Virus record (IMG/VR): IMGVR_UViG_3300031994_000044
Coordinates: 1-64,000 of that record
From: a virus
Taxonomy: Duplodnaviria > Caudoviricetes
Reading direction: 5' to 3' (one strand)
Length of the DNA stretch: 64,000 nucleotides
The position numbers and the translations under genes were made by a program. Of the stretch, positions 1-64,000 are shown one piece after another (position 1 is the first letter of the stretch; every line of letters begins with the position of its first letter). The notes beneath the pieces were generated by a model. The model was not told where the DNA came from. It was given only the letters and a program-made list of their open reading frames with translations, and made no database searches.

Positions 1-249
1 ATAAAACCAATCATCATCCAAAATTTTTTCCCCATATAACGCTTCAATAACTTCCTCAATAGTGTATTTTTTTGTTGCGCAAAGAATATAATTGTCGCAT
101 TTCCAAACATCGATATAATCTTTTCCAATCCAACGTTTATTTTTAAATCTTTTCAATGGAACAATTATGTCTCGGTTTATATCTATAATTCTAACAACTG
201 ACAATTCAGTTGTATCGTCAAAACTTTGATATTCAATTATAATTCCCAT
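1..249 (-). CDS. hypothetical protein, partial (runs off window)
   Basis: ATG at 249 (MGIIIEYQSF...); the stretches checked by eye are open and the frame reaches base 1; preceded by AACCAATTAAAA leader and promoter motif 291-306. Confidence 0.6.
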   Translation of the reverse strand, partial: MGIIIEYQSFDDTTELSVVRIIDINRDIIVPLKRFKNKRWIGKDYIDVWKCDNYILCATKKYTIEEVIEALYGEKILDDDWFY

Positions 250-312
250 GTTTTTATAATTTTTAATTGGTTATTTACATTAATCAATATAGCAAAAAAT
301 GTGCCAAAATAT

Positions 313-340
313 AAAAAAGGCGGTACAAAATTGCACCGCC
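313..340 (-). terminator. intrinsic terminator
   Basis: GGCGGTG..TACCGCC hairpin followed by T6 on minus strand. Confidence 0.7.
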
Positions 341-346
341 AATAGT

Positions 347-700
347 TTAGCCCTCCTCCTCTTCGTTGTTAGTAAGACCAAATTCTTCAGCGCAAGCATC
401 CATTTCTTCCCAATAGTCACTGAAACCGACCCAAAGGTTGCCCATTTTGTCAGCAATTTCCTGCATTTGTTCATCGGTAAGTTCGCTTGGGTCAAAACCT
501 TGCGAAATCAAATCCTGCCTTGAAATTGTGGTAGGCACAAATTCATCCAACATTGGAGTTGGCATAAGCAAAAACTCGCCATTGTCATCACTTGAAACGA
601 TAACGCCCTTTTTGTTTTTCAATGTTTCGTAACTCTTTTCAAGAGCGATAGGTGCATTAATGTAGAAGAACTCTTTTCTTTCAATTCTCTTGTAATACAT
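347..700 (-). CDS. hypothetical early protein (acidic)
   Basis: 117-aa ORF with own promoter and leader. Confidence 0.75.
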   Translation of the reverse strand: MYYKRIERKEFFYINAPIALEKSYETLKNKKGVIVSSDDNGEFLLMPTPMLDEFVPTTISRQDLISQGFDPSELTDEQMQEIADKMGNLWVGFSDYWEEMDACAEEFGLTNNEEEEG

Positions 701-761
701 GGTGTGTTTATTTTATTGGTTAAACTTTCAATTTAGTGTCATACAAATATCGTGCCACAAT

Positions 762-1031
762 TTATCTCATAGAGTTACAATCTACAAAATCCCATAATTG
801 CGTTTGAAAATTCGCCTCATTGCCTTTAAAGCAATTGAATTGCCCTATTATGCCGTTCTCATTTGAAACAATTACAATTTCAAGCGCACCATTAAATTGA
901 TAGTCAAGTTGTGCCAATTTGTCACCTCTTGTGCAATCGTTTATTGCCTCTTGTTTGTCCCCATAGATAATAACATCACCATCGGGAAAATGTAGCGGTT
1001 TGCCGTTCTTTTCGACTATAATATAATCCAT
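762..1031 (-). CDS. hypothetical early protein
   Basis: 89-aa ORF in co-oriented cluster. Confidence 0.7.
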   Translation of the reverse strand: MDYIIVEKNGKPLHFPDGDVIIYGDKQEAINDCTRGDKLAQLDYQFNGALEIVIVSNENGIIGQFNCFKGNEANFQTQLWDFVDCNSMR

Positions 1032-1043
1032 GACCTCTATTGT

Positions 1044-1208
1044 TTAATATGGATAATTGCAAAGAATATAAAAGATACTTCCCAACCCAATAAGGGCATC
1101 AATCATAATTAGCCAAAAGTAAATCTTCCTTTGCTGTACATAGTCACATACATAGAGTATTAAACCCAAAATAAAAGTGACCCAAATAATTGCTATTGCC
1201 GTATTCAT
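1044..1208 (-). CDS. small membrane protein (not in ORF track)
   Basis: 54 aa MNTAIAIIWVTFILGLILYV..., two hydrophobic stretches, own promoter 1245-1260. Confidence 0.6.
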   Translation of the reverse strand: MNTAIAIIWVTFILGLILYVCDYVQQRKIYFWLIMIDALIGLGSIFYILCNYPY

Positions 1209-1266
1209 TCTTTTTTGTTTTTAATTGGTTACACTTCAATTATATACAAATTTTGTACCAAACTTG

Positions 1267-1455
1267 TTAAAACAACAAAGAAAAAATTGTAAGCCCTATA
1301 ATTATAAAACAACAAATCAGTTGTTGCTTATCATATTTTTCCACATCTTCTTGGGGTATTCTGTTTTTATTATTGTTACCATAGATAACAATTCCTATAC
1401 AAGCAAATTGATAGGCAAAGACAATAACTGTAATAATTGTTATAATAATGTTCAT
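1267..1455 (-). CDS. small membrane protein
   Basis: 62 aa, two hydrophobic segments, own promoter. Confidence 0.65.
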   Translation of the reverse strand: MNIIITIITVIVFAYQFACIGIVIYGNNNKNRIPQEDVEKYDKQQLICCFIIIGLTIFSLLF

Positions 1456-1518
1456 AATTTTTATTTTTGATTAGTTAATACTTTCATTTCAATAAGACAT
1501 CAAAAAGTGTGCCACAAA

Positions 1519-1821
1519 TTAAAATTTGCCATATTTTTCTTCTATTTTACGATATTTTTCTTCTAAAAATGACATAATTTCATCACAAGCATCATCAAAG
1601 GTTTTCATATTACCAATATATTCATTGAAATAACCGATTGTATCTTTTATATGTCGTATATCATTATCGGGCTCAATACATACAGAAAATAAATGGTCTT
1701 GGTGATTAAGTGCTGCACGATAACCAATACACAACTCGCCAAATGCTGTGACCCATACATTTAAATTATACTCTTCGCCATTGTTAAAAACTGCCTTTGG
1801 TAACTTTTCAATTTTATTCAT
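1519..1821 (-). CDS. hypothetical protein
   Basis: 100-aa ORF. Confidence 0.7.
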   Translation of the reverse strand: MNKIEKLPKAVFNNGEEYNLNVWVTAFGELCIGYRAALNHQDHLFSVCIEPDNDIRHIKDTIGYFNEYIGNMKTFDDACDEIMSFLEEKYRKIEEKYGKF

Positions 1822-1839
1822 AAATAATTGTATTTAATA

Positions 1840-2028
1840 CTACTTTCTTTTATAACAATCAAATGGACATTCCGAGCAAGGATAAGGAACTAATTCAGCA
1901 AATTTTTCCACACCATTGCTATATTTTTTATCAATTATTTCACAATGAGGTTCATATTGTTCTAATGGCAATGGAAAGTCAAGCCAATAATGCTCACAAG
2001 TTTTACAAAGGTCTTTTTCTTTATTCAT
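1840..2028 (-). CDS. small Cys-rich protein (CxxC...CxxC)
   Basis: Start moved to MNKEKDLC at 2028 because promoter lies at 2064-2079. Confidence 0.65.
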   Translation of the reverse strand: MNKEKDLCKTCEHYWLDFPLPLEQYEPHCEIIDKKYSNGVEKFAELVPYPCSECPFDCYKRK

Positions 2029-2084
2029 ATTTATTTGTATTAATCGGTTACGCTTCAATTATATACAAATTCCGTGCCAAACAC

Positions 2085-2504
2085 CTATTCCGCCGCCACA
2101 ATTTTACCTTCAGCAATTTCTCTTTTCAGTGATTCAATGAAGTAGTAAAGGCCATCAGCGTAGGACTGCATTTCATCCCAATCCGTTCTGCTTTCAATCA
2201 AATCTTCGGGATGGTGGCTTTTTGCGCTGCAATAATTCAAATCGTTATCCCAATCGGTTTCTTCCTTTGCAAGCCGTTCAAGGCAGTTTTCAGCCTCGCC
2301 AAAGCACTTGTAGGCATAATTGCGCTCTTTGTACAAACTGAAACTATTTCGGTCATAGTCGCTGAAATATTCCTGCAATGTGACCTTTTGCCCTTTGGTC
2401 TTGATGTAGTTGTCAAAGGCGGCTTCTCTTTCCTTTAATTTTAATTTGCCGTTGCAAATCTCGTTCCACTCTTTTGTGTTATGATAGTATTTGTAGATTT
2501 CCAT
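2085..2504 (-). CDS. hypothetical protein
   Basis: 139 aa, consensus-matching promoter upstream. Confidence 0.75.
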   Translation of the reverse strand: MEIYKYYHNTKEWNEICNGKLKLKEREAAFDNYIKTKGQKVTLQEYFSDYDRNSFSLYKERNYAYKCFGEAENCLERLAKEETDWDNDLNYCSAKSHHPEDLIESRTDWDEMQSYADGLYYFIESLKREIAEGKIVAAE

Positions 2505-2625
2505 TGTTGTATTGTTTTAATGTTCAATTCAAATATAAGCAATAATCGTGCCACAATGTATGTACGCATTTGCGTATATTTAAAAATGGGGATAAAATTT
2601 ACCCCCATTTCTCGGCTCATTGTTT

Positions 2626-3198
2626 CTATTTATATGCATTTTCCCAATCATAAGAACTAATTTGAGAAGGTCTAAAAAACCCATTCAAGCCTTTCATAGC
2701 CTCACCCAATTGTTTTATAGCGTTATTCACCTGCTCGGTGTATTTGTCATAATTATCCCTCGCATCTCCCCATTTTTCCTGTTGCTGTTTGCAAAGGCTT
2801 ATTTCAGTCTCGCATTCTTGGTCTAATTTTTCACTTATAATTCGGTTTTCACCATTCAAAAAATTGTTGCAGTTATATATCATTAAACCATGTAAGTCTT
2901 TGTCAAAATAGACCCAATTTTCCCCAATTTTCACGTCTCTATTTGACGTGTAAATTTTTAATTCTTTGTGACCCATATTATAAGGGTCTGACATATATAC
3001 GCTTGTTGGCATATCCTTACTTTTCAACTCATCGTTTATTGCATTTGAAAAACGAGCATTGAGGACTTTTCCGTCCATTTTTTTACCTACTTTTTGAATG
3101 ACTCTATAAGTCAATATTACTTCATTGTAGGCTGTAATAATAGCATTTGCCAATACCTCAAATCCTTGCTTGTCAAAATTTCTTGCCCTATAGTCCAT
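2626..3198 (-). CDS. hypothetical protein
   Basis: 190 aa, own promoter, terminator-like hairpin at about 2585-2610. Confidence 0.8.
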   Translation of the reverse strand: MDYRARNFDKQGFEVLANAIITAYNEVILTYRVIQKVGKKMDGKVLNARFSNAINDELKSKDMPTSVYMSDPYNMGHKELKIYTSNRDVKIGENWVYFDKDLHGLMIYNCNNFLNGENRIISEKLDQECETEISLCKQQQEKWGDARDNYDKYTEQVNNAIKQLGEAMKGLNGFFRPSQISSYDWENAYK

Positions 3199-3258
3199 AG
3201 TATTTAATTTTTAATTGGTTATTACATTTATATTAGATAGCAAATATTGTGCCAAACT

Positions 3259-3456
3259 TTAGTCATCTTCGAATAATTTTTCCCATTCCTCTTTAAAATT
3301 ACAACCTCTAAAAGGATAATATATATTAAAAATAGGTAACGTTGATAGGAATATCGCCAAAAAAGGTTCAACGTCTCTATATAACATTTTAGAGAGAGTA
3401 AAACAATATGCTATTGCATAAATTACAATTCCAAAAACTATCAATGCGTCTATCAT
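3259..3456 (-). CDS. small membrane protein
   Basis: 65 aa hydrophobic. Confidence 0.65.
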   Translation of the reverse strand: MIDALIVFGIVIYAIAYCFTLSKMLYRDVEPFLAIFLSTLPIFNIYYPFRGCNFKEEWEKLFEDD

Positions 3457-3514
3457 AATTTATATTTTTAATTGGTTAAACTTCACTTTAATTATATGCA
3501 ATAATCGTACCAAA

Positions 3515-3823
3515 TTACCACATTGTCATAATCTTTTCATAGATTTTTTCTGCTGTTGGAACATATCTGTTGATAGATGCTTGCGCCCCATATTTCCAAC
3601 CAAAATCATCACAAGCCTCTTCTTCAACAAAATCAGTGACATAATCCACAATCACATCCATTGTGTGTGAATATGTATCAAAATCATTATCGTAGTTTTC
3701 GGGAAAATCATCTTTACTCCATAAGTTCTCTTTCATGTAATTGAAGATTCTATCAACCAACATATTGAAGTCGTTATCATCAAGATAATTGTCAATAGTG
3801 TGCGCTCCGTGTTTTGTATTCAT
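3515..3823 (-). CDS. hypothetical acidic protein
   Basis: 102 aa, own promoter. Confidence 0.7.
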   Translation of the reverse strand: MNTKHGAHTIDNYLDDNDFNMLVDRIFNYMKENLWSKDDFPENYDNDFDTYSHTMDVIVDYVTDFVEEEACDDFGWKYGAQASINRYVPTAEKIYEKIMTMW

Positions 3824-3873
3824 AGTGCTTACATTTTATATTCAATACAATTATATACAACAATCGTGCCAAA

Positions 3874-4494
3874 CTATTTGCAATTTGCTTTTATTTCGTT
3901 CTCCAATTCGGAAAACATATTGTCAAGTGTGACTTTCCATGTACACTCTCCACAAAGAGGTGCAGCGGTCATCATTTGGTATTCGCCAAACCTATTGCGA
4001 AATAGCCTAAACATTCTATCATATTGACCTTTGTACAATATTACAATAGCATTGTAGCCGCTTGTATTGGTGTCGCATTGTCTTTTGCCGTGTTGAATTT
4101 CAGCCGTGTAGTTAGTTCCTTTCACGGCATTTTGGGCACATTCAAGCAACTTGGGCATAAGTTCTTCAATACTTGGGGTTTCTTCTCTCTCTGCAAGTTC
4201 TTTTTCCCGATTATCAAGCCATGCACTTACACAATCATAAATAAGTTGGTCTTTGCTGCTTGGCTTATACCATTTGAGGTTTTCCTTGTAAAACCATTCT
4301 TTGTAAAGCACTTGCTTATCAATGTCAAAAGAAATTTCAACACTGCCCCAAATATGCACATAATTCGGGTGATAGCCGTTTCTTCTCAATGGCTCAAAAA
4401 ACTTGTAATCTTCTTCCCTCAAATATTGAAGATGATTATCGAAAAGTTTTTCGCATCTTGCATCTAATTCTTCATACATTTCTCTTGCGGTCAT
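3874..4494 (-). CDS. hypothetical protein
   Basis: 206 aa, own promoter. Confidence 0.8.
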   Translation of the reverse strand: MTAREMYEELDARCEKLFDNHLQYLREEDYKFFEPLRRNGYHPNYVHIWGSVEISFDIDKQVLYKEWFYKENLKWYKPSSKDQLIYDCVSAWLDNREKELAEREETPSIEELMPKLLECAQNAVKGTNYTAEIQHGKRQCDTNTSGYNAIVILYKGQYDRMFRLFRNRFGEYQMMTAAPLCGECTWKVTLDNMFSELENEIKANCK

Positions 4495-4563
4495 AGTAGT
4501 ATAATTTTAATTGGTTAATACTTTCACTTCAATAAGACATCAAAAACTATGCCAAAAATTATA

Positions 4564-4833
4564 TTAAACACTACATTTTGAATAAATTTCTATATTATTA
4601 TAATTCTCCACTCTCCTATTGAAATAGGTGGAAAAATAATCTCTCTCTACTTCCCACTTCTCCCATTCATTACTATAATGGGCAATATTGTGGCCAAGCA
4701 TCCAAACCTCCCAACCGCCATCTTCGTTTTGGTCTATATGGAAATAAAGATATTCCTTTGCAAATTCTTTCAAATCATCGGCTTCGTAATATCTAACAAA
4801 TCCCGCAATGTTCATTTTTATTATGTACTTCAT
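4564..4833 (-). CDS. hypothetical protein
   Basis: 89 aa, own promoter. Confidence 0.7.
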   Translation of the reverse strand: MKYIIKMNIAGFVRYYEADDLKEFAKEYLYFHIDQNEDGGWEVWMLGHNIAHYSNEWEKWEVERDYFSTYFNRRVENYNNIEIYSKCSV

Positions 4834-4952
4834 AGTGCTTTGTATTTAGTGTTCACTATAATATAAGCAAAAAGTGTGCCACAATTTATTTTTTAAATTA
4901 AAAAAGAGAAAGAGATTGAGATTTTTCCCAACCTCTTTCTATTTTGGTTATA

Positions 4953-5570
4953 TCACGCATTTGCGTACATATTCTCTTTTTCAATTATTACCACCACGCT
5001 TTCTTTTGCCTCTTCATTCACACAAAATAATTCACCTTGCTTGAAAAATAAGAGGTTTTCTGCTTTGATTTGGAAAGGTTTAATTTGACTTTCGCCATAC
5101 AAACCAACGCTCTCTTGCTTTGCACTACTGCTATGTTCTACATAAGGTTTTATTACCTCAAACTCTTCTTTTGTAAACTTCCGACCATCAATGTGCTTAT
5201 AAATTGTGGTTGCGTTATTGCCTCTCACTTTTTGTAGGCAAAGATAAAATTGAGTTTCATCTTTGTCGGCAACTGCAATAAAATCGTCAATGTGGTGTTT
5301 TCCCACCATACCTGCGACCTCAAAGGTCTGTCCCTCGATGCCGTTTCTTTTAAAAGCCTTATTTATTGAATTGGCGTAATTGACTCCGCCCATACAATTT
5401 ATTACACTTTCTTTGTAACAATCACCATAAAAGGGATTTTTTTTAGGTAATTTTGGCGCGCTCACATAAGATATGCAAAGCATTTCACCCTTTACCACTT
5501 TGCGGAATGAGTTAATGATGTTGTTGATTTGGTTGTCACTGATTTGTTGGTTTCTTGCATTTGTTTTCAT
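4953..5570 (-). CDS. hypothetical phage protein
   Basis: 205 aa, own promoter. Confidence 0.8.
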   Translation of the reverse strand: MKTNARNQQISDNQINNIINSFRKVVKGEMLCISYVSAPKLPKKNPFYGDCYKESVINCMGGVNYANSINKAFKRNGIEGQTFEVAGMVGKHHIDDFIAVADKDETQFYLCLQKVRGNNATTIYKHIDGRKFTKEEFEVIKPYVEHSSSAKQESVGLYGESQIKPFQIKAENLLFFKQGELFCVNEEAKESVVVIIEKENMYANA

Positions 5571-5650
5571 AACTTATAATTTTAATTGGTTTGTTATACT
5601 TGTTACTATACAAATCTTGTGCCGTTTTTTATTTTTTCTCGATTTTTTTT

Positions 5651-5908
5651 TTATTTTATTTCCCATATCCATTTCCACCCATTTGTCGTGTAATCTTCGA
5701 CAAATTCCTCCCTTTTATTTATTGCGGCAACTGACAATTTTATATCTTTACGGCAAAGGTGATACGCATTGCCACCAACATTTTCACGACAAGCAAAACT
5801 AATTATTATATAGGTGTATTTTTCATTTACCCACCCAAATACTTCGTCAAAGTGTTTGAGGTTTATCTTCTTTGCCTTTGCTATTTTTTCCAAAATTGCC
5901 TTATTCAT
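5651..5908 (-). CDS. hypothetical protein
   Basis: Start moved to MNKAILEK at 5908; promoter at 5941-5956. Confidence 0.65.
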   Translation of the reverse strand: MNKAILEKIAKAKKINLKHFDEVFGWVNEKYTYIIISFACRENVGGNAYHLCRKDIKLSVAAINKREEFVEDYTTNGWKWIWEIK

Positions 5909-5980
5909 AATTTTTATCTCTTTGTTCACTACAATAAGAAAGCAAATATTGTGCCAAATTATCCATGACAAACAAAATAA

Positions 5981-6226
5981 TTACCAAGTTTTTTCTTTAT
6001 CAACTGAATAGAATTGTTTGCCCATAATTTCTTCAAGATAACATTTAAAATTAAAATTGCCACGATAATGAAGATGAGCAGCAAATTCACCGACAAATAC
6101 ACTGCAACCGTTTTTATCAGTTACATCACGACCACTTTCGCATATTACATAACTCTTTTCTCTGTGGTAATTAAAAGTCCCCAAAGCCAAAGCGATAGCA
6201 TAATCTTGATTATTTGTAATCTCCAT
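5981..6226 (-). CDS. hypothetical protein
   Basis: 81 aa, own promoter. Confidence 0.7.
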   Translation of the reverse strand: MEITNNQDYAIALALGTFNYHREKSYVICESGRDVTDKNGCSVFVGEFAAHLHYRGNFNFKCYLEEIMGKQFYSVDKEKTW

Positions 6227-6363
6227 ATCTTTATAATTTAATTGGTTAAAACTTTCACTTCAATAAGAATACAAATATCATACCAAACTATTACGTATTT
6301 GCGTACATTTAATAAAAAAAAGCGGAATTTTTCAATCCCGCTTGTTATTGCCGTTGTTGTGGA

Positions 6364-6954
6364 CTATCTTTCAACCCACATAAGATTTTTCACATCGTTA
6401 TTGTGATAGTCACCATCAATATGTATTACCTCATTGAGTTTTATATCGTGTTCACCCATAAAAGCATCCGCCACCATATACTTTACATCGGAGGTTGTGC
6501 GTTTTCCCTCTTTATCGTTGAGGGTAAACTGCATCGCATTTCTTGTTGGCGTATCATAACCGCTTGTAATTTTACATTTCATTACATCGCCACAATCAAT
6601 TATCTTAATTCGCCCTTTATCCGAAACCTCATAGAACATTGAATAATCGACATTGCCGCCGAAGTATCTACCTATATTTTGTATCGGCAACCATTTTTCG
6701 CCTTCAAAAAGAGTTATTTGTTTTGCAACCTCTTGATTATTCAAAAGAACAATTTGCTCGAAATAATCGCTTATCGTCATACCTTTCGGCTTCTTTATTG
6801 CTGTTTTCTTTTTGGGCAAATAAACAATCTTTTTACCCTGTTCTACAAAATCAAGCACATCTACGCCATACTTTGTAGCTATCATTCTCGCTGTTGTTTT
6901 AGCGCTCATTCCCTGCGGAATTACAAAGGTGTCATTTTTCTTAATCATATCCAT
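6364..6954 (-). CDS. NUMOD4/HNH endonuclease-like protein
   Basis: EKWLPI...YEVSDKGRIK (NUMOD4-like) and VIHIDGDYHNNDVKNLMWV (HNH_3-like). Confidence 0.7.
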   Translation of the reverse strand: MDMIKKNDTFVIPQGMSAKTTARMIATKYGVDVLDFVEQGKKIVYLPKKKTAIKKPKGMTISDYFEQIVLLNNQEVAKQITLFEGEKWLPIQNIGRYFGGNVDYSMFYEVSDKGRIKIIDCGDVMKCKITSGYDTPTRNAMQFTLNDKEGKRTTSDVKYMVADAFMGEHDIKLNEVIHIDGDYHNNDVKNLMWVER

Positions 6955-7066
6955 AATTTTTATTGGTTACTTATACTTTTATTTAATCAAAGATTATGCC
7001 AAACTGATTTTTTTAACCTGACAATTTGTCATAAAGAACGTTTTTTTTCGCGACAATTTGTCAGTA

Positions 7067-7453
7067 TCATTTTGTCAGCCTTTTTATTTCATTTGCCAAT
7101 TCTTTACCTTTAATATCTATATCTTTTATGTTTATAACACTATCAGCAACAAACCTAAATTCTTTGCCCATACTATCATTTTTGTGGTCTGCAAAGAACG
7201 ACAAAATCCCAAGATTAGTTTTTACTTCATTCTCATTGCCCAAATCAATAACATATATTGTGTTGTTCTCACTGATAGAATTTGCCCTCAAATAATATAT
7301 ACCATGTCTATCAACAAATATATTAGAGTACACACTGACACGCTCCATTTTAGCAAAACCTTTGCCGCCTCTTTGTTTAGCAATACTAAATACCTGCGCA
7401 CTCATTGTCATTGTAATACCTAAAAACAGCATTGTAAATATAATCTTTTTCAT
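7067..7453 (-). CDS. secreted/periplasmic hypothetical protein
   Basis: Signal peptide MKKIIFTMLFLGITMTMSA/Q, Bacteroidota-style Q after cleavage site. Confidence 0.7.
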   Translation of the reverse strand: MKKIIFTMLFLGITMTMSAQVFSIAKQRGGKGFAKMERVSVYSNIFVDRHGIYYLRANSISENNTIYVIDLGNENEVKTNLGILSFFADHKNDSMGKEFRFVADSVINIKDIDIKGKELANEIKRLTK

Positions 7454-7605
7454 ATCAATTATAATTTTAATCGTTCTCTTATATTTTTCTTCTATACAAA
7501 TATCATTCCGTTTTTAATTAGAATTGATATAAATTACAAAAAAAGATAAAAAAAATGAGGCGTTTTCACAACGCCCCACGTATTAAAAACCTTTACTCTT
7601 TTTAC

Positions 7606-7869
7606 TTATCCATGAATTTTTTTTATTTTTTCATACGAATACATTTGTATTTGGCGGCACACCTTATTATTTATAACAACAAACGTTTTATTTGTTTCCT
7701 CACTGACAAGTTTTGTTGCACAATCACCATACACATCTAACATTGATTTTACCATCTTTTCAATCCTCTCCTTAGCCTCACTTTCAGTGCTACAAGGATG
7801 ATAAATAGGTGCGCTTTCAATTCCGTTGGTGCTTGAACTTGCTGTCACTAAAAAAATTTCTTTTTCCAT
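7606..7869 (-). CDS. hypothetical protein
   Basis: 87 aa, first gene of leftward cluster. Confidence 0.7.
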   Translation of the reverse strand: MEKEIFLVTASSSTNGIESAPIYHPCSTESEAKERIEKMVKSMLDVYGDCATKLVSEETNKTFVVINNKVCRQIQMYSYEKIKKIHG

Positions 7870-7962
7870 ATCTTTATGTTTTTAATTGGTTACACATACC
7901 TTAATCTTATCAAAGACCATACCAAACTGATTTAGATTTTGTCTAAATTATCATTTTTTTTA

Positions 7963-7977
7963 CTGACAATTTGTCAG
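7963..7977. promoter_or_regulatory. palindromic operator/enhancer-like site CTGACA-ATT-TGTCAG
   Basis: Related copies at 7019-7031, 7051-7063, 7985-7998. Confidence 0.5.
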
Positions 7978-8498
7978 ATATTTACGACAAAAATGTCAAA
8001 CTTGATTTAAATGGGTTTTTAAAGCATTAGAAAGACTTTTGTATTAAAATATATGAAGTATTGATTTTAATTTAATCGTGCATTAGGGGGCATATACGGG
8101 GCATATAGGGGACGTTACCCCCCTCTCCCATCCCCATTAAGGGGGTACCCCTTTTTTGGGCGCACAGTTGCTCGCGAAAATTTTTTCCGGAAAATTTAAC
8201 AAAATGTAGGATGAAGGTCCAAAATTAAAATTATCATTACCGTATCTAATTATTATCGATACAATTTCTAATCATTATTAAAATAAAAAAATCTCTATAT
8301 AAGTAACGCAAAAAAATGCGTTTTTCATGAGGGGGGGGTCTTTTTTCCCAAAAGGTACTACTTTTTGAAAAAAATTTTCCATATATAAAATCTATAATTA
8401 AAATCAATGTCTAGATTCAATGTTTGCCATATAGTATTTAGACACTTTGTCCAGATACTTGTCTAGATTCTGGGATAACGGCCCAAAATGAGGCATTT

Positions 8499-8578
8499 TT
8501 CCGTTATGACAACAGAAAAAAGAAGGGCGGCGAAAGATTCGCTGCCCTTATGGAACACGCATTGAATGTGGTTACATT
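8499..8578 (-). repeat. duplicated 3' element with intrinsic terminator (copy 1)
   Basis: About 80 nt highly similar to 11935-12013; hairpin AAGGGCAGCG..CGCCGCCCTT plus T tract. Confidence 0.85.
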
Positions 8579-8608
8579 CGAGGAGATTAGAGTTGTTAAA
8601 TGCTCTGC

Positions 8609-8791
8609 TTAAATATCCTTTGGAAGTTTTTCAATAAAATGTTGCTTCTTAAAGTCTGAAGGGCAATAAGGCCTTCTTTTATTGAAAATCCTAAGAATTT
8701 CGTCATTAGAATTTTCGGTTGGCTTATGAGAAGTTTCAATATTTGAAACTGTATAAAAGCTTGTGTTTTCCATATTATACATTTTATTCAA
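8609..8791 (-). CDS. small hypothetical protein
   Basis: 60-aa ORF between CRISPR cassette and duplicated terminator; true start may be 8772 or 8781. Confidence 0.4.
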   Translation of the reverse strand: MNKMYNMENTSFYTVSNIETSHKPTENSNDEILRIFNKRRPYCPSDFKKQHFIEKLPKDI

Positions 8792-8906
8792 TTATAATTA
8801 TAAATAGGTTATTATACTTATACAGAAAAATTTCTTAATAACCAAATCTTAGTGCCATCATGTATATAATTTCCATAAATTTTACAAATCCCTAATAGTT
8901 TACTGC

Positions 8907-9403
8907 GTTGTAATTACCATTATAAAAAAGATATTCAACAATTGAAACGCTTTCGGAATGCCGTAACTATCGTTGTAATTACCTTTATAAGAAAGGTATT
9001 CAACAATACATCGATACAAGACCTCTACTTCAACAGAGTTGTAATTACCTTTATAAGAAAGGTATTCAACAATACACAACAGAAAAGGAAACGGAAACAA
9101 CACGTTGTAATTACCTTTATAAGAAAGGTATTCAACAATAGGCAATAATAACATACAATTCCAATCAACGTTGTAATTACCTTTATAAGAAAGGTATTCA
9201 ACAATTCAAGACCTATGCTGATGTGTGTACGCTTAGTTGTAATTACCTTTATAAGAAAGGTATTCAACAATAAATGCCGTTCTTGGGGTCTTTTATGTAG
9301 TGTTGTAATTACCTTTATAAGAAAGGTATTCAACAATATCAACTGTAGTCAGGTACATATTATCGACGTTGTAATTACCTTTATAAGAAAGGTATTCAAC
9401 AAT
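8907..9403 (-). CRISPR. CRISPR array, 8 x 36-nt repeats, 7 spacers (29-30 nt)
   Basis: Repeat (minus) ATTGTTGAATACCTTTCTTATAAAGGTAATTACAAC starting at 8907, 8972, 9038, 9104, 9170, 9236, 9302, 9368; the 8907 copy has 3 mismatches (trailer end). Confidence 0.98.
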
Positions 9404-9469
9404 ATGATATTTATAATTTATTAATAAACAAAGTATTATTTAACAATTTTTTATTAAAAAAAGGCATAA

Positions 9470-11764
9470 TTAATCACATATTATTTGATACATATCCTTT
9501 TTTTTGAATATATTAAGTATTGAAGATGGTATTTTCTTTTTAAAAGTATCTTTGATATTATAGAGGGGGTTACCGTATCTATTATTTTCTTTTGTCTTAG
9601 TACACATTGTTAGAAGCAAATCGTTATTTTCGGCTATGTATTTAATATTATTTGCTGCATTAAAGTCAGCATTAAGACCATTTATATGGAATTCTTGTTT
9701 GGTTCTAACTTTGCGTTTGTCTATTAGTTGTAATTGTTTCTTATTATTTTTATCCATGATTTCTTTGACATAGATTTTATGTGTATTGCTATCCATTTGT
9801 GATGTAAAGGCCGCAGGGACAAAAATAACATTCATATTAGTATTATTAGACAATTGCACGAATTTGTCTTTTATGTCAGCAAAACCGATTGCCTTAATAA
9901 CCAGATTCTTAAACCGTTTTTTTTGTATTTCCTTTAAACCATAAACAGAATATGAAATGTCTTTTATGGTTTCGTTTTCATTAAAAATGAAATTATAATA
10001 TTTGGTATTAAAAACTGATTTATCAATTTCTGAATATTTTTTACCTTCAAAGCCATAATATGTCATAAGTGATTTAGCCGTTGGGAATGGTAATCTGTCT
10101 CTTTCAAAATTTGATGAATCAAGGTATTCAAGACCAATAGTATCAAAGCCATTTAGTACAATAACATCATATGCATATTTAATTATATTATCTCTACAGC
10201 CAACAATATCACATTTGACGTTTTCAAGTTTAACTATCAATCCTTTTGCAATATCTGTATTGATAAATGGGTTTTCAAATCTACGAGGGTCCATTGTTTC
10301 TTTTGAATTTGTTGATATATCAGAAAATCCCATTTTGTCATCATATTCATGATTTTTTTCATAGTATTTTTGTTTAAGGATAAAATATGATTTATATTTT
10401 GAACGAAGCATCTTGGTGTAATCAATATATGATGCAATCTTACAATTTTTATCTCTATACTTTTTGGCAAGATTATCAAGAGTTTGGCTAATCGCTATTT
10501 CTCTTTTAAGTAAGGTTTCATCTGTTATTGATACATTATTCTTTTTATCATACTGATTAGAAACACGTTCAAATAGTGATGGAATCTCTAAAAGTCCAAA
10601 AGAAACAAATTTTGCCATTTCAGTATAATAGGCAAGTTCTTCTTTGTTCAAAGTTGAAACAAAGTCTTTATTTTTTAAAAGTTCAACATAGATATTAATA
10701 TAGCCTTTCACTTTCCCGTTATCGGTAATTGAAGTTGCAAGCATTGAATGTTTTGTGTTAATATCAATACCTAATATATTTTTTATTTCTTGCTCTTTTT
10801 TTGAAAAATCTTTTTCGCTTGAGAAAGTAAAGAACAATGTTTTGCCTTTAACTTCAAAAGTTAAATCATATCCATGTTTGGAAGAAATATCTACTAAATC
10901 GACACGGTTTCCATTGTTATCAACCTTAACGGTTTGTCTATTACCCATTAAGTTTATATCATATGGCTTTTTATCTAACACAAGATGAAGAATATAAGAA
11001 GTAAGGCCATGTTTTTTTAATAGCATTTTTTGCATTTGAACAGTCATTGTTTTTCTGTTTCCGTTTCTTCTACAGCCATTGAATGATTTAAGACTTTCGA
11101 CGGCGTGTTTTTCTATTTCTTCATTAATTTCGTTTTTATGTTTAGTGTAATAATCAAATAAGAGTTCTAATCTTTTTATTTTTTCATCATTTGGCGTTTC
11201 ACGATTTTTAAAATAGGTAATTAAATTTTCAAAATCGGTTTCAGATTCAATTTTTTTATTGACAACTTCAAAAATTGTTTGTGTTTTAATTAATTGTTCG
11301 GTTACTGAATTAATGTCTATTTTTGAATATTTAACATTAGGTTTTAAAGTAACAAATTTTGTTCTATAATTACTGATTACATTTTTAACATATCCATTTC
11401 TTCTGAAATATGTATCTCCAAGTCCTAATATATTTTTTCCTTTATATCCATCAGCATTTAAAACTTTAATTGCTTCATACAATGCATTATCAGCATTCTT
11501 TTTTTGTGAAGAATTTAAATTTAATGAAAAAATTTTATATAATGGTAAATCTTTTATATCATCATTTAAGACAAATTTACAATAAACATTTTCTTTATTT
11601 TTAATATAATTTGCCAAATCTCCGATTTTCATTGATGTAAGATTATCACAAATGAAATCGCTGGTTCTATTGTAATAGTTTATGTACTCTTCAATTGCCG
11701 GTTCAAATAAAGACATAATGTCATCAATAGCCACATTCGACTTAAAAACATAAGATTTATTCAT
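9470..11764 (-). CDS. cas12: compact type V CRISPR effector, Cas-lambda-like RuvC nuclease
   Basis: 764 aa adjacent to array; RuvC-I LGIDIN, RuvC-II IGLEYL, RuvC-III NADFNAANNI; PAAFTSQMDS; ATTGTTG...ACAAC repeat resembles Cas-lambda repeats. Confidence 0.88.
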   Translation of the reverse strand: MNKSYVFKSNVAIDDIMSLFEPAIEEYINYYNRTSDFICDNLTSMKIGDLANYIKNKENVYCKFVLNDDIKDLPLYKIFSLNLNSSQKKNADNALYEAIKVLNADGYKGKNILGLGDTYFRRNGYVKNVISNYRTKFVTLKPNVKYSKIDINSVTEQLIKTQTIFEVVNKKIESETDFENLITYFKNRETPNDEKIKRLELLFDYYTKHKNEINEEIEKHAVESLKSFNGCRRNGNRKTMTVQMQKMLLKKHGLTSYILHLVLDKKPYDINLMGNRQTVKVDNNGNRVDLVDISSKHGYDLTFEVKGKTLFFTFSSEKDFSKKEQEIKNILGIDINTKHSMLATSITDNGKVKGYINIYVELLKNKDFVSTLNKEELAYYTEMAKFVSFGLLEIPSLFERVSNQYDKKNNVSITDETLLKREIAISQTLDNLAKKYRDKNCKIASYIDYTKMLRSKYKSYFILKQKYYEKNHEYDDKMGFSDISTNSKETMDPRRFENPFINTDIAKGLIVKLENVKCDIVGCRDNIIKYAYDVIVLNGFDTIGLEYLDSSNFERDRLPFPTAKSLMTYYGFEGKKYSEIDKSVFNTKYYNFIFNENETIKDISYSVYGLKEIQKKRFKNLVIKAIGFADIKDKFVQLSNNTNMNVIFVPAAFTSQMDSNTHKIYVKEIMDKNNKKQLQLIDKRKVRTKQEFHINGLNADFNAANNIKYIAENNDLLLTMCTKTKENNRYGNPLYNIKDTFKKKIPSSILNIFKKKDMYQIICD

Positions 11765-11853
11765 TTTTTTTATTTTAGTTAAATAAAACTTTCTTATTTA
11801 AAATTACAAATTAAATTTTAAAATTCAAAATGTTTTTATTTTAATTTGTACGC

Positions 11854-11869
11854 ATCAAATATTGTGCCA
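11854..11869 (-). promoter_or_regulatory. sigma54-like promoter of cas gene
   Basis: TGGCACAATATTTGAT, same class as early-gene promoters. Confidence 0.7.
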
Positions 11870-11934
11870 AACTTTTAATTAATATACAATTTATTAAGGG
11901 AACTATATACTTGATGGCACAAAAGTAAACATAA

Positions 11935-12013
11935 TTCCGTTACAGCAACAAAAAAAGAAGGGCGGCGAAAGGTTCGCTGCCCTTATGAAACACGCACTTA
12001 ATGTCGTTACATT
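11935..12013 (-). repeat. duplicated 3' element with terminator (copy 2)
   Basis: Matches 8499-8578; directly follows the ATPase stop. Confidence 0.85.
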
Positions 12014-12034
12014 TGACAATGTTAAGCGTGTTGC

Positions 12035-13597
12035 TTAATCATTAAAAAACGCAAGTCTTACTGCATTACTATAAGCCTCTTTGTAGTTTCTTATGTAATC
12101 TTGGGCATCATCATTGTTCCAATAGTCACATTTTTGCATTGCTGATGATTCGCAAGCCAGAAATGCTGCAATACTATATCTATCTTCTTCTGCAAGATTT
12201 TTAAATATCTTTTCATAGAAAGCATGGTCTTGATTGATAAGGACATAGGTTTTTCCGTTCCTTTGTTCAATATCGTACATAAATCCAAACGGACCATCAC
12301 TGATAAATTCAAATCCACCAATCCATTCACCAGTTCTTTTCTTTGTTGGATTAGGATTGTTTTGTGGTTTTGGGTTTGGATTTTTTTGTTTTGGGTTATT
12401 ACACTTTTCGTTCTTACTCTTTTGCTTCATTGTGCCAGCAAGCAAAGTGTTTTTGTTAAGTCTGTCAGCTGTTTGCTCAAGTGACTTTTTCATTTCTTCT
12501 GTCACTTTTTCTTCTTTAGTTTCTTTATGCTGTTTATTGTCTGTTTGTTTGGCCAAAGGTCTAACAATATTTGAAAGCATATCGTAAAAGCCTTGGTCCA
12601 TAGTTGATTTGTCTTTTTCTGTAACCATTTTTGCAAATGTAGTTCCAAAAAATCTGTCAGCGTTTCCATCCATAAATAATTCAAAACGGAAACCGTTTGT
12701 CCAACAACTGCTTTTATAACACATTCCTAAATCAAGACCTTTTCCAACAAGACGATTTTGCCTATAAACATAAATACCAGCCAATTCATTTGACCTACCA
12801 AAATAATCATCAAATGTCGCACTTTGTACATTTTTTGGAATGTACCATGCTTTCCATTCCATTCTGCTTCCGCCATATTCAAAAGCACCGTAGTCCATAA
12901 GTTCAACACCAAGTCCAGATTTGTTGCCAATAGTGTCAAAGAATGTGAGTTTCTTTCCGTTGACATTAAAATTGCAAGTGTTAGACTCAATGTATTTATT
13001 AAACAAAATTCTCATTTGTCTTATCAATGTACCTTCAAAGCTATGATAATCTTTACACGAAATTCTGTCAAGATTTGAAATAATAACTATTGTACCGTGA
13101 TTTGACTTTGTGTTTTCAAAAAAGAAAGAATATTCTTCAGTGTTTTCCGCATAAGACTTAATTCTAACATTAAGTTCACCTTCATCTGAAATATCATCCA
13201 AATCAAGATTTGCAACAAAAAGTTCACCTTCTTCAACTTTTGAATACACAGAAAGATGTGTACCAATTGAAATTGATGCTGTTTTAAGGCCAGCGCCATA
13301 GCATCCAAGATTATAATCCTTGCTTTTTCCTGTTTCAGAGCCAAGAGACATGGCCATCATAAGAGTTTCTTCATCCATTCCACACCCATCATCACAAATC
13401 ATAATTTTACCAACTGTTTTCTTGTCATCTGCTTTGATGAGTTTAATGTAAATGTTCTCAGATTCAACATCTGGCTCAAGAGAATTGTCAACAATGTCGG
13501 CAATTGCTGTGTAATTAGTGTAATTTAATTGTCTAAGAGCATCTTTAATAAAGTTTGCTCTAACTTTAAAAGGAAAATTTTTCTCCATGTTAATCAC
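12035..13597 (-). CDS. GHKL (HATPase_c_3 / MORC-like) ATPase
   Basis: AIADIVDNS, DDGCGM, LGCYGAGLKTAS, HGTIVIISNL motifs; GIYVYRQNRLV S5-like domain. Confidence 0.85.
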   Translation of the reverse strand: MINMEKNFPFKVRANFIKDALRQLNYTNYTAIADIVDNSLEPDVESENIYIKLIKADDKKTVGKIMICDDGCGMDEETLMMAMSLGSETGKSKDYNLGCYGAGLKTASISIGTHLSVYSKVEEGELFVANLDLDDISDEGELNVRIKSYAENTEEYSFFFENTKSNHGTIVIISNLDRISCKDYHSFEGTLIRQMRILFNKYIESNTCNFNVNGKKLTFFDTIGNKSGLGVELMDYGAFEYGGSRMEWKAWYIPKNVQSATFDDYFGRSNELAGIYVYRQNRLVGKGLDLGMCYKSSCWTNGFRFELFMDGNADRFFGTTFAKMVTEKDKSTMDQGFYDMLSNIVRPLAKQTDNKQHKETKEEKVTEEMKKSLEQTADRLNKNTLLAGTMKQKSKNEKCNNPKQKNPNPKPQNNPNPTKKRTGEWIGGFEFISDGPFGFMYDIEQRNGKTYVLINQDHAFYEKIFKNLAEEDRYSIAAFLACESSAMQKCDYWNNDDAQDYIRNYKEAYSNAVRLAFFND

Positions 13598-13736
13598 CCC
13601 TCACTACTTCTATTATTATTAACGCTCTCTAAATGGCATCGTGAAAGGATTTAATATTATTTCCATTCAAAAAGCAAAACTATTTAAATGATTTTTTCTA
13701 AATATACACATTTAATTTGAAAAAAACAAATTATTT

Positions 13737-13894
13737 GTGTCATCATGTATATAATTTCCTAATTTTTTATAAAAAATCCCTAAAGGGATTAGTTATCATT
13801 ACCTTTATAAGAAAAATATTTGTACACAACAAAAATTGTGCCAAACTTTTAATTAATATACAATTTATTAAGGGAACTATATACTTGATGGCAC
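13737..13894 (-). mobile_element. 158-bp internally deleted copy of the CRISPR cassette with a solitary degenerate repeat
   Basis: 13737-13791 resembles 8852-8906; 13792-13820 matches repeat 25/29; 13835-13894 identical to 11861-11920. Confidence 0.85.
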
Positions 13895-13900
13895 GAAATT

Positions 13901-14326
13901 TTAGTCATCAATTATATTTCTATAATTGGGAATTATAACATTTCCTTCGTCATCTTTTACAGGCGTTACTTTTTCACTTAAGTTATTAGTATTCCACGCA
14001 TAAATTGTTGCCATATAATTATTAGGAAAATATTCGTTCTCTGCTTCCATAAATGTTGCTAAACTTTTTCTTTGCGAAGAATTTAATACATCTTTATATT
14101 GGCCATGATGAAAGTATTTATTTGTCTTTAATTCAATACAGGTCTCAAATATTTTTCCCTGCGTACTACTATCTCTTAAATGAAAATGTGGGATATGACA
14201 TGGGTCATCTGTACGGACATATATTTCAAATTCATTCTTTTTACCCATATAGCCAACACGGGCCATTTCATTTAACATCTCTTTTTCTTCCAATACACGC
14301 TTAATTGTCTCGGTTACAATTTCCAT
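13901..14326 (-). CDS. hypothetical protein (HxPHFH motif, DUF4160-like)
   Basis: DDPCHIPHFHL. Confidence 0.65.
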   Translation of the reverse strand: MEIVTETIKRVLEEKEMLNEMARVGYMGKKNEFEIYVRTDDPCHIPHFHLRDSSTQGKIFETCIELKTNKYFHHGQYKDVLNSSQRKSLATFMEAENEYFPNNYMATIYAWNTNNLSEKVTPVKDDEGNVIIPNYRNIIDD

Positions 14327-14332
14327 AATTAA

Positions 14333-14614
14333 TTAAATTTTTTCATAAAAATTACACATTCCAATGCATTGATTTTTATAATTGTCAAAATCTGCAAGCA
14401 CTTTATATGTTGTATCTCCCCAACTATCGTAATCAAGGCATCGTGTATCCTTTAGCCCATTAGTATCAATATGGATATTTTTATAGCGCTCATTGGAATT
14501 GACAATACTAATTATATCGGAAAGCCCTTGTACTTCAACTCTTGTGTTCATTGAATCTGTAAATAGGCCTCTGTTAAATCTAAAGTATTTTTTATTAATG
14601 CTTTCTGTAATCAT
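14333..14614 (-). CDS. hypothetical protein
   Basis: 93 aa. Confidence 0.65.
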   Translation of the reverse strand: MITESINKKYFRFNRGLFTDSMNTRVEVQGLSDIISIVNSNERYKNIHIDTNGLKDTRCLDYDSWGDTTYKVLADFDNYKNQCIGMCNFYEKI

Positions 14615-14707
14615 AATCTAAAACATTTATTTAAAAAAATATACAAATTTAAAACAGATAAAACAACTATTTATATAATGATTATAATTTATATTTTATA
14701 AAGTAAA

Positions 14708-15853
14708 ATGGATAAGGATAAAAGTTTTGTTCCAACTGTAGAATGGATGGCCAAAAAATATGACGAAATGAACGCCGAATTATTCGAAGGAAAATTGGGT
14801 ACATGTGATTTTGATGTATTTACAATTGGTCGTGGGTCAGGCGGTAGTGTTCTTGGTTGGTTTAAAATAACAGGCAGCGGAATTAAAATAGACTTAAGAT
14901 ACAGAAAAATGTATGTTCAAAATTATTATTTAGGGAAAGAACTTGTTAATAAAGATAATTTTGTTGAAATATGCAAACCAAAAATTGAATTAAATGGTAA
15001 CTACCATGGTACTGAACATGGATTTTTATGTACTTTGGTCCACGAAATGTGCCATTATTATACTTATATGGATGGATGGGCTCCCACTCAAGCACATGGT
15101 AGAGAATTCAAGGAAATTGGTTATCTTGTTTCTTCAAGGTCTAATGGCTTATTTACAATTCAAAGGCTTGCAAGTGCTGAACAAATGTCAGAATTTGAAT
15201 TAAACGATGAAATGAAGGCTAAAAAAGAAAAAAGAATTTCAAACAAAAAATCAAAAGTAACAGCAGTAATTGTATTTAGAAATAATGGAAAAATAGAGTT
15301 AACATTAACTTCAAATGACAAATTAATTGATATAATTAAATCCCATTACGATGAAAAAGGCGAAAAAGTTGTTGTTACAAAAGATAAAAATATAATTGAT
15401 TTTTTGTTTTCTAAACATTATAATCAAGATATGAGAACATGGAAAGTATGGTATCTTGATGAAGCGCCGTGGATTGAAGAATTTAAATCTATGTTAAACT
15501 ATAATAATAAGCCGCAAAACGACATATTACCGGTAAAGGAAAAGGCCCCAAAGAAGACTTTTTGTATAAAGACAACAAACGGCACCTTTGAATGTGATGC
15601 AACTTCAGAAGAAAATTTAATAAATTCGATTAAAAAACAATTTCCGAAAATGAGTGACGAAACAATACAAAGGATAATAAACAATCCATCAAACTATAAA
15701 ATGAACGAAAGGAAAAAAAATATAAAAAGCATAATCAATGAAGTAATTGATGAATTCATTGAAAATGAGAATTTAAACAATAGAAAAGGCAGTATTGAAA
15801 TTAATCCAAATATGAATTTGGGTGTATATTCTCCTTTGGAACTTAATAATTAA
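14708..15853 (+). CDS. SprT-like zinc metalloprotease domain protein
   Basis: TLVHEMCHY...AHGREF. Confidence 0.8.
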   Translation: MDKDKSFVPTVEWMAKKYDEMNAELFEGKLGTCDFDVFTIGRGSGGSVLGWFKITGSGIKIDLRYRKMYVQNYYLGKELVNKDNFVEICKPKIELNGNYHGTEHGFLCTLVHEMCHYYTYMDGWAPTQAHGREFKEIGYLVSSRSNGLFTIQRLASAEQMSEFELNDEMKAKKEKRISNKKSKVTAVIVFRNNGKIELTLTSNDKLIDIIKSHYDEKGEKVVVTKDKNIIDFLFSKHYNQDMRTWKVWYLDEAPWIEEFKSMLNYNNKPQNDILPVKEKAPKKTFCIKTTNGTFECDATSEENLINSIKKQFPKMSDETIQRIINNPSNYKMNERKKNIKSIINEVIDEFIENENLNNRKGSIEINPNMNLGVYSPLELNN

Positions 15854-15872
15854 TAAAAAAAAAACAATATAT

Positions 15873-16682
15873 ATGTCAAGATTAGGACCAAAATTAATAA
15901 ATTTCCATAGCAGTGGCAATACAGAAGTGCCATTAGAGTTATTGGAATATGGCGAAATAGCCGTAAGACACTATTCAGCCGATACGGGTGCAGAACTAAT
16001 TATAAAAACTTCAGAAAGTACAAGTGCGATTTTTATTGAAAGCGGGAAGATTGCATCTATGATTTCCGATATAGATTGTGGGTCATGGGAAGAAGAGCCA
16101 CCAACGCCAGCCCATGAATATATCGACCTTGGGTTGCCTTCGGGTAGAAAATGGGCAACTTGCAATATAGGTGCTGAAACACCTACAGAAAAAGGTCTGT
16201 ATTTTGCATGGGGAGAGATTAGCGGTTATACCGCTTCTCAAGTTGGTAGTAAAAGAAACTTCAATCAGCAAAATTATCGTTTTTATTCCGCAAGTACAAT
16301 GACAAAATATAATGCAAGTGATGGAAAAACTGTTCTGGATGCCGAAGATGATGCTGCAACTGCAAATTGGGGCAGTGATTGGAGAATGCCAACCAGGGAA
16401 GAAATGATTGAACTTTCGGCCAATACTATCAGTAGGTTTATTACAGCAGAGCAGGTTGTTGTTTTTTCAAGTAAAACAAATGATAATGTCCTCATATTAC
16501 CTGTCGGTGGTTATGCAACAGGTAATAATATAACAGGTATAACTGAGTATGCTGATTATTGGTCAAATACTAGAAGTAGCAATGTTTCAAATGCGGCTAG
16601 ACTTTTCAGAGGCGGCTCAAGTACCAATGTTTCAGATTTAAGCCGTTGGTACGGTATGTTTATCCGTCCAGTCCTTAAATAA
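15873..16682 (+). CDS. YxDLGLPSG / C-type-lectin-fold (DUF1566-like) receptor-binding-like protein
   Basis: HEYIDLGLPSGRKWATCNIGA, WRMPT, YWS...GMFIRPV; paralog of 48966-49760; start moved to MSRLGPK. Confidence 0.75.
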   Translation: MSRLGPKLINFHSSGNTEVPLELLEYGEIAVRHYSADTGAELIIKTSESTSAIFIESGKIASMISDIDCGSWEEEPPTPAHEYIDLGLPSGRKWATCNIGAETPTEKGLYFAWGEISGYTASQVGSKRNFNQQNYRFYSASTMTKYNASDGKTVLDAEDDAATANWGSDWRMPTREEMIELSANTISRFITAEQVVVFSSKTNDNVLILPVGGYATGNNITGITEYADYWSNTRSSNVSNAARLFRGGSSTNVSDLSRWYGMFIRPVLK

Positions 16683-16702
16683 TTAATAAACTAAATTGGA
16701 AA

Positions 16703-16876
16703 ATGGCAACAGTAAAATATTCATACATAAAAACTCAATGGCACAAATTGAGCAATACAGAAAAAAATAAAGTTATGAAACAATTATCAGAAACGCTTGG
16801 CCCAAATGTTGAAAATATTGAATATATTGATGGTGCTGAAGTTGGAGATGTAGATATTGATTTGTCAAAACAGTAA
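16703..16876 (+). CDS. 57-aa protein paralogous to N-terminus of next gene (not in ORF track)
   Basis: KYSYIKTQWHKL..YIDGAEVGDVDIDLS vs KYSEIKPLWHTL..YIPGSMVDNIDIELS. Confidence 0.7.
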   Translation: MATVKYSYIKTQWHKLSNTEKNKVMKQLSETLGPNVENIEYIDGAEVGDVDIDLSKQ

Positions 16877-16896
16877 AATAAAAAACAACAATAAAT

Positions 16897-17562
16897 ATGA
16901 TTTACAAATATTCAGAAATAAAACCTTTATGGCACACTTTAACTGAAAATCAGCAAAACAATGTTATTGACCAGCTGTCAAGCAGTGGGCTTAAGGATGA
17001 AATACAACAACTTAATTACATACCAGGTTCGATGGTTGACAATATTGACATTGAATTATCGCTTTTTAAATGGGTTAAAGTAAATACAGCGCCAAGCAAT
17101 TGGTCTGGAGAATACATTCTTGTGTCATCTGATGATAGACAAATTGCAAACCAAGACCTTGCAAATCATTATATGGAATGTGGCGATATTGTTATTATTA
17201 ATGGAACAATTGAAGAAGATGCAGTTGAAGATGCTGGCGGAAAAATATTTACAATTGGAAATCAAAAATTTATACAATCGGGGACATATAGCGGTAAATG
17301 GTCGTATTCAATATCTTATATTGACGGAAATGATTCCCGCAAGTTTTTAAAATACAGTTCAAGTGGTTTAATAACAAGTGGAAGTCTTGGGTCAACAAAT
17401 GAAGGATATTGGTATATTGGGTTTTCAAGTGGTAAACTAATCATAGCAAACATATATAATACAACGACTCAATTACGTTTTTATAATGGTCATATTCAAC
17501 AAATTGCAAACCCGTCTTCGAGTTATCACAATTTGTCATTGTTCAGCCTTCAACAAGTATAA
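16897..17562 (+). CDS. hypothetical beta-rich structural/adhesin-like protein
   Basis: 221 aa, S/G/N/Y-rich. Confidence 0.7.
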   Translation: MIYKYSEIKPLWHTLTENQQNNVIDQLSSSGLKDEIQQLNYIPGSMVDNIDIELSLFKWVKVNTAPSNWSGEYILVSSDDRQIANQDLANHYMECGDIVIINGTIEEDAVEDAGGKIFTIGNQKFIQSGTYSGKWSYSISYIDGNDSRKFLKYSSSGLITSGSLGSTNEGYWYIGFSSGKLIIANIYNTTTQLRFYNGHIQQIANPSSSYHNLSLFSLQQV

Positions 17563-17591
17563 TTAGCCGTTTATGTGTTAATTGATAAAAC

Positions 17592-17620
17592 AAAGGGTGG
17601 CAAAATTGCCACCCTTTTTT
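17592..17620. terminator. bidirectional terminator
   Basis: AAAGGGTGGCAA..TTGCCACCCTTTTTT between convergent genes. Confidence 0.8.
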
Positions 17621-17623
17621 CCA

Positions 17624-17971
17624 TTAGTTGGTGAATTCATCGTAAAGAATTTTAGTTATAACATCAATGTTCATCATAATTTGTTCATGGACATCAATTT
17701 TATATTCATTTTTCTCTACTGGCCATCCGTGTATAATCATTTCATATTCGCAACGGGACCAAAAATTATACCTTGATTCGTCCTCCACAAATTTCTTGAA
17801 CTCGTCAAATGTTTTTGGAGCTTTACGGTAATAATCCCTATTCTCTTTATTAATTTCGACAAGTTCCACATATCTTCGTCTGAAATATGGAAGCACATCA
17901 TAATGTTCTATGGTATCTTGGTTAAAATCCCATGTAAGTACATAAAAAGTTTTTTTATTCATAATCACCAA
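17624..17971 (-). CDS. conserved-type phage hypothetical protein
   Basis: YNFWSRCEYEMII...KIDVHEQI. Confidence 0.75.
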   Translation of the reverse strand: MVIMNKKTFYVLTWDFNQDTIEHYDVLPYFRRRYVELVEINKENRDYYRKAPKTFDEFKKFVEDESRYNFWSRCEYEMIIHGWPVEKNEYKIDVHEQIMMNIDVITKILYDEFTN

Positions 17972-18168
17972 ATTTCATCAATTAAACAAGTAATACTATC
18001 TGATTTAAGCCCGGAAATTTTGCGTCCTTTGACCTCATATGCATGTTCCTCTTCATCCATATCGCCGAAATGCAGAAGAACTGTATCACCAATGGCAGGA
18101 ACAACTCCGTCCCAATTTACCCAACTCTTAATATAGCACCATTTGGTGTCAAGAAACTCTATACTCAT
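17965..18168 (-). CDS. hypothetical protein
   Basis: 67 aa, overlaps next start. Confidence 0.65.
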   Translation of the reverse strand: MSIEFLDTKWCYIKSWVNWDGVVPAIGDTVLLHFGDMDEEEHAYEVKGRKISGLKSDSITCLIDEIW

Positions 18169-18183
18169 TATTTATATTTTTAA

Positions 18184-19317
18184 TTATTTACAATAAATTT
18201 TTCTTTCAAGCAATTCACCTACTTCAGAGTCGTACACAACATAATATTGGCAAGGTTCCTCACAGGTAAAACCATTTGTCATGGCAAATGTATTATAACC
18301 GATTATACTACCATTAACAACGGCATTTGATATTGAGGTGCATGAATGGAAGTGGCCAAGGAAAATACGGTCCTGATTGAATGTATTATGCCATTTCAAG
18401 GCCAAACGGTTAAGTGCGGGATAAATACCACAAATAGCGCCTGTACCAGTACTCTTTACTTGGAATCCATGACAGAATATAAAGCGTCTGTCGTCATCGG
18501 TATCAACAATAGCCAATTCGCTATCAGGAATATTAAATTCTATAGGTAAATTGGTCAATTTGCATTGTTGCTCGATGTTCTTATACATCATCCACTCATA
18601 ACTCATCTTATAGCCGTTTGAATGCTGTATCTTCTTTGTTGTACGAGAGTGGTTTCCTACAATACCAATGAACAATATCTGCTTAAGTTTGGTTTGCTCA
18701 CACAAATAAGATAAGCCACTATAGATTAGATTTTGTGCCAAAAGAGTTGCCTCTGAAGGACTCAATTGATTTGTTTCTTGAAGTTCCTCATGGATAAAAC
18801 CTGATATGGTATCGCCAAGACTTGCAAAAATCAGATTTTCAACACCATCGGTATTCAAACAATTGGCCAAATTAACAAAGTAATTCTCAATACGCTGCTT
18901 TGCAATATCAATGTTATATTCATTCTTCCCAAGAACTGAAGTCAATGTAACTGTTTCTTCAATATGAGCATCAGAAAACAATGCAATGGCATATTTTTTA
19001 CCGCTAGTCTTCTTTTTTATCTTGAATTCATATTTTTCAAATGGCAATTCCTTAACATTCTTGAAATTTTCATATTCCTTATAAAGAGAATCGTTTATTT
19101 CTTGCTTTTGAGGCTCTTCACTTGAATTAGGTATTGGGTTCTTAAAGGTATAGGTAATACCATTATGTTTGTAAAACCCATTTGTTTTCAATGATTCTGC
19201 AATTGTTTTACGCCTTACAGGTACAACCTTATTAAGTTTACGAATACTTGCATACTCAGTTCCATCACTGCCAATAATAGGTGACGGTACACCATTTCTA
19301 ATTTCAAAATTTGACAT
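18184..19317 (-). CDS. calcineurin-like metallophosphoesterase
   Basis: SDAH, LGDT, VGNHSR, CHG, LGHFH motifs. Confidence 0.85.
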   Translation of the reverse strand: MSNFEIRNGVPSPIIGSDGTEYASIRKLNKVVPVRRKTIAESLKTNGFYKHNGITYTFKNPIPNSSEEPQKQEINDSLYKEYENFKNVKELPFEKYEFKIKKKTSGKKYAIALFSDAHIEETVTLTSVLGKNEYNIDIAKQRIENYFVNLANCLNTDGVENLIFASLGDTISGFIHEELQETNQLSPSEATLLAQNLIYSGLSYLCEQTKLKQILFIGIVGNHSRTTKKIQHSNGYKMSYEWMMYKNIEQQCKLTNLPIEFNIPDSELAIVDTDDDRRFIFCHGFQVKSTGTGAICGIYPALNRLALKWHNTFNQDRIFLGHFHSCTSISNAVVNGSIIGYNTFAMTNGFTCEEPCQYYVVYDSEVGELLERKIYCK

Positions 19318-19415
19318 CTATTAAATTATTTTTTAAAAGTTATTTTTCAATTAATATACAAATACTTTTTATAAAAATCAACATTTACAACTATTTATAG
19401 TAAAATATTTGAGAA

Positions 19416-20063
19416 ATGAACAAAAAAGTAATTAGAATTAACGAAAATCACATAAGAAATCTTGTGAAAGAAGCATTAAGAAAACTCGTCAAAGAAGATA
19501 TTGACGGTTATGATGACGAAAATGAAATAGACCCCGATGATTGGCAATCAGAAGAACCATCAGATTTAGAAGTAAATGATATACTAATGACATTTAAAAG
19601 AGAATCTGAACAATTGGGTTTGAATTTTAGGGACCTTGGAGAAAAAGAATTTGCTGTTACTTGTAAAATAGGCGATAATGGCAAAGCAACCTGTGATATC
19701 AAGCAATTCTTGGAAATGGCTGCAATGTATGTTAATAGAGGTGTATTAAAAATAATTGGCCATGGAATATCCAAAGCAGGTACATGGTATTATAAATACA
19801 GAATTATTAAGGGTCAAATAGTCAGCGAAAGCAAAAAGAAGAGAAAAATAAATGAGGCTGAAGATTATGGATGGATTGTCGAAACAGATGAAGCACAATT
19901 GGCTTATCAATATTTTTGTGAAGAGATGGGTATAGAAGCCGCAAACGAAGCAATAATTAGGGCAATGAGTGATAAAACTTTATCTGAAATAATGGTTTAT
20001 CTTTTAAGAATGTATGATATGGATGGTTGGGAAGAGTATAAAGAGGAACATAGTCAATATTAA
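19416..20063 (+). CDS. hypothetical (probable head-internal) protein
   Basis: N-terminal IRINENHIRNLVKE motif; ACTATTTAT upstream. Confidence 0.75.
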   Translation: MNKKVIRINENHIRNLVKEALRKLVKEDIDGYDDENEIDPDDWQSEEPSDLEVNDILMTFKRESEQLGLNFRDLGEKEFAVTCKIGDNGKATCDIKQFLEMAAMYVNRGVLKIIGHGISKAGTWYYKYRIIKGQIVSESKKKRKINEAEDYGWIVETDEAQLAYQYFCEEMGIEAANEAIIRAMSDKTLSEIMVYLLRMYDMDGWEEYKEEHSQY

Positions 20064-20380
20064 TTAAAAACCAAATACAACAAAATAAAAAAGCCGGCAG
20101 TTTTTGTCGGCTTTTGTGTTTATAACACCTGTGAAATCTGAAAAAAGAAATAAATGATACACATATGGGTTTCACTAACACAGCCCATACACCTTTGCTA
20201 CACTCCCACAAATGTTAGTATTTGCAGTAGCCATTTTCCCGCTGGCCACAAATCATGGTTGTACATTCCATGAGTCACCTCTCATTTATCTCTGTTAATA
20301 CACAGTATATAACCTTCTGAGTTTACTTATCTGTGTCTATCAGCAAGTTCTAGAATATCAAACTGACAAGTTTCTCTGTG

Positions 20381-20471
20381 CGGAGGCAACAGGACTCGAA
20401 CCTGTACGCCGCTTAACGCGACTACTCAGAGTTTAGCAAACTCCTGCCTTACCAATTAGGCTTATGCCTCC
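20381..20471 (-). tRNA. tRNA-Ser(GCT)
   Basis: Cloverleaf, GGAGT-TT GCT AA-ACTCT, long variable arm. Confidence 0.92.
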
Positions 20472-20746
20472 AAAATGCAAGTAGATTTACGAAATAAGGC
20501 TGAGAAACCACACATTAAAGGTGGATACCCGCTATTAGGCACTTGCGCTGTTTTACTCACTTGTTGCTTATCCTCTTACAGCTCTTCACAGAATCGGCTG
20601 CTCTAACACCGACTGGCTTACACCAACTGACACGTTTCATCAAGCGTGGATACTTCTATGCCTCCTGCAACATGACACCATTACCATGGATATCTGTGCC
20701 ATTTACCTTGATTACTCAATGGTCTATACTTGCTATTATTTTAATC

Positions 20747-20823
20747 TGGGTGTCTGCTCAGATTCGAACTGAGGCCTCAACCGCCACAAGGTTGTGTGCT
20801 AAACCACTGACACTACAGACACC
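20747..20823 (-). tRNA. tRNA-His(GTG)
   Basis: CAACC-TT GTG GC-GGTTG, G-1, encoded CCA. Confidence 0.92.
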
Positions 20824-20839
20824 ATAAAATGGATTTCCT

Positions 20840-20924
20840 TGATTGGTATGGGATTCGAACCCTGGTACTATTCCAACCACCTCATTGTGTCGAGGCCCAC
20901 ACTCCCTGTGTGGAGCACCCAATC
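20840..20924 (-). ncRNA. atypical tRNA-like RNA
   Basis: GATTGG/CCAATC terminal helix, 6-bp CCACAC/GTGTGG arm, GGG-TTCGAAT-CCC T-loop; no canonical 7-nt anticodon loop. Confidence 0.5.
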
Positions 20925-21117
20925 GCTGGCATAAGGTCTTTTTCCTTAACATTTCTAAAGCCTTTCGATAATCCATGAATCTACTTGAAATTCGCTAGTT
21001 CAAGGAGTAATATTACCTCTCCCTTCACCCATTTATTTTAACAGTTTAGGGCTTGTACTGCTACCGTTCACGCTATCTGGTTCTACGCCTGTCTTTATAC
21101 TCGTCAGTATTGAGTTG

Positions 21118-21199
21118 TCGGAATGGTGGGATTCGAACCCACACGCCTTTCGGCACAACGTTCTTAGCGTTGCGAGTCTGCCAGTTCCTCCACATTCCG
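21118..21199 (-). tRNA. tRNA-Leu(AAG)
   Basis: CAACG-CT AAG AA-CGTTG, Leu-type variable arm TGCCGAAAGGCGT. Confidence 0.9.
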
Positions 21200-21208
21200 T
21201 AAAAAAAA

Positions 21209-21276
21209 CGGAAAACGGGTTTCAGTGGTACAAATTAACAGTTTGTTACTAAAAATAATTTGCTGTATGTTTTCCT
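21209..21276 (-). ncRNA. ACAGCAA-motif RNA with Asn-like anticodon hairpin
   Basis: GGAAAAC/GTTTTCC closing helix, ATACAGCAA, ACAAA-CT GTT AA-TTTGT, no T arm. Confidence 0.6.
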
Positions 21277-21280
21277 ATTG

Positions 21281-21377
21281 TCGGAACTGTAGGAATCGAA
21301 CCTACCCGAAGTTATTTGTCTAGAATTATTACCTTCACCTACACCATCATAGGCATGTCTCCATCCATCAAATTCCG
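21281..21377 (-). ncRNA. atypical tRNA-like RNA
   Basis: CGGAATT/AGTTCCG acceptor, perfect T arm, 6-nt anticodon-position loop, long variable arm. Confidence 0.55.
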
Positions 21378-21392
21378 ATTTTTTATGATTTG

Positions 21393-21518
21393 CTCCGTGG
21401 GAAAGATTCGAACTTTCGGCTAATGGGTTTACTTTGGTAAATTATATTGCTGTTAATTTTTTTGCCAAAAAATATTTTTTCTACACTCCCATTGCTCTAC
21501 CTCTGAGCTACACACGGA
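21393..21518 (-). ncRNA. tRNA body with about 60-nt ACAGCAA insert replacing the anticodon loop
   Basis: Canonical D arm GCTC/GAGC, ATGGG/CCCAT stem and T arm. Confidence 0.7.
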
Positions 21519-21657
21519 TTACAATTTTCTTCCATAGTCAATGGCTTATGACCGCATTATAGAAAATTAAAAAGACTTTCCTTCAGTTACGCTGAAGCAT
21601 CTGTTTGATTTATTCAGGGACAAATGACGTTACGTTGAGGCGCGACCTCTTAAAATG

Positions 21658-21733
21658 TTGGCCCGACAGGATTTGAACCTGTAAATCTCCTGAGTCAAAG
21701 TCAGGCGTGTTAACCAGGTTACACCACGGGCCA
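21658..21733 (-). tRNA. tRNA-Gln(TTG)
   Basis: CCTGA-CT TTG AC-TCAGG. Confidence 0.92.
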
Positions 21734-21796
21734 TTAAAAATATGTATCATATAATGCATAATTAAAAATATGTATCATATAGTACATATTTAAAAG

Positions 21797-21871
21797 TGGA
21801 CCCAATCAGATTCGAACTGATAAAATGCCGCCGTGCAAGGGCGGTCCTGTACCAATTGAAGGCATAGGCCC
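21797..21871 (-). tRNA. tRNA-Ala(TGC)
   Basis: CCGCC-CT TGC AC-GGCGG, G3:U70. Confidence 0.9.
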
Positions 21872-21963
21872 TTTAAAATGGAGGGGTTTAAAATGAACTT
21901 AATTTGGATGTTCGGAAACTATTCTTGACACATTTGGTACCCTCCCAAGAATAATTAATAATG

Positions 21964-22038
21964 TCGGTTAGGGTGGACTCGAACCACCGACCTCAAACTT
22001 ATCAGGTTTGCCATCTAAACCAACTGATATACTAACCG
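21964..22038 (-). tRNA. tRNA-Ile(GAT)
   Basis: CAAAC-CT GAT AA-GTTTG. Confidence 0.92.
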
Positions 22039-22045
22039 TTGAATG

Positions 22046-22208
22046 TACCCGGTAGGGGATTCGAACCCCTGATTTCAAGGATGGCTTCCTTGCAATGTAT
22101 CGAACATTCTTCATACTCACCATGATTAAAGCAAGGAAAAACTTTTTTCACAGAGAAAAGTAAAACTGTATAAAACCTTGCGTCCTAGGCCAGCTAGACG
22201 AACCGGGC
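22046..22208 (-). tRNA. tRNA-Glu(TTC) with 88-nt intron (22084-22171)
   Basis: Removing insert restores CAAGG-TT TTC AT-CCTTG. Confidence 0.8.
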
Positions 22209-22210
22209 AA

Positions 22211-22660
22211 AAAGCAGCGATTTGGTTCGCTGTCAACCTGCTAAATGCGCTGCCTTAGGCTGCTGCATAAGCAAAAGCATAATTTTCGTTGCCAGTTATT
22301 TTATGGCATCTCGGATGTCTACTTTCATTGTACTCATTAGCAATCAATTCCAAGATGGCCCATATTATTTTTTTTGTCGGATGCCAGGGAGTTGAACCCC
22401 AATTTTAAACCCGAATCAAAATTTTCAAATTACTTGATATTGTACCATGAATCATAAGAACCGTATAACTAGTATGGTTGGTACTCAACATGGCGCACCC
22501 GTTATTAAAACCGTGCTTTCCACGGATTAGACTAAGTTCGCCTTCTTTATACTTCAGAGATATACGTCTCAAGTGCGCCAACTTAGTAAAACCAACACTT
22601 CGTGGACCATAAGGGACTCGAACCCTTGTCTTACTCAACTTTCCTTTGATTATCAACAAC
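22211..22660 (-). ncRNA. ssrA: circularly permuted (two-piece) tmRNA
   Basis: Acceptor piece (T arm plus ATGGTCC-A, about 22660-22603) precedes coding piece (GGGCCAT at 22361; tag GNENYAFAYAAA* 22293-22255); G3:U70. Confidence 0.88.
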
Positions 22661-22670
22661 AAACCGATTG

Positions 22671-22743
22671 TGGGGTGTTATGGAATCGAACCATAGTGAC
22701 AGGTCTGTCGAACCTGCATCCTAAACCGCTAAATGAACTCCCC
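22671..22743 (-). tRNA. tRNA-Val(GAC)-like, atypical (C33)
   Basis: CAGGT-TC GAC AG-ACCTG, A73, one acceptor mismatch. Confidence 0.6.
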
Positions 22744-22873
22744 ATGTAAGAAATTTACATTTCACTATCGTGCCTCCACCATGAGACGCTTGGCGACTTT
22801 ATGTGGCCCGCACTAACTTTTCGTACTTGTTTAAGGTACGTGTGTCCTTCTTTCCTTATATTTTTTAGATTAC

Positions 22874-23002
22874 AGGAATCTATTTATTTTCCATTTCACT
22901 ATGCAGCCATCGGTTCCCCTAAAGCCGCAGTTGGACTCGAACCAACAATCTTTGTTTTGCTTACAAATGTGTTTACCTATTGTAACTTGCTGTTAAATTC
23001 CT
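22874..23002 (-). ncRNA. ACAGCAA-motif RNA with permuted-tRNA (YrlA-like) topology
   Basis: AGGAATTTA/TAGATTCCT closing helix; T arm, loop-closed 7-bp TGCGGCT/GGCTGCA acceptor-like stem, D-like segment. Confidence 0.65.
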
Positions 23003-23012
23003 TTTAATCTAG

Positions 23013-23086
23013 CGGGCCTGACGGGATTCGAACCCGCACCACACGCCGTGACAGGGCGGCATTGTAAACCATTCAACCACAGGCCC
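23013..23086 (-). tRNA. tRNA-Asp(GTC)
   Basis: CCGCC-CT GTC AC-GGCGT. Confidence 0.92.
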
Positions 23087-23279
23087 AATAAAGAAAGGTT
23101 TATGGCATCTTCTTAACTATGCCAACATCTGTTTTAGAGCTCGCAACCTTTCAAACAAAGCTTCCTCGGTACTTCACCACTCACCTCGGTTTAGGTGTAG
23201 TCCTGTCGCTCTACAAGTGCGCTAAATCTTTAATGAATTTAGAAACATGTTCTGACGGTTAAGCGTCATTGTTTTTCTC

Positions 23280-23368
23280 AGAAATCATTTACTGCACCAT
23301 TGCAATCAGCCCATAACGGCTAATATTAGAATCGAACTAATCAAGTTGACATTTGCTGTTAGATTTCT
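23280..23368 (-). ncRNA. ACAGCAA-motif RNA with permuted-tRNA (YrlA-like) topology
   Basis: AGAAATC/GATTTCT closing helix; ATTAG-TTCGATT-CTAAT; ATTAGCC/GGCTGAT; TGCA-ATGG-TGCA. Confidence 0.65.
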
Positions 23369-23377
23369 TAAGTTTAG

Positions 23378-23538
23378 CGGGAGAGGTGGGGTTCGAACCC
23401 ACGACCCACAGATTAGTTCTTGTAGTAAAAGTCGAATTTACTGACCTAGGATGACCGTCAATACAAGAATCAATTTGTTTTCAGAAGTTATTTCTCCTGT
23501 ATACAGTCTGTTGCGCTAACCAGCTACGCTACTCTCCC
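23378..23538 (-). tRNA. tRNA-Asn(GTT) with 87-nt intron (23416-23502)
   Basis: Removing insert restores ACAGA-CT GTT AA-TCTGT. Confidence 0.85.
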
Positions 23539-23546
23539 TTAAAAAA

Positions 23547-23632
23547 CAGGAAACGATATTTATGGAATCGAACCATTTCAATTTTATTTTCAGTAAAATC
23601 TTTAACCTTTTAAAATTTGCTGTATGTTTCCT
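23547..23632 (-). ncRNA. ACAGCAA-motif RNA with Phe-like anticodon arm and T arm
   Basis: AGGAAAC/GTTTCCT; TTTTA-CT GAA AA-TAAAA; ATGG-TTCGATT-CCAT. Confidence 0.6.
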
Positions 23633-23762
23633 TTATTTTTAATTCTTTTATAAATATACAAAAAATAATTTTCTTAAAAAATCAACGGTTCACAATAGAA
23701 CTTCTCACGGTAAAATCCATGGCTTCATTAGGCAAAGCTTCGTTGATTAAGATTTTTTTCAG

Positions 23763-23844
23763 TACCCCAGGTGGGATTCGAACCCACAATGGCTATGCCA
23801 CCACAGCCTAAATGTGGCCCCTATACCATTTCGGGTACTGAGGC
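23763..23844 (-). tRNA. tRNA-Leu(TAG)
   Basis: CCACA-TT TAG GC-TGTGG, long variable arm. Confidence 0.9.
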
Positions 23845-23850
23845 ATATTG

Positions 23851-23921
23851 AGCAGAATATCGGTGTCGAACCGATACCTTGACCTTGGGAAGGTCATATA
23901 CTGCCGCTATACTAATTCTGC
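23851..23921 (-). tRNA. tRNA-Gly(CCC)
   Basis: TGACC-TT CCC AA-GGTCA, U73. Confidence 0.88.
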
Positions 23922-23925
23922 ATTG

Positions 23926-24086
23926 TGGGAAAGGGTGGACTCGAACCACCAGTCTCAAAAGAGAACGGATTGCCAATGTGGTAAATTACGAATTTACGAT
24001 ACTTCATTATTCACATTGGATGGTTTTTACATGTTTACCTTCATGTATTACAGTCCGCGCGGCTACCAATTACCGGTTACTTTCCC
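23926..24086 (-). tRNA. tRNA-Tyr(GTA) with 77-nt intron (23972-24048)
   Basis: Removing insert restores GCGGA-CT GTA AA-TCCGT. Confidence 0.85.
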
Positions 24087-24099
24087 ATTAAAAATCATG

Positions 24100-24171
24100 A
24101 GCCCCCTACCTGAATTGAACAGGTATTTTCGGGTTACAAAGCCGATGTAATAACCATTATACTAAGGAGGC
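24100..24171 (-). tRNA. tRNA-Thr(TGT)
   Basis: TCGGC-TT TGT AA-CCCGA. Confidence 0.85.
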
Positions 24172-24182
24172 AACAAAATAAA

Positions 24183-24243
24183 CGGAAATCCATCAAAAAA
24201 AACATACCATAATTTTTATAAAGATATTGCTGTTGAATTTCCT
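24183..24243 (-). ncRNA. minimal ACAGCAA-motif RNA
   Basis: GGAAATTCA/TGGATTTCC closing helix plus ACAGCAA. Confidence 0.55.
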
Positions 24244-24244
24244 G

Positions 24245-24326
24245 TGGCCAAGGTGGGACTCGAACCCACACGCCTTTCGGCACATGATTTTGAGTCATGG
24301 GTGTCTACCAATTCCACCACTTGGCC
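24245..24326 (-). tRNA. tRNA-Leu(CAA)
   Basis: CATGA-CT CAA AA-TCATG. Confidence 0.92.
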
Positions 24327-24339
24327 ATTGTTAAATTAG

Positions 24340-24459
24340 TCGGGACGTTTGGATTCGAACCAAAACCACGGAAACCCAAATTCATTGCTAAAATATTGCT
24401 GTAAAATTCCGTGTCTGAAATCATAAATGCTACGTGTGCTACCGTTACACCACATCCCA
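24340..24459 (-). ncRNA. tRNA-Pro(TGG)-like RNA with 49-nt ACAGCAA insert in anticodon stem
   Basis: Removing 24384-24432 gives CGGAA-TT TGG GT-TTCCG. Confidence 0.65.
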
Positions 24460-24585
24460 TTAGAAGAGTTTCACTTATGTCCTCTCAGCTGCGTGGGCCC
24501 ACACCCTGAGACGGTTGCTGCACTAAGAAGGAAACACCCAGACGCTCTTCCGAGCGAAAGGAAAACTACTCTACAGCTTTTCACG

Positions 24586-24657
24586 TTGTCTCACCGCGAC
24601 TCGAACACGGACCAAGAGAACCAAAATCTCTTGTGCTAACCATTACACCATGAGACA
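24586..24657 (-). tRNA. tRNA-Gln(TTG), second copy
   Basis: AGAGA-TT TTG GT-TCTCT. Confidence 0.9.
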
Positions 24658-24666
24658 ATTTTAAAG

Positions 24667-24795
24667 TGGTGTATTAGGGAATCGAACCCATTATTAAAGC
24701 CAGTTACTTTGAATTCAATATTAGCTCTTCTCAAATTCTTTTCACGTCACCTCATACTACTTGAATCGGCCGAATTTCATATGAGTTAATACACC
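24667..24795 (-). ncRNA. enlarged tRNA-like RNA
   Basis: GGTGTATTA/TAATACACC terminal helix and GGG-TTCGATT-CCC T-loop, long non-canonical interior. Confidence 0.5.
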
Positions 24796-24799
24796 ATGT

Positions 24800-24930
24800 A
24801 GCTGGGAATTGATGATTCGAACCATCATCTCGGAATTGGAATTTCATTGCTAAAATATTGCTGTTAAATTTCATTGTTCCGACTGAAATTGTTTTGTTTG
24901 CTACGTGTTCTACCCTTAAACTATTCCAGC
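24800..24930 (-). ncRNA. tRNA-Gly(TCC)-like RNA with 58-nt ACAGCAA insert in anticodon stem
   Basis: Removing 24846-24903 gives CGGAA-AT TCC AA-TTCCG. Confidence 0.6.
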
Positions 24931-24945
24931 ATTGAAGAATATATG

Positions 24946-25033
24946 CGGAGGGGGTGGGATTCGAACCCACGGGAGTAGTTAGCTCACACAAGATTTCAAG
25001 TCTAGGCCGTTATGACCACTTCGGCACCCCTCC
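24946..25033 (-). tRNA. tRNA-Ser(TGA)
   Basis: CTAGA-CT TGA AA-TCTTG, long variable arm, G73. Confidence 0.9.
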
Positions 25034-25187
25034 AATAGGCTATATGTTTCACAACATACAACCTTATGTTGTTGTTTTATTTTTCAGATTTCACAAGATG
25101 TCAAAGAACATTTGCATTAACAAATATACAAAGTTTTTTGTTAAAAACAAATTTTTTTTTATTTTTTTTTTCGGCAAGTTATCTCTT

Positions 25188-25203
25188 ATCAAAAACCGTG
25201 CCA
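25188..25203 (-). promoter_or_regulatory. sigma54-like promoter in RNA cluster
   Basis: TGGCACGGTTTTTGAT; further copies 26153-26168 and 28031-28046; TATATTTG (Bacteroidota -7 box) at about 25121-25128. Confidence 0.65.
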
Positions 25204-25211
25204 AACTTTTT

Positions 25212-25285
25212 TGGTGGCGATAGGAAGAGTTGAACTTCCGAATTGGCCTTATGAGAGCCACGTTTTACCGCTAGACTATATCGCC
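25212..25285 (-). tRNA. tRNA-Met/Ile2(CAT)
   Basis: TGGCT-CT CAT AA-GGCCA, encoded CCA. Confidence 0.88.
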
Positions 25286-25295
25286 TTAGCGTTTG

Positions 25296-25369
25296 AGCGG
25301 GTTAAGGGACTCGAACCCTCAAACCTTCTGCATGGCAAGCAGATGCTCTACCAATTGAGCTAAACCCGC
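25296..25369 (-). tRNA. tRNA-Gly(GCC)
   Basis: TCTGC-TT GCC AT-GCAGA. Confidence 0.92.
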
Positions 25370-25373
25370 ATAT

Positions 25374-25544
25374 TTACCATTCCCATCCATCAAATCTTTT
25401 TAATTGTGGCCTAATGTCTTGGTCTATTGGTATTCTTCTAAGTTTTCTATGCCTTTCTTTTTTAACCTTTTTGCGTGAATGATGCCTATTATATGCTTCA
25501 CTATTCATCCATGGTTCAGGTTCATATCCGTATGAAAGTCCCAT
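25374..25544 (-). CDS. small basic protein within tRNA cluster (not in ORF track)
   Basis: 56 aa MGLSYGYEPEPW...RKKVKKERHRKLRR...FDGWEW. Confidence 0.6.
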   Translation of the reverse strand: MGLSYGYEPEPWMNSEAYNRHHSRKKVKKERHRKLRRIPIDQDIRPQLKRFDGWEW

Positions 25545-25572
25545 TTTATTTTATATTTTAAATTTTTAAATG

Positions 25573-26107
25573 TGATGCCGCTGGGAGTCGAACCCAGAAC
25601 CTACAGCTTAGCCTACCACTCTATATTACTATAGCCAAACAAACCATTTGGATGAAAATGTTAAAATGCCTCCTTATTCATCCACTAAGGTACATTTATT
25701 ATTTGTTTGTTGTGGTCTGGACTTGTCTCTTTACCTTATCAGAATTCTTGCAAGTAATGCTTAATCACAAAGTGTTGGATTTCATACCAACAACCTCTTA
25801 CTCCCGCGTAAGTGCTCTATAGAATATTGTAAGCTAACCTTGTTTTAGCACAATTCTGACTTAGGTATCCCCCGTTCAGCCTCTACACGATTATAAGAAG
25901 TGACCATGCTTTATCACTTATTAGATGCCATTTCTGGTTCTTATTTTCGCTCGGCATAGTCCTGGACATTATTGTTTAGTCCACAGCTTTACGTCCTGTT
26001 ACACTAAGGATTTCCGCCGAATTTAGGGGATTCTACCATGGGATTTCTCGCCATAGCACTCCTATTTTTTGAAGGCTGTTGCTCTAATCCAATTGAGCTA
26101 CGGCACC
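25573..26107 (-). tRNA. tRNA-Arg(TCT) interrupted by a group I intron
   Basis: Exons ACAGC-CT T|CT AA-GCTGT. Confidence 0.88.
25612..26071 (-). ncRNA. group I intron (460 nt, no ORF)
   Basis: Inserted after U, ends in G; P-like AAATTCGGCGGAAA, R-like GTAGAGGCTGAACG, S-like AAGAGACAAGTCC. Confidence 0.85.
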
Positions 26108-26176
26108 ATTCTTTCAAAGAACATAATAAATATACAATTAAAATTTCAAATTATCAAATATTATGCCAAACTTTTT

Positions 26177-26980
26177 TTAAAATCTAAATCCTTGTTTAAT
26201 TATTTTATCTTTTTGGATTTTGGCATATGTTCTTGCAATTTTTCGGCCAAAATTATTAATGTTCTTAAGTATTAGATTTTTAGTTAAATTATATTTTTTT
26301 AATTCTTTTTCAAAATTTTCATTATCACTAAGTTCATTATAAATATCAACAATTTCATTATATATTTTGTAACATGGTGTTTTTTTCAAGTTATCATAGG
26401 TGAATACTTCAGGTAATGCCATTACATAAGCGTACATTCCGTTAATATAGCCATCCTGTTCATTCTTTGTACATCCATAGACTAATTTCGCTACTTTTGA
26501 AATAAAATCATTATTATCACTCATATTTGTTATAACTTTTGAATAAACAGAACTGTCAGGAAAATTTCCGCCTATTAAATATTGTTGGTATATGTGTTCA
26601 AACTCATGCTGTATTGTATCCATTACTTCGGTTTTAATTATAGTTCCTGAAACACATGGAATGAATAAGCCTATAACACAATATCTTTTATCAAAACTAC
26701 TCCATCCTTCTGCTTCAACGCCAAATTTATCGTAATATTCTTTTGTATAATAGTTAATTACCTTATATGATATTCCCACATTTATACCAAGTAAATCATA
26801 TTTCAAATATCCATTATATGATGAAAAGAATTTTTCTTTTTCAAAAATTTCCATATTTTCAGAAATATCTTTTTTAAGTATATCAAAAAATTCATTTGTT
26901 TTTTTGGCAATTTCATCAGATATACCAAGTTCTTCCTGTAATATTTTTTTAAATTGAGATTCTGTAATTAAAATTTTCAT
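26177..26980 (-). CDS. hypothetical protein with HExxH motif
   Basis: IQHEFEHIYQ; N-terminal ILITESQFKKIL motif. Confidence 0.75.
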   Translation of the reverse strand: MKILITESQFKKILQEELGISDEIAKKTNEFFDILKKDISENMEIFEKEKFFSSYNGYLKYDLLGINVGISYKVINYYTKEYYDKFGVEAEGWSSFDKRYCVIGLFIPCVSGTIIKTEVMDTIQHEFEHIYQQYLIGGNFPDSSVYSKVITNMSDNNDFISKVAKLVYGCTKNEQDGYINGMYAYVMALPEVFTYDNLKKTPCYKIYNEIVDIYNELSDNENFEKELKKYNLTKNLILKNINNFGRKIARTYAKIQKDKIIKQGFRF

Positions 26981-26999
26981 ATTTTTTAATTATAATTTG

Positions 27000-27071
27000 T
27001 ATGCCAAGAAAGATTTGAACTCTCACTATAACATCCGTAGTGTTATGTGCTATCCGTTACACCATTGGCAC
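27000..27071 (-). tRNA. tRNA-Arg(ACG)
   Basis: TAACA-CT ACG GA-TGTTA. Confidence 0.9.
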
Positions 27072-27080
27072 ATTAATTTG

Positions 27081-27153
27081 TACGCCCGCTGGGACTTGAA
27101 CCCAGGACTCCCACATTAAAAGTGTGGTACTCTACCAACTGAGTTACGAGCGC
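27081..27153 (-). tRNA. tRNA-Lys(TTT)
   Basis: CCACA-CT TTT AA-TGTGG. Confidence 0.93.
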
Positions 27154-27163
27154 ATATTTATTG

Positions 27164-27236
27164 TGGGGAGTGATGGTGCTGACCCATCTTCTTTGGTTTT
27201 TCAGACCAACGCAACAACCGTGTCTGCTAACTCCCC
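27164..27236 (-). tRNA. tRNA-Phe(GAA), atypical T-loop
   Basis: TTGGT-CT GAA AA-ACCAA; T-loop GTCAGCA. Confidence 0.75.
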
Positions 27237-27253
27237 TTAATTGTTATATCAAG

Positions 27254-27327
27254 TCGAGGTGGCGGGACTCGAACCCACGACTTCAGCATCCCAAATGCCG
27301 TGTGCTAGCCAACTGCACCACACCTCG
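27254..27327 (-). tRNA. tRNA-Pro(TGG)
   Basis: CGGCA-TT TGG GA-TGCTG. Confidence 0.92.
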
Positions 27328-27351
27328 TATTATCAAAGAACTATTTATCAG

Positions 27352-27423
27352 AGTCGGCGGAGGGATTTGAACCCACATCGTACTGTTTTGCAGACAGTTA
27401 CCTAACCATTCAGCCACACCGAC
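27352..27423 (-). tRNA. tRNA-Cys(GCA)
   Basis: ACTGT-CT GCA AA-ACAGT, U73. Confidence 0.9.
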
Positions 27424-27430
27424 ATTTTCA

Positions 27431-27506
27431 TCAGTTGGACAGGATTCGAACCTGTGTTTCTTAGCGTCCCGCTTATAGTGTACTAAACCGCTATACGACC
27501 TAACCG
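27431..27506 (-). ncRNA. tRNA-like RNA / pseudo-tRNA, undetermined anticodon
   Basis: Good D and T arms, irregular anticodon arm. Confidence 0.5.
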
Positions 27507-27517
27507 ATGTAATTTTG

Positions 27518-27599
27518 CAAGCAGAACAAGACTCGAACTTGTATCTCACGAATTGGACTCCGTGTGTTTTTCCAAGTGCCTCTTTTAAACTATCTACTC
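27518..27599 (-). ncRNA. tRNA-like RNA / pseudo-tRNA (Trp-like)
   Basis: Perfect T arm, enlarged D loop, non-7-nt loop containing CCA. Confidence 0.5.
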
Positions 27600-27627
27600 T
27601 GTACCGAAGAGCACTCTTCGATATTTG

Positions 27628-27698
27628 CAGGCAGTGAAGGATTCGAACCCTCAACAACGGTTTTGGAGACCGCTATGTTACCATTACACCAACTACCT
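27628..27698 (-). tRNA. tRNA-Trp(CCA)
   Basis: GCGGT-CT CCA AA-ACCGT, G73. Confidence 0.92.
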
Positions 27699-27746
27699 AT
27701 TCTATTTTCAAAGAACCTAATTAAATATACAATTTATTTTTCAATT

Positions 27747-27998
27747 TTACAACTTATTTTTTAATTTTTTTTTATATTCTTCTCTATCTTTATTGGATAG
27801 GAGGGTTTTATTTCTTCCAATGTGCCATTTACCGCATTCAGAACATTTATAAGCCACCATTTTATGGATTGTATTTTCCTTTGTATTTAAAAATCGTGCC
27901 ATTTTCAGGGCTTCTTGTTCTGTGTCAAAAGTTTTCTTTTCTTCAAGTATTCCGTTTGGGCCAATTTTATAATGTGACCTATAATCTCTTTTTGTCAT
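27747..27998 (-). CDS. small zinc-ribbon protein
   Basis: YKCSECGKWHIG. Confidence 0.75.
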   Translation of the reverse strand: MTKRDYRSHYKIGPNGILEEKKTFDTEQEALKMARFLNTKENTIHKMVAYKCSECGKWHIGRNKTLLSNKDREEYKKKLKNKL

Positions 27999-28057
27999 GT
28001 ATTTAAATTTTAATTTCTATTTTCACACTTATCAAAAATTGTGCCAAACTTTTCAAA

Positions 28058-28303
28058 TTATGATAATTCAATTAAATTTTCTTTTTCCATAGCTCTTCTA
28101 ATCCACCTCATTAATATAATGGCCTTATTGTAATAGGGACTAAATGTAGCCGTTTCGCCGCAATCAACTTTATCAGACAAATCAATTTCTAATAGGTATC
28201 TGTTACCTGTGCTTGATGTGATTATATACTCAGCTATACCGCCACTTCTTATGCAGTCAAGTTTTGCGCTACCTGTTACTATTTGTTTTAATGTGTCTTT
28301 CAT
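28058..28303 (-). CDS. hypothetical protein
   Basis: 81 aa, KAIILMRWIRRA. Confidence 0.7.
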   Translation of the reverse strand: MKDTLKQIVTGSAKLDCIRSGGIAEYIITSSTGNRYLLEIDLSDKVDCGETATFSPYYNKAIILMRWIRRAMEKENLIELS

Positions 28304-28666
28304 TATTTTTTGGATTATTTCTTATTATTATTGGGCAATAAAAAAACCTCTGATTTAGTTTTTAGATTGGGAAACTTTCAGAGGTTGGGAATATATTGTG
28401 GTTAGAAACCTATGTGCTTAAATATTTTCAACTGCTCTTCATCTGTTTCCCGTTTGTTTTAAAACACCATTTGCTTTTTGGTGACCATGCAAAAAATGAG
28501 CATTTATAACCTTGGGGGTTATAAGTGTTTGATTTAAATCGTTTAATATTTTGGTTCATTGTTTGCATAATAATTTTTTAAATTGTCGATATTTTACACA
28601 TATAAATATAATATACTTTTAAAAAAGTTAAAAAATTGTTATTTTTTTTTAAAAAAATATTTTTTT

Positions 28667-28903
28667 TTATTGAACTAATTGTATGAATTTTAATGTTTCG
28701 TCTTTTGTATATATAAGATAATCGTCTGAATTATACCAACAGTTATGATGGCAATTATAAAAGGCAATTTCATAATTACCGTTATGTTGGACCAAACATG
28801 GAATTGTTTCCTGGCAATTGGAATTATTTTCCATATGTGGCAAAGTATCAGGAGCATCACACCATAATTGGGTGATGCTCGGATTTTCATTTTTTATCAT
28901 CAT
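28667..28903 (-). CDS. hypothetical protein
   Basis: 78 aa, coupled to upstream stop. Confidence 0.6.
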   Translation of the reverse strand: MMIKNENPSITQLWCDAPDTLPHMENNSNCQETIPCLVQHNGNYEIAFYNCHHNCWYNSDDYLIYTKDETLKFIQLVQ

Positions 28904-29214
28904 TCAAAGTAATCCTCGATTAGTTTATTGATAATGTCAAGTTCAACTCTCAAGTCATTCAATTCAAGTTCATAATTAATTCTATTTCTGGTCCAATCCA
29001 CCATATTAATGTTTTCACCAACGACAAGAGCGTCTGTTGAACGGACAGCCATATCTTCCATGTCAGTAATCTTGGTTTCTATTTCACGGATACGCTTTTC
29101 TGTTTCAAGTTTTTCAGTGTTAAAAGCATCTTGTGCATCTTTTGTGCGCGTTTGGGCTCTTTTTTCGATAAGTTCAGAGCCATTTGTTGTCAACAATTTT
29201 TCAAATTTACTCAT
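28900..29214 (-). CDS. coiled-coil hypothetical protein
   Basis: 104 aa. Confidence 0.75.
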   Translation of the reverse strand: MSKFEKLLTTNGSELIEKRAQTRTKDAQDAFNTEKLETEKRIREIETKITDMEDMAVRSTDALVVGENINMVDWTRNRINYELELNDLRVELDIINKLIEDYFE

Positions 29215-29219
29215 AATAA

Positions 29220-29913
29220 TTAATTTTTTAATATTTTATGTTTTAATTTATATTTTTTTGATTTGAACTCAATGTTTAATATTAAACCATTACTTTCTAA
29301 ATATGCATTAAGTTCGTCATTTATGGTTTTAGTCCATTCTGCTTGGGCACATTTTGTAAGTACTTCAACAGGGTCTTCGTGTGCCATATTTTTTATTGTG
29401 CCAAGTACTAAATTAAGCATTTCGGGACTTTTACATTCTATTGTTGCTTTCCATCTTCTTTCGTTGTTCCAATAATTATATGAAGTTTCTTCCATCATAT
29501 CACACCAAATATTGGAAACATATACATTAGGCCCACACATACCAATATGTAAATTCTTGTCCCCGTAGTCAAATATATTATTAGGCATTACTTCCATAAA
29601 CTTGTCTATGTTTTCTCTTATATCTTGGCTGTCTAATACTATCATAATAGTTATCTTTTCTCCAGCTTTCAAGACAATTACCTATCTTTTCAAAAATGTT
29701 ATTCCCATCACAAGATTTTACTTCGTGCATAATTGAAAGTTCTCTTTTCAGTTCAAAATTATCGGCAAGTTTAATATGTCCAGCGCTAATTAAAGCCTCT
29801 CTTATCACATTAGCATCTTCTGAATTAACTTGTAAATCAAAATTAACGCCATGGTTATTTTTAGGCTCAATTGCTATATTAGAAGTCCCGATTTTATTTG
29901 TTTTTTCCTCCAT
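29220..29913 (-). CDS. hypothetical protein, apparently one gene split by a frameshift near 29672
   Basis: ORF 29581-29913 overlaps ORF 29220-29672, which has only a TTG start. Confidence 0.5.
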
Positions 29914-30066
29914 GTTCTAATTTTTATTAAAGTTATTAAAAATTATTTTTAAAATTAAATATTAATTTTAAACAAAATTAATACTTTTTTCTATCATATT
30001 CTAATTTTTTAAAAATATACAATAATTTTTATTAAAAGTCAACTATTTATAAAAAAATTATTTTTT

Positions 30067-30213
30067 ATGTGCGCATGTAAAGGAAATAGTTCAAGACAAG
30101 TTTCTTCTGTTAAACAAATTGTCAAAAAACCTGCACAAGTGTTTTCAAATAACAAGAAAAACAACAAGACAGGTAAAAGACAAATTGTGTTCAGAAAAAG
30201 AACAGTAAATTAA
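30067..30213 (+). CDS. 48-aa basic protein MCACKG... (not in ORF track)
   Basis: ACTATTTAT at 30042-30050 upstream; K/R-rich. Confidence 0.55.
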   Translation: MCACKGNSSRQVSSVKQIVKKPAQVFSNNKKNNKTGKRQIVFRKRTVN

Positions 30214-31166
30214 TTATGATTAACGATTTTATCAAAAAGATTATAGTTCGTTAATTCTTCTTTCAGTTTCTCGCATAGATATTCCATATCTGGGTGAGGT
30301 TTACCTGTTGTACCATATAAGCGCAAATCAATAAAGTGTTTCCAATCAGATTCAAAGGCTGTATATACAATATCAGATTTTGTTGATAAAGATAAGACTG
30401 TACGTGCTTGTTGTGGAGTCCATCCTTTAAAGATTAAATTGTTATAACAATAATTTGCTGTTGCTATAGCAAAAATCCAATAATCCAATGCAACCCATTC
30501 ACTGTCATTGCCATAAACAATGTCATGGCAAAGATTTTGTAATATTGATTTGGTGTCAAGTTTTTCGATATATTTAACATCTTCATCAGTAAACCATTCA
30601 TGTCTTATAACTGAAACTTCATTTCCGAATTTATCTTTAGTATAATTACAATAACGAGTACTTTCTTCGCCAATGGAATTAACTCTATGCCTATTACCTT
30701 CCCTTGTTACACCAATATCAGTCGTAAACTTAATAGTATATCGTTTCTCATGATATTCTGTAGGTTCACAAAGATATTTCAAATCGTCAAGCCAATCATT
30801 TTCCACTAATACACGATAATTTGTAGTTACATAATAAGCATATTTATAATCATTGCTATATTCGTCACCGTCTTTTATCATTTCTCCTTTTAAAAAGACT
30901 TCGTTATATTTTGAATACTTATTATACTTGTATTTTTCCAATTTGCTACCGTTCCATTGTGCATCCTTAAGATAAACAGTACCATGTTCAAGCATCGCCC
31001 CATGCTTGGAGTTAACCATTCTATCTACAAACTGTTTAGCAGAATCTTCAGTGATTTTATCTTCCGAGTGGTAGCAGGTTCTTCCCGCTATTTCTATTTG
31101 TTTATAGATACCTTCAATACCGTTTTCTTGAGGTATATAGACCGCTTTTGGTTCAATTATATTCAT
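30210..31166 (-). CDS. thyX: FAD-dependent thymidylate synthase
   Basis: AGRTCY, HGAMLEH, REGNRHR...EESTRY, HPDM. Confidence 0.92.
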   Translation of the reverse strand: MNIIEPKAVYIPQENGIEGIYKQIEIAGRTCYHSEDKITEDSAKQFVDRMVNSKHGAMLEHGTVYLKDAQWNGSKLEKYKYNKYSKYNEVFLKGEMIKDGDEYSNDYKYAYYVTTNYRVLVENDWLDDLKYLCEPTEYHEKRYTIKFTTDIGVTREGNRHRVNSIGEESTRYCNYTKDKFGNEVSVIRHEWFTDEDVKYIEKLDTKSILQNLCHDIVYGNDSEWVALDYWIFAIATANYCYNNLIFKGWTPQQARTVLSLSTKSDIVYTAFESDWKHFIDLRLYGTTGKPHPDMEYLCEKLKEELTNYNLFDKIVNHN

Positions 31167-31172
31167 AGATTG

Positions 31173-31838
31173 TTATTTTTTGGTAATTATATTGTCGATT
31201 AAGCCGTAATTTAATGCGTCTACTGGTGAGAACCATTTGTCACGGTCGGCATCTTTTTCAATTTCCTCAAATGATTTACCTGTATTCTCTGATAAAATTC
31301 TATATAAAGTATCTTGAAGTGATTTTGTTTCCTCATAATGGATTTTAACATCGGAAGTTTGTGCCCATCCTGTATATGAAGACACTTGATGTATCATAAT
31401 ACGGCCATTAGGTAATGAAAATCTTTTGCCTTTTGCGCCTGATGACAATAAAATAGAGCCCATGGATGCTGCCATTCCCATACAATATGTGGAAACATCT
31501 GGTTCAACCCAATCCATTATATCATGAATCGCAAGTCCAGATATACAACTACCGCCGCATGTGTTAATAAAAAGCTTAATATCAGATTCAGAATCAATTG
31601 AATTTAAATACATTAATTGTGATGTTATAATGTTAGATACATCACTATCAATTTCAGTTCCAAGAAAAATAATCCTATCTCTTATCAAAGCAGAAAAAAC
31701 ATCAATTGTAACAGCATTTAAAGAACGTTCTTCAACAATTGAAGGACTTATTATACTATTTGTTTTTCTTTTGTAATCATTAATTGTGTTGCTATTAAGT
31801 CCTTTAGAAATAGCAAATTTCATAAAATCATCATTCAT
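31173..31838 (-). CDS. clpP: ATP-dependent Clp protease proteolytic subunit
   Basis: DRIIFLG, GMAASMGS, RIMIHQ, DRDKWF. Confidence 0.95.
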   Translation of the reverse strand: MNDDFMKFAISKGLNSNTINDYKRKTNSIISPSIVEERSLNAVTIDVFSALIRDRIIFLGTEIDSDVSNIITSQLMYLNSIDSESDIKLFINTCGGSCISGLAIHDIMDWVEPDVSTYCMGMAASMGSILLSSGAKGKRFSLPNGRIMIHQVSSYTGWAQTSDVKIHYEETKSLQDTLYRILSENTGKSFEEIEKDADRDKWFSPVDALNYGLIDNIITKK

Positions 31839-31865
31839 AAATTTTTATTATTTAAATTTTTATTT

Positions 31866-32075
31866 TTACCATAAATCATAGTCAGTTATATTTTCTTCTT
31901 TTCAACAACAAAAACATTTAATTGAAACCGCTGTACCAATTGAAGTTGGAGTAAATCTATAACTTATATTTCCGCCTATAGTTGTAGGATGCCGTTTTTC
32001 GCATTCAAGATGTTCTTGCTCGAATTTTTCTGCTGCTCGTACTTCTTTTTCAGACATTATAAATTCTTTTATCAT
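31866..32075 (-). pseudogene. small phage gene with in-frame TGA at 31902-31904
   Basis: ...YRFTPTSIGTAVSIKCFCC*KEENITDYDLW*. Confidence 0.55.
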
Positions 32076-32087
32076 AATTTTATTCTT

Positions 32088-32897
32088 TTATTTTTCGCAT
32101 GTAATTAAAGTTAAGTAATTATCTACATCATCAAGCCTATATCTATTTATCAATCTAATATTATTAAATCCAATGCCTTTTAATTTTTTAAATGTCTCAT
32201 CTTCTGATGGAATTGTTGTATTTACGCCAAAAAATACTGTGGCATTTACTTTTGGTTTAAAATTGTTCGTAAAAAGGTCAAAATAAAATATACCTCCATT
32301 TTTCAACTGTTTATACACTTGTTTGTAATACTCATTTCGTTGTTTTTCAGTAATGTGTTGAAAAACATTAGTTGAATATACTAAATCAAATTGTATATTA
32401 TTTAATTCATATGGGATACCGTTTTTTTGAATTTCAATAAAAGATGTATCATATCCATTAAATTTATTTTTTAAATCAGGATTTATAATCGAATTTACAT
32501 AATCAATACCATAATACCTAAATCCTAAACAAGATAAATAATGAGCGGCACCTCCAAAACCAAAACCAATTTCTAAACAGGTTGGCTTATTTTTTAACAT
32601 TTTTTTAATTAAATTACCAATTTGACTATGGCAACGATATTGTTCGGATTCAAATATTTTATAATCACAGTCATATTTTTTACTCCCATGAACACTGTGT
32701 AATGGAAATTTTAATTTTGCATAAGTCCAAAATTTTTTCCAATTAAAATTATTTTCATTATAATCAATTATATTTTCATCAGAGAGTTCTTCAAATGCAA
32801 TTGAACATGGAGGTACTTCATCTATGTTTTTAATATCATTATCACCATAAAGTGTTTTTGCTGTATCTATTATCTCTTCACAAATTTTGTTGCTCAT
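32088..32897 (-). CDS. class I SAM-dependent methyltransferase
   Basis: LEIGFGFG, FDLVYSTNVFQHI, LKNGG. Confidence 0.85.
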   Translation of the reverse strand: MSNKICEEIIDTAKTLYGDNDIKNIDEVPPCSIAFEELSDENIIDYNENNFNWKKFWTYAKLKFPLHSVHGSKKYDCDYKIFESEQYRCHSQIGNLIKKMLKNKPTCLEIGFGFGGAAHYLSCLGFRYYGIDYVNSIINPDLKNKFNGYDTSFIEIQKNGIPYELNNIQFDLVYSTNVFQHITEKQRNEYYKQVYKQLKNGGIFYFDLFTNNFKPKVNATVFFGVNTTIPSEDETFKKLKGIGFNNIRLINRYRLDDVDNYLTLITCEK

Positions 32898-32909
32898 AAT
32901 AATTTTATT

Positions 32910-33767
32910 TTAATAGTTTATTAATTCTTCTTCATCTTTTTCCAAATCAGAAATGTCATTTATTTTAAATTTATAAAAACCGCCCTCAGGATTTGGTACA
33001 TTAACATATTTGTATGAAACATCTAATTTATCATCAACATCCAAATCCCAAATTACAAAACCATGTCCTGTAATTGATTCACCAAAATCTTTTTGGTTTA
33101 TACTTGAGCAATAGACAATTTTTACATCATTTTTGTTTAATTCTTGCCTCTTATGAATATGCCCGGCCATAACAAAATCACAGCCGTCAAACATATCTTG
33201 TGAAACACCTGTTTCGGAAACAAAATTAGTTACTGTTATTGCCCCGTTAATTTCGCCATGAATGAGTCCAACATAAAAGTTGTCCTTTTTATCGGTTTCT
33301 TTATAAAGTGCTTTGTGTGCCTCTATATCGGGCTTATTAAAGCCATTAAACGATGAATATAAACACCATGACACATTATCATCGTCATAAATGCCCGATT
33401 GGTAATTAAGTTCTTTATCCAGAAAGACCACTTGATTGTATGTTCCAATCTTAAACAATGGGGTTAATGAATCTATTCGGTCAGTATTATTCATTAAAAA
33501 ATCATGGTTTCCTGCAATTACAATTGTTTTGCATATTTTGTCCAATTCTGAAAAAAACCAATTGGCACAAAGTATAGACTCATTGGAAATATTAATCTTG
33601 GAATGAAAAATATCCCCTAAAACAACAATACGCACTTGTTCAGGTCCTTCTTCTTTAGCAATTTTCTTGCATTGGTCAATGAATCTTGTTAGAACTTCTT
33701 TAAGTTCATCAATTCCTTTTAGCGCCGGTATATGAATATCTGCGCAAGCTATTATTTTTGTTATCAT
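32910..33767 (-). CDS. SbcD/Mre11-like nuclease (gp47-like)
   Basis: ADIH, LGDIFH, AGNHD, HG, AGHIHKRQ, QKDFGE. Confidence 0.9.
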   Translation of the reverse strand: MITKIIACADIHIPALKGIDELKEVLTRFIDQCKKIAKEEGPEQVRIVVLGDIFHSKINISNESILCANWFFSELDKICKTIVIAGNHDFLMNNTDRIDSLTPLFKIGTYNQVVFLDKELNYQSGIYDDDNVSWCLYSSFNGFNKPDIEAHKALYKETDKKDNFYVGLIHGEINGAITVTNFVSETGVSQDMFDGCDFVMAGHIHKRQELNKNDVKIVYCSSINQKDFGESITGHGFVIWDLDVDDKLDVSYKYVNVPNPEGGFYKFKINDISDLEKDEEELINY

Positions 33768-34767
33768 AAATCCCTGTTATTTCTATTGTATTAAATTGTT
33801 TAGCCGATTTCATGGCCTTTATTATTCCTTCTTTTCCACATTCTTCGTATATTTCACCGAAATCCTTCCATGGCAAGTCTTCTTCACCAAGCCTTATATA
33901 CTTTATACGGCCAGTTAACTCACCTGTATTCAATAATGAGTAAATTCTTTTTGTATCACTTATATTTGTGTCACCGTCAAGGCATATTATTATATTGGCA
34001 TTTGCTCGTTCCACCAATTTATTATAAAGTTCCATCTTTTCAGTGAGATATTTGCCCATTAAAGAAATACAATTTGGAAAATATATACAATCAATGGCAC
34101 CTTCGACGAGATATATGTCACAATCCCATTGGATTTTGTCTTCATGGAGAATTATTTGACTTTTATCTGCGTCACAGTTTTTATATTTAACTCTTTTATC
34201 ATTATCTCTGAATGTACGCCCAATAAAATAATTTAAATCGCCTGTTGAATCATACGATGGAAAAATAATTCTATTTCGCCATGAAAATTCTTCACCGTCC
34301 CATCCTGTAACACCAATATTATAAAAGTCAATTATGTCTTGCGTTATTTTTCTTTTTTCAAGATATGCCTTTAAAACCTTATTTGTAGTCGTATTTAAGT
34401 CAATTTTTTTAAATGTTTTGGGTAATTTTAGATAGTTTTCACTAAAAAATTCACTATTATCTTTAAAAAGGTCAAGATTGTAATACTTGCTCTCTTTAAT
34501 GTCTTTTATTATCCTGAAATATTCATTATATACCTCTTTACCGCCAAGCCTTTTGACCAATGAGGATAAATTTCCGGCAATTCCACAGGACCAACAATGA
34601 TATTTACCCATGGAAAATGAAATTTCCAAATTATATTTGTTATCAACATAACCCTTCTCTTCAGCACAACTCGGACAGTTGAACTGATATTGCGATACAG
34701 TGCTGTCATAAGAGCCTTGTTTGCTTTCACCAAGTAAATTTGTTATTATGCCGTATATTCGTTGCAT
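33709..34767 (-). CDS. DNA primase
   Basis: CPSC...YHCWSC zinc finger, RIIFP, EGAID, LDGD TOPRIM; start moved to MQRIYG. Confidence 0.9.
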   Translation of the reverse strand: MQRIYGIITNLLGESKQGSYDSTVSQYQFNCPSCAEEKGYVDNKYNLEISFSMGKYHCWSCGIAGNLSSLVKRLGGKEVYNEYFRIIKDIKESKYYNLDLFKDNSEFFSENYLKLPKTFKKIDLNTTTNKVLKAYLEKRKITQDIIDFYNIGVTGWDGEEFSWRNRIIFPSYDSTGDLNYFIGRTFRDNDKRVKYKNCDADKSQIILHEDKIQWDCDIYLVEGAIDCIYFPNCISLMGKYLTEKMELYNKLVERANANIIICLDGDTNISDTKRIYSLLNTGELTGRIKYIRLGEEDLPWKDFGEIYEECGKEGIIKAMKSAKQFNTIEITGIYDNKNNSLRRYSYTGAKRN

Positions 34768-34873
34768 TGATAATTTTTTATTTAAATTTACAAAAATTTT
34801 ATTAAAAAACAAATTTAACATTAAAAAAGGTGGCGAAAAATCGTCACCCTTTATTTTTCATTATCATTATTTA

Positions 34874-35362
34874 TTAAGGCCATTCACCGCAATCAACTTC
34901 ATCATATGTGATTAGTTTTCCACCTCTGCCTGGTTCGTCTAAATAAACATAACATTTAAGACCTTTTTCTTTTATTCTAACGCCTCCTTTTTTCCAATCA
35001 TACTTAATAATTTCCGGAATGAGCGCCGGTTCACCTTCATCGGTCTTTATTGGTTGATATTCATATATTTCATATCCGGTTGCATCGGTGCCGACCAAAT
35101 ATCTATCATAAGGCTTGATATTATCTAAAGGTTCTGTTTCACGAATACCAATAACAGTATATACGCCATCACAATTATCATATACCTGATTATCGCCCAC
35201 ATAATGAGTATATGTTACTGCACTATTAGTTTGTCCGCTATTAATGGTGTCAATAACAATATATTCTGTCCATGGGTCGAGAACATTTTTTTCTCTTAAA
35301 TAGTTATAAGATTCTCTACTGCCTTTCCAATGTCTGATTAAATGTTTTTCGTTGTTTGACAT
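34874..35362 (-). CDS. hypothetical structural protein
   Basis: C-terminal VDCGEW motif shared with fibre-like proteins. Confidence 0.7.
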   Translation of the reverse strand: MSNNEKHLIRHWKGSRESYNYLREKNVLDPWTEYIVIDTINSGQTNSAVTYTHYVGDNQVYDNCDGVYTVIGIRETEPLDNIKPYDRYLVGTDATGYEIYEYQPIKTDEGEPALIPEIIKYDWKKGGVRIKEKGLKCYVYLDEPGRGGKLITYDEVDCGEWP

Positions 35363-35395
35363 TATATTATATTATATTATATTTAAAAATTATTC

Positions 35396-35818
35396 TCACT
35401 CTTCTTCATCGCCATCTATCCAATATAAACTATCATCAGAAATGACTAATTCTTCCCATTCACCATTGGTGAACTTATATGTTTTGCCGTCTTTGGTTGT
35501 AGTCATGAAACCATCATCAATTAAATAATGTTTTTCTTGTGTTTGTGTATTGGTAGAAGTACACACCTCTTTCAATTCATCCAAATCTTCTTTGTCATTA
35601 AATGAAGGAATATTTTTTAATCTCCAATTTGATTTAGCCGTTCCATTTATAAGCCAAAAATCGCCTGATTGGTTATTATATAGATTCAATACAGTAACCG
35701 TTAATCCTTTAAATCTTTCTGCGGTTGCTATATTCAACAAATCGTCTTTAGTATTAACTGTTATTTTTTTATCTACATAACCTTCTCTATATTTTAATTG
35801 TTCAACAATATTTCCCAT
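35396..35818 (-). CDS. hypothetical structural protein
   Basis: 140 aa. Confidence 0.7.
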   Translation of the reverse strand: MGNIVEQLKYREGYVDKKITVNTKDDLLNIATAERFKGLTVTVLNLYNNQSGDFWLINGTAKSNWRLKNIPSFNDKEDLDELKEVCTSTNTQTQEKHYLIDDGFMTTTKDGKTYKFTNGEWEELVISDDSLYWIDGDEEE

Positions 35819-35833
35819 TGTGATATATTTTTA

Positions 35834-36493
35834 TTATTTTTTTATCATTTTAAATGTAAGTGTAAAATCATCATCATCTACCACATCAGAATCATAAAAT
35901 CTATATTTACCTTCATTCTTATCAAAGAATGATACTGCATATGTTTTTCCGCTAATTATGGTTGTTCCACTGGTATTAAGGCTAAAGGGCGTAAAACCAT
36001 CAAAAAGCTGTGTTGTATAATTATCAGATATTTCTTGCGGAATGTAGGCTTTAAATGTATAATGCCCGGCTGTTTCTATATATTCTTCTGTCCAAGTGTT
36101 AAAATCTGCTTCGCTAATTTCTACATTATCAAATAGTGCCGCTTCTTCTTGCCATTCAGGTGAAATTTTTGTTTTAAAATCAAAGGCATAACCATCTTCA
36201 TCTGTTACATCTTCAAGTGAAACTTCATTTAGGCTTTCTGCTTCATCAATTCTATTAAATGAATAATATACCACAGTATCCCCTGACGGTGTTGGTCCTG
36301 GAGGCGTTGGTGTATCACCGCTAATAGCGATAACTGTCATTGGTTTCATATAATCTTCAATAGGTAAATCACACAAATCGAGTACTTTACCGCACCAATG
36401 ATACATGGTTTCTATTCTATTATCTTCTTCAAGGGTGAGACCACTTTCAGGTCTTATTGCCATTTCCCTTGGGTCATTTATATAATCTAACAT
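35834..36493 (-). CDS. hypothetical acidic protein with Pro linker
   Basis: 219 aa, TPTPPGPTP; late-type motif upstream. Confidence 0.75.
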   Translation of the reverse strand: MLDYINDPREMAIRPESGLTLEEDNRIETMYHWCGKVLDLCDLPIEDYMKPMTVIAISGDTPTPPGPTPSGDTVVYYSFNRIDEAESLNEVSLEDVTDEDGYAFDFKTKISPEWQEEAALFDNVEISEADFNTWTEEYIETAGHYTFKAYIPQEISDNYTTQLFDGFTPFSLNTSGTTIISGKTYAVSFFDKNEGKYRFYDSDVVDDDDFTLTFKMIKK

Positions 36494-36597
36494 GAGTCCG
36501 TTTTAACATTATTATTTTCCATAAATAGTCGCTAAAAATAAAAAAAAAACATACATTTCCATGTATGTTTTGAATAATTGTTTTTCATAAGTTTTTT

Positions 36598-36846
36598 TTA
36601 AGAAAATGAAAATAAATTTTTAATTTTTTCAAAAAATGTTTGTGATTTTTCTTCTTTTTCCACTGTTTTTGCTATTTCTTCTACCTTTTTTGGATTTTGT
36701 GTTTCTTTAAAGTAATTATCAATTTCGGGGCCATATTTTTCCGTTAATTTTTCTTTAAACTCTTTCTTCACAGATTCCATTTCTATTTCAAAAGCCTTTG
36801 AATCAGCTTTTAATTCATTTAATTCTTTATTACTTAGATAATCCAT
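36598..36846 (-). CDS. hypothetical protein
   Basis: 82 aa. Confidence 0.65.
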   Translation of the reverse strand: MDYLSNKELNELKADSKAFEIEMESVKKEFKEKLTEKYGPEIDNYFKETQNPKKVEEIAKTVEKEEKSQTFFEKIKNLFSFS

Positions 36847-37250
36847 TAGTGCACTTCGATTTCATCTTCATTTGTTATTTGTTCTTGCTGACCGCCGCCT
36901 AAATTTTCAAAAAAACTTTCAATATTATGTATAAACCATACAATGCCTGAAGTAAAACAGCAATCCAATATCAATGCAAGCCACCATAAATTAGTTCCAA
37001 TAAGAAAGATATTGAATGGTGTGAAAGCGACAGATTCAACTAAAAACCAATCAATTAAACTTAAAATCCACCCTAAATTAGCAGGGAAACACATCATACA
37101 ACTAAATAACAATCCAAAATGTTCGGATATTTTATTTGACAAATTCCTGATGTGTTCAAAAATTTTAAAAGGACCGCTACCGAACACCATCATATTGGAT
37201 AATCCATATGCTGCCACACAGTACAAAAATATAATTAAAGAATTACTCAT
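36846..37250 (-). CDS. membrane protein (DUF1360-like CxxC)
   Basis: LFSCMMCF, three hydrophobic segments. Confidence 0.65.
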   Translation of the reverse strand: MSNSLIIFLYCVAAYGLSNMMVFGSGPFKIFEHIRNLSNKISEHFGLLFSCMMCFPANLGWILSLIDWFLVESVAFTPFNIFLIGTNLWWLALILDCCFTSGIVWFIHNIESFFENLGGGQQEQITNEDEIEVH

Positions 37251-37704
37251 CTATCGTGCTTTTATCTTCTTTATTTTTTTCTTCTTTTTTTCCTTTTGAT
37301 GTTATCACTTGATTTATTATATCCGATTTTTTTTTATCATATGAAAAAGTCAAAGTTCTTAATTCTTCAATCGAAACCTCTTCATTTCTAAAAAGGGTTT
37401 GCAATTCTGTTACTTTTTTAGTTAAGAGCTGTGCACGTTCTATTGCTTCTTTCATCTTTTCGATATTATAATCAATAGCATCAAATATTTTTTCTTCACC
37501 TATTTCGATATCAGCACAAAAATAATACTCATTACCATTCTTGGCAATTGTTATATCATATTTTTTTTCTAAATCATCATCAATAACCCATCCATTGGGA
37601 AATGAAACAATCACATAAACAACTTGTGTGCCATCTTCAGTATTGGTGACTTGCATTCCCTTAAAATATTGGGATATTTTCTTAATTCGGTCTTTAATAT
37701 TCAT
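37243..37704 (-). CDS. hypothetical protein
   Basis: Start moved to MNIKDRIK. Confidence 0.75.
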   Translation of the reverse strand: MNIKDRIKKISQYFKGMQVTNTEDGTQVVYVIVSFPNGWVIDDDLEKKYDITIAKNGNEYYFCADIEIGEEKIFDAIDYNIEKMKEAIERAQLLTKKVTELQTLFRNEEVSIEELRTLTFSYDKKKSDIINQVITSKGKKEEKNKEDKSTIDE

Positions 37705-37809
37705 ATTAAAATAAAATTTACATAAATTTAATTCAAAAAACAATAAAATCAATAAAAAAAGCCGCTTTATTGCGGCTTTGTTGTATTTTTATATCTTTCT
37801 TTTACTGCT

Positions 37810-38502
37810 TTATTCATTATTAAATAAACCCGCCAATACTGAATTATACTTTATCATTATTTTTTGTATTTCCTCACGGCTTGGTATTTGGTCTCTTGAT
37901 GTATAGACAGCGCCGATAACGCCTGAAGGATTATAAGTGCCATACATCATAATAGCGGCCATATATTCAACATCTTCATTCTTTAACCTATAATAAAGTT
38001 CGGGGTCTAAAGTTTCCAAATAGTTAATCGATTCTGCATAAAAGGTTTTTTGGTATAATTCAGTTGCCCATGGATATCTTGATAATCTGACATTTTTATA
38101 TTCACTTTCAAGCCATTGATATGCACTTTTGGGCTCTGCATAGGTTAAATCAACATATAAGAACGGCAAGCCAGCTAAATTACTGCCGCCATTATGCGTT
38201 TCAAGGATATAAACTCTATCGGCTTTTAATTCGCTTTTAAGTTTAACCAAATTTTCTCTAATTGCAGGCTCGTTATTCATACGTTTCATTACTGATTCAG
38301 TATGACGTTCATTTACTATTTTTTCGAATTTTTCAACAAGACCTTCAGGATTAAAGACAAATTCACCTATGACAGATACGACAAAAATCATCATAAGTGT
38401 AATCAAAAGGTTTTGAATACCGATTTTTTTAATGAATCCAAACACTTTTTCAGCCCATGTTAACGTGGTGTTAACTTGTTCAATTTTTTTCTCGTTTTCC
38501 AT
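37810..38502 (-). CDS. single-TM protein with soluble C-domain, possible T4-type holin
   Basis: N-terminal TM, then DRVYILETHNG domain. Confidence 0.45.
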   Translation of the reverse strand: MENEKKIEQVNTTLTWAEKVFGFIKKIGIQNLLITLMMIFVVSVIGEFVFNPEGLVEKFEKIVNERHTESVMKRMNNEPAIRENLVKLKSELKADRVYILETHNGGSNLAGLPFLYVDLTYAEPKSAYQWLESEYKNVRLSRYPWATELYQKTFYAESINYLETLDPELYYRLKNEDVEYMAAIMMYGTYNPSGVIGAVYTSRDQIPSREEIQKIMIKYNSVLAGLFNNE

Positions 38503-38517
38503 TTTTTTGATTTAACC

Positions 38518-39405
38518 TTATTTTATTATTTTTCTTGCATTTGCCAAGGTTAAATTAAAGTTTTCGCTTTCATTTAGTCTTGAGTCCAATGTTGTTTTTG
38601 AATCTGATGAAGTATAGTTATATAACTTTTTCATTTCTTCAATTGATTCGTTAAAACCTTGTTTATTGGTGTGGCCAATAATATTACCTTTGTTGTTTCT
38701 CCATTCTACAAGGTATTCATTTCCTGTTTTATCTTTCATTTTGAAAGTATTACCTTCATTCTTAAATTCGTCAGGAATACGCGAAAACATATGTTCTTCA
38801 GTCAAAAAAGCAGTCTTTTTAAAATAAACTGTCTTAACATTTTTGGTTTCATTTATTGGTGTTTGATTTTTTTCAAAATTTGCCAATCTGTCAATCATCT
38901 GCCTCATATCATAACCTGATTTGCTTTCATACATCTCATTCTCGCTATAAGGCTTAGGGTTTTCGTCTCTTACTTGAACCTTTGTGAATTTATATTCGTC
39001 TTCAGCCTTGTGAATTTTTTTACCAGAGTCTTTAATGCCATCGTAAATGTTTTCATTATTTGAAAAATCACCCGTTTTTTCAATGCCATTGTTCATTTCC
39101 TGTTCTGATGTATAGCCTTTTACTTGGGCTTTTACTCTTTTTTTGTAATCGTCATTTACATTTTCAGGTGTGTAGTCCAAAGTGGTTTTATTAGCGTCAT
39201 TTTTTTCAAATTTCACTCTTTTGCCACCAATTTCATCTTCAAGGCCTCCATCATAATCTTTGGCTCTTTTTTTAGCCTCACTGTAAGCCTTGCCGTTGAT
39301 TGACTTATTATCCTTTTCAACATTCGGTCCTAAAACAGCCTTAAACTCATTTGAACTTTCAGATATAAGTCTTTTTAACGCTTTAACAGTAATTGTCTTT
39401 TCCAT
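38518..39405 (-). CDS. hypothetical (probable head-associated) protein
   Basis: 295 aa, repeated ISE/INE/LNE motifs. Confidence 0.75.
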   Translation of the reverse strand: MEKTITVKALKRLISESSNEFKAVLGPNVEKDNKSINGKAYSEAKKRAKDYDGGLEDEIGGKRVKFEKNDANKTTLDYTPENVNDDYKKRVKAQVKGYTSEQEMNNGIEKTGDFSNNENIYDGIKDSGKKIHKAEDEYKFTKVQVRDENPKPYSENEMYESKSGYDMRQMIDRLANFEKNQTPINETKNVKTVYFKKTAFLTEEHMFSRIPDEFKNEGNTFKMKDKTGNEYLVEWRNNKGNIIGHTNKQGFNESIEEMKKLYNYTSSDSKTTLDSRLNESENFNLTLANARKIIK

Positions 39406-39434
39406 TTTATATCTTTTTATTATATGTTATTAAT

Positions 39435-39505
39435 GTCAACTACCCACGAATAAATTCGTAAGCTTGAGCAAAAGCATTAAGCCTTTGACAAGGCGTGTTG
39501 ACCAA
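39435..39505 (+). mobile_element. IS200/IS605 (IscB omega-RNA/HEARO-like) end remnant
   Basis: GTCAACTACCCACGAATAAATTCGTAAGCTTG...GTTGACCA. Confidence 0.6.
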
Positions 39506-39559
39506 CACTCTTATATCATCTGTGGTTATAACCACATTTGACTTACTTTTGCATATTTT

Positions 39560-39760
39560 CTAATATGGATAAAATCCACCTCTTATTTGCCCTATAAAAC
39601 CAGCGTTGAGATTAAAACCTAAACACATTTGCTGCATTAAAAGTTTTTCTCTTTCTTCTGGATTTTTTTCTTTTTTTAATTTTTCATTTACATTTTTAAT
39701 TTCATTCAATACTTTTGAATCAAATCCGTTGTTAAATCTATCGGGATATGTATACATCAC
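39560..39760 (-). CDS. hypothetical protein
   Basis: 66 aa, coupled to upstream gene. Confidence 0.65.
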   Translation of the reverse strand: MMYTYPDRFNNGFDSKVLNEIKNVNEKLKKEKNPEEREKLLMQQMCLGFNLNAGFIGQIRGGFYPY

Positions 39761-40857
39761 TCTTTTTCTCCATTAAAACTTTTTTTCATGATATCTTTAT
39801 GGTCCATTGCTTCACCATAAAAATCGTCATCGCCTTGCAATGGTACATCATATTGATAATTTCCAGCACTACTTGTTGCAGTTGCTTCTTTTATGTAATC
39901 AATTTGTTCTTGTGTTAAATATAAACTTTTTCTCTTTATTGGTTTACCAAATAAAGGTGTTGTATATTGTCCACTACTTTGCGCATTTGTAGCACCCGCA
40001 ACGCCATCCATTGCTCCACCACCAATGGCACCACCTTCTCCGTCTTCATTTATCGCCCTGAATTTATCTTTTTGTCCATAGGTATCAGCCCCATTATTGA
40101 ATTTCATCGGTTCATTACTTGTGCCGTTCATAATATCTTTTTGATATTTAAGTAATGATACTTCTTTAAATATCTTTTTTATACTTGATTTAATCTTTTT
40201 GGGCTCATCCCACACAGAAGTAAAATTTTCATTAGTATATAGCATATTTAATGCATTTTCGACTAAATTTATTGCATACGTGTAATTGTCAGTTAGTTGG
40301 ATTTCATCATCTTTATATTTTTTTAAAAAATCAACTAAAACCCCTACATGTGCCCATAAATTATCAGCGTCCATATTTCCGTTGCCATACAATAAATTTG
40401 AAACTTTAGAACATAGTACATTAAGTGAAATTTTTGCAAATTCACTTTGAAAATCAAGTGCAGAATCATTATCTAGAATATCATATCCCCAAGCACCCTC
40501 TGTTAAATTTAAATTTTCATTTATTATGTTTTGTTCAAATAAATTAATATAAAGATTTCTTAATTTTTTCTTAAAGTCTTTTCTCGGTATTTTATAACTT
40601 ATTTCAAAAGTGTCTTTATTGCGTTTTCCGTTCTCGTCATAGCCATTGTCCTTGATTCTTTCTTTTCTAATCATAATGGCGCTATATTCATCATTCGGGT
40701 CAGTTCTTTTAATAAGCATTTTAACTGCCGTTGGACCATCTATGCCAAATCCATGCAAAAAATCATCTGTATCCGCTTGTAGGGGATTTCTCAATAATTG
40801 CTTCATGTAATCTTTCATATGCTCCATAAAAGCATATCTTGTCATTTCTTTGTCCAT
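39757..40857 (-). CDS. multi-segment protein with internal DUF4259-like domain
   Basis: GAWGYDILDNDSALDF. Confidence 0.7.
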   Translation of the reverse strand: MDKEMTRYAFMEHMKDYMKQLLRNPLQADTDDFLHGFGIDGPTAVKMLIKRTDPNDEYSAIMIRKERIKDNGYDENGKRNKDTFEISYKIPRKDFKKKLRNLYINLFEQNIINENLNLTEGAWGYDILDNDSALDFQSEFAKISLNVLCSKVSNLLYGNGNMDADNLWAHVGVLVDFLKKYKDDEIQLTDNYTYAINLVENALNMLYTNENFTSVWDEPKKIKSSIKKIFKEVSLLKYQKDIMNGTSNEPMKFNNGADTYGQKDKFRAINEDGEGGAIGGGAMDGVAGATNAQSSGQYTTPLFGKPIKRKSLYLTQEQIDYIKEATATSSAGNYQYDVPLQGDDDFYGEAMDHKDIMKKSFNGEKE

Positions 40858-40859
40858 AA

Positions 40860-41108
40860 TTATCCTCGTTTTATTTCATCTTCATAAAAATTACGGCGTT
40901 GCCATAATGTCTTAAATAATGTATTCACTGATGCAGCGACAATTGTGCGCACCTTCTTCTCCAAATCTTTCTTAACACTACTGTCATTTTTCAGCACATT
41001 TTTAACAATAGCAACAATCTCGCTATTGCTCAACCCGCTTTCCTCCAATAACTGTTCTGCTATCAGATTTCGCATCATTTGTTCGCTTATTATAACTTTT
41101 TTTGCCAT
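40860..41108 (-). CDS. hypothetical protein
   Basis: 82 aa, KVIISEQMMRNLI motif. Confidence 0.75.
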   Translation of the reverse strand: MAKKVIISEQMMRNLIAEQLLEESGLSNSEIVAIVKNVLKNDSSVKKDLEKKVRTIVAASVNTLFKTLWQRRNFYEDEIKRG

Positions 41109-41201
41109 ATTAATGCATATTTATTCACTTATAAATAGTTAGAAAAAAATAAAAAGTCGGCCTGTTTAAAACCGACTTTAATACAATGACCACAAAAATG
41201 A

Positions 41202-41723
41202 TTAATCTTCTTTGATGTGTTTCGCCATTTGTTCAAGTGTTGAAGATTCCATATTCCATTGTTCTTTCCAATTTTGATAAAATCCATGTAATTTATTGAG
41301 GATTTCAAGATTTTTATCATTAAGAATAAGGCCATTTGTAGTTAAGAAACAGCCATCACCAGTATTGGTTCTTAATTTAAATTGGAATTTAAGATTGTTC
41401 AAACATGGAATTACACCACTGAATATTAGATTATTTTCATTAGGCATATAAATCAATGGTGATTCGCTGACACTGTTTTCGTTTGGTTTTGAAAACTGTG
41501 CACCACTTTCAACAGATGTCCTAAATTGCTGTATTTGGTTTGTTAAAGTGTTTTGTCCAAATATAGGGTCATCTGTTATAGCAATACCGTCAGCAGCCGT
41601 CTTATCATTTCTTTCCTGCTCTTCTTTGAGTATTCTTTTCTTGTTGATACTTGCTTCTTCCAATGTTCTTAATTTGTCAAGTATTTGTCTTGTATAATCA
41701 ATATTTTCAACTTTTTTTGCCAT
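41202..41723 (-). CDS. hypothetical protein
   Basis: 173 aa. Confidence 0.75.
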   Translation of the reverse strand: MAKKVENIDYTRQILDKLRTLEEASINKKRILKEEQERNDKTAADGIAITDDPIFGQNTLTNQIQQFRTSVESGAQFSKPNENSVSESPLIYMPNENNLIFSGVIPCLNNLKFQFKLRTNTGDGCFLTTNGLILNDKNLEILNKLHGFYQNWKEQWNMESSTLEQMAKHIKED

Positions 41724-41725
41724 AA

Positions 41726-42211
41726 TTAAAAATCATATCCCATTCCATTCCACCAAGAAGTAATGTTACCTATATTATTTCTGTTGGCTTTGATTATTTT
41801 TTCAACATCTTTTTTTAGTTTTTCTGTACGCTTTATTTCATCTTCAATAATTTTTTTGGCGTTTTCAGGATGTTGCTCTATTTTTTTATTAAATTCTTTT
41901 TGTGCATTTTCAAAATCGTTGATTTTATCAGAAATTTCTTTTAAACCTTCCATTGCTGTTTGGTCTAATTGATTTTGTTCTTCTTCAACTGTGTCGTTAA
42001 TGTTAACATCAACTTGATTAATAGCGGTTTCTACATCATTAACATTTACATCAATATCGGAAATATCTTGTACTACTCCGTTTTTTTCTATTTCTTCTAT
42101 TTTTTGTTCTATTTGTTCTTGCATGATAGCAAGTTTTTCAGCCTCTTTTGTATCTTTTTTTGCCTTTTTGGTTTTTGGCTCAGCCGTCTCGTTCTTATTT
42201 TGTTTTGCCAT
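41726..42211 (-). CDS. coiled-coil hypothetical protein
   Basis: 161 aa, C-terminal WNG motif. Confidence 0.75.
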   Translation of the reverse strand: MAKQNKNETAEPKTKKAKKDTKEAEKLAIMQEQIEQKIEEIEKNGVVQDISDIDVNVNDVETAINQVDVNINDTVEEEQNQLDQTAMEGLKEISDKINDFENAQKEFNKKIEQHPENAKKIIEDEIKRTEKLKKDVEKIIKANRNNIGNITSWWNGMGYDF

Positions 42212-42266
42212 GTTTAATAATTTTAATAAATATAAGTTTTATTAAAAAATTGTCAAGAACAAATGA

Positions 42267-42671
42267 TTATCCAATAGTTCTTTTCCTAATTCTATCGTTT
42301 TTTTGCTTTTCCTGTCTAATGTTTTCTTTAAGTATTCTTTTTACCGTTTCCATGACAATTTGTCTTAATTGACTTTCGTTAATGGTAATTTTATTGGATT
42401 TTTTCCTTTCAATTAAAAAATTTAATTTTTTTGAATTTTCTTTGAAGAAATAGTCAAAGCAACTATCTATTAATTTTTCATTAGTCGCTGGATATTTTTT
42501 CATTAGTATATTTATATATGGTTTGGTTAGGTTAATAATTTCTTCTTTTGTATAAGGTTTCCCTTCGTCTTCTTTACTTCTAACACATGAGCCAATCATT
42601 CTAGTTATTTGTTTAGCTATTTTTGATATCATGTATTTCCCTTTATTGTATTTAAACTCTTCATTTATCAT
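42267..42671 (-). CDS. hypothetical protein
   Basis: C-terminal ITINESQLRQIVMETVKRILKE motif. Confidence 0.7.
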   Translation of the reverse strand: MINEEFKYNKGKYMISKIAKQITRMIGSCVRSKEDEGKPYTKEEIINLTKPYINILMKKYPATNEKLIDSCFDYFFKENSKKLNFLIERKKSNKITINESQLRQIVMETVKRILKENIRQEKQKNDRIRKRTIG

Positions 42672-42742
42672 AAGACATTATTTTTATAATAAATAGTATG
42701 GATAACAAAAAAGCACACCTTTTCAGATGTGCTTTAAATACT

Positions 42743-43492
42743 TTAGGCATTGTAAAATCTAACATTCCCTTCTTCATCTTCGTATATTACCAAAAAGGTA
42801 AATATGGCTTCAATATTATCTATTGTCGTTTTATGAAGATGCAATTCGTCTAAATCCATAAAATATTTTATTGCCAATTCTTTTATATTAAACATCAACC
42901 TAAGACGGTCTTCTCCTGAAACGTTTTTTGTGTCATTATTTGAAACATGTATTAAAAACAAACGATTATTAATTGAATATCTTCCTTTTTTATTTTTAAA
43001 GCCACTTTGTCTTTTATACATATTTTCTCCAAGTGTTTGAAAATCTTCATATGTTACTTCATTTTTAATAATTTTTTGTTTTAAGATAAAATCATCTTTA
43101 AATACTCTTGAAGATTTCAAGTCGAATTTAATGTTATGGGAAATAAAATCCCATCCTTTGGCTTTGCTAATCGGATTTGGTGACGCTCCATATTTTTGGA
43201 ATAGTAATTCATCAATTTGGCTAAATTTTACGACTAAACAACGTCTTGTTAAATATTTTGCGATTTCTTTTGCTTTTTCGGTGCCTTTTAAATTATTATC
43301 ATTAATGACTTTGATTAATCCTTTTTTAAGGCCATCATAAGTATTTATCTGAAAAACATCCAATAATGAATCATATGCTTCATTTTGTACTTCGCACCAT
43401 GGAAGTTGACCGTTATCTTTAGAAATAATACCATCAAATATTTTCTCAATGATTTCTTTACATCTGTTGATTTGACTTTCTAAGTCTAACAT
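42743..43492 (-). CDS. putative PD-(D/E)xK restriction endonuclease
   Basis: WDF...FDLKSS...NNRLFLIH; overlaps MTase 3' end; start moved to MLDLESQ. Confidence 0.55.
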   Translation of the reverse strand: MLDLESQINRCKEIIEKIFDGIISKDNGQLPWCEVQNEAYDSLLDVFQINTYDGLKKGLIKVINDNNLKGTEKAKEIAKYLTRRCLVVKFSQIDELLFQKYGASPNPISKAKGWDFISHNIKFDLKSSRVFKDDFILKQKIIKNEVTYEDFQTLGENMYKRQSGFKNKKGRYSINNRLFLIHVSNNDTKNVSGEDRLRLMFNIKELAIKYFMDLDELHLHKTTIDNIEAIFTFLVIYEDEEGNVRFYNA

Positions 43493-44423
43493 ACAATCTT
43501 CTGTACTTTTGGGTCCCATTGACAATATTGTCTTGATTACCCAATGGCCCATAATGGTCCAATTGAATCAATTCAAATTGAGATGGGTTATATTTTCCGA
43601 AGAATGAAATGGGAACTCCCATGTATCCATAATAATCGCACGGAATATCTTTCACCTTATCAACATTTATACAGTCTTCGTTAAGACCTGATATAGTTCT
43701 AAAATTATCATAAAAAGGATATGCTTCATTATTTGGCGTTCCGTCCTCGTTATAATAACTTTTCTTGAGTTTTATAAACGGTTTTTCTATATCTAAATGT
43801 AATGTTGTATACCAAACAACACCTGATACACGGATTTTTCCTTCTATATGTTCACCTGCTGTTGCAATATCTTGATAATCAGTAGGTACATCGAACCATC
43901 CTGCAATCCCTTTAAAACCATAATCAACAATAACACCATCGTCTTTAAGATGTGCAAAAACATCTTTACAAGAAATTGAATTTTGCTGACCAATGATTAA
44001 GAAATCTTTTTTCATTTCAATAAGTCCATTCAAAAAATCATTAAACAAACTAAAAGGCGGATTTGTGACTATAATATCGCTTAAAGAGGCTATCAGTCTA
44101 TAGCCGGATTTCATTATATCAACTTTTTCTATGACATTGCCATAACTATTAAGACTTACGGGTAATGTGTCTTTACCATTATAATAAGCAGCTTCTGTGT
44201 CAATAGAACTGTAAAATAATCCCTTTAATTTAAATTTTTCAAAATTATCAATAAAATATTGTACGAATTTCGAATTTCTATTGTCACAAGGGCAATAAAC
44301 CGTTTTTCCCTCAAATGCATGGAAAAATTTGTCACATTCGCTTTTTACATCTTCATATTGTGTGTAAAATTCGTCGTTTTTTTCTTTTCTTGCTTTAGTT
44401 AAATAATTGTTCTTTAATGCCAT
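43458..44423 (-). CDS. adenine-specific DNA methyltransferase, EcoRI family
   Basis: KNDEFYT, VYCPCD, DIIVTNPPFSLF, MGVPISF. Confidence 0.9.
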   Translation of the reverse strand: MALKNNYLTKARKEKNDEFYTQYEDVKSECDKFFHAFEGKTVYCPCDNRNSKFVQYFIDNFEKFKLKGLFYSSIDTEAAYYNGKDTLPVSLNSYGNVIEKVDIMKSGYRLIASLSDIIVTNPPFSLFNDFLNGLIEMKKDFLIIGQQNSISCKDVFAHLKDDGVIVDYGFKGIAGWFDVPTDYQDIATAGEHIEGKIRVSGVVWYTTLHLDIEKPFIKLKKSYYNEDGTPNNEAYPFYDNFRTISGLNEDCINVDKVKDIPCDYYGYMGVPISFFGKYNPSQFELIQLDHYGPLGNQDNIVNGTQKYRRLYVRLRKSNQQM

Positions 44424-44424
44424 G

Positions 44425-45129
44425 TTATTTTAATATTTCTGAAGTTATTGAATTTTTGAGAGCTTCTGTACGTAATTTCTTTAAAGCGCCTTCTTTTATT
44501 TGTCTTACTCTCTCTTTCGTTAATCCTAAATCCTTGCCGATTTCTTCTAAAGTTTTTTCTTTTTTCGAGTTAAAGCCAAAATAATTTGAAATAATTTTTT
44601 TCTCCCTTTCAGTTAACACATCCATTAATCGGCTTATAATTGACGCATCGTCATACATGTTTTCAAAATTATTTTCTTCAATGTATTCTTCAGGTGTTAT
44701 TTCGTTTTTATCAGAATCATAATCGTTTGCGCCAAAACTTTCAGAAGACAACTCTTCACCATTTATCAGATTTCGTTTCTTTAATGCCTCTAATATTGTT
44801 TGCCTAATCCACCATACGGAATAACTTATTGTTTTATAACCCATTTTATGGTCGAACTTATCTATTGCCTTTATCAATCCAATATTACCTTCAGCAATTA
44901 AATCAGAATAAGAAAGTCCCATACCAATATAAGGTTTCGCTACTGAAGCAACAAATTTTAAATTTGATTTAATAATTTTATCTCGTGCGGTCAAATCATT
45001 TTCTTTTTTATATTTTTCCCATAAAGAAAACTCTTCTTCCCTCGATAATGGTGATAACTTATTCAATTCTTTAAAATAGTCGAATGCACTTCGGTCAAAA
45101 TTTTCGACTGTTTTTTTTCTTTTACGCAT
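44425..45129 (-). CDS. phage RNA polymerase sigma70-family factor
   Basis: SNLKFVASVA, DLIAEGNIGLIKAIDKFD, WWIRQ, TLEEIG...LTKERVRQI. Confidence 0.93.
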   Translation of the reverse strand: MRKRKKTVENFDRSAFDYFKELNKLSPLSREEEFSLWEKYKKENDLTARDKIIKSNLKFVASVAKPYIGMGLSYSDLIAEGNIGLIKAIDKFDHKMGYKTISYSVWWIRQTILEALKKRNLINGEELSSESFGANDYDSDKNEITPEEYIEENNFENMYDDASIISRLMDVLTEREKKIISNYFGFNSKKEKTLEEIGKDLGLTKERVRQIKEGALKKLRTEALKNSITSEILK

Positions 45130-45153
45130 TTTTCCATGTTAATTATTTTTAAG

Positions 45154-47511
45154 TTATTTTAATCTTGAAATATTACATTCCTTTATAATTGTTATTGTAT
45201 CAGTATACCAATCTAAATCAATATGGCATATATTTAATACAAAATCATAATATTCAGCAATCTTATCATAAAGTTTTTTCATACTATCATAATTTTCTTT
45301 TGCTACGGCCCCTAAAACTTCATCCAATAATATAAATGGCGGTCTTGATAATTTAGATAGTTTACCAAGAACGACACGCAATGCCAATGATGCTTGCGTT
45401 TTTTCAAGCCCAGAAGCGGCGGAAAGCCTTGTCTTAACATCGTCTCTTATTAGCAAGAAATCAATGTCGTTTTTCTCGTTCATGGTTATTTCAATGTTGA
45501 AATCAGCAACCTCATCAAGAAGTCTATTCAATTCACCGTTAATAATAGGTAATGTATGACGCAAAACCATCTTGCTAATTCCGTCTTTACCTATCATTTG
45601 TAAATAGAGTTTCCAATATTTTTCTGTTTTTCTTTCTTCGTCTATTTTAACTATAAAACTATTTTTTTGTGCAATGGTTTCTGTCGCTCTTGTTATCTCT
45701 TTTTCATTTCTAGTTATTGTGTCGTTTGAGTCTTTTTTGATTTTCTCTTCAGTTTTAATATTGGTGTTAAGAACATTCACCTGAGCGTCTATTTCGCCAT
45801 TTTTAGTTATAGCCTCTTTGCTTTTATTTACTTCAGCAAGCAATTGTGTCTGCTCTTTATACTCCAATCTCATGGAAGTAATATCGGACTTTATTGTTGC
45901 AATTTTTAATTCAAGTTTTGCTTTCTCTTGTGATTGCTTTCTCTTTTCCTCAATATCAGCAAGCAACTTTTCAACCTCGTCAAATCTGTTTTTGGCTGCA
46001 ATACCTTCTTTTGTGAAGATTTCTATATTATTTTTGTTTTCAGCAATAAGACCTGAATTATCAACATTATCCAATTTTCTCTTGCAAGTTGGACAATATT
46101 CGGCTTTCTCTAAATTTGAATTTGTGTCATTTAAATGCTTTATATTGGCCTTTAACTCTGAAATTTTACTTATAAGTTGTGCCTTTTCAGTATTGAGACT
46201 CTTGTATTCTTCTTCCGAATAATCAATATCCTTGTATTTGCTTAATTCATTGGTGAAATATTCAGATTCTTTATTTTTCTTTTTTCCTTCTTCAACAATA
46301 TTTTTTATTTTGGCTTCAAGCGTGGTTACATTGATTTTCAGCAAAGATGGGTCCACCTGTTGTTTTGAAGAAAGCAATATGTCCCTTGTGTTATTGTATT
46401 CAGTTATTTTCTTTTCACACTCGGAAATTATTGCTTTGTTTTTCTCATTTTCATTAAAAAAGTCTGTTTTTGTTTCTTCAAGGGCCTTTATTTCTTCTTC
46501 AAGTTGTACCTTATTATACATGTCAGAATAACGTCCGACAGAAATTTCTTTGTTCCATTTTTCTCTCGCCTTTACATCTTTGTCTTCAATAACAGACAAA
46601 CCAATCCATCGGGCAAGAAGCCTTCCCTTTTCGGTTTCAGTCAATGAAATTAAACTATCAAGGTCCTTTGCATTAGCACTTATAATTAAGTCAAAATCAC
46701 TTTCAGTTCCAAGGGCCTCTTTAATGATTGCACTCGTTTCCTTTGCCGATGCTCCTTGTTGATTTTCGTCAGACAGTAATTCCTCAGTGCCGTCACTAAG
46801 TACCTTGTAATATTCGACCTTATTTGATATGGTTTTTGTCTTTTTACCGTTGGCAGGTCTTGTTAATGTTCTTTTAATAATGTAATCCTCGCCATCAATG
46901 TTTATACATCCTTCAACATTAAGTGTTCTTTCATCAGGCAAATAGTTGTTAAACAATTCGCTAAGAGTTTTAGCCTTATCTGTATTTGTTTTTCCGAACA
47001 GCAAAAAATGTAAAATGTCATAGGCAAATGTAGATTTACCACTTTTATTAGCTGGTTCGCCATTTAAAAGAACTAATCCATGTAATTTTGTAAAATCAAA
47101 AAAGTTATCAGGGCCATAACTTAAAAAGTTGTCCCATTTAACCCACTTAATCACATATGTTTTGGCCTTATTATATAAGGTATAGTCAATAAGAGCGTTT
47201 ATTTGACTGTCAATCTTTATAATCTCATTAAAATCAACATCTTCAATCTTGTTTTCAACAATATATTGTTTCATTAATTCTTGCTGAAATTTTGGCTCAT
47301 TGATATTTTGTATTGAATCAGAAACAAGAGCGTCATTACCACTTGAAGTTATATATTTAGGTTTGACGGTAATATTCTTTGACGGTATACCATACTTGGA
47401 AGCCATCATGGAAATTATACTCTTTTCCAACTCCTTTGAATAGTTTGTCGGTGCAACATTCCACTCAATGCAAACCTTTGCATCTTGACCTATTTCTATT
47501 TTCTTTCCCAT
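45154..47511 (-). CDS. SbcC/Rad50-like ATPase (gp46-like)
   Basis: KSGKS Walker A, CPTC zinc hook, SGLE signature, ILLDEV Walker B. Confidence 0.92.
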   Translation of the reverse strand: MGKKIEIGQDAKVCIEWNVAPTNYSKELEKSIISMMASKYGIPSKNITVKPKYITSSGNDALVSDSIQNINEPKFQQELMKQYIVENKIEDVDFNEIIKIDSQINALIDYTLYNKAKTYVIKWVKWDNFLSYGPDNFFDFTKLHGLVLLNGEPANKSGKSTFAYDILHFLLFGKTNTDKAKTLSELFNNYLPDERTLNVEGCINIDGEDYIIKRTLTRPANGKKTKTISNKVEYYKVLSDGTEELLSDENQQGASAKETSAIIKEALGTESDFDLIISANAKDLDSLISLTETEKGRLLARWIGLSVIEDKDVKAREKWNKEISVGRYSDMYNKVQLEEEIKALEETKTDFFNENEKNKAIISECEKKITEYNNTRDILLSSKQQVDPSLLKINVTTLEAKIKNIVEEGKKKNKESEYFTNELSKYKDIDYSEEEYKSLNTEKAQLISKISELKANIKHLNDTNSNLEKAEYCPTCKRKLDNVDNSGLIAENKNNIEIFTKEGIAAKNRFDEVEKLLADIEEKRKQSQEKAKLELKIATIKSDITSMRLEYKEQTQLLAEVNKSKEAITKNGEIDAQVNVLNTNIKTEEKIKKDSNDTITRNEKEITRATETIAQKNSFIVKIDEERKTEKYWKLYLQMIGKDGISKMVLRHTLPIINGELNRLLDEVADFNIEITMNEKNDIDFLLIRDDVKTRLSAASGLEKTQASLALRVVLGKLSKLSRPPFILLDEVLGAVAKENYDSMKKLYDKIAEYYDFVLNICHIDLDWYTDTITIIKECNISRLK

Positions 47512-47512
47512 A

Positions 47513-47926
47513 TTATATTAAAATTCTAACTTTCTTGGATTTTGTTATTTTCTTTTCTTCTTCTGATTTTTTTTCTTCCGAAGTAACAGTTTCTTTTGAT
47601 TGTTCTATTTTAGCCAACACTTCGAATCCTTTTGGCTCTGACATTGGTTGTACTGGTATGATTTCATTTGCTGTTGGCATTGCTGGTATTTTGTGAATGT
47701 CAATAACTAAATTTTTACTTGGTAATTCTTCATTAATCTGTTCGTTTTTCTGCACATTTATATGCTCGTTCTCTATAACGCCAAACGGTATGTCACCATA
47801 TTTCAGTTCATTTAATGCCTTTTTAATTAAGTCATTACATAATGCAGATGGCTTGCGACCATTTAGGTCACAATATTGTTTAATTTCATTATATAAATCA
47901 TCATTTATTGATATGTTGTGTGCCAT
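47513..47926 (-). CDS. hypothetical protein, N-terminal ribbon-helix-helix-like
   Basis: ISINDDLYNEIKQYC. Confidence 0.65.
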   Translation of the reverse strand: MAHNISINDDLYNEIKQYCDLNGRKPSALCNDLIKKALNELKYGDIPFGVIENEHINVQKNEQINEELPSKNLVIDIHKIPAMPTANEIIPVQPMSEPKGFEVLAKIEQSKETVTSEEKKSEEEKKITKSKKVRILI

Positions 47927-48024
47927 TTATTCTATAATTTTATTTAATATACAAAATTTTATTCTTTTTTGCAAATTTTATTTACAATAATCATCTTATT
48001 TTTAATTTTTAGCAAAAAGAACCT

Positions 48025-48822
48025 ATGGAAAAAAATGAATATATATACCCAAGAACAATACTTGGACTTGATGTAAGTACAACTTGCATCGGCGTGTGCG
48101 TTGTTAAAGACAATGGTGATGCAGATAAGCCTGAATTACTGTATATCGGCCATATAACACCAAAAATATCAAGAAAAGTAAAAGGCATTGAATCTTTGTT
48201 TCTGAAAAAACAAATTTTTGAAACAGAATTTCTACCTAATATCTTAGAAAAATATAAAATAACCGATGTTATTATAGAAGAACCCTTATTATCTTCAAAT
48301 AATGTAAATACCGTTGCAACATTGCTTAGGTTTAACGGTATGATTTCAGAATCAATATACAAATTACTTTCTATTGTTCCAAATTTTATTTCCTCATATG
48401 ATGCAAGACTCTATTCTTTCCCCGAATTGGTGTCTGTTAGGAAATACAACAAAAAAGGTGAAGAATATCCTTTAAAACACATTAAAAAGGCAATTGAAGA
48501 TAATAAAGCGGTCTTATTTGGCGCATATCCTTTTGATGTTGATAAGAAAACAGTTATGATGAACATGGTAAATGAAATGTACCATGACGGAGAAATTGAA
48601 TGGCTCTATAACAAAAACGGAGAATTGAAAAAAGAGAATTTCGATGCTTGTGATTCACTCATTTGCGCTTTGGCCTACATAAACATAAACCATCATGGAC
48701 TTGAAGCAGTTAAAATTGACAATGTATCTTATTCAGAAACTTCGGAAAATAAAACAAAAATTGATTATGTTACCAAAATTTGGGATAAAATATATAATAA
48801 AACTATAATACTTGAAAACTGA
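48025..48822 (+). CDS. RuvC-like Holliday junction resolvase
   Basis: LGLDVSTTCIG, IIEEP, FDACDS. Confidence 0.8.
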   Translation: MEKNEYIYPRTILGLDVSTTCIGVCVVKDNGDADKPELLYIGHITPKISRKVKGIESLFLKKQIFETEFLPNILEKYKITDVIIEEPLLSSNNVNTVATLLRFNGMISESIYKLLSIVPNFISSYDARLYSFPELVSVRKYNKKGEEYPLKHIKKAIEDNKAVLFGAYPFDVDKKTVMMNMVNEMYHDGEIEWLYNKNGELKKENFDACDSLICALAYININHHGLEAVKIDNVSYSETSENKTKIDYVTKIWDKIYNKTIILEN

Positions 48823-48825
48823 CAT

Positions 48826-48852
48826 ACTCCCACGATTGAAATCGTGGGGTTC
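48826..48852. repeat. IS200/IS605-end-like hairpin
   Basis: CCCACGAT-TGAA-ATCGTGGG, similar to hairpin at about 39443-39460. Confidence 0.45.
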
Positions 48853-48965
48853 TTAACTTTTGGCAATTATATACCAGTTAACACAAATATACAATTTTTT
48901 CTTGAAAATTCCAAACCTGCCACTATTTATTAGAGAGCAATAAAAAGAATATAATAAATAAAAAC

Positions 48966-49760
48966 ATGGCAAGAAATAACCAAAAACTTATCAACTTCCA
49001 CACAAGCGGCAATACAGAAGTGCCGTTGGAATCATTGTTCTACGGCGAAATCGCCGTAAGACACTGTTCAGGCGATTCAGCCGCTGAACTTATTATCAAA
49101 AACTCGGAAAACACAAGCGCTGTTTTCGTTGAAACGGCAAAAATGTGCATCGACTGCGGAACTTGGGACGGCGGAGATTCACACGAATATGTCGACCTTG
49201 GATTGCCTTCGGGTAAAAAATGGGCAACCTGCAATATAGGTGCTGAAAACCCCGAAGATGCAGGTTTGTATTTTCAATGGGGCGACACTCAAGGATATAC
49301 CGCTGCACAGGTAGGTACGGGAAAGATATTTGACTGGGAGCACTACAAATACAGCAACGATGATGGCTCTCAAATGACCAGATACAATTCAACAGATGGA
49401 CTCACTGAATTGTTGCCTGAGGATGATGCTGCGACAGCAAATTGGGGCAGTGAATGGAAGATGCCTACATTGGCTGATATAGAGGAATTGACAACCGAGA
49501 CCACTTATAGTGTTGATACCGTCAATAATGTGTCAGGTATGAGATTCACTGGTAATGGCAATAGTATTTTTGTTCCTTTTGCTGGTGACGCTAACGGCAG
49601 TAATGTCAGTGACGTTGGCAGGGAAGGCTACTGTTGGTCAAGTTCTCTTAGTAGTGGGAGCATTAATAACGCTCATAGTCTTATCAATAATCAGGGGGAT
49701 GCCTTCGCCGACCTCAGCGACCGTTACTTCGGCTTCTGTGTGCGTCCTGTGCGTGTTTAG
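48966..49760 (+). CDS. YxDLGLPSG / C-type-lectin-fold protein, possible DGR target
   Basis: HEYVDLGLPSGKKWATCNIGA...CWSS...RYFGFCVRPV. Confidence 0.8.
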   Translation: MARNNQKLINFHTSGNTEVPLESLFYGEIAVRHCSGDSAAELIIKNSENTSAVFVETAKMCIDCGTWDGGDSHEYVDLGLPSGKKWATCNIGAENPEDAGLYFQWGDTQGYTAAQVGTGKIFDWEHYKYSNDDGSQMTRYNSTDGLTELLPEDDAATANWGSEWKMPTLADIEELTTETTYSVDTVNNVSGMRFTGNGNSIFVPFAGDANGSNVSDVGREGYCWSSSLSSGSINNAHSLINNQGDAFADLSDRYFGFCVRPVRV

Positions 49761-49829
49761 AACCAATAAAAACAAACAAAAGAACAACTTATAAAAATGG
49801 GGTGACAATAATTTGCCACCCTTTCTTTT

Positions 49830-50828
49830 TCATGATAAGAAAAAGCTGTTGTTTTTCATTCTTATCTTATATTTAGTTAATCCAGTATACTCAACTAATT
49901 CATCTTCAAGCCGTTTTCTTCTGTCACTCATTTTACTGAAATCACCTATAAAAATTGCTCTCTTTAATTTGTTTTTCTTTGAATATTTTTCAAGAAGATT
50001 GTAAAATCTAATTGCGTCTTCGGGTGTTTTACAAAATATTAGGTCAATATGCCCATAATCTGATTTCATTACCACCTTATTCTTATATGTACAAATCATC
50101 TTGTTTTCATACTCGTCTCTAAAACCATCAAGTAATAGGTTTTGAAACACCCATAAAAATGTTTTCCTATCACTCTTCTTGTCATATCCCCATACCCAAA
50201 ACTTTTCTTCCTTGAAATATCTGAATTTATCCAAAATAATCCATCCTTCGGCATTTGTCTTATGCTCTACCAAAACACCATATTCATTTGATAACATGGA
50301 AGATTCTTTATTCTCGTTTTTTTCAATAAGAATGTATTCGTCTATTGAATTTTTCAAACGATTATTCCCATATGAATTTATTGGAAATATGATATTTTTA
50401 TTGTTTTCCTTTAATTCGTTGAATTTTTCATATGCATCTTTCACATTACGGTATTTGCCCATTAATTTGTTTTGCTTTCCGTTTTTGCAGGATATTATTT
50501 TGTATGCAAATGGCGGGAATGGAGCATATCCTCGCTTTTTGGGCGGTAATTTCTTTTTCTTTTTATATTTCTTTTTCGGCCCTGGTTTTTTTGGACGGCC
50601 AACGGGCCTTTTGTGCTTCTTTTTCTCGGCTTCACGCTCTTTGCGCTTCTTTTCCTTCTCTTTTTCTTTTTGCTTTAATTTTTCCTTTAGTTTTTTTGCC
50701 TTTTTACACCTTTTATAATATTCCTTTAGGCCCTTCTCCCTTTTTTCTTTGATAACACGCTTCCTGTACTCAGAAATCTTTCTGCGTCTCTCTCTTTCCT
50801 TTTCTGATATTTCTAAATTTTCTTCCAT
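49830..50828 (-). CDS. basic protein with AT-hook-like motif
   Basis: KRPVGRPKKPGPKKK; start moved to MEENLEI. Confidence 0.75.
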   Translation of the reverse strand: MEENLEISEKERERRRKISEYRKRVIKEKREKGLKEYYKRCKKAKKLKEKLKQKEKEKEKKRKEREAEKKKHKRPVGRPKKPGPKKKYKKKKKLPPKKRGYAPFPPFAYKIISCKNGKQNKLMGKYRNVKDAYEKFNELKENNKNIIFPINSYGNNRLKNSIDEYILIEKNENKESSMLSNEYGVLVEHKTNAEGWIILDKFRYFKEEKFWVWGYDKKSDRKTFLWVFQNLLLDGFRDEYENKMICTYKNKVVMKSDYGHIDLIFCKTPEDAIRFYNLLEKYSKKNKLKRAIFIGDFSKMSDRRKRLEDELVEYTGLTKYKIRMKNNSFFLS

Positions 50829-50907
50829 ATTTGCAATATTTAAAAAATATTTGTATATTTCTTTCAAAAATATAATAAAATAAATAATTTAATAAATAAA
50901 ATTTTTT

Positions 50908-51396
50908 ATGAAATACACTAAAGCAACTGATGAAACCATGGAAATGGTTAAAGACATTTCAAGCAAATTGGGGCTTGATGTTTATGGAGTGGTATTTGAA
51001 CCAATTTATGTTAAAAAAGCCAAAGAAGTATGTAAGGTTGTTAAAGCAAATGATTTTACACAATATAAAACCAATGAGGATTTATTGGTGTTTGTTGTTT
51101 GTTATGAAGATTTTTTTGAAGGTATTGACCCTATGGGCCATGCATATGCAAGTGAAACTGATAAATATAAAGCACTTAGATTGGCAATGGAACAAGTTTC
51201 TTTTAATCCTGAAAAAGATAAACTAATAATTGGATGTGATTCTGTTGTTTTACCCATAGGGTATTGTTTAGCAAACGAAGACGCTGTTAAATCTGCTTTT
51301 TACAATGCGACTATTTTGTCTAAGATACAGCAAGATAAGAAAGATGAAGAAGAACGAAGAAAAGCGCTTAAAACAAACACAAAGAAAAAGAATTAA
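50908..51396 (+). CDS. hypothetical protein
   Basis: 162 aa; bidirectional terminator 51399-51428. Confidence 0.75.
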   Translation: MKYTKATDETMEMVKDISSKLGLDVYGVVFEPIYVKKAKEVCKVVKANDFTQYKTNEDLLVFVVCYEDFFEGIDPMGHAYASETDKYKALRLAMEQVSFNPEKDKLIIGCDSVVLPIGYCLANEDAVKSAFYNATILSKIQQDKKDEEERRKALKTNTKKKN

Positions 51397-51454
51397 TTAA
51401 AAAAGGGTGGCGAAAATCGTCACCCTTTGATTTTTATTAACTTTGGTGTATTGA

Positions 51455-52717
51455 TTACCATTCACCACAGTCAATTACTATTGCACTTAAATCAAGTGTT
51501 GCAGTACCGCCAGTGGTGTAATTAGCAATAACACCGCATTGTGTGGATTGAGTACCAGTTGATGAGGCACCTGTACCTGTTAACTCAAAGCCTTGTAATG
51601 CTTCATTCCACTTTGTTTTATCAGCAGTTGTTACATGGACATTGGTATCACCTATATGTTGTGTTATTGCAGTAGCAGCATCGTTCCAAGTTGTTTTGTC
51701 TGTTGTTGTTACGTGAATTGTAGTATCAGCAGTATGTGCTGTTACTGTTGTATATGCTGCATAACCTGAAGCGGCGTTAGTTCTAATCTCAGCAAGGTCT
51801 GTAATGGCATCTTGTTTACCACTCCATGTTGTTTTGTCTTCAGCTGTTACGTGGATTATGGTATTAGCAGTATGTGCTGTTAATGTATCGTTAATACCTT
51901 GTACAGTACCTGTTGTTGCATAAGTTGCACTTAATGCATCAATCTCACCATTAACATACTCTTTTGTTGCATATGTACTTAAATCAATTGTACCACCAAG
52001 TGCATCCCATCCACTACCGGTCCATGCATAATTGGTTCCCGCTGGTGTATCACCATGTGCTGCAACAACATTCCAAACGTCACCAGTTTTATTATCAGTA
52101 GATGGTAATTCTCCATAAGTGGCTTTTGAACCTTTATATGTATAAACTGTTGAAAGTGTATCATAGACATAATTTGCAATATAACCACTAACAGTATCTG
52201 TATAAGCTGTTGCATCAGTATATGCTTTAGAAGATGCTGTATTCGCATAAGTTACAGCGTTATTATATGCATTGCCAGAACCTGCATTTGCATATTCTAT
52301 TGTTGCATAATTGTATTCTTCAATCTGAGTTTTAACGTCATCTGTTGTTAAGTGTATTGTACTATCACCAGTATGTGCATACAATGCAGTTGCAATATAA
52401 CCACTAACGGTATCTGTATAACCATTTGCGTCTGTTACCGCTTCGGTATAAGCATTAGCAGAAGCACCATTTACATATTCTATGGTAGCATAAGTGCCTG
52501 TTAAGGCTTGTGTAATCATATTAGCAACAGCAGCACTTTCAATAAAAATAGCCTGTGATGCGGATTCATCATTACTACCAGTTTTAATTATCAACTGTGC
52601 GTTACCATCGGCTGAGTGTTTTACAGCAATTTCACCGATTTTCAATTCAGATAATTGGCTTGAGCCAAACTCGGTCGTACCATGATAATTAATTAATTTT
52701 TGCGATTTTCTTGCCAT
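51455..52717 (-). CDS. tail fibre-like protein
   Basis: A/T-rich; repeated HxxDxxIHVTxxDKxxW, YATIEY repeats, YKGS...GDVWNV...WDALGG. Confidence 0.75.
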   Translation of the reverse strand: MARKSQKLINYHGTTEFGSSQLSELKIGEIAVKHSADGNAQLIIKTGSNDESASQAIFIESAAVANMITQALTGTYATIEYVNGASANAYTEAVTDANGYTDTVSGYIATALYAHTGDSTIHLTTDDVKTQIEEYNYATIEYANAGSGNAYNNAVTYANTASSKAYTDATAYTDTVSGYIANYVYDTLSTVYTYKGSKATYGELPSTDNKTGDVWNVVAAHGDTPAGTNYAWTGSGWDALGGTIDLSTYATKEYVNGEIDALSATYATTGTVQGINDTLTAHTANTIIHVTAEDKTTWSGKQDAITDLAEIRTNAASGYAAYTTVTAHTADTTIHVTTTDKTTWNDAATAITQHIGDTNVHVTTADKTKWNEALQGFELTGTGASSTGTQSTQCGVIANYTTGGTATLDLSAIVIDCGEW

Positions 52718-52812
52718 TTTTTATTCTTTTTGTTTAGTTTATTATCATTATAATTATAAATAGTGTAAATTTTAGAAAAAAAAAATTAAGACTTTTTTTT
52801 AACTTTTTAACA

Positions 52813-54024
52813 TCATTGTTTTACACCATTGATATAAAGTCCGTCTTTTTTAATTTCCAATTTTCCGCTTCCATCAGAATTTGATAATTTGATTGTTCCA
52901 TTTATTAATGAAATAAAGGACCCACTTTTATCCAAATATTTAAAACCATTATTAGCCAATGTTAAACCTTGGTTTGATTCTGTAGTTTTTAACTTGTTTT
53001 CTGAAGACAATATCCTAATATTATATGTATCCTCACCAATCCTTGAAATAATATCATAAGTTCCATCTTCATTATCAATTGTTTCTGTTTCAAGAACTGT
53101 TTCATTTTCTGCCATGGCTGATTTTCTATTTATTACGGTTTCTTGTGAATCTTCTCGTGCATTGTCGTTAAAAAGTTCAATTCCTGGAATATAACGCTCG
53201 ACTTCTTCGGCAAGTTCCATGACATTATCTGATAAGCCAATAATTCTTTGGTTTATATCAACGATTTCATTGTTTAATGAATTATTTATATCTTCAATTC
53301 TACCATTTTGGGCTGATATATCTGCTCTTAAATTGGTGATATCATCTGTATTGCGTTCAACTCTATCATTTATTGTTCTTTCAAATTCACGAATTTCAGT
53401 ACCTTCAATAAGTTCTTGCAAAGCACTTATTGGTATTTCGTTATTGATTGTGGTCATAATGTCTTCGGTAGCTTGATTGGTAATATCAGTCAATCTACGG
53501 TTAATAATATTATTGGTGTTATCGGCCAATTCCTTTTGCGCTTGTCTTACTCTGGCGTTAACATCACGGTTAAATATTTCCAATGTTTGGTTTACTGAAG
53601 CCTTAAAATTGTTTACATCACTTTTTACATCTTGGGTTGTGTCAGAAACTTCAACAACAATATAATTTTTTAATTTATCTAAAACTTCTTTGTCAATAGC
53701 ATTATTATCTTGTGGCAAAGTTGCCCCGTCCTTACCAGTTAACATTATATATGATTTATTGCTATTGTCAGGGTGATAATAATTTGAATAATCGCCTTCA
53801 ATATGTATTGAAAAATTTTCATAAATCAAATTACTTAATTGGTTAAAATAATCTTCATAAGTTGAAGCGTCCCATGTTGAAATTTCTCCGACAATTTGTT
53901 CCAAATCGCTATTGGCGGTTATTCTATTGGCTATACATGGGCCATTTGTTTTTGGAGTCCATAAATAGCCATAATCAGTATCGGTTATCTTCCAACTAAA
54001 AACTATTGTATTGTTATTTGCCAT
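52813..54024 (-). CDS. coiled-coil structural protein
   Basis: 403 aa, central heptads, beta-rich C-terminus. Confidence 0.7.
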   Translation of the reverse strand: MANNNTIVFSWKITDTDYGYLWTPKTNGPCIANRITANSDLEQIVGEISTWDASTYEDYFNQLSNLIYENFSIHIEGDYSNYYHPDNSNKSYIMLTGKDGATLPQDNNAIDKEVLDKLKNYIVVEVSDTTQDVKSDVNNFKASVNQTLEIFNRDVNARVRQAQKELADNTNNIINRRLTDITNQATEDIMTTINNEIPISALQELIEGTEIREFERTINDRVERNTDDITNLRADISAQNGRIEDINNSLNNEIVDINQRIIGLSDNVMELAEEVERYIPGIELFNDNAREDSQETVINRKSAMAENETVLETETIDNEDGTYDIISRIGEDTYNIRILSSENKLKTTESNQGLTLANNGFKYLDKSGSFISLINGTIKLSNSDGSGKLEIKKDGLYINGVKQ

Positions 54025-54030
54025 TGTAAA

Positions 54031-56952
54031 TCAATTTTCTATATTATTTTCAACAAAATATGTGGTTGAATCGCTTGTTATAACACCGTCAGCAACAACG
54101 CCGTCAGTAATTGAACCATTATTAGTCTGTATTCTATCCATTGCTGAGGCTTTTTGTGCTGGTATAACTTGTTTGCTATACAAAAACTTATAATTTAAAA
54201 TTGCTGTTGAAGGTATCATTTCATTCAAATATTTAAAAACAGTGTTTCTAAGATAATCTTCAAAAGGTTTATTATTGTCGGTTCTTATTGCTATTACTAA
54301 ATTTTTAACATTAACAACTGAAAATGCAGCAATATCAAACTCACCTTGTTCAGCATGGGGCCCGTGTTCTTCAGGATTTACAAAATTGTTATAGTTTTCA
54401 ATGTAATCAAGACTATCCATTACTTCTTCTGCTGATTTAGTGGATTTGAAAACGATTTCTGAACTATGACCATCGGTTTCTGAAGGGTAGAAATAATATG
54501 TTTTCCTGTTGTCTTCGATTAAATCACCGATTGAAAAACCTGAAGTGCAAATTGCTTCATAATCTTCGGGATATTCGGTTTTCATATAATCAAATACGCC
54601 CTCGTCAACTTGTGTACCGAAAAGATGGTTTAATTTCTCAATATAACTGTCGCCATTATCATATTTTCCATAGCCACAATGTGGATTATTTCCTTTTGTA
54701 TCTAAACTTAATGATTCAAGATATAAAACCTTTAAACCATCAAGAGTTTGTGGTTCATCCCCATTAAATTCATAATTCATAATACATTTCCATCCATAGC
54801 AAGAGTATAAATCATTGTTTACATATCCGATATGGGTTGATAATGCTGTGTTGTATAATATAAAATAATGTGAATAGTCTTTAACTTCTGCTTGGTCTAT
54901 ACTGATTACATTAATATGATAATCGGTTTCTGCCGAATATGTGGTATATACCTTTGATATATCTGTTACATAACAAATCATACCCTCATAAATGACATCA
55001 TTTGATAATGAAACCAATTCATCAACGTCATTTACATACATTATATAAGGTAATGTCTCGCCCCATAAATCAAGACAGAAATCATTATATTTATCCTTAA
55101 TTACTTTTGCTTCTGTTATGCTTAAATTTATATCTTTTTCATGGATTTTTCCCCATCCACCTTTTTCTTGGAAGTATATGTTGTCAAGATAATTTTCATT
55201 ACTATTAACCCATGGAATTAGATAGTAATCGTCTTCTGTCATTTCTTCTTTATACGGATAAGGAGAAACAACAGCAACAGGAAAGCCTTCCATATTATTC
55301 CTATTTCCAAGAGTATCTGGGTTTCCGTTTTCACCTTCATTATAATATCTAAGACGTGTCATTTCGTTATAATTTGGGAAATTGTTAGCCACACGAATGT
55401 ATTCCCTTATGGTATAATCCCCTGTACAATCTAATGTTTCGTTTAATGGGTCTCTATATCTATAACCGAACATACCCATTATTGATTGTATGCCTCGTCT
55501 TGTGCCTTTTTCCGACAAGATATAGTCCTTACTCAAGGCAAATCTTCTCATAAATTCCCCGTTTATCTCATTTACTGAAACAGGCGAAATACCACTAAAG
55601 CAATCTTCTGATGTAATATCAACAACAACACCGTCAATTTCTTCAGTTTTTTGTAATTGATTTATTGATTTTGCTTCAAAACCGCCAAGTTCAACAACAT
55701 CTGAAAGGAAATAGTCAGGAAGATTATTTGCACCGTCATAAGTTATATTGTTAACACACTTAATACCGTCGGCATATCTTTTAATATCGTCAAAAACCCT
55801 TCCATGTATCCTCAACATTGCTTTCATTCTTGAAAAATCAAGGTCTGATGCATCAATATCCTCATCAGTACTGGTTCTTTTGAATGAATAATCCAAATTC
55901 TTTATTGATTCATGGGTTAGCATTCTCCATATGTTATCAGAGTCATATTCATCATAGTATTCGGCTATATCCAAAAGCGAATTTAAATAGCCCCAAAAGA
56001 TACTGCTTGATACATCAGGAACTTCATTGATTATACAAGGCCATGTAAACGGTTTATATTCATAATAATGCTTGCCATCTTTAATATATGGGTTTTCAAG
56101 AATTGCTTTATATATGGGTTTACTTTTCTTATTCAATAAAACCCTTTCAAAATCATCAATTGTTTTCCAAAAATCGTCAAAAAATTCTTTTTTAGGCTCA
56201 ATTATAATACGACCTTCTTCACTTGCCGAATCGGTTAATAAAAATTTTTCACCTTCTGCATTAAGATAAATTGGAAAACTTTCGATGCCAACTAATTCAA
56301 ACGTACCAATTATTGTTTCAGGGCAGTCACCTTCAATATAAATTTTAATTTCAATTGAATTACCACTTGCATCAACATAATTTTCATAACTTGCTCCAAG
56401 CACCCTCAAAGGATTTTCGCCATCTTCCACAGTGCAGCCAACAGGTGACCAAAAGTCAATATTAAATTCATTTGATACGACATAGTATGTATTTCCGTTT
56501 ATTTGAACTGTCGGCGTTATTTCTTCACGGCAAACATATAAGCCGCCTGGATATCTCATGATGATATCATTTACTGTTGCTTTTAACAATTCAACAGCCG
56601 AACCGTAATAAGCAAAATCTTTTATTGATTTATAATTGTTTTTCAATATAATTTCACCATCAGTTGCCATTTGAACAACAGGAAGATTATTCAAAGTCCA
56701 TACATCGCCACTTCCATCGTCAAGTTGTGTAAAACCACCGCGTGAATGTTTTTTCTTGCCGTTGTTATACGTGTTTATCTTGAATTTAAAATTAGAATCA
56801 GAAAACAAGGCGACCTCATCATTAAAGATACCATCGTCTTTTATCAAGGTAACATGGTCATTCTCATATATGGTTCCATTAGGGACCGTCATATGTTTCG
56901 CCCTTAATGTATATATGGACCTACTTTTAACTAAATCATCTTTTCTTGACAT
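54031..56952 (-). CDS. large virion structural protein (baseplate-wedge-like)
   Basis: 973 aa; ILSEKGTRRGIQSIMGMFG resembles wedge KGT motif. Confidence 0.65.
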   Translation of the reverse strand: MSRKDDLVKSRSIYTLRAKHMTVPNGTIYENDHVTLIKDDGIFNDEVALFSDSNFKFKINTYNNGKKKHSRGGFTQLDDGSGDVWTLNNLPVVQMATDGEIILKNNYKSIKDFAYYGSAVELLKATVNDIIMRYPGGLYVCREEITPTVQINGNTYYVVSNEFNIDFWSPVGCTVEDGENPLRVLGASYENYVDASGNSIEIKIYIEGDCPETIIGTFELVGIESFPIYLNAEGEKFLLTDSASEEGRIIIEPKKEFFDDFWKTIDDFERVLLNKKSKPIYKAILENPYIKDGKHYYEYKPFTWPCIINEVPDVSSSIFWGYLNSLLDIAEYYDEYDSDNIWRMLTHESIKNLDYSFKRTSTDEDIDASDLDFSRMKAMLRIHGRVFDDIKRYADGIKCVNNITYDGANNLPDYFLSDVVELGGFEAKSINQLQKTEEIDGVVVDITSEDCFSGISPVSVNEINGEFMRRFALSKDYILSEKGTRRGIQSIMGMFGYRYRDPLNETLDCTGDYTIREYIRVANNFPNYNEMTRLRYYNEGENGNPDTLGNRNNMEGFPVAVVSPYPYKEEMTEDDYYLIPWVNSNENYLDNIYFQEKGGWGKIHEKDINLSITEAKVIKDKYNDFCLDLWGETLPYIMYVNDVDELVSLSNDVIYEGMICYVTDISKVYTTYSAETDYHINVISIDQAEVKDYSHYFILYNTALSTHIGYVNNDLYSCYGWKCIMNYEFNGDEPQTLDGLKVLYLESLSLDTKGNNPHCGYGKYDNGDSYIEKLNHLFGTQVDEGVFDYMKTEYPEDYEAICTSGFSIGDLIEDNRKTYYFYPSETDGHSSEIVFKSTKSAEEVMDSLDYIENYNNFVNPEEHGPHAEQGEFDIAAFSVVNVKNLVIAIRTDNNKPFEDYLRNTVFKYLNEMIPSTAILNYKFLYSKQVIPAQKASAMDRIQTNNGSITDGVVADGVITSDSTTYFVENNIEN

Positions 56953-56968
56953 ATTCTAATTTTTAATT

Positions 56969-57823
56969 TTAAATTATATTATCATAATCTTGACCATGGT
57001 CAATGTTGTTTCTCTTTTTCTTGATGTTATATAATGGATTACCCAATCTATCCTTAAGTACATAGTATTCGGCCTGATGATAAATCTCATGGTTTTCATT
57101 GTAAGTTGTTATGATACCATTATCTCTGTCATTTGCTTGGTCACCTTCCAACATATATGAAATCGTATCCTCATCGTGGTCAACTAACTCAATTTCAATC
57201 AATTTGGGACTAAATTTTGTATTAACAACTTTTACTTCAAGTCCAGGTTCACCAATATAAGGTATTGCATTTGGTTTAAATGTAGGGGCTGAAGACGGAC
57301 TAATTGTACAAAAAACAAGATTACTGCTTGTATCAGTAAAATTATATCTTGTCGTTTTTGGATAACCGTCTCCTGTATTAACTACAACAGGTTCACACCT
57401 ATTGCAAGATTTTATCAGCCTTGAGATACCATTGCCATAATCAATACGATAGCCAGTCAAATCAGTTAAACCGTTTAATTCGCCTTCACTAATATTTAAA
57501 ACAACACCCTTAACTGATGGATATGCTGCTAAAACGCTGACATCTATGATTTTGGCTGCACATTCCTTTGGTTTAATATAAACGCTATATATACCCTTTT
57601 TGTTAAAATATTTTAAAGGTAATTTTAAATTATAAAGTCCAATTACAGTTTCTTCATCTTCATTAACACAATGAGATAAGCATTCGCTTGGTATAAGGTC
57701 TTTATAGCCAAGGAAATCATCATCGCTTTCTCCCCTTGTCGGTTTATATTGATAACACATTGTGACATCAATATCCGGATTTATATCAGCAGGTCTTATT
57801 GACCCAAAAACTCCTGTACTCAT
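56969..57823 (-). CDS. structural protein
   Basis: 284 aa, in tight operon. Confidence 0.75.
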   Translation of the reverse strand: MSTGVFGSIRPADINPDIDVTMCYQYKPTRGESDDDFLGYKDLIPSECLSHCVNEDEETVIGLYNLKLPLKYFNKKGIYSVYIKPKECAAKIIDVSVLAAYPSVKGVVLNISEGELNGLTDLTGYRIDYGNGISRLIKSCNRCEPVVVNTGDGYPKTTRYNFTDTSSNLVFCTISPSSAPTFKPNAIPYIGEPGLEVKVVNTKFSPKLIEIELVDHDEDTISYMLEGDQANDRDNGIITTYNENHEIYHQAEYYVLKDRLGNPLYNIKKKRNNIDHGQDYDNII

Positions 57824-60475
57824 TTATTCTAAATTAAAATAATTATTTCCGTAGTTTTGTAAATCAGCGAATGAATTGCATTCACTTAGTTTAAAATGTT
57901 TTTCCCATGCGGCGGCATTACCTCTATCAAATGTAATGTCAACATCAACATTGGGGTACTCAATTAAGTTATCAAAACTATCATCTGTATATAAATAGGC
58001 CCTTAATGAACTTTCTGGTGTCCATTGTGTGCCAACTTCCATTCCTATTATTTTAGATGGAATATATTCCCTATCTGCATTATAGTCATCACTGTGTGCC
58101 GTTTCTTTTGTTAATGAGTATTGTTTACAAAGTATATCAGCATTATAATATCCATCTATAACAGCATTTACAAAGAAGTTAGACTCATAATAATAGGTGT
58201 CAACATAATGGATACCACTTGTTTCAATATCTTCGCCCTCTGTGGCACCTATAATATATTCTATCATTGCTGTCCCTTTATTGTCTCCATCTTCATCGGA
58301 AATTGTACAGGCACTAACCATATCATATTTTACAACTTCGGTATCGCCGTCAGTATAAGTTTCTATATTAACTTTCTTTCCAACTTCAAATGGTAAGTTA
58401 TCCAAAGTTTTGGGGTGAATTTGCTTATCTATTGGTACGCCTGAACCTATATTGGTAAAACCATTGTTATATTTTACCATGTAATAATACTCTTTGCCTG
58501 GTGCTGCGTCTTCAACGGCATTAGGAACACATGGCAATATTAATATGTTTCTATATTTTGGATTACTCATATCAGAAAAGTCACATTCTTCCCCATCACC
58601 ACAAATAATATTTGAAGTATCACCTGTAACTTCTACACATTCACACCACTCATATGTTCTTGTTATCGTTTGTGTATAATATGTTATTGAAGAAATTGTT
58701 CTTATTTTTCCATCATCAGAATGACCATTAATTTGTTGCGTATCACCTGTGTCTATTGTACTTGCGGAACTAACTTCTTTTATACCAACAACTTGATAAC
58801 ATCCACTATGTGTTTTTGGTTTTTCTTCTGGCGTGTCATAAAGTATATTTGGACCAACATTATAAGTTCTGTCAAGATACCATTCTTCTTCACTATTTTG
58901 TACATAAAAATCAATCTTTGTGCGGGTATATCCTATTATTTCAGACTCACTACATTGGCCGCTATAAAATTTGCATTTAAATAATCTTTTACCAAGTGAT
59001 TCTTGCGGCGTATTGCCATTGAAATATGGCATTGCTCCATATAAATTACTATCAAAATAATATATATCTCTTCTTTTAATTAAGGTATCTAATTTTGATT
59101 CCACTTTAATTGGATTTGCGGTGAATGAATAAAATGCAGGGGTCAAGGCTGATTCTATTTCACCATCATCACCCTTTTCATATTCCATGGTTGCATCAAT
59201 AAGTTCACCGTCAACACCTACCGAATACTCATAAACAGCATAACTATATTCATTAACGAACTCGTTCTCAATTGCTAAATCAATTTCGATATTTGGTATG
59301 GCGAAATCAAAATAATAATCTTCAGTCACTTCCTCATAACCACTTACAATTAAATTTCCATCAAAAAGAACAGGTGTTATATCCATCAAGAAATATTTAA
59401 ACATTTTACCACCACGTTTATCCCATTCTTTTTTTATGTCTTCATTTGAATCTAAATATTCTTCATTTTCTTCAAACCATAAAAGATAGTCTTTATAATT
59501 AAGATAAAAAACTGAATTCGGAACTTTACTGCCAGTAATACGTTCACCATTGTATATTTCAGGCACTCTTATTTTACCTAAGATGTATTTTTCAAAATCA
59601 TATATAAAGCGCAATGAAACTGGTTTTTCATAGTTACTGTCAAAAACCATTTTTTCCCAATTCTCAACATACAAATAACCATAAAATGTATTCCACCCAT
59701 TTGTCCACCATTCATTCCATTTGTTTTCTTTTTCAAGATAATCATCATAGTTATCTATTATGAAAATTCTGTCATTTTCGGTCATGGTAAACAAATCACC
59801 GTTATATGTGGAAACATCATCGACATCACCATCAGGGCCAATCACAAATTTTTCCATTTTGGCGATAAATATCTTTTCATCTTCAGGTAATTCGTCTAAA
59901 TCAATAAGACTGTTTTCAGTTATATTTTTATATCTAACTGTATTTTCCTCATTATATATGTATTTTCCATTGCTATATTCTTTTAACAGTGATGAATCAA
60001 CAAGAACACAGTTGAACATTGATTTTTCTTCACTGTCATCAGTGACAAACAAAGATGTCTTGATTAAATCATAATCAGTTACAGCAGAAGCAGAAACGCC
60101 ACAATTTTCCAACGGCTCTTCAGGTGAAACACAATCAGTATGTGTTATATCCTCATAATTATAACTTATTCTTTTTAATATTTTACCTTGTTCTATTACT
60201 CCAATTGTGCTGTTATACCATCTAAGTGCATCAAGATACTTTAGCCTTGATAATTCAGTATATTTAACAGTATCAATTTGTGTTTGAGTGTCTTGATTTT
60301 TATTGCGTTGAATTAACACAAAATCACATGGAAACATTCCATAATTACTTTTGCTTGATGTGGAAATAACATAATTTATGGCATTATTCTCATCGTCTTT
60401 GGGTATGTATGATGAGATGCCATTTCTATGACTTATTAAATTATCAAGACATATTTTTTTTCTTATAGTTTCCAT
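57824..60475 (-). CDS. large acidic structural protein
   Basis: 883 aa, in tight operon. Confidence 0.75.
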   Translation of the reverse strand: METIRKKICLDNLISHRNGISSYIPKDDENNAINYVISTSSKSNYGMFPCDFVLIQRNKNQDTQTQIDTVKYTELSRLKYLDALRWYNSTIGVIEQGKILKRISYNYEDITHTDCVSPEEPLENCGVSASAVTDYDLIKTSLFVTDDSEEKSMFNCVLVDSSLLKEYSNGKYIYNEENTVRYKNITENSLIDLDELPEDEKIFIAKMEKFVIGPDGDVDDVSTYNGDLFTMTENDRIFIIDNYDDYLEKENKWNEWWTNGWNTFYGYLYVENWEKMVFDSNYEKPVSLRFIYDFEKYILGKIRVPEIYNGERITGSKVPNSVFYLNYKDYLLWFEENEEYLDSNEDIKKEWDKRGGKMFKYFLMDITPVLFDGNLIVSGYEEVTEDYYFDFAIPNIEIDLAIENEFVNEYSYAVYEYSVGVDGELIDATMEYEKGDDGEIESALTPAFYSFTANPIKVESKLDTLIKRRDIYYFDSNLYGAMPYFNGNTPQESLGKRLFKCKFYSGQCSESEIIGYTRTKIDFYVQNSEEEWYLDRTYNVGPNILYDTPEEKPKTHSGCYQVVGIKEVSSASTIDTGDTQQINGHSDDGKIRTISSITYYTQTITRTYEWCECVEVTGDTSNIICGDGEECDFSDMSNPKYRNILILPCVPNAVEDAAPGKEYYYMVKYNNGFTNIGSGVPIDKQIHPKTLDNLPFEVGKKVNIETYTDGDTEVVKYDMVSACTISDEDGDNKGTAMIEYIIGATEGEDIETSGIHYVDTYYYESNFFVNAVIDGYYNADILCKQYSLTKETAHSDDYNADREYIPSKIIGMEVGTQWTPESSLRAYLYTDDSFDNLIEYPNVDVDITFDRGNAAAWEKHFKLSECNSFADLQNYGNNYFNLE

Positions 60476-60479
60476 GTTT

Positions 60480-62426
60480 TTAATTTTGTTGTATTGTTAA
60501 TTTAGGCTCAAATAAGCACAGTTTCAAATCACCATTTTCACATTGGCATTTGGTACCGTCTATTATATAGATGTATTTATCGTCAAGTTTTTTAATTGTT
60601 ATCGGTATGAAAAGATTTTCAATAAAGTTTTCAATTGTAAGTTCTTCTTTCGGCATTACAATCATTGGCATAGTTTTACCATTTCCAGCGTGATTGAATT
60701 CGACTTTCATATAAATAGTTTTCTCTGTATTTCCTTCGGGTATATCGTCGGAAAACAGATAAATATTAAAGCCTTCTGAACATTTTTCCCTATCATACTC
60801 ATTGGTTATTCTTATTGTAGTGTCAACCCTACAATTAGCATCCTCATTTTCACAGAAAACAACCTTAACATTATCAACATTGGGACTTCCATCAACAAAT
60901 GGATTAATCTTGATAACTTCTTCAGGGCTGTCTTCAATAAATGATTTTTGTTTTAAAAATTTAGAGAATAATTCACCACTGTCAAGAAATACAGTTGAAT
61001 AATATAATAATTTTTGCTCAATCGGAACATTTGAATCATAAAATGAAAATCTGAAAAATGATTTACTTACTTTACTCTTTCTATAAAATATATCATTATC
61101 AGTAAAATTAAGAAAACCAATTAAATCCGATGTCATTCCACTTTGTTCGACAAATTGCTGAATATCTTCCGGATTACCGCTTCCCTCGTAATTATTCCAA
61201 TATATATTGTAATTTTCATCAGGGTCTATATACCATCCGTCTTCATATACATTGCCTGATGTCATTAAAGTATTGTTGTTATTGTTGGGGTCAACTTTTA
61301 CTCTTTCCCTGAAATGATTGTAAATTGTAATTGAAGTTAATGGTAAATATGTATAAGAAGTTATAGGCGGATATGTAGGTGTCACAGACGAAACAACTTC
61401 ATATGGCGAATATTTAACACGCTCCATGTCTATAAAATCAGGTATTAAAGACTCTTCAATTTTTTCAGCAAAGGTTTCACTGAAAAGGTCTTCTGTGCCT
61501 AAATTTGTCTCATTTGCGTCATTTGACAGGCCTAAACTGACGCTATAATATGATTTATCAATACAAAAACTATTATTATTAAAACCATCATTGGCATATT
61601 TAACTGTTGTTGTGTCAATTAATGAATCAAACCAACTGTCACCGTAAAAACAGCAGTGTTTTACAGAATTTCCGTATGAATCCTTGTCATTAGGATATGT
61701 TCTGTAAAAATAATATGGATTGTATTTAAATTCAATATATGTTGCGCCTGAACTTTCCAATTCGTTGAAATCAGTCAATATGAATTCAGTAGTACTTTCT
61801 GATTCAGGGAAAAAGTTATAATGCCTTGTTTCTATATAATCATAATTTTTACCACATGTTTCATTGTACTCAACACTTGTAAGACAGTCTTCTATTGTCA
61901 TTTGTGCGGTCGAACCAGTTGGATTTATTGACGGTTTTCCCTCATCTCTTCTGTATTTTTGTAAAGAATATATACCATGATATGTTCCAAGCAAATTACC
62001 GTTATAATCTTTAAAATAAACTTCTTGCCCTATTCCATGTAAATTAAATGTTACTGCATTCAAATCTTGCGGAAACATATAGTGGCTTGAATTACAAGTT
62101 ATTATATAATAAGTCCCGTTTTCACTGCTTTTTAATTCAAAGAAATTTTCAGGCAATGCTATTTTTATTGTGCTTGGTAATGTTGCGTGTAATATATGGT
62201 CCGAATCCTCATATTTAATTGTGGAATAGTCATTAAACGAAACCATTCCATTCTCTTCATATCTAACAGTTCTATTGAAATATATCTTATCCCCTTCATC
62301 CAAAAAATAACAAGTATTATCATTAAGTTTGATAACAAGTTCATTGTCTCGTTCACAAACATAATCATAATTTAATTGTTCAAGCCCGTTAACAGGGGTA
62401 TTTCTATTTATTTTAACAACATCCAT
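60480..62426 (-). CDS. structural protein
   Basis: 648 aa; SFFRFSFYDS, YMKVEFNHA. Confidence 0.75.
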   Translation of the reverse strand: MDVVKINRNTPVNGLEQLNYDYVCERDNELVIKLNDNTCYFLDEGDKIYFNRTVRYEENGMVSFNDYSTIKYEDSDHILHATLPSTIKIALPENFFELKSSENGTYYIITCNSSHYMFPQDLNAVTFNLHGIGQEVYFKDYNGNLLGTYHGIYSLQKYRRDEGKPSINPTGSTAQMTIEDCLTSVEYNETCGKNYDYIETRHYNFFPESESTTEFILTDFNELESSGATYIEFKYNPYYFYRTYPNDKDSYGNSVKHCCFYGDSWFDSLIDTTTVKYANDGFNNNSFCIDKSYYSVSLGLSNDANETNLGTEDLFSETFAEKIEESLIPDFIDMERVKYSPYEVVSSVTPTYPPITSYTYLPLTSITIYNHFRERVKVDPNNNNNTLMTSGNVYEDGWYIDPDENYNIYWNNYEGSGNPEDIQQFVEQSGMTSDLIGFLNFTDNDIFYRKSKVSKSFFRFSFYDSNVPIEQKLLYYSTVFLDSGELFSKFLKQKSFIEDSPEEVIKINPFVDGSPNVDNVKVVFCENEDANCRVDTTIRITNEYDREKCSEGFNIYLFSDDIPEGNTEKTIYMKVEFNHAGNGKTMPMIVMPKEELTIENFIENLFIPITIKKLDDKYIYIIDGTKCQCENGDLKLCLFEPKLTIQQN

Positions 62427-62427
62427 T

Positions 62428-63999
62428 TTAATAACAGGTATTTAAAAGATTATCAACTTGATATGCCATGTCATATACATCAGGCCTATATTGCCCATAT
62501 ACAGTATATTGTACGGCTGGATTTGGAATTAGTCTTTGGGTGTGTCTAAACAACGGATAACTAAGACCATAATCGCCATAAGGGTCTTGTCTTCTTAAAA
62601 AGAAATTAATGTTCTTCTGTACATATATGCGACCATTTGAAAATGGTAATTTGGTTAATTCATTGTTTTTATCCAATTGTGACACTTTTAATAATGGTCT
62701 CCATGAAAATTCTTTTGAATTTAAAGAGAACTTAGCATATGTAGGGACACTATCACCGCTCCAAAACATAAAGATTCTTCTTTCACCATTTCCGGGTGCA
62801 AAATATTCGGTATGATTCAATATATCCATGTCGTCAAAGCAGCTTTCGTCAAAATAAACAGTTAAAATCATATCTTTGAATGATTTTATCATTCCCCAAT
62901 ATATGTTATGTGTGACTTTATCATAAACAGCAACATAATCACCGTTAATAAATCCAAAATCAATGGGAACCCTCACCTTAAGTATACATCCTTCAACTCC
63001 ATATTCGTGGTGTATTTCTGAAGTTTCATAACCTGTAGGTGGTGTTGCTGTTTTTGCATTACTTGGCTCATAATAGTCATATACATATTCTTTTCTGATA
63101 ATAACTCCATCACGAATTGTATAAACAACATTCTGGCCAGTTAATTCATAATTATCATAATTTATATACTCGGCTGAAGAATGTTTTAAATCACCCTCTT
63201 GTCTTAATTTAATTTTTGAATGTGGATTGTAAAAATATCCTTCAGGATGTATGTTGAAAAAAACTAAATTTTTACAGTCATCATCATCGTCTTCTTCATG
63301 CAAACTATTTGCTATGTCATTACGATAGTATCTTTTTACTTCAAATTTAGAATTATTACCTTTGGAATCTTTTATGTTATTTGCTATATCATAATCATCA
63401 TGGGTAATAACATCTTCAAATAGACTGGTGAATTCGCTTTTAAATATTTCTCGTTGCATTGTATTGAATCTGTGGAAGATATTGGCAATTGGTAAGGTTT
63501 CATATTGATAATCATTAAATTCAACAATATCACCATAGAATAAGTCATTATCAATTGTAATATCTTCTTCAATAACTTTAGGCCTTCCGTTTAATACAGT
63601 CTCTCCCCACGCTGAAAATGTATTTTTTATTTGTTGTATTGTCGTTGCGGAAGTTTCTCCTGTTATTGTATCACAAATACCACTATCCATATTGTGTAAA
63701 TAATGGATATTGTAATCAAATGGTTCTTCTGTAATATCAACGCCACTAAAATCAATTCCACTTGTTAATGGTCCGAAACAATGTGAATATTCAACATCTG
63801 ATGTGGTTAAATTTCTATCATAATACCATTCGTCATGCCCCGCATTTCTTTTTACCACTGTTAAAAAAACTTCTGAGACTTCTCGACCATTTTCATCTAA
63901 AAGTCCACATAAATTCACATCATCTGTGAAAATTATTTGGGCAATGTCATCACCATATATATTTTTTGAGAACGCTGCCTTATTGACATCACTTATCAA
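62428..63999 (-). CDS. structural protein, 5' partial
   Basis: Open to window end; HRFNT, EGYFYNPH, FFLRRQDP. Confidence 0.75.
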   Translation of the reverse strand: MISDVNKAAFSKNIYGDDIAQIIFTDDVNLCGLLDENGREVSEVFLTVVKRNAGHDEWYYDRNLTTSDVEYSHCFGPLTSGIDFSGVDITEEPFDYNIHYLHNMDSGICDTITGETSATTIQQIKNTFSAWGETVLNGRPKVIEEDITIDNDLFYGDIVEFNDYQYETLPIANIFHRFNTMQREIFKSEFTSLFEDVITHDDYDIANNIKDSKGNNSKFEVKRYYRNDIANSLHEEDDDDDCKNLVFFNIHPEGYFYNPHSKIKLRQEGDLKHSSAEYINYDNYELTGQNVVYTIRDGVIIRKEYVYDYYEPSNAKTATPPTGYETSEIHHEYGVEGCILKVRVPIDFGFINGDYVAVYDKVTHNIYWGMIKSFKDMILTVYFDESCFDDMDILNHTEYFAPGNGERRIFMFWSGDSVPTYAKFSLNSKEFSWRPLLKVSQLDKNNELTKLPFSNGRIYVQKNINFFLRRQDPYGDYGLSYPLFRHTQRLIPNPAVQYTVYGQYRPDVYDMAYQVDNLLNTCY

Positions 64000-64000
64000 A

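What the first reader, a model, noticed from the sequence alone, without database searches (positions are those of the whole stretch)
22211..22660. Circularly permuted, minimal two-piece tmRNA in a Bacteroidota phage
Seen: the T-arm/acceptor piece (…GGGTTCGAGTCCCTT-ATGGTCC-A, ends 22603) lies upstream of the 5' piece (GGGCCAT, 22361). They pair with G3:U70, and TTGCT/AGTAA forms a P2-like helix. Tag GNENYAFAYAAA* follows ATAACT. The coding piece is only about 150 nt and ends at a terminator-like hairpin, leaving no room for pk2-pk4. Established: permuted tmRNAs are known mainly from some proteobacterial and cyanobacterial lineages. Inference: an independent permutation in a phage.
Basis: partly seen in the sequence, partly recalled or inferred. 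Interest (0 to 1): 0.8.

Follow-up and report, generated by a model that had tools for sequence, protein, structure and literature searches.

The report
Two-piece tmRNA gene in rumen phage
A huge phage from the sheep rumen carries its ribosome-rescue RNA (tmRNA) gene in swapped order, a known gene form here found in a phage lineage whose likely hosts use the normal form, and the spacer between the two halves holds an extra tRNA-shaped RNA of unknown role.

Summary
On the minus strand a 68-nt acceptor piece (22670-22603) lies upstream of a 153-nt coding piece (22361-22209). They pair GGGCCAT/ATGGTCC with G3:U70, and the tag is GNENYAFAYAAA.

Rfam's permuted-tmRNA model scores 37 bits, below its cut-off of 47. 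The window's nearest relatives with a 27-nt spacer score 65-68. In 18 distinct relatives the acceptor stem, the T-arm and three inter-piece P2 helices all covary.

The "terminator-like hairpin" is a conserved H-type pseudoknot in the PK2 position, not a conserved terminator. No PK1 was found.

The 241-nt spacer is a lineage-specific insertion. It contains a 125-nt tRNA-shaped module that is kept, with compensatory changes, in three tmRNA lineages and matches no Rfam family.

Permuted tmRNAs in phages are already in print (marine phages), and two-piece forms normally lack PK3-4. What appears new is the lineage. Sister phages carry one-piece tmRNAs. In 151 genomes of the likely host phylum, 143 have the one-piece form and none the permuted form. 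A separate permutation event is therefore likely but not proven.

Production of the two pieces is untested. This scan noted a similar gene before on other DNA (e1-5869850).

The parts
22603..22670 (-). Acceptor piece (68 nt). It starts right after tRNA-Val, whose discriminator is at 22671. Order of elements: P2c strand TGTT 22661-22658; conserved loop GTTGATAA 22657-22650; P2b strand 22649-22644; GAAA 22643-22640; P2a strand 22639-22631 with G22636 bulged; GAC; T-arm 22627-22611; 3' acceptor strand ATGGTCC 22610-22604; discriminator A 22603. No CCA is encoded; the next bases are CGA.
   Evidence: T-arm 90/90 and P1 126/126 canonical cells in 18 rows.
22362..22602 (-). Intervening segment (spacer) of 241 nt, to be removed by processing. 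It is a lineage-specific insertion: the nearest relatives have 27 nt here.
   Evidence: 27-nt spacers in L148, L149, L153, L162, L166; 241 nt in L152, L169; the short-spacer form appears as a joint in both DNA and RNA runs, so it is a strain variant; no other copy in the DNA held.
22502..22602 (-). First 101 nt of the spacer, found only in the window-type spacer (window, L152, L169). It has hairpins, including a terminator-like one (22525-22511), and a stretch TGGCGCAC complementary to the 5' strand of the module that follows. Function unknown.
   Evidence: (L170 and L200 have 5-6 nt here instead).
22377..22501 (-). tRNA-shaped module inside the spacer (125 nt). It has a 7-bp acceptor-like stem CGGGTGC/GCATCCG followed by A, a 6-bp stem capped by a hairpin, a 7-bp arm with a 10-11-nt loop, and a T-arm with loop TTCAACT. 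It has no anticodon loop.
   Evidence: RNAalifold on 5 rows gives 31 pairs, 6 with changes on both sides; the module is also in the spacers of L170 and L200/L201; no Rfam family, best E 1.2; no tRNA called here.
22209..22361 (-). Coding piece (153 nt). Order of elements: 5' acceptor strand GGGCCAT 22361-22355; D-loop-like CTTGGAATTGA 22354-22344; P2a strand 22343-22336; AGTA 22334-22331; P2b strand 22330-22325; P2c strand GACA 22319-22316; tag frame; pseudoknot. It ends where tRNA-Glu begins (22208).
22255..22293 (-). Tag reading frame GGC AAC GAA AAT TAT GCT TTT GCT TAT GCA GCA GCC TAA, which reads GNENYAFAYAAA*, preceded by ATAACT.
   Evidence: ARAGORN reads the same frame in relatives (GNENYAYAYAAA, GNENYAYAVAA).
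22215..22238 (-). H-type pseudoknot in the PK2 position. Stem A is GGTT 22238-22235 with AACC 22227-22224. Stem B is CAGCG 22232-22228 with CGCTG 22219-22215. The linking loop is AAAT 22223-22220.
   Evidence: stem B: 7 of 7 pairs with both-sides changes. In relatives the tail after it is CAAAATC or CACAT instead of CTTTTT.
22045..22208 (-). Neighbouring tRNA-Glu(UUC) gene with an 88-nt insertion in the anticodon loop. It is not part of the tmRNA, but it sets the 3' end of the coding piece, and its T-arm caused a spurious one-piece tmRNA match.

Best explanation
This is a working gene for a two-piece (circularly permuted) tmRNA, set inside the tRNA operon of a huge rumen phage.

Proposed processing (inferred). 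One precursor is cut by the tRNA-processing enzymes.
- RNase Z cuts after tRNA-Val and after the tmRNA discriminator A (22603).
- RNase P cuts at G1 (22361) and at the 5' end of tRNA-Glu (22208).
- A CCA-adding enzyme completes the acceptor end.

Structure. The 68-nt acceptor piece and the 153-nt coding piece are held together by the 7-bp acceptor stem and a long irregular P2 helix (P2a, P2b, P2c).

Function (inferred). The complex is charged with alanine through G3:U70. With SmpB it enters stalled ribosomes and adds the tag (A)GNENYAFAYAAA.

The 241-nt spacer is cut out. It carries a tRNA-shaped module that the same enzymes would release.

Shown: the sequence features, their conservation and their covariation. 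Inferred: processing, charging and tagging.
For: Family match. RF04321 scores 37 bits in the window. Its nearest relatives without the insertion score 65.0-67.8 bits. At least 13 of 19 related loci are over the cut-off of 47; only 150 of 230 rows of that output were shown. Four related phage records also pass the cut-off. ARAGORN calls a permuted tmRNA in 13 of 20 loci.

Arrangement. In 22 of 22 metagenome loci found with an acceptor-piece pattern, a GGG-starting complementary 5' strand lies 21-241 nt downstream. It is followed by the TTGG..TTGA motif and a tag frame.

Covariation in 18 distinct rows:
- P1: 126/126 canonical cells, 4 pairs with both-sides changes.
- T-arm: 90/90, 4 such pairs.
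- P2a: 139/144, 5 such pairs.
- P2b: 87/108.
- P2c: 70/72.
- Pseudoknot stem B: 112/126.
- For each helix, 0 of 500 shuffles reach the observed value, and the slid controls are far lower.
A scan of all column pairs with no structure given ranked P1 and the T-arm first.

Tags. They are conserved in kind: GNENYAYAYAAA, GNTNYSYRMAA, GNTNYRYAMAA, GNKTSYAMAA and others.

Partner genes. SmpB genes occur in 3 of 5 related records with a permuted tmRNA. A PolyA_pol-family enzyme (PF01743), the family of CCA-adding enzymes, occurs in 4 of 5.

RNA libraries. Contigs from three metatranscriptome libraries cover the locus.
Against: - The window itself is below Rfam's cut-off (37 against 47), and ARAGORN does not call it.
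- No PK1 could be identified.
- RNAcofold of the two pieces recovers P1 (6 bp) and the T-arm but not P2a. It prefers a 14-bp helix between the 5' end of the acceptor piece and the pseudoknot region.
- A terminator-like hairpin (22525-22511) lies inside the spacer and could separate the pieces' transcription.
- No SmpB or CCA-enzyme gene is in this record, which is only a 29% fragment.
- The RNA-library contigs span the unprocessed precursor. They may be carried-over DNA, and they show no ends.
- The 5' strand in relatives was picked by complementarity, and the search pattern fixed TCC. The P1 count and the constancy of G3:U70 in relatives are therefore partly built in.
Confidence: 0.88

Rival explanations
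1. The gene form was not invented in this phage lineage. The phages took a ready-made permuted tmRNA from a bacterium or phage of one of the known two-piece lineages (alpha-, beta-proteobacterial or cyanobacterial type).
For: For the relative G002, the best-scoring model in the tmRNA clan is beta_tmRNA RF01850, at 43.7 bits. Two family members (L154, L158/L161) have quite different tags, GNIFQLAPVTSRQAA and DNQIFMQPTLVKNVA, so the family is wider than one host group. tmRNA genes move between phages. I had no alpha, beta or cyanobacterial reference sequences to build a tree.
Against: The 43.7 bits is about half of that model's cut-off of 84. The window's acceptor piece is 96.9% identical over 32 nt to the one-piece tmRNA of crAss-like phage cr106_1, and its P2a strands are nearly the same. 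Most tags start GN and end SYRMAA, SYAMAA or YAVAA. That resembles the one-piece tmRNAs of sister phages (GNNTYAIAA, GNNTYRLAA) and of the Bacteroidales-MAG phylum (DNNYSYRLAA, ANSYSYAMAA). On the exonuclease tree, carriers of the permuted and one-piece forms separate with one change (support 70/87).
Confidence: 0.25
2. In this particular phage the gene is disabled. The 241-nt insertion, with its terminator-like hairpin, breaks the precursor, so the window holds a decaying copy of a gene that works only in the short-spacer relatives.
For: The Rfam score falls from about 66 to 37 bits. A terminator-like site lies at 22525-22511. The stretch TGGCGCAC in the window-only part can pair with the 5' strand of the tRNA-shaped module.
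Against: The same 241-nt form is in three contigs (window, L152, L169) with all helices and an open tag frame intact. Among these three, the tags differ in the same way as among the short-spacer forms. The module in the spacer is kept with compensatory changes in L170 and L200. RNA-library contigs run through the hairpin. Long intervening sequences, one of them with a whole tRNA gene, are reported for accepted permuted tmRNAs (PMC11915505, section read).
Confidence: 0.08
3. It is a one-piece tmRNA that runs from GGGCCAT (22361) to the T-arm at 22080-22053, as the sub-threshold RF00023 match suggests.
For: RF00023 scores 25.6 bits over 22053-22354.
Against: The score is below the cut-off of 47. 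The strand after that T-arm, ACCGGGT, does not pair with GGGCCAT. It pairs with GCCCGGT at 22208, forming tRNA-Glu(UUC) with an insertion. Relatives have an ordinary intronless tRNA-Glu at that place.
Confidence: 0.01

Closest known systems
Two-piece (circularly permuted) tmRNAs of Alphaproteobacteria (Caulobacter), a betaproteobacterial group and cyanobacteria (Rfam RF04321; RF01849-RF01851)
   Same: The gene order is the same: acceptor piece, spacer, coding piece. The acceptor stem and P2 form between two RNAs. G3:U70 is present. The tag frame ends in AA. PK3 and PK4 are missing. Processing by RNase P and tRNase Z is presumed (PMC3985003, passage read). Relatives pass RF04321's cut-off.
   Different: The gene is carried by huge rumen phages. 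The likely host phylum has the one-piece form (143 of 151) and no permuted form (0 of 151). No PK1 was found. P2 has conserved internal loops (AGTA opposite GAA, and GTTGATAA). The one clade-specific score available to me is below cut-off (beta model, 43.7 against 84, for one relative).
Two-piece tmRNAs of marine phages (OM43 phage Melnitz, pelagimyophages, cyanophages; PMC9004378)
   Same: These are phage-borne permuted tmRNA genes. 53 of 133 unique phage tmRNAs were reported as two-piece (passages read).
   Different: Those are described as matching their hosts' alpha- or cyanobacterial two-piece lineages, and 50 of the 53 come from marine or aquatic samples. This family is from ruminant gut. 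It resembles one-piece tmRNAs of Bacteroidota and of crAss-like phages.
One-piece tmRNA of crAss-like phage cr106_1 (MT774378, annotated SsrA) and of sister huge phages G017, G026, G003
   Same: Identity is 96.9% over 32 nt of T-arm and acceptor. The D-loop-like and P2a sequences are nearly the same. The tags are of the same style and the genes sit in tRNA arrays.
   Different: Those genes are in the standard order with several pseudoknots, 304-406 nt long. The window's gene is permuted and shorter.
Permuted tmRNA with an intact tRNA-Ala gene in its intervening sequence, and the 1152-bp permuted gene with a repeat in its spacer (PMC11915505, Results read)
   Same: The spacer of a permuted tmRNA gene carries a cargo with tRNA features, or a long insertion.
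   Different: Here the cargo is not a tRNA. It has no anticodon loop and gets no tRNA or Rfam match. It recurs in three tmRNA lineages.

Membership tests
Permuted (two-piece) tmRNA | The 3' acceptor strand and T-arm are encoded upstream of the 5' acceptor strand, and the two strands pair | tested here: met
   ATGGTCC (22610-22604) pairs with GGGCCAT (22361-22355), 7 of 7 pairs. In 18 rows, 126/126 canonical cells and 4 pairs with compensatory changes. Caveat: the 5' strand in relatives was located by complementarity.
Permuted (two-piece) tmRNA | G3:U70 alanine identity pair and discriminator A | tested here: met
   G22359 pairs with T22606, and A is at 22603. In relatives these positions were fixed by the search pattern.
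Permuted (two-piece) tmRNA | 3' CCA end | tested here: inconclusive
   CCA is not encoded in the window (A-CGA). It is encoded in L160 and L200 (A-CCA). It would have to be added. A PF01743 enzyme is in 4 of 5 related records but not in this fragment.
Permuted (two-piece) tmRNA | T-arm with the tRNA-type T-loop | tested here: met
   AAGGG TTCGAGT CCCTT. 90/90 canonical cells and 4 covarying pairs.
Permuted (two-piece) tmRNA | P2 helix between the pieces, linking the tRNA-like and mRNA-like parts | tested here: met
   P2a 139/144, P2b 87/108, P2c 70/72, each above all 500 shuffles. RNAcofold did not predict P2a.
Permuted (two-piece) tmRNA | Tag reading frame with a resume codon after an A-rich leader, ending in hydrophobic residues and a stop | tested here: met
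   ATAACT-GGC..., GNENYAFAYAAA*. ARAGORN reads the same frame in relatives.
Permuted (two-piece) tmRNA | PK1 upstream of the tag | tested here: inconclusive
   Only 22 nt lie between P2c and the resume codon. The column-pair scan found no covarying pseudoknot there, and I found none on inspecting the alignment.
Permuted (two-piece) tmRNA | PK2 downstream of the tag | tested here: met
   H-type pseudoknot at 22238-22215. Stem B has 7 of 7 pairs with both-sides changes; stem A occurs as GGTT/AACC, GGCT/AGCC and AGTT/AACT.
Permuted (two-piece) tmRNA | Rfam RF04321 gathering score (47 bits) | tested here: not met
   The window scores 37 bits. The shortfall is due to the 241-nt insertion: L148, L149, L162 and L166, with the same stems and a 27-nt spacer, score 65.0-67.8.
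Permuted (two-piece) tmRNA | SmpB partner | tested here: inconclusive
   There is no PF01668 match in this 106-kb record, a 29% fragment. SmpB is present in 3 of 5 related records with a permuted tmRNA. The host's SmpB may also serve.
Permuted (two-piece) tmRNA | Two mature RNAs are made, charged with alanine, and tag proteins | not testable with these tools
   Only contigs of RNA libraries were available. They span the precursor and show no ends.
Standard one-piece tmRNA (RF00023) | 5' strand, tag, pseudoknots, then T-arm and a pairing 3' strand, in that order; gathering score 47 | tested here: not met
   The score is 25.6 bits. The T-arm used belongs to tRNA-Glu, and its 3' strand does not pair with GGGCCAT.
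Alpha-, beta- or cyano-type two-piece tmRNA (RF01849, RF01850, RF01851) | Gathering score of the clade-specific model | tested here: not met
   Only one relative (L013) gave a listed score: RF01850 at 43.7 bits against 84. None was listed for the window. Overlapping matches within a clan are hidden by the tool, so the other two scores were not seen.

The most novel reading that the evidence does not exclude
A tmRNA gene was circularly permuted within a lineage of huge Bacteroidales phages, which would be a further, virus-borne origin of the two-piece form. Its excised spacer has since become a slot for a structured RNA: a 125-130-nt tRNA-shaped molecule with an acceptor-like stem and a T-arm but no anticodon. 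This RNA is co-transcribed with the tmRNA halves and released by RNase P and RNase Z. It would have a function of its own, for example as a decoy or helper in tRNA/tmRNA processing or in trans-translation.
Probability: 0.3. Interest if true: 0.7.

Novelty: new variant of a known kind. Interest (0 to 1): 0.5.

Why it matters
Two-piece tmRNAs are a textbook case of a gene rearranged without loss of function. They are said to occupy three main bacterial clades and some mitochondria.

This phage family offers a rare chance to study how such a permutation arises and is tolerated. Its sister phages keep the one-piece form, and its likely hosts have only the one-piece form.

The family also gives a compact natural design: a 68-nt piece plus a 153-nt piece, one pseudoknot, and no PK1 found. 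That tests which tmRNA parts are dispensable.

It shows that annotation tools lose such genes once the spacer grows. ARAGORN missed 7 of 20 loci, and Rfam scored the window below its cut-off.

The tRNA-shaped RNA in the spacer is uncatalogued. It adds to the odd tRNA-derived RNAs in this phage's array.

The basic finding, a permuted tmRNA in a phage, is not new.

Tried and rejected
- One-piece reading (RF00023, 25.6 bits). Rejected: its T-arm belongs to tRNA-Glu.
- Synteny search around the exonuclease gene. The tRNA array is not next to that gene in relatives, so whole records were searched instead.
- Coding-piece pattern in viral contigs. Of 14 stretches, 3 were tmRNAs already found and 11 were chance matches without tmRNA features.
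- Acceptor-piece pattern in viral contigs. It returned 6 loci, all of the cr106_1 type. ARAGORN called a one-piece tmRNA in 5 of the 6 and none in L007.
- PHROGs and Pfam on 18 large ORFs. Only SbcC-like, exonuclease, HATPase and primase-like matches, with no hallmark that names the phage family. tblastn against known phages found nothing above 32% identity.
- MAFFT alignments of whole precursors (A2, A3). They put the 5' acceptor strand of the window group one column off. I therefore did not use the count of structure pairs and counted pairs in scripts on anchored blocks.
- A covariance model of my own was not built.
- PK1. I looked for a pairing of AGTA with TACT or TGCT, which fits some lineages but not the window group, and for a local hairpin CATC-CGA-GATG, which is in the window group only. 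Neither is general.
- A 5' hairpin in the acceptor piece (TTTG/CAAA). It is possible in each lineage on inspection, but it competes with P2b and P2c, which the column scan favours. I did not count it.
- RNAcofold's 14-bp helix between the two outer ends. Checked against the alignment, it is not kept in L159 and L154.
- ORFs in the spacer. The only long one (85 aa, TTG start, 22405-22662) begins inside the acceptor piece and cannot exist in L170 or L200. No protein cargo was found.
- Spacer compared with all held DNA. No other copies.
- Rfam on the module and on the region. Nothing.
- Read laying. Only contigs were available, so there is no information on RNA ends, strand or level. The parts without cover prove nothing.
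- Tree of the tRNA-like domains with alpha, beta and cyanobacterial references. Not done, because I had no such sequences.
- Supplementary Table S2 of PMC11915505, which gives the taxonomic breakdown of gene forms, could not be seen. It may list phage or Bacteroidota permuted entries.
- Literature searches: 'permuted tmRNA' + 'phage' gave 3 papers; 'two-piece tmRNA' gave 47, of which 30 were listed; 'tmRNA' + 'huge phages' gave 21, of which 15 were listed. Judged from the titles and abstract openings listed and the passages read, none of those shown describes a permuted tmRNA of rumen or Bacteroidota phages. Seventeen of the 47 hits and six of the 21 were not displayed.
Full report
WHAT IS THERE

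The window is part of a 106,307-bp IMG/VR virus record that CheckV rates as 29% complete. Its relatives are huge phages of 340-413 kb.

A tRNA array lies on the minus strand from 20380 to 27698. Between tRNA-Val and the next tRNA, the minus strand reads in this order:
- a stretch ending AAGGG-TTCGAGT-CCCTT-ATGGTCC-A (discriminator at 22603);
- 241 nt of other sequence;
- GGGCCAT (from 22361), followed by CTTGGAATTGA, TTGCT..., ATAACT and the frame GGC...GCC TAA (22293-22255), which reads GNENYAFAYAAA;
- a hairpin with a T-run.

GGGCCAT pairs with ATGGTCC in all seven positions, with G3:U70.

DATABASE TESTS

ARAGORN tRNAs and no tmRNA in the window. Rfam at gathering thresholds finds only tRNAs.

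In a permissive search of 1.1 kb, RF04321 (tmRNA_permuted) matches 22255-22657(-) at 37 bits (cut-off 47, E 1.3e-5), with the 241 nt treated as an insertion. RF00023 (standard tmRNA) matches 22053-22354 at 25.6 bits.

The RF00023 match is spurious. Its T-arm belongs to a tRNA that begins GCCCGGT at 22208 and ends ACCGGGT-A near 22046.

RELATIVES

The only hit among named phages was the annotated one-piece tmRNA of crAss-like phage cr106_1. It is 96.9% identical over 32 nt of T-arm and acceptor.

I reached related huge-phage records through the exonuclease gene at 18184-19317. There are 29 records, counting the window's own.
- Four have RF04321 matches over the cut-off: G002 63.8, G011 69.3, G012 63.7 and G019 52 bits. 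With the window's 37-bit match, that makes five carriers of the permuted form.
- Three have a one-piece tmRNA over the RF00023 cut-off: G017 109.5, G026 101.2 and G003 86.9 bits.
- Twenty-one show neither form. Six of these are rated at least 93% complete.

A degenerate pattern taken from the acceptor piece alone found 22 metagenome loci. In 22 of 22, a GGG-starting 7-mer complementary to the 3' strand lies 21-241 nt downstream. It is followed by the TTGG..TTGA motif, a P2 strand and a tag frame. By my rough estimate, chance would give such a 7-mer in about one locus in seven.

At least 13 of 19 of these loci pass RF04321's cut-off (150 of 230 rows were shown). ARAGORN calls a permuted tmRNA in 13 of 20 loci and reads the same frames that I read. 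It misses the window, L152, L169, L170, L159, L154 and L158.

L148, L149, L162 and L166 have the window's own acceptor stem and a 27-nt spacer, and they score 65.0-67.8 bits. The window's low score is therefore due to its spacer.

STRUCTURE

Of the 23 sequences (the window plus 22), I dropped three exact duplicates (L156, L161, L164) and two with cut coding pieces (L153, L166). That left 18 rows. L170 and L200 were found later and are not in the counts.

MAFFT misplaced the 5' strand by one column in some rows. I therefore aligned anchored blocks in a script. A scan of all column pairs with no structure given ranked the cross-piece acceptor stem and the T-arm first. Next came the pseudoknot stems and three helices between the acceptor piece and the coding piece.

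Counts:
- P1: 126/126 canonical cells, 4 pairs with changes on both sides.
- T-arm: 90/90, 4 such pairs.
- P2a (22639-22631 with 22343-22336): 139/144, 5 such pairs.
- P2b (22649-22644 with 22330-22325): 87/108. Here tandem A.A or G.A in some lineages stands where others have U-G or C-G.
- P2c (22661-22658 with 22319-22316): 70/72, 3 such pairs.
- Pseudoknot stem B: 112/126, 7 of 7 such pairs.

In each helix, 0 of 500 shuffles reached the observed number, and partners slid by 1-3 columns paired far less.

Two caveats apply. The rows are related. The 5' strand was located by complementarity and the pattern fixed TCC, so the P1 figures are partly built in. The fixed distance of the 5' strand to the TTGG..TTGA motif is independent support.

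An example of covariation between near relatives: the window has TTGCT/AGTAA and AAGGG/CCCTT where L148 has CAGCT/AGTTG and ATGGG/CCCAT.

Between the P2 segments lie invariant loops, AGTA opposite GAA and GTTGATAA opposite AAGTA. From memory only, AGUA/GAA recalls the bulged-G (sarcin-ricin type) motif; I did not test this.

THE 'TERMINATOR'

The scan does flag 22232-22215 as terminator-like. In relatives, however, the T-run is replaced (CAAAATC in L148, CACAT in L162), while the hairpin stem covaries: CAGCG/CGCTG, CGACG/CGTCG, CCACG/CGTGG, GAGGGG/CCCCTC. A second helix, GGTT/AACC (GGCT/AGCC and AGTT/AACT elsewhere), interlocks with it, leaving a conserved AAAT loop.

This is an H-type pseudoknot in the PK2 position. 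In many members the next tRNA begins 4-10 nt after it; in the window that is at 22208.

A review states that two-piece coding pieces typically hold only PK1 and PK2 (PMC3985003, passage read). The lack of PK3-4 is therefore normal.

I found no PK1. Only 22 nt separate P2c from the resume codon, and no covarying pairing appeared there.

RNAcofold of the two pieces gives -64.7 kcal/mol. It recovers P1 (6 bp) and the T-arm but not P2a. It proposes a 14-bp helix between the two outer ends, which is not kept in L159 or L154 when checked against the alignment.

THE SPACER

Spacers in the family measure 21, 27, 58, 60, 63, 65, 97, 109, 115/116, 130 and 241 nt, and about 150 nt in L170 and L200.

The 241-nt form occurs in the window, L152 and L169. 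It has no other copy in the DNA held, no credible ORF and no Rfam match.

Its last part (22501-22377) folds into a four-way junction:
- a 7-bp acceptor-like stem followed by A;
- a 6-bp stem with a capped hairpin;
- a 7-bp arm with a 10-11-nt loop;
- a T-arm with loop TTCAACT.

The same module fills the spacer in two other settings. One is L170, a contig in a MAG titled 'uncultured Bacteroidales bacterium'. The other is L200/L201, whose tmRNA has a different acceptor stem, GGGCCCG/CGGGTCC. Of the 6 loci found by the pattern, these are the 2 real ones; the other 4 are chance matches.

Across five rows, 6 of 31 predicted pairs change on both sides and stay paired. The module therefore looks like a selected RNA and not filler. 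It is dispensable for the tmRNA, since the nearest relatives lack it.

The first 101 nt of the spacer are peculiar to the window type. They contain a terminator-like hairpin.

The tmRNA database paper reports a permuted tmRNA with an intact tRNA-Ala in its intervening sequence as a unique feature, and a 1152-bp permuted gene with a repeat in its spacer (PMC11915505, Results read).

EXPRESSION

The DNA occurs in sheep and cattle gut metagenomes. Twenty runs from 14 studies hold all or part of it, and six of those runs are RNA libraries.

Contigs of two sheep RNA libraries cover 22312-22651 and 22295-22662 without a difference. One cattle RNA contig covers 22172-22628. These span the unprocessed precursor and may be carried-over DNA, and contigs show no ends.

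A joint that skips 22367-22596 with 16 other letters is the short-spacer strain. It appears in a DNA run as well, so it is not RNA processing.

HOW IT MOST LIKELY WORKS

All four ends of the two pieces abut tRNA-type processing sites, so RNase Z, RNase P and a CCA-adding enzyme would suffice. That is inference.

Related records with permuted tmRNAs encode SmpB (3 of 5) and a PF01743 enzyme (4 of 5). The window's fragment shows neither.

Charging by AlaRS and tagging follow from G3:U70 and the tag frame, through established knowledge of tmRNA.

ORIGIN AND HOST

In 151 genomes sampled from the phylum of the Bacteroidales MAG, 143 have a one-piece tmRNA over the cut-off and none has a permuted one. 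The sub-threshold RF04321 hits for which both coordinates were listed overlap those one-piece genes.

Tags in that phylum (GEYNYALAA, DNNYSYRLAA, ANSYSYAMAA) resemble the phage tags. The one-piece tmRNAs of sister phages read GNNTYAIAA and GNNTYRLAA.

On an exonuclease tree, the five carriers of the permuted form and the three carriers of the one-piece form can be separated by one change. Support is 70/87, and this holds in 80% of bootstrap trees.

Together this favours a permutation within this phage group, starting from a Bacteroidota-type one-piece gene. Without alpha, beta and cyanobacterial references I could not test the alternative by a tree. The clade-specific beta model is the best of its clan for one relative, at half its cut-off.

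WHAT IS KNOWN

Permuted tmRNAs are established in three main bacterial clades and in mitochondria (PMC11915505, PMC3985003). Huge phages are known to carry tmRNA and SmpB (PMC7162821, passage read). Two-piece tmRNAs are common in marine phages (PMC9004378).

My three literature searches showed no description of this rumen or Bacteroidota phage family.

Earlier notes of this scan report a similar gene in another putative Bacteroidota jumbo phage (e1-5869850) and protein-coding cargo in the spacers of other phage tmRNAs (for example e1-6108175). I treated these as leads only.

VERDICT

This is a real permuted tmRNA gene. It is a new lineage and variant of a known kind: compact, with no PK1 found and one pseudoknot. 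In this window its spacer is enlarged by an uncatalogued tRNA-shaped RNA. Interest is moderate.

Noticed in passing
window 22045-22208 (-): tRNA-Glu(UUC) with an 88-nt insertion (22171-22084) in the anticodon loop. One cattle RNA-library contig joins 22172 to 22083, giving the loop TTTTCAT. This is either a spliced RNA or a strain without the insertion. L170 has an intronless tRNA-Glu at the same place.
   Followed up: partly
window 23377-23538, 23925-24086, 21392-21518, about 24339-24459 (-): ARAGORN in intron mode calls further tRNAs with insertions of 49-87 nt near the anticodon (Asn, Asp, Asn, Pro). Rfam's tRNA model spans 23378-23538 as a 161-nt match. These are too short for group I introns.
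   Followed up: no
window 22922-22994 (-): A weak tRNA-like match (17.7 bits, cut-off 29) with a good T-arm. It may be a decayed or unusual tRNA.
   Followed up: no
L171 (G019 215142-215570), L172, L173: Related huge phages encode their own SmpB (159-172 bits) and a PolyA_pol/CCA-type nucleotidyltransferase. These genes are not next to the tmRNA gene.
   Followed up: partly
L154, L158/L161: Two more distant members of the same permuted family have long, different tags (GNIFQLAPVTSRQAA, DNQIFMQPTLVKNVA) and a T-run after the pseudoknot. ARAGORN misses both.
   Followed up: no
L001 5303-6041 (cr106_1): The crAss-like phage with the similar one-piece tmRNA has an annotated TROVE (Ro60-like) gene 2.3 kb downstream of it.
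   Followed up: no
L013, L150 spacers (about 115 nt): In the G002 and L150 lineages the spacer is closed by a 9-10-bp stem (TTACAAAGT.../...ACTTTGTAA) that brings the two processing sites together. Its inner part is conserved between these two otherwise different tmRNAs.
   Followed up: no

What the first reader, a model, noticed from the sequence alone, without database searches (positions are those of the whole stretch)
24340..24930. Two tRNA-like genes with homologous inserts at position 28/29 of the anticodon stem
Seen: both read D-arm-A-CG[TAGCA…ATTTCAG…CGGAA…ACAGCAATATTTTAGCAAT]GAA-loop-TTCCG. Removing the bracket (49 and 58 nt) gives perfect CGGAA/TTCCG stems with TGG (Pro) and TCC (Gly) anticodons. 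An internal CGGAA offers an alternative pairing with TTCCG. No other Gly(TCC) tRNA is in the window. Inference: a second non-canonical intron type or a conformational switch.
Basis: partly seen in the sequence, partly recalled or inferred. Interest (0 to 1): 0.72.

Follow-up and report, generated by a model that had tools for sequence, protein, structure and literature searches.

The report
Phage tRNAs carrying a docking arm
Two tRNA-shaped genes of a sheep-rumen phage carry a 49- and a 58-base side arm in the anticodon stem; the arm is probably not an intron but a kept copy of a widespread, uncatalogued RNA "handle" that in related phages sits beside a Ro60-like ring protein, which would make these RNAs tRNA/Y-RNA hybrids.

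Summary
On the minus strand, 24340-24459 (Pro, UGG) and 24800-24930 (Gly, UCC) are tRNA-shaped genes with homologous 49- and 58-nt inserts between positions 28 and 29. Removing the insert gives a clean tRNA-Pro. The Gly body in this window is damaged, but its orthologue in two related phages is a perfect cloverleaf.

I found 19 distinct homologues (Pro, CAU/UAU and Gly groups) in rumen phage contigs. All carry the insert, and no insert-free allele was found. Their acceptor, D and T stems covary, while the insert is almost invariant.

The insert is a loop-capped copy of a "handle": a 7-bp helix, 2 nt, then ACAGCAA. This handle occurs five more times in open form and once more capped in this array, and about 60 times in other phages. 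There it frames anticodon-arm look-alikes or rearranged tRNA bodies that cannot be exons. In those phages the handles lie next to a DUF2828 protein whose model matches Ro60.

RNA contigs show unspliced forms, one of them CCA-tailed. I found no splicing enzymes.

Best reading (about 0.55): a permanent docking arm on a tRNA mimic. Splicing and a conformational switch remain open. No Ro60-like gene was found in this phage lineage.

The scan has reported the same handle, including 28/29 grafts, on other DNA before.

The parts
24340..24459 (-). Pro(UGG)-type tRNA-shaped gene with side arm (120 nt)
   Evidence: Clean cloverleaf once 24384-24432 is ignored. Orthologues in G037, G038/G039 and several metagenome contigs.
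24384..24432 (-). 49-nt insert of the Pro-type gene, between tRNA positions 28 and 29
   Evidence: Order: 10-nt linker, handle hairpin, 2 nt, ACAGCAA, 12-nt linker.
24405..24422 (-). Capped handle hairpin of the Pro-type gene (6 pairs plus one mismatch, 4-nt loop), ending 2 nt before ACAGCAA (24396-24402)
   Evidence: Meets the family's 9-nt rule. The hairpin's 3' strand contains the internal CGGAA that can instead pair with 24369-24373.
24369..24383 (-). Anticodon-arm part of the Pro-type gene: 3 stem bases, a 7-nt loop with UGG, and the 5-nt 3' strand
   Evidence: Invariant stem in all 19 homologues.
24800..24930 (-). Gly(UCC)-type tRNA-shaped gene with side arm (131 nt). In this window the T arm and 3' acceptor strand are damaged.
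   Evidence: Orthologue in G038/G039, 87% identical, is a perfect cloverleaf.
24846..24903 (-). 58-nt insert of the Gly-type gene, between positions 28 and 29
   Evidence: Order: 13-nt linker, handle hairpin, 2 nt, ACAGCAA (24858-24864), 12-nt linker.
24867..24890 (-). Capped handle hairpin of the Gly-type gene: 7 Watson-Crick pairs and a 10-nt loop that holds the internal CGGAA
24831..24845 (-). Anticodon-arm part of the Gly-type gene (7-nt loop with UCC)
24667..24795 (-). Neighbouring 129-nt tRNA-like gene with an 8-bp acceptor stem. In RNA it is joined to the Gly-type gene and ends in CCA, with the final CA untemplated.
   Evidence: run X7, record 22; letters between the two sides of the joint; fold.
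21393..21518 (-). Third tRNA body of the array with a capped handle (7 bp, 4-nt loop, 2 nt, ACAGCAA). Here it replaces the anticodon loop.
   Evidence: (Rfam tRNA, 38.8 bits over 124 nt).
24184..24242 (-). Open-handle family member, stand-alone, 59 nt
23548..23632 (-). Open-handle member holding an anticodon-like hairpin and a T arm
23280..23368 (-). Open-handle member holding a rearranged tRNA body (T arm, capped acceptor, D arm)
22874..23002 (-). Open-handle member holding a rearranged tRNA-like body. Conserved in G037 and in metagenome contigs.
21210..21275 (-). Open-handle member holding an anticodon-like hairpin (GUU loop)

Best explanation
The two genes make tRNA-shaped RNAs in which the insert is kept. 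It folds as an extra arm that bulges from the 5' strand of the anticodon stem: a 7-bp hairpin, two free bases, the single-stranded word ACAGCAA, and a 12-nt linker that leads into an intact anticodon stem-loop. This arm is the loop-capped form of a 'handle' shared by dozens of small RNAs in phage tRNA arrays. In other members the same handle has open ends and holds anticodon-arm look-alikes or rearranged tRNA bodies. The order handle, ACAGCAA, linker, anticodon-like hairpin is the same throughout. The handle is most likely a protein docking site. In the related phages that carry handles it lies beside a DUF2828 protein whose model matches Ro60, so the RNA would act like a Y RNA with the topology reversed: a tRNA bait with a free, CCA-tailed acceptor end and a displayed anticodon loop, tied to a ring protein. 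Shown here: the anatomy, the family, the conservation, the gene neighbourhood in other phages, and the unspliced RNA. Inferred: binding to the protein, retention of the arm in the working RNA, and the purpose (RNA surveillance or repair, or a decoy in the phage-host contest over tRNAs).
For: (1) Both inserts obey the family rule. In 61 of 63 open-handle members the helix base lies exactly 9 nt before ACAGCAA. Pro, Gly and the third capped copy at 21393-21518 have 7 positions of hairpin plus 2 nt.
(2) The handle family is real and widespread. There are eight copies on the tRNA strand of this array, and about 60 members in 27 loci with four pair types at helix positions 4-7. Their payloads are anticodon-like hairpins or tRNA bodies with a capped acceptor, which cannot be spliced into tRNAs.
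(3) All 19 distinct homologues of the two genes carry the insert at the same site. In them 7 of 7 acceptor pairs, 3 of 5 T pairs and 1 of 4 D pairs change on both sides. 96% of cells are paired, against 23-54% when partners are slid. The insert core is invariant.
(4) A scan of IMG/VR for the two insert-free junctions gave only 3 chance matches, none in a tRNA.
(5) Loops drift in ways a decoding tRNA would not allow. Position 33 is C, U or A in the CAU group, one Pro copy has an 8-nt loop, and one has UUG on a Pro body.
(6) The Gly copy of this window has lost its T arm and acceptor pairing but keeps the handle and anticodon arm intact.
(7) RNA contigs of three sheep metatranscriptomes contain the unspliced inserts. 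One 271-nt species ends in CCA with an untemplated CA.
(8) PF11443 (DUF2828) hits occur in 10 of 14 other handle-bearing records, and seven mapped genes lie about 0.2-8 kb from handle RNAs. There are no hits in 9 related records without multi-copy handles; the other 13 related records were screened for handles but not for PF11443.
(9) The AlphaFold model of the DUF2828 protein (pLDDT 80, pTM 0.81) has Ro60/TROVE structures as its 13 best PDB matches over about 550-600 columns, E 5e-8 to 2.5e-5.
Against: No DUF2828, TROVE or A1-profile match was found in this record (a fragment of an estimated 29%) or in its three closest relatives, one of them 82% complete. The proposed partner is therefore missing where it matters most and would have to sit in unsampled DNA, be too diverged to detect, or come from the host.

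The anticodons UCC, CAU/UAU and UGG read GGA, AUA and CCA, which make up 26%, 41% and 42% of their codon families in this phage. That is the usual profile of working phage tRNAs.

The tRNA bodies are under clear purifying selection, and some keep discriminator bases typical of their type.

Removing the insert restores a perfect stem.

Nearest-neighbour energies do not favour the three-way-junction fold.

The hairpin itself shows only one-sided changes.

Contigs cannot show that a spliced form is absent.
Confidence: 0.55

Rival explanations
1. The inserts are a new kind of short protein-spliced tRNA intron. An unknown endonuclease, perhaps guided by the handle and its binding protein, cuts at both junctions. 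A ligase such as host RtcB then joins the halves, giving working tRNA-Pro(UGG), tRNA-Gly(UCC) and, in relatives, tRNA-Ile/Met(CAU/UAU).
For: Removal rebuilds a perfect 5-bp stem and a canonical 7-nt loop. The tRNA bodies covary and are kept. The anticodons match heavily used A-ending codons, and no other Gly(UCC) tRNA exists in the record. Other tRNAs of the same array carry 77-88-nt inserts and a group I intron, so this phage tolerates interrupted tRNAs. RtcB is present in the Bacteroides control genome. Lak megaphages are reported to have 'enigmatic' tRNA introns (PMC6784885).
Against: There is no bulge-helix-bulge: both junctions lie in direct, not complementary, repeats. No EndA, RtcB or Rnl2 was found in the phage records. 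No insert-free allele was found, unlike the Lak case. The same module elsewhere is not flanked by exons. Loop position 33 and loop length drift. A normal tRNA-Pro(UGG) already exists at 27253-27327. No spliced joint was among the joints shown, while unspliced RNA is present.
Confidence: 0.2
2. The arm is a conformational switch. The 3' strand of the anticodon stem pairs either with the split 5' strand (anticodon displayed, handle hairpin formed) or with the internal CGGAA (anticodon arm dissolved). A protein or another ligand that binds the handle sets the state, switching the tRNA or bait on and off.
For: The internal CGGAA (UGGAA in some copies) is kept in all 19 homologues. In the Gly group it sits as a separate copy inside the hairpin loop. 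The minimum-energy folds use it. The two states differ by 1-5.5 kcal/mol in the Pro and CAU groups.
Against: The region is too conserved to give covariation for either pairing. Energies of multi-branch loops are unreliable. In the Pro and CAU groups the internal word is part of the handle hairpin, so its conservation may simply reflect the handle.
Confidence: 0.15
3. The genes are decaying pseudogenes: tRNA genes hit by a mobile copy of the handle module and no longer in use.
For: The Gly copy of this window has a broken T arm and acceptor. Pro(UGG) is redundant with 27253-27327. One low-coverage metagenome contig carries a CAU/Pro hybrid, which shows recombination between copies.
Against: There are 19 distinct homologues in many samples, with compensatory changes in three stems and an invariant insert. 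They are transcribed. The site and cassette are the same in three paralogue groups.
Confidence: 0.05

Closest known systems
YrlA-type bacterial and phage Y RNAs bound by Ro60/Rsr (Chen et al. 2014, PMC4201824; Rfam YrlA)
   Same: Both are a small RNA that joins a tRNA look-alike to a protein-docking element made of a helix and a conserved single strand. Both are treated as tRNA by cell enzymes: M. smegmatis YrlA is cut by RNase P and receives CCA, and here a neighbouring tRNA-like RNA joined to the Gly-type gene carries an untemplated CA. The partner family found in related phages has a Ro60-like predicted fold.
   Different: No Rfam match. The docking word is ACAGCAA, not the GNCGAA-type motif. 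The protein is DUF2828, not Pfam TROVE. The topology is reversed: YrlA has its ends in the Ro-binding stem and a closed acceptor, whereas here the acceptor is open, the anticodon loop is kept, and the handle is a capped side arm. No Ro60-like gene was found in this phage lineage.
'Enigmatic' tRNA introns of Lak megaphages (Devoto et al. 2019, PMC6784885)
   Same: Both are short, highly conserved inserts in tRNA genes of large gut phages of Bacteroidota, with no known splicing route.
   Different: The Lak example is itself tRNA-shaped and has alleles with and without the insert. Here the insert is the handle module, it lies at 28/29 in the stem, and no insert-free allele was found.
Archaeal non-canonical tRNA introns with a bulge-helix-bulge motif
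   Same: Both can sit in the anticodon stem at non-canonical positions, and both are short.
   Different: There is no bulge-helix-bulge at the junctions, no EndA-type endonuclease, and the setting is a bacterial phage.
Group I introns in bacterial and phage tRNA genes
   Same: Both interrupt tRNA genes, and one such intron lies in this same array at about 25500-26270.
   Different: 49-58 nt is far too short for a group I core. The site is in the stem, not the loop, and there is no Rfam intron match at these coordinates.

Membership tests
Canonical tRNA (Rfam RF00005) | Cloverleaf with 7-bp acceptor, D arm and 5-bp T stem with a 7-nt T loop | tested here: met
   Met for the Pro-type gene and for 17 of 19 homologues, with compensatory changes. 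Not met for the Gly-type copy of this window, whose T stem and acceptor are broken.
Canonical tRNA (Rfam RF00005) | Uninterrupted 5-bp anticodon stem, 7-nt loop with U33, and a score above the family threshold | tested here: not met
   49 or 58 nt lie between positions 28 and 29. There is no Rfam tRNA match at E<=1 for either gene. Position 33 is C or A in several CAU-group homologues, and one Pro copy has an 8-nt loop.
Group I intron in tRNA | Conserved P1-P9 core of about 200 nt or more, inserted in the anticodon loop | tested here: not met
   Insert length is 49/58 nt and the site is in the stem. No intron family match was found at these coordinates.
Protein-spliced (bulge-helix-bulge) tRNA intron | Two 3-nt bulges around a 4-bp helix at the exon-intron junctions | tested here: not met
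   By inspection, the letters just inside both junctions are direct repeats of each other and cannot form the helix.
Protein-spliced (bulge-helix-bulge) tRNA intron | Splicing endonuclease (EndA family) and RNA ligase available | tested here: inconclusive
   PF01974 and PF09414 are absent from G000 and G037-G039. RtcB is absent from G000, G013 and G020 but present in the Bacteroides control. The records are fragments and the host is unknown.
YrlA-type Y RNA | Match to the Rfam model and the GNCGAA-type Rsr-binding motif near the 5' end | tested here: not met
   No Rfam match was found at E<=1 over 19000-29000. The motif as defined is absent; only a near-match with one extra G lies in the Gly hairpin loop.
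YrlA-type Y RNA | tRNA-like domain recognised by tRNA enzymes | tested here: inconclusive
   A full tRNA fold is present. The CCA tail was seen on the 271-nt RNA, whose 3' domain is the neighbouring tRNA-like gene, not the Gly-type gene itself.
YrlA-type Y RNA | Encoded beside a Ro60/Rsr (TROVE) gene | tested here: not met
   No TROVE or DUF2828 match was found in G000 or G037-G039.
ACAGCAA-handle RNAs (uncatalogued family, defined in this scan) | 7-9-bp helix whose base lies 9 nt before single-stranded ACAGCAA | tested here: met
   Pro has 6 pairs plus a mismatch, then 2 nt. Gly has 7 pairs, then 2 nt. Both are loop-capped. The rule holds in 61 of 63 open members.
ACAGCAA-handle RNAs (uncatalogued family, defined in this scan) | Handle followed by a linker and a tRNA-derived payload such as an anticodon-like hairpin | tested here: met
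   A 12-nt linker leads into the anticodon stem-loop, in the same order as in stand-alone members.
ACAGCAA-handle RNAs (uncatalogued family, defined in this scan) | Same genome encodes a DUF2828 (Ro60-like fold) protein near the handle RNAs | tested here: not met
   Met in 10 of 14 other handle-bearing records (fold). Not met in this record or its three closest relatives.

The most novel reading that the evidence does not exclude
These are genuine, chargeable tRNAs for GGA, AUA and CCA codons whose anticodon arm is gated by a built-in protein-docking arm. Binding of a Ro60-like ring protein, phage or host, either flips the arm between a hidden and a displayed anticodon or directs precise removal of the arm. 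Decoding of the phage's preferred codons would then be switched on by an RNA-protein particle. That would be a new layer of translational control and a new route of tRNA maturation in bacteria.
Probability: 0.15. Interest if true: 0.9.

Novelty: new variant of a known kind. Interest (0 to 1): 0.68.

Why it matters
Y RNAs with Ro60 are the only known particles that join a tRNA look-alike to an RNA-surveillance ring, and their role in bacteria and phages is still poorly understood. Here the same idea appears in a different form: a different docking word, a different protein family with the Ro60 fold, and complete tRNAs with a free acceptor end and a real anticodon loop that carry the docking site as a fifth arm. 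If the arm is kept, large gut and rumen phages make a class of tRNA baits that could tie a ring protein to synthetases, the ribosome or host anticodon nucleases. That bears on the current question of how phages and hosts fight over tRNA. If the arm is removed, this is a new kind of bacterial tRNA splicing. Either outcome can be tested with a northern blot or tRNA-seq and one pull-down. In practice, gene callers miss these genes entirely or report them as tRNAs with introns.

Tried and rejected
- An exact 19-mer of the insert in IMG/VR gave no other contig.
- The 267-aa ORF inside the array has no relatives in IMG/VR.
- GenBank phages matched only the tRNA-Gln between the two genes.
- ThyX-based relatives carry their tRNA arrays elsewhere, so the flanks were useless. 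Their whole records were still useful.
- The CRISPR repeat of the window is unrelated to the handle.
- I considered hammerhead, hatchet, pistol, twister and retron ncRNA readings of helix + ACAGCAA and dropped them. No Rfam family matched at E<=1, the hammerhead-like junction word lacks the catalytic G, and the handle copies have no reverse transcriptase gene beside them.
- A permuted-tRNA-gene reading of the rearranged members was dropped because several have the acceptor closed by a 4-6-nt loop.
- The anticodon of a stand-alone handle RNA does not systematically match the next tRNA.
- The 520-aa ORF at 12035-13597 is not a Ro60-like protein.
- Pfam and PHROGs gave nothing for most ORFs next to the array.
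- Paper searches for the handle and for DUF2828 found no description.
- Read laying listed no joint across either insert among the 15 joints shown; 50 more were not shown. Contigs cannot prove absence, so this counts neither for nor against splicing.
- A sequence profile of the DUF2828 proteins against PDB sequences gave only weak Ro60 hits, E 0.04-0.3. The fold search was needed to see the relationship.

Full report
Setting. The window is the first 64 kb of a 106-kb IMG/VR virus record (G000; CheckV estimates it as 29% of a genome). It has about 30% G+C, and its ThyX links it to crAss-like and larger gut phages. Near-identical DNA is held by sheep, goat and cattle gut runs. A minus-strand array at about 20380-27700 holds 22 ordinary tRNAs, several tRNAs with long inserts, a group I intron and many structured spacers.

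Observation. On the minus strand, 24340-24459 and 24800-24930 read as acceptor, D arm, A26, C27-G28, insert, three stem bases, a 7-nt loop and the 5-nt 3' strand of the anticodon stem, then the T arm and acceptor. The inserts are 49 nt (24384-24432) and 58 nt (24846-24903).
- They share an identical 22-mer found nowhere else in the record, plus two further blocks.
- With the insert cut out in silico, ARAGORN calls a clean tRNA-Pro(UGG).
- The Gly(UCC)-type gene is not called even then, because its T stem is out of register and its 3' acceptor strand has one extra base.
- Rfam's tRNA model sees neither intact gene at E<=1.
A normal tRNA-Pro(UGG) lies at 27253-27327.

The insert belongs to a family. 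ACAGCAA occurs eight times on the tRNA strand within 3.7 kb of this array. In five copies, the nine bases before it form the 5' strand of a 7-9-bp helix that closes 59-129 nt further on. I found the same design in the tRNA arrays of related phages G013 and G020 and, by pattern scan, in many other IMG/VR contigs.
- In all there are 63 candidates in 27 loci. A few of these, in coding DNA, are probably chance matches.
- In 61 of 63 the helix base lies exactly 9 nt before the word. Helix positions 4-7 each show four pair types.
- The base before the helix is always A and the base after it always G; both of these were selection criteria. The A three bases upstream, seen in 50 of 63, was not.
- What the helix encloses varies: hairpins with canonical-looking 7-nt anticodon loops, T arm plus acceptor plus D arm in rearranged order with the acceptor closed by a short loop, or most of a tRNA.
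- None of these can be exons. No Rfam family matches.

The two genes carry this handle in capped form. In the Gly-type gene, the seven bases that end 2 nt before ACAGCAA pair perfectly with seven bases 10 nt upstream. In the Pro-type gene the same register gives six pairs and a mismatch around a 4-nt loop. A third tRNA body at 21393-21518 has a 7-bp, 4-nt-loop version in place of its anticodon loop. Read this way, the RNA is a cloverleaf with a fifth arm that leaves the 5' strand of the anticodon stem between positions 28 and 29: linker, handle hairpin, 2 nt, ACAGCAA, a 12-nt linker, then the rest of the anticodon stem and its loop. The order handle, ACAGCAA, linker, anticodon hairpin is the same as in the stand-alone members. 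Only the place where the chain is open differs.

Homologues. Gapped pattern scans of IMG/VR and JGI metagenomes found 19 distinct homologues in rumen phage contigs.
- They fall into three paralogue groups: Pro(UGG), CAU/UAU and Gly(UCC). In G038/G039 the three stand in tandem.
- Every one has the insert at 28/29.
- The Gly orthologue of G038 is a perfect cloverleaf, so the defects in this window are a local decay.
- On the alignment (A4), the structure with the fifth arm has 96% of cells paired, against 23-54% when partners are slid. Changes occur on both sides in 7 of 7 acceptor pairs, 3 of 5 T pairs and 1 of 4 D pairs.
- The cassette from the D stem's 3' strand to the anticodon stem's 3' strand is nearly invariant. 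Neither the split anticodon stem nor the alternative pairing can therefore be tested by covariation. The hairpin shows only one-sided changes.
- The 7-nt loops drift. Position 33 is C, U or A in the CAU group, one Pro copy has eight loop bases, and one has UUG on a Pro body.
- A scan for the two insert-free junctions found three chance matches and no tRNA.

RNA. Contigs of three sheep metatranscriptomes lie on the array.
- Two cover the Gly-type gene with its insert.
- One, in run X7, is a circular unitig of window 24666-24934 plus two extra letters. Read as RNA, it starts 4 nt before the Gly-type gene, runs through it and the next tRNA-like gene (24667-24795), and ends in discriminator plus CCA, of which the CA is not in the DNA.
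- Whether the head-to-tail joint is a true circle or template switching, it marks a stable, unspliced, CCA-tailed RNA.
- The Pro-type insert is covered in two runs by a variant allele like that of G037/G038.
- No joint across either insert was among the 15 listed, and 50 were not shown. Contigs cannot prove absence.

Partner protein. Earlier notes of this scan pointed to a DUF2828 protein. I tested that lead here.
- PF11443 hits occur in 10 of 14 other handle-bearing records. The four without a hit are 20-64% fragments.
- No hits occur in nine related records that have tRNA arrays but no handles.
- A strict handle pattern gives 3-7 copies in six of those ten records, one in G035 and none in G013, whose handles were found separately; G028 and G033 were not in this scan. 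It gives at most one copy, probably chance, in the 22 related records without handles.
- For the seven records where both were mapped, the DUF2828 gene lies about 0.2-8 kb from handle RNAs.
- An AlphaFold model built from nine of these proteins (pLDDT 80, pTM 0.81) has Ro60/TROVE structures as its 13 best PDB matches over nearly full length. These include Ro60 of Thermus phage phiLo and Deinococcus Rsr.
- However, neither DUF2828, TROVE nor a profile of the phage proteins matches G000 or its three closest relatives, which all carry both open and capped handles. One of these relatives is 82% complete.
- TROVE and RtcB do ring in the Bacteroides control genome, so a host partner is conceivable.
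- No EndA-type endonuclease or Rnl2-type ligase was found in this lineage, and no RtcB in G000.

Folding. RNAfold's minimum-energy structures pair the 3' strand of the anticodon stem with the internal CGGAA instead of the split 5' strand. For the Pro and CAU groups that state is 1-5.5 kcal/mol better than the fifth-arm state. In the Gly group the internal word lies in the hairpin loop, so it could pair without opening the hairpin.

Verdict. The anatomy is confirmed. The best-supported reading is that the insert is a kept docking arm, which makes these RNAs tRNA/Y-RNA hybrids with reversed topology relative to YrlA (PMC4201824). They fail the membership tests for YrlA itself: no Rfam match, a different motif and no rsr neighbour. 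They also fail the tests for every known intron class. The main weaknesses are the missing partner gene in this lineage and the decoder-like choice of anticodons: GGA, AUA and CCA make up 26-42% of their codon families. Splicing by an unknown route remains a real rival, at about 0.2. Published work notes 'enigmatic' introns in Lak megaphage tRNAs (PMC6784885), but I found no description of this handle or of DUF2828 in RNA biology. The scan has reported the same handle, and grafts at 28/29, on other DNA. New here are the RNA evidence, the set of 19 homologues with covariation, the search for insert-free alleles, and the finding that this lineage lacks a detectable Ro60-like gene.

Noticed in passing
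window 20472-20737 (minus strand): In run X6 an RNA contig of depth 180 is a circular unitig of exactly this 266-nt spacer between tRNA-His and tRNA-Ser. Its 3' end coincides with the RNase P site of tRNA-Ser. It may be a stable, possibly circular, structured RNA.
   Followed up: no
window 24666-24934 (minus strand): A 271-nt RNA species joins the Gly-type gene and the next tRNA-like gene and ends in CCA with an untemplated CA. The head-to-tail joint in the contig may be a true circle or template switching.
   Followed up: partly
window 8901-9403, 9470-11764, 13789-13820: A CRISPR array of eight 36-nt repeats spaced 66 nt apart lies next to a 764-aa ORF with no Pfam or PHROG match, possibly a compact Cas12-like effector. 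A lone degenerate repeat lies 4.4 kb away, inside a duplicated 81-nt flank.
   Followed up: no
window 25500-26270: The group I intron region of a tRNA gene has RNA depth in the thousands in all three metatranscriptomes, with many length variants at 25894-25943. These probably come from related introns of other organisms.
   Followed up: no
window 23378-23538, about 22040-22210 and 23925-24090: Other tRNAs of the array carry 69-88-nt inserts in or next to the anticodon (ARAGORN with introns, and an Rfam tRNA hit of 52.5 bits over 161 nt). This is a different insert class from the handle.
   Followed up: no
window 22255-22657: There is a sub-threshold match to the permuted tmRNA family (37 bits, threshold 47).
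   Followed up: no
L221 1504-1893 (G038) and L222 (G039): Three handle-armed tRNAs (Gly, CAU, Pro) stand in tandem 3-13 nt apart. Because the cassettes are alike, the handle strand of one gene can also pair with the hairpin strand of the next. A low-coverage contig (L234) holds a CAU/Pro hybrid gene.
   Followed up: partly
window 18184-19317: A 377-aa ORF just outside the array matches a phage exonuclease family (phrog_284, E 1e-37).
   Followed up: no
handle family, many loci (for example L193, L089, L099): Open-handle RNAs often stand head to tail with only 4-6 nt between the end of one helix and the start of the next. The junction word is conserved, which suggests a common processing site.
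   Followed up: partly
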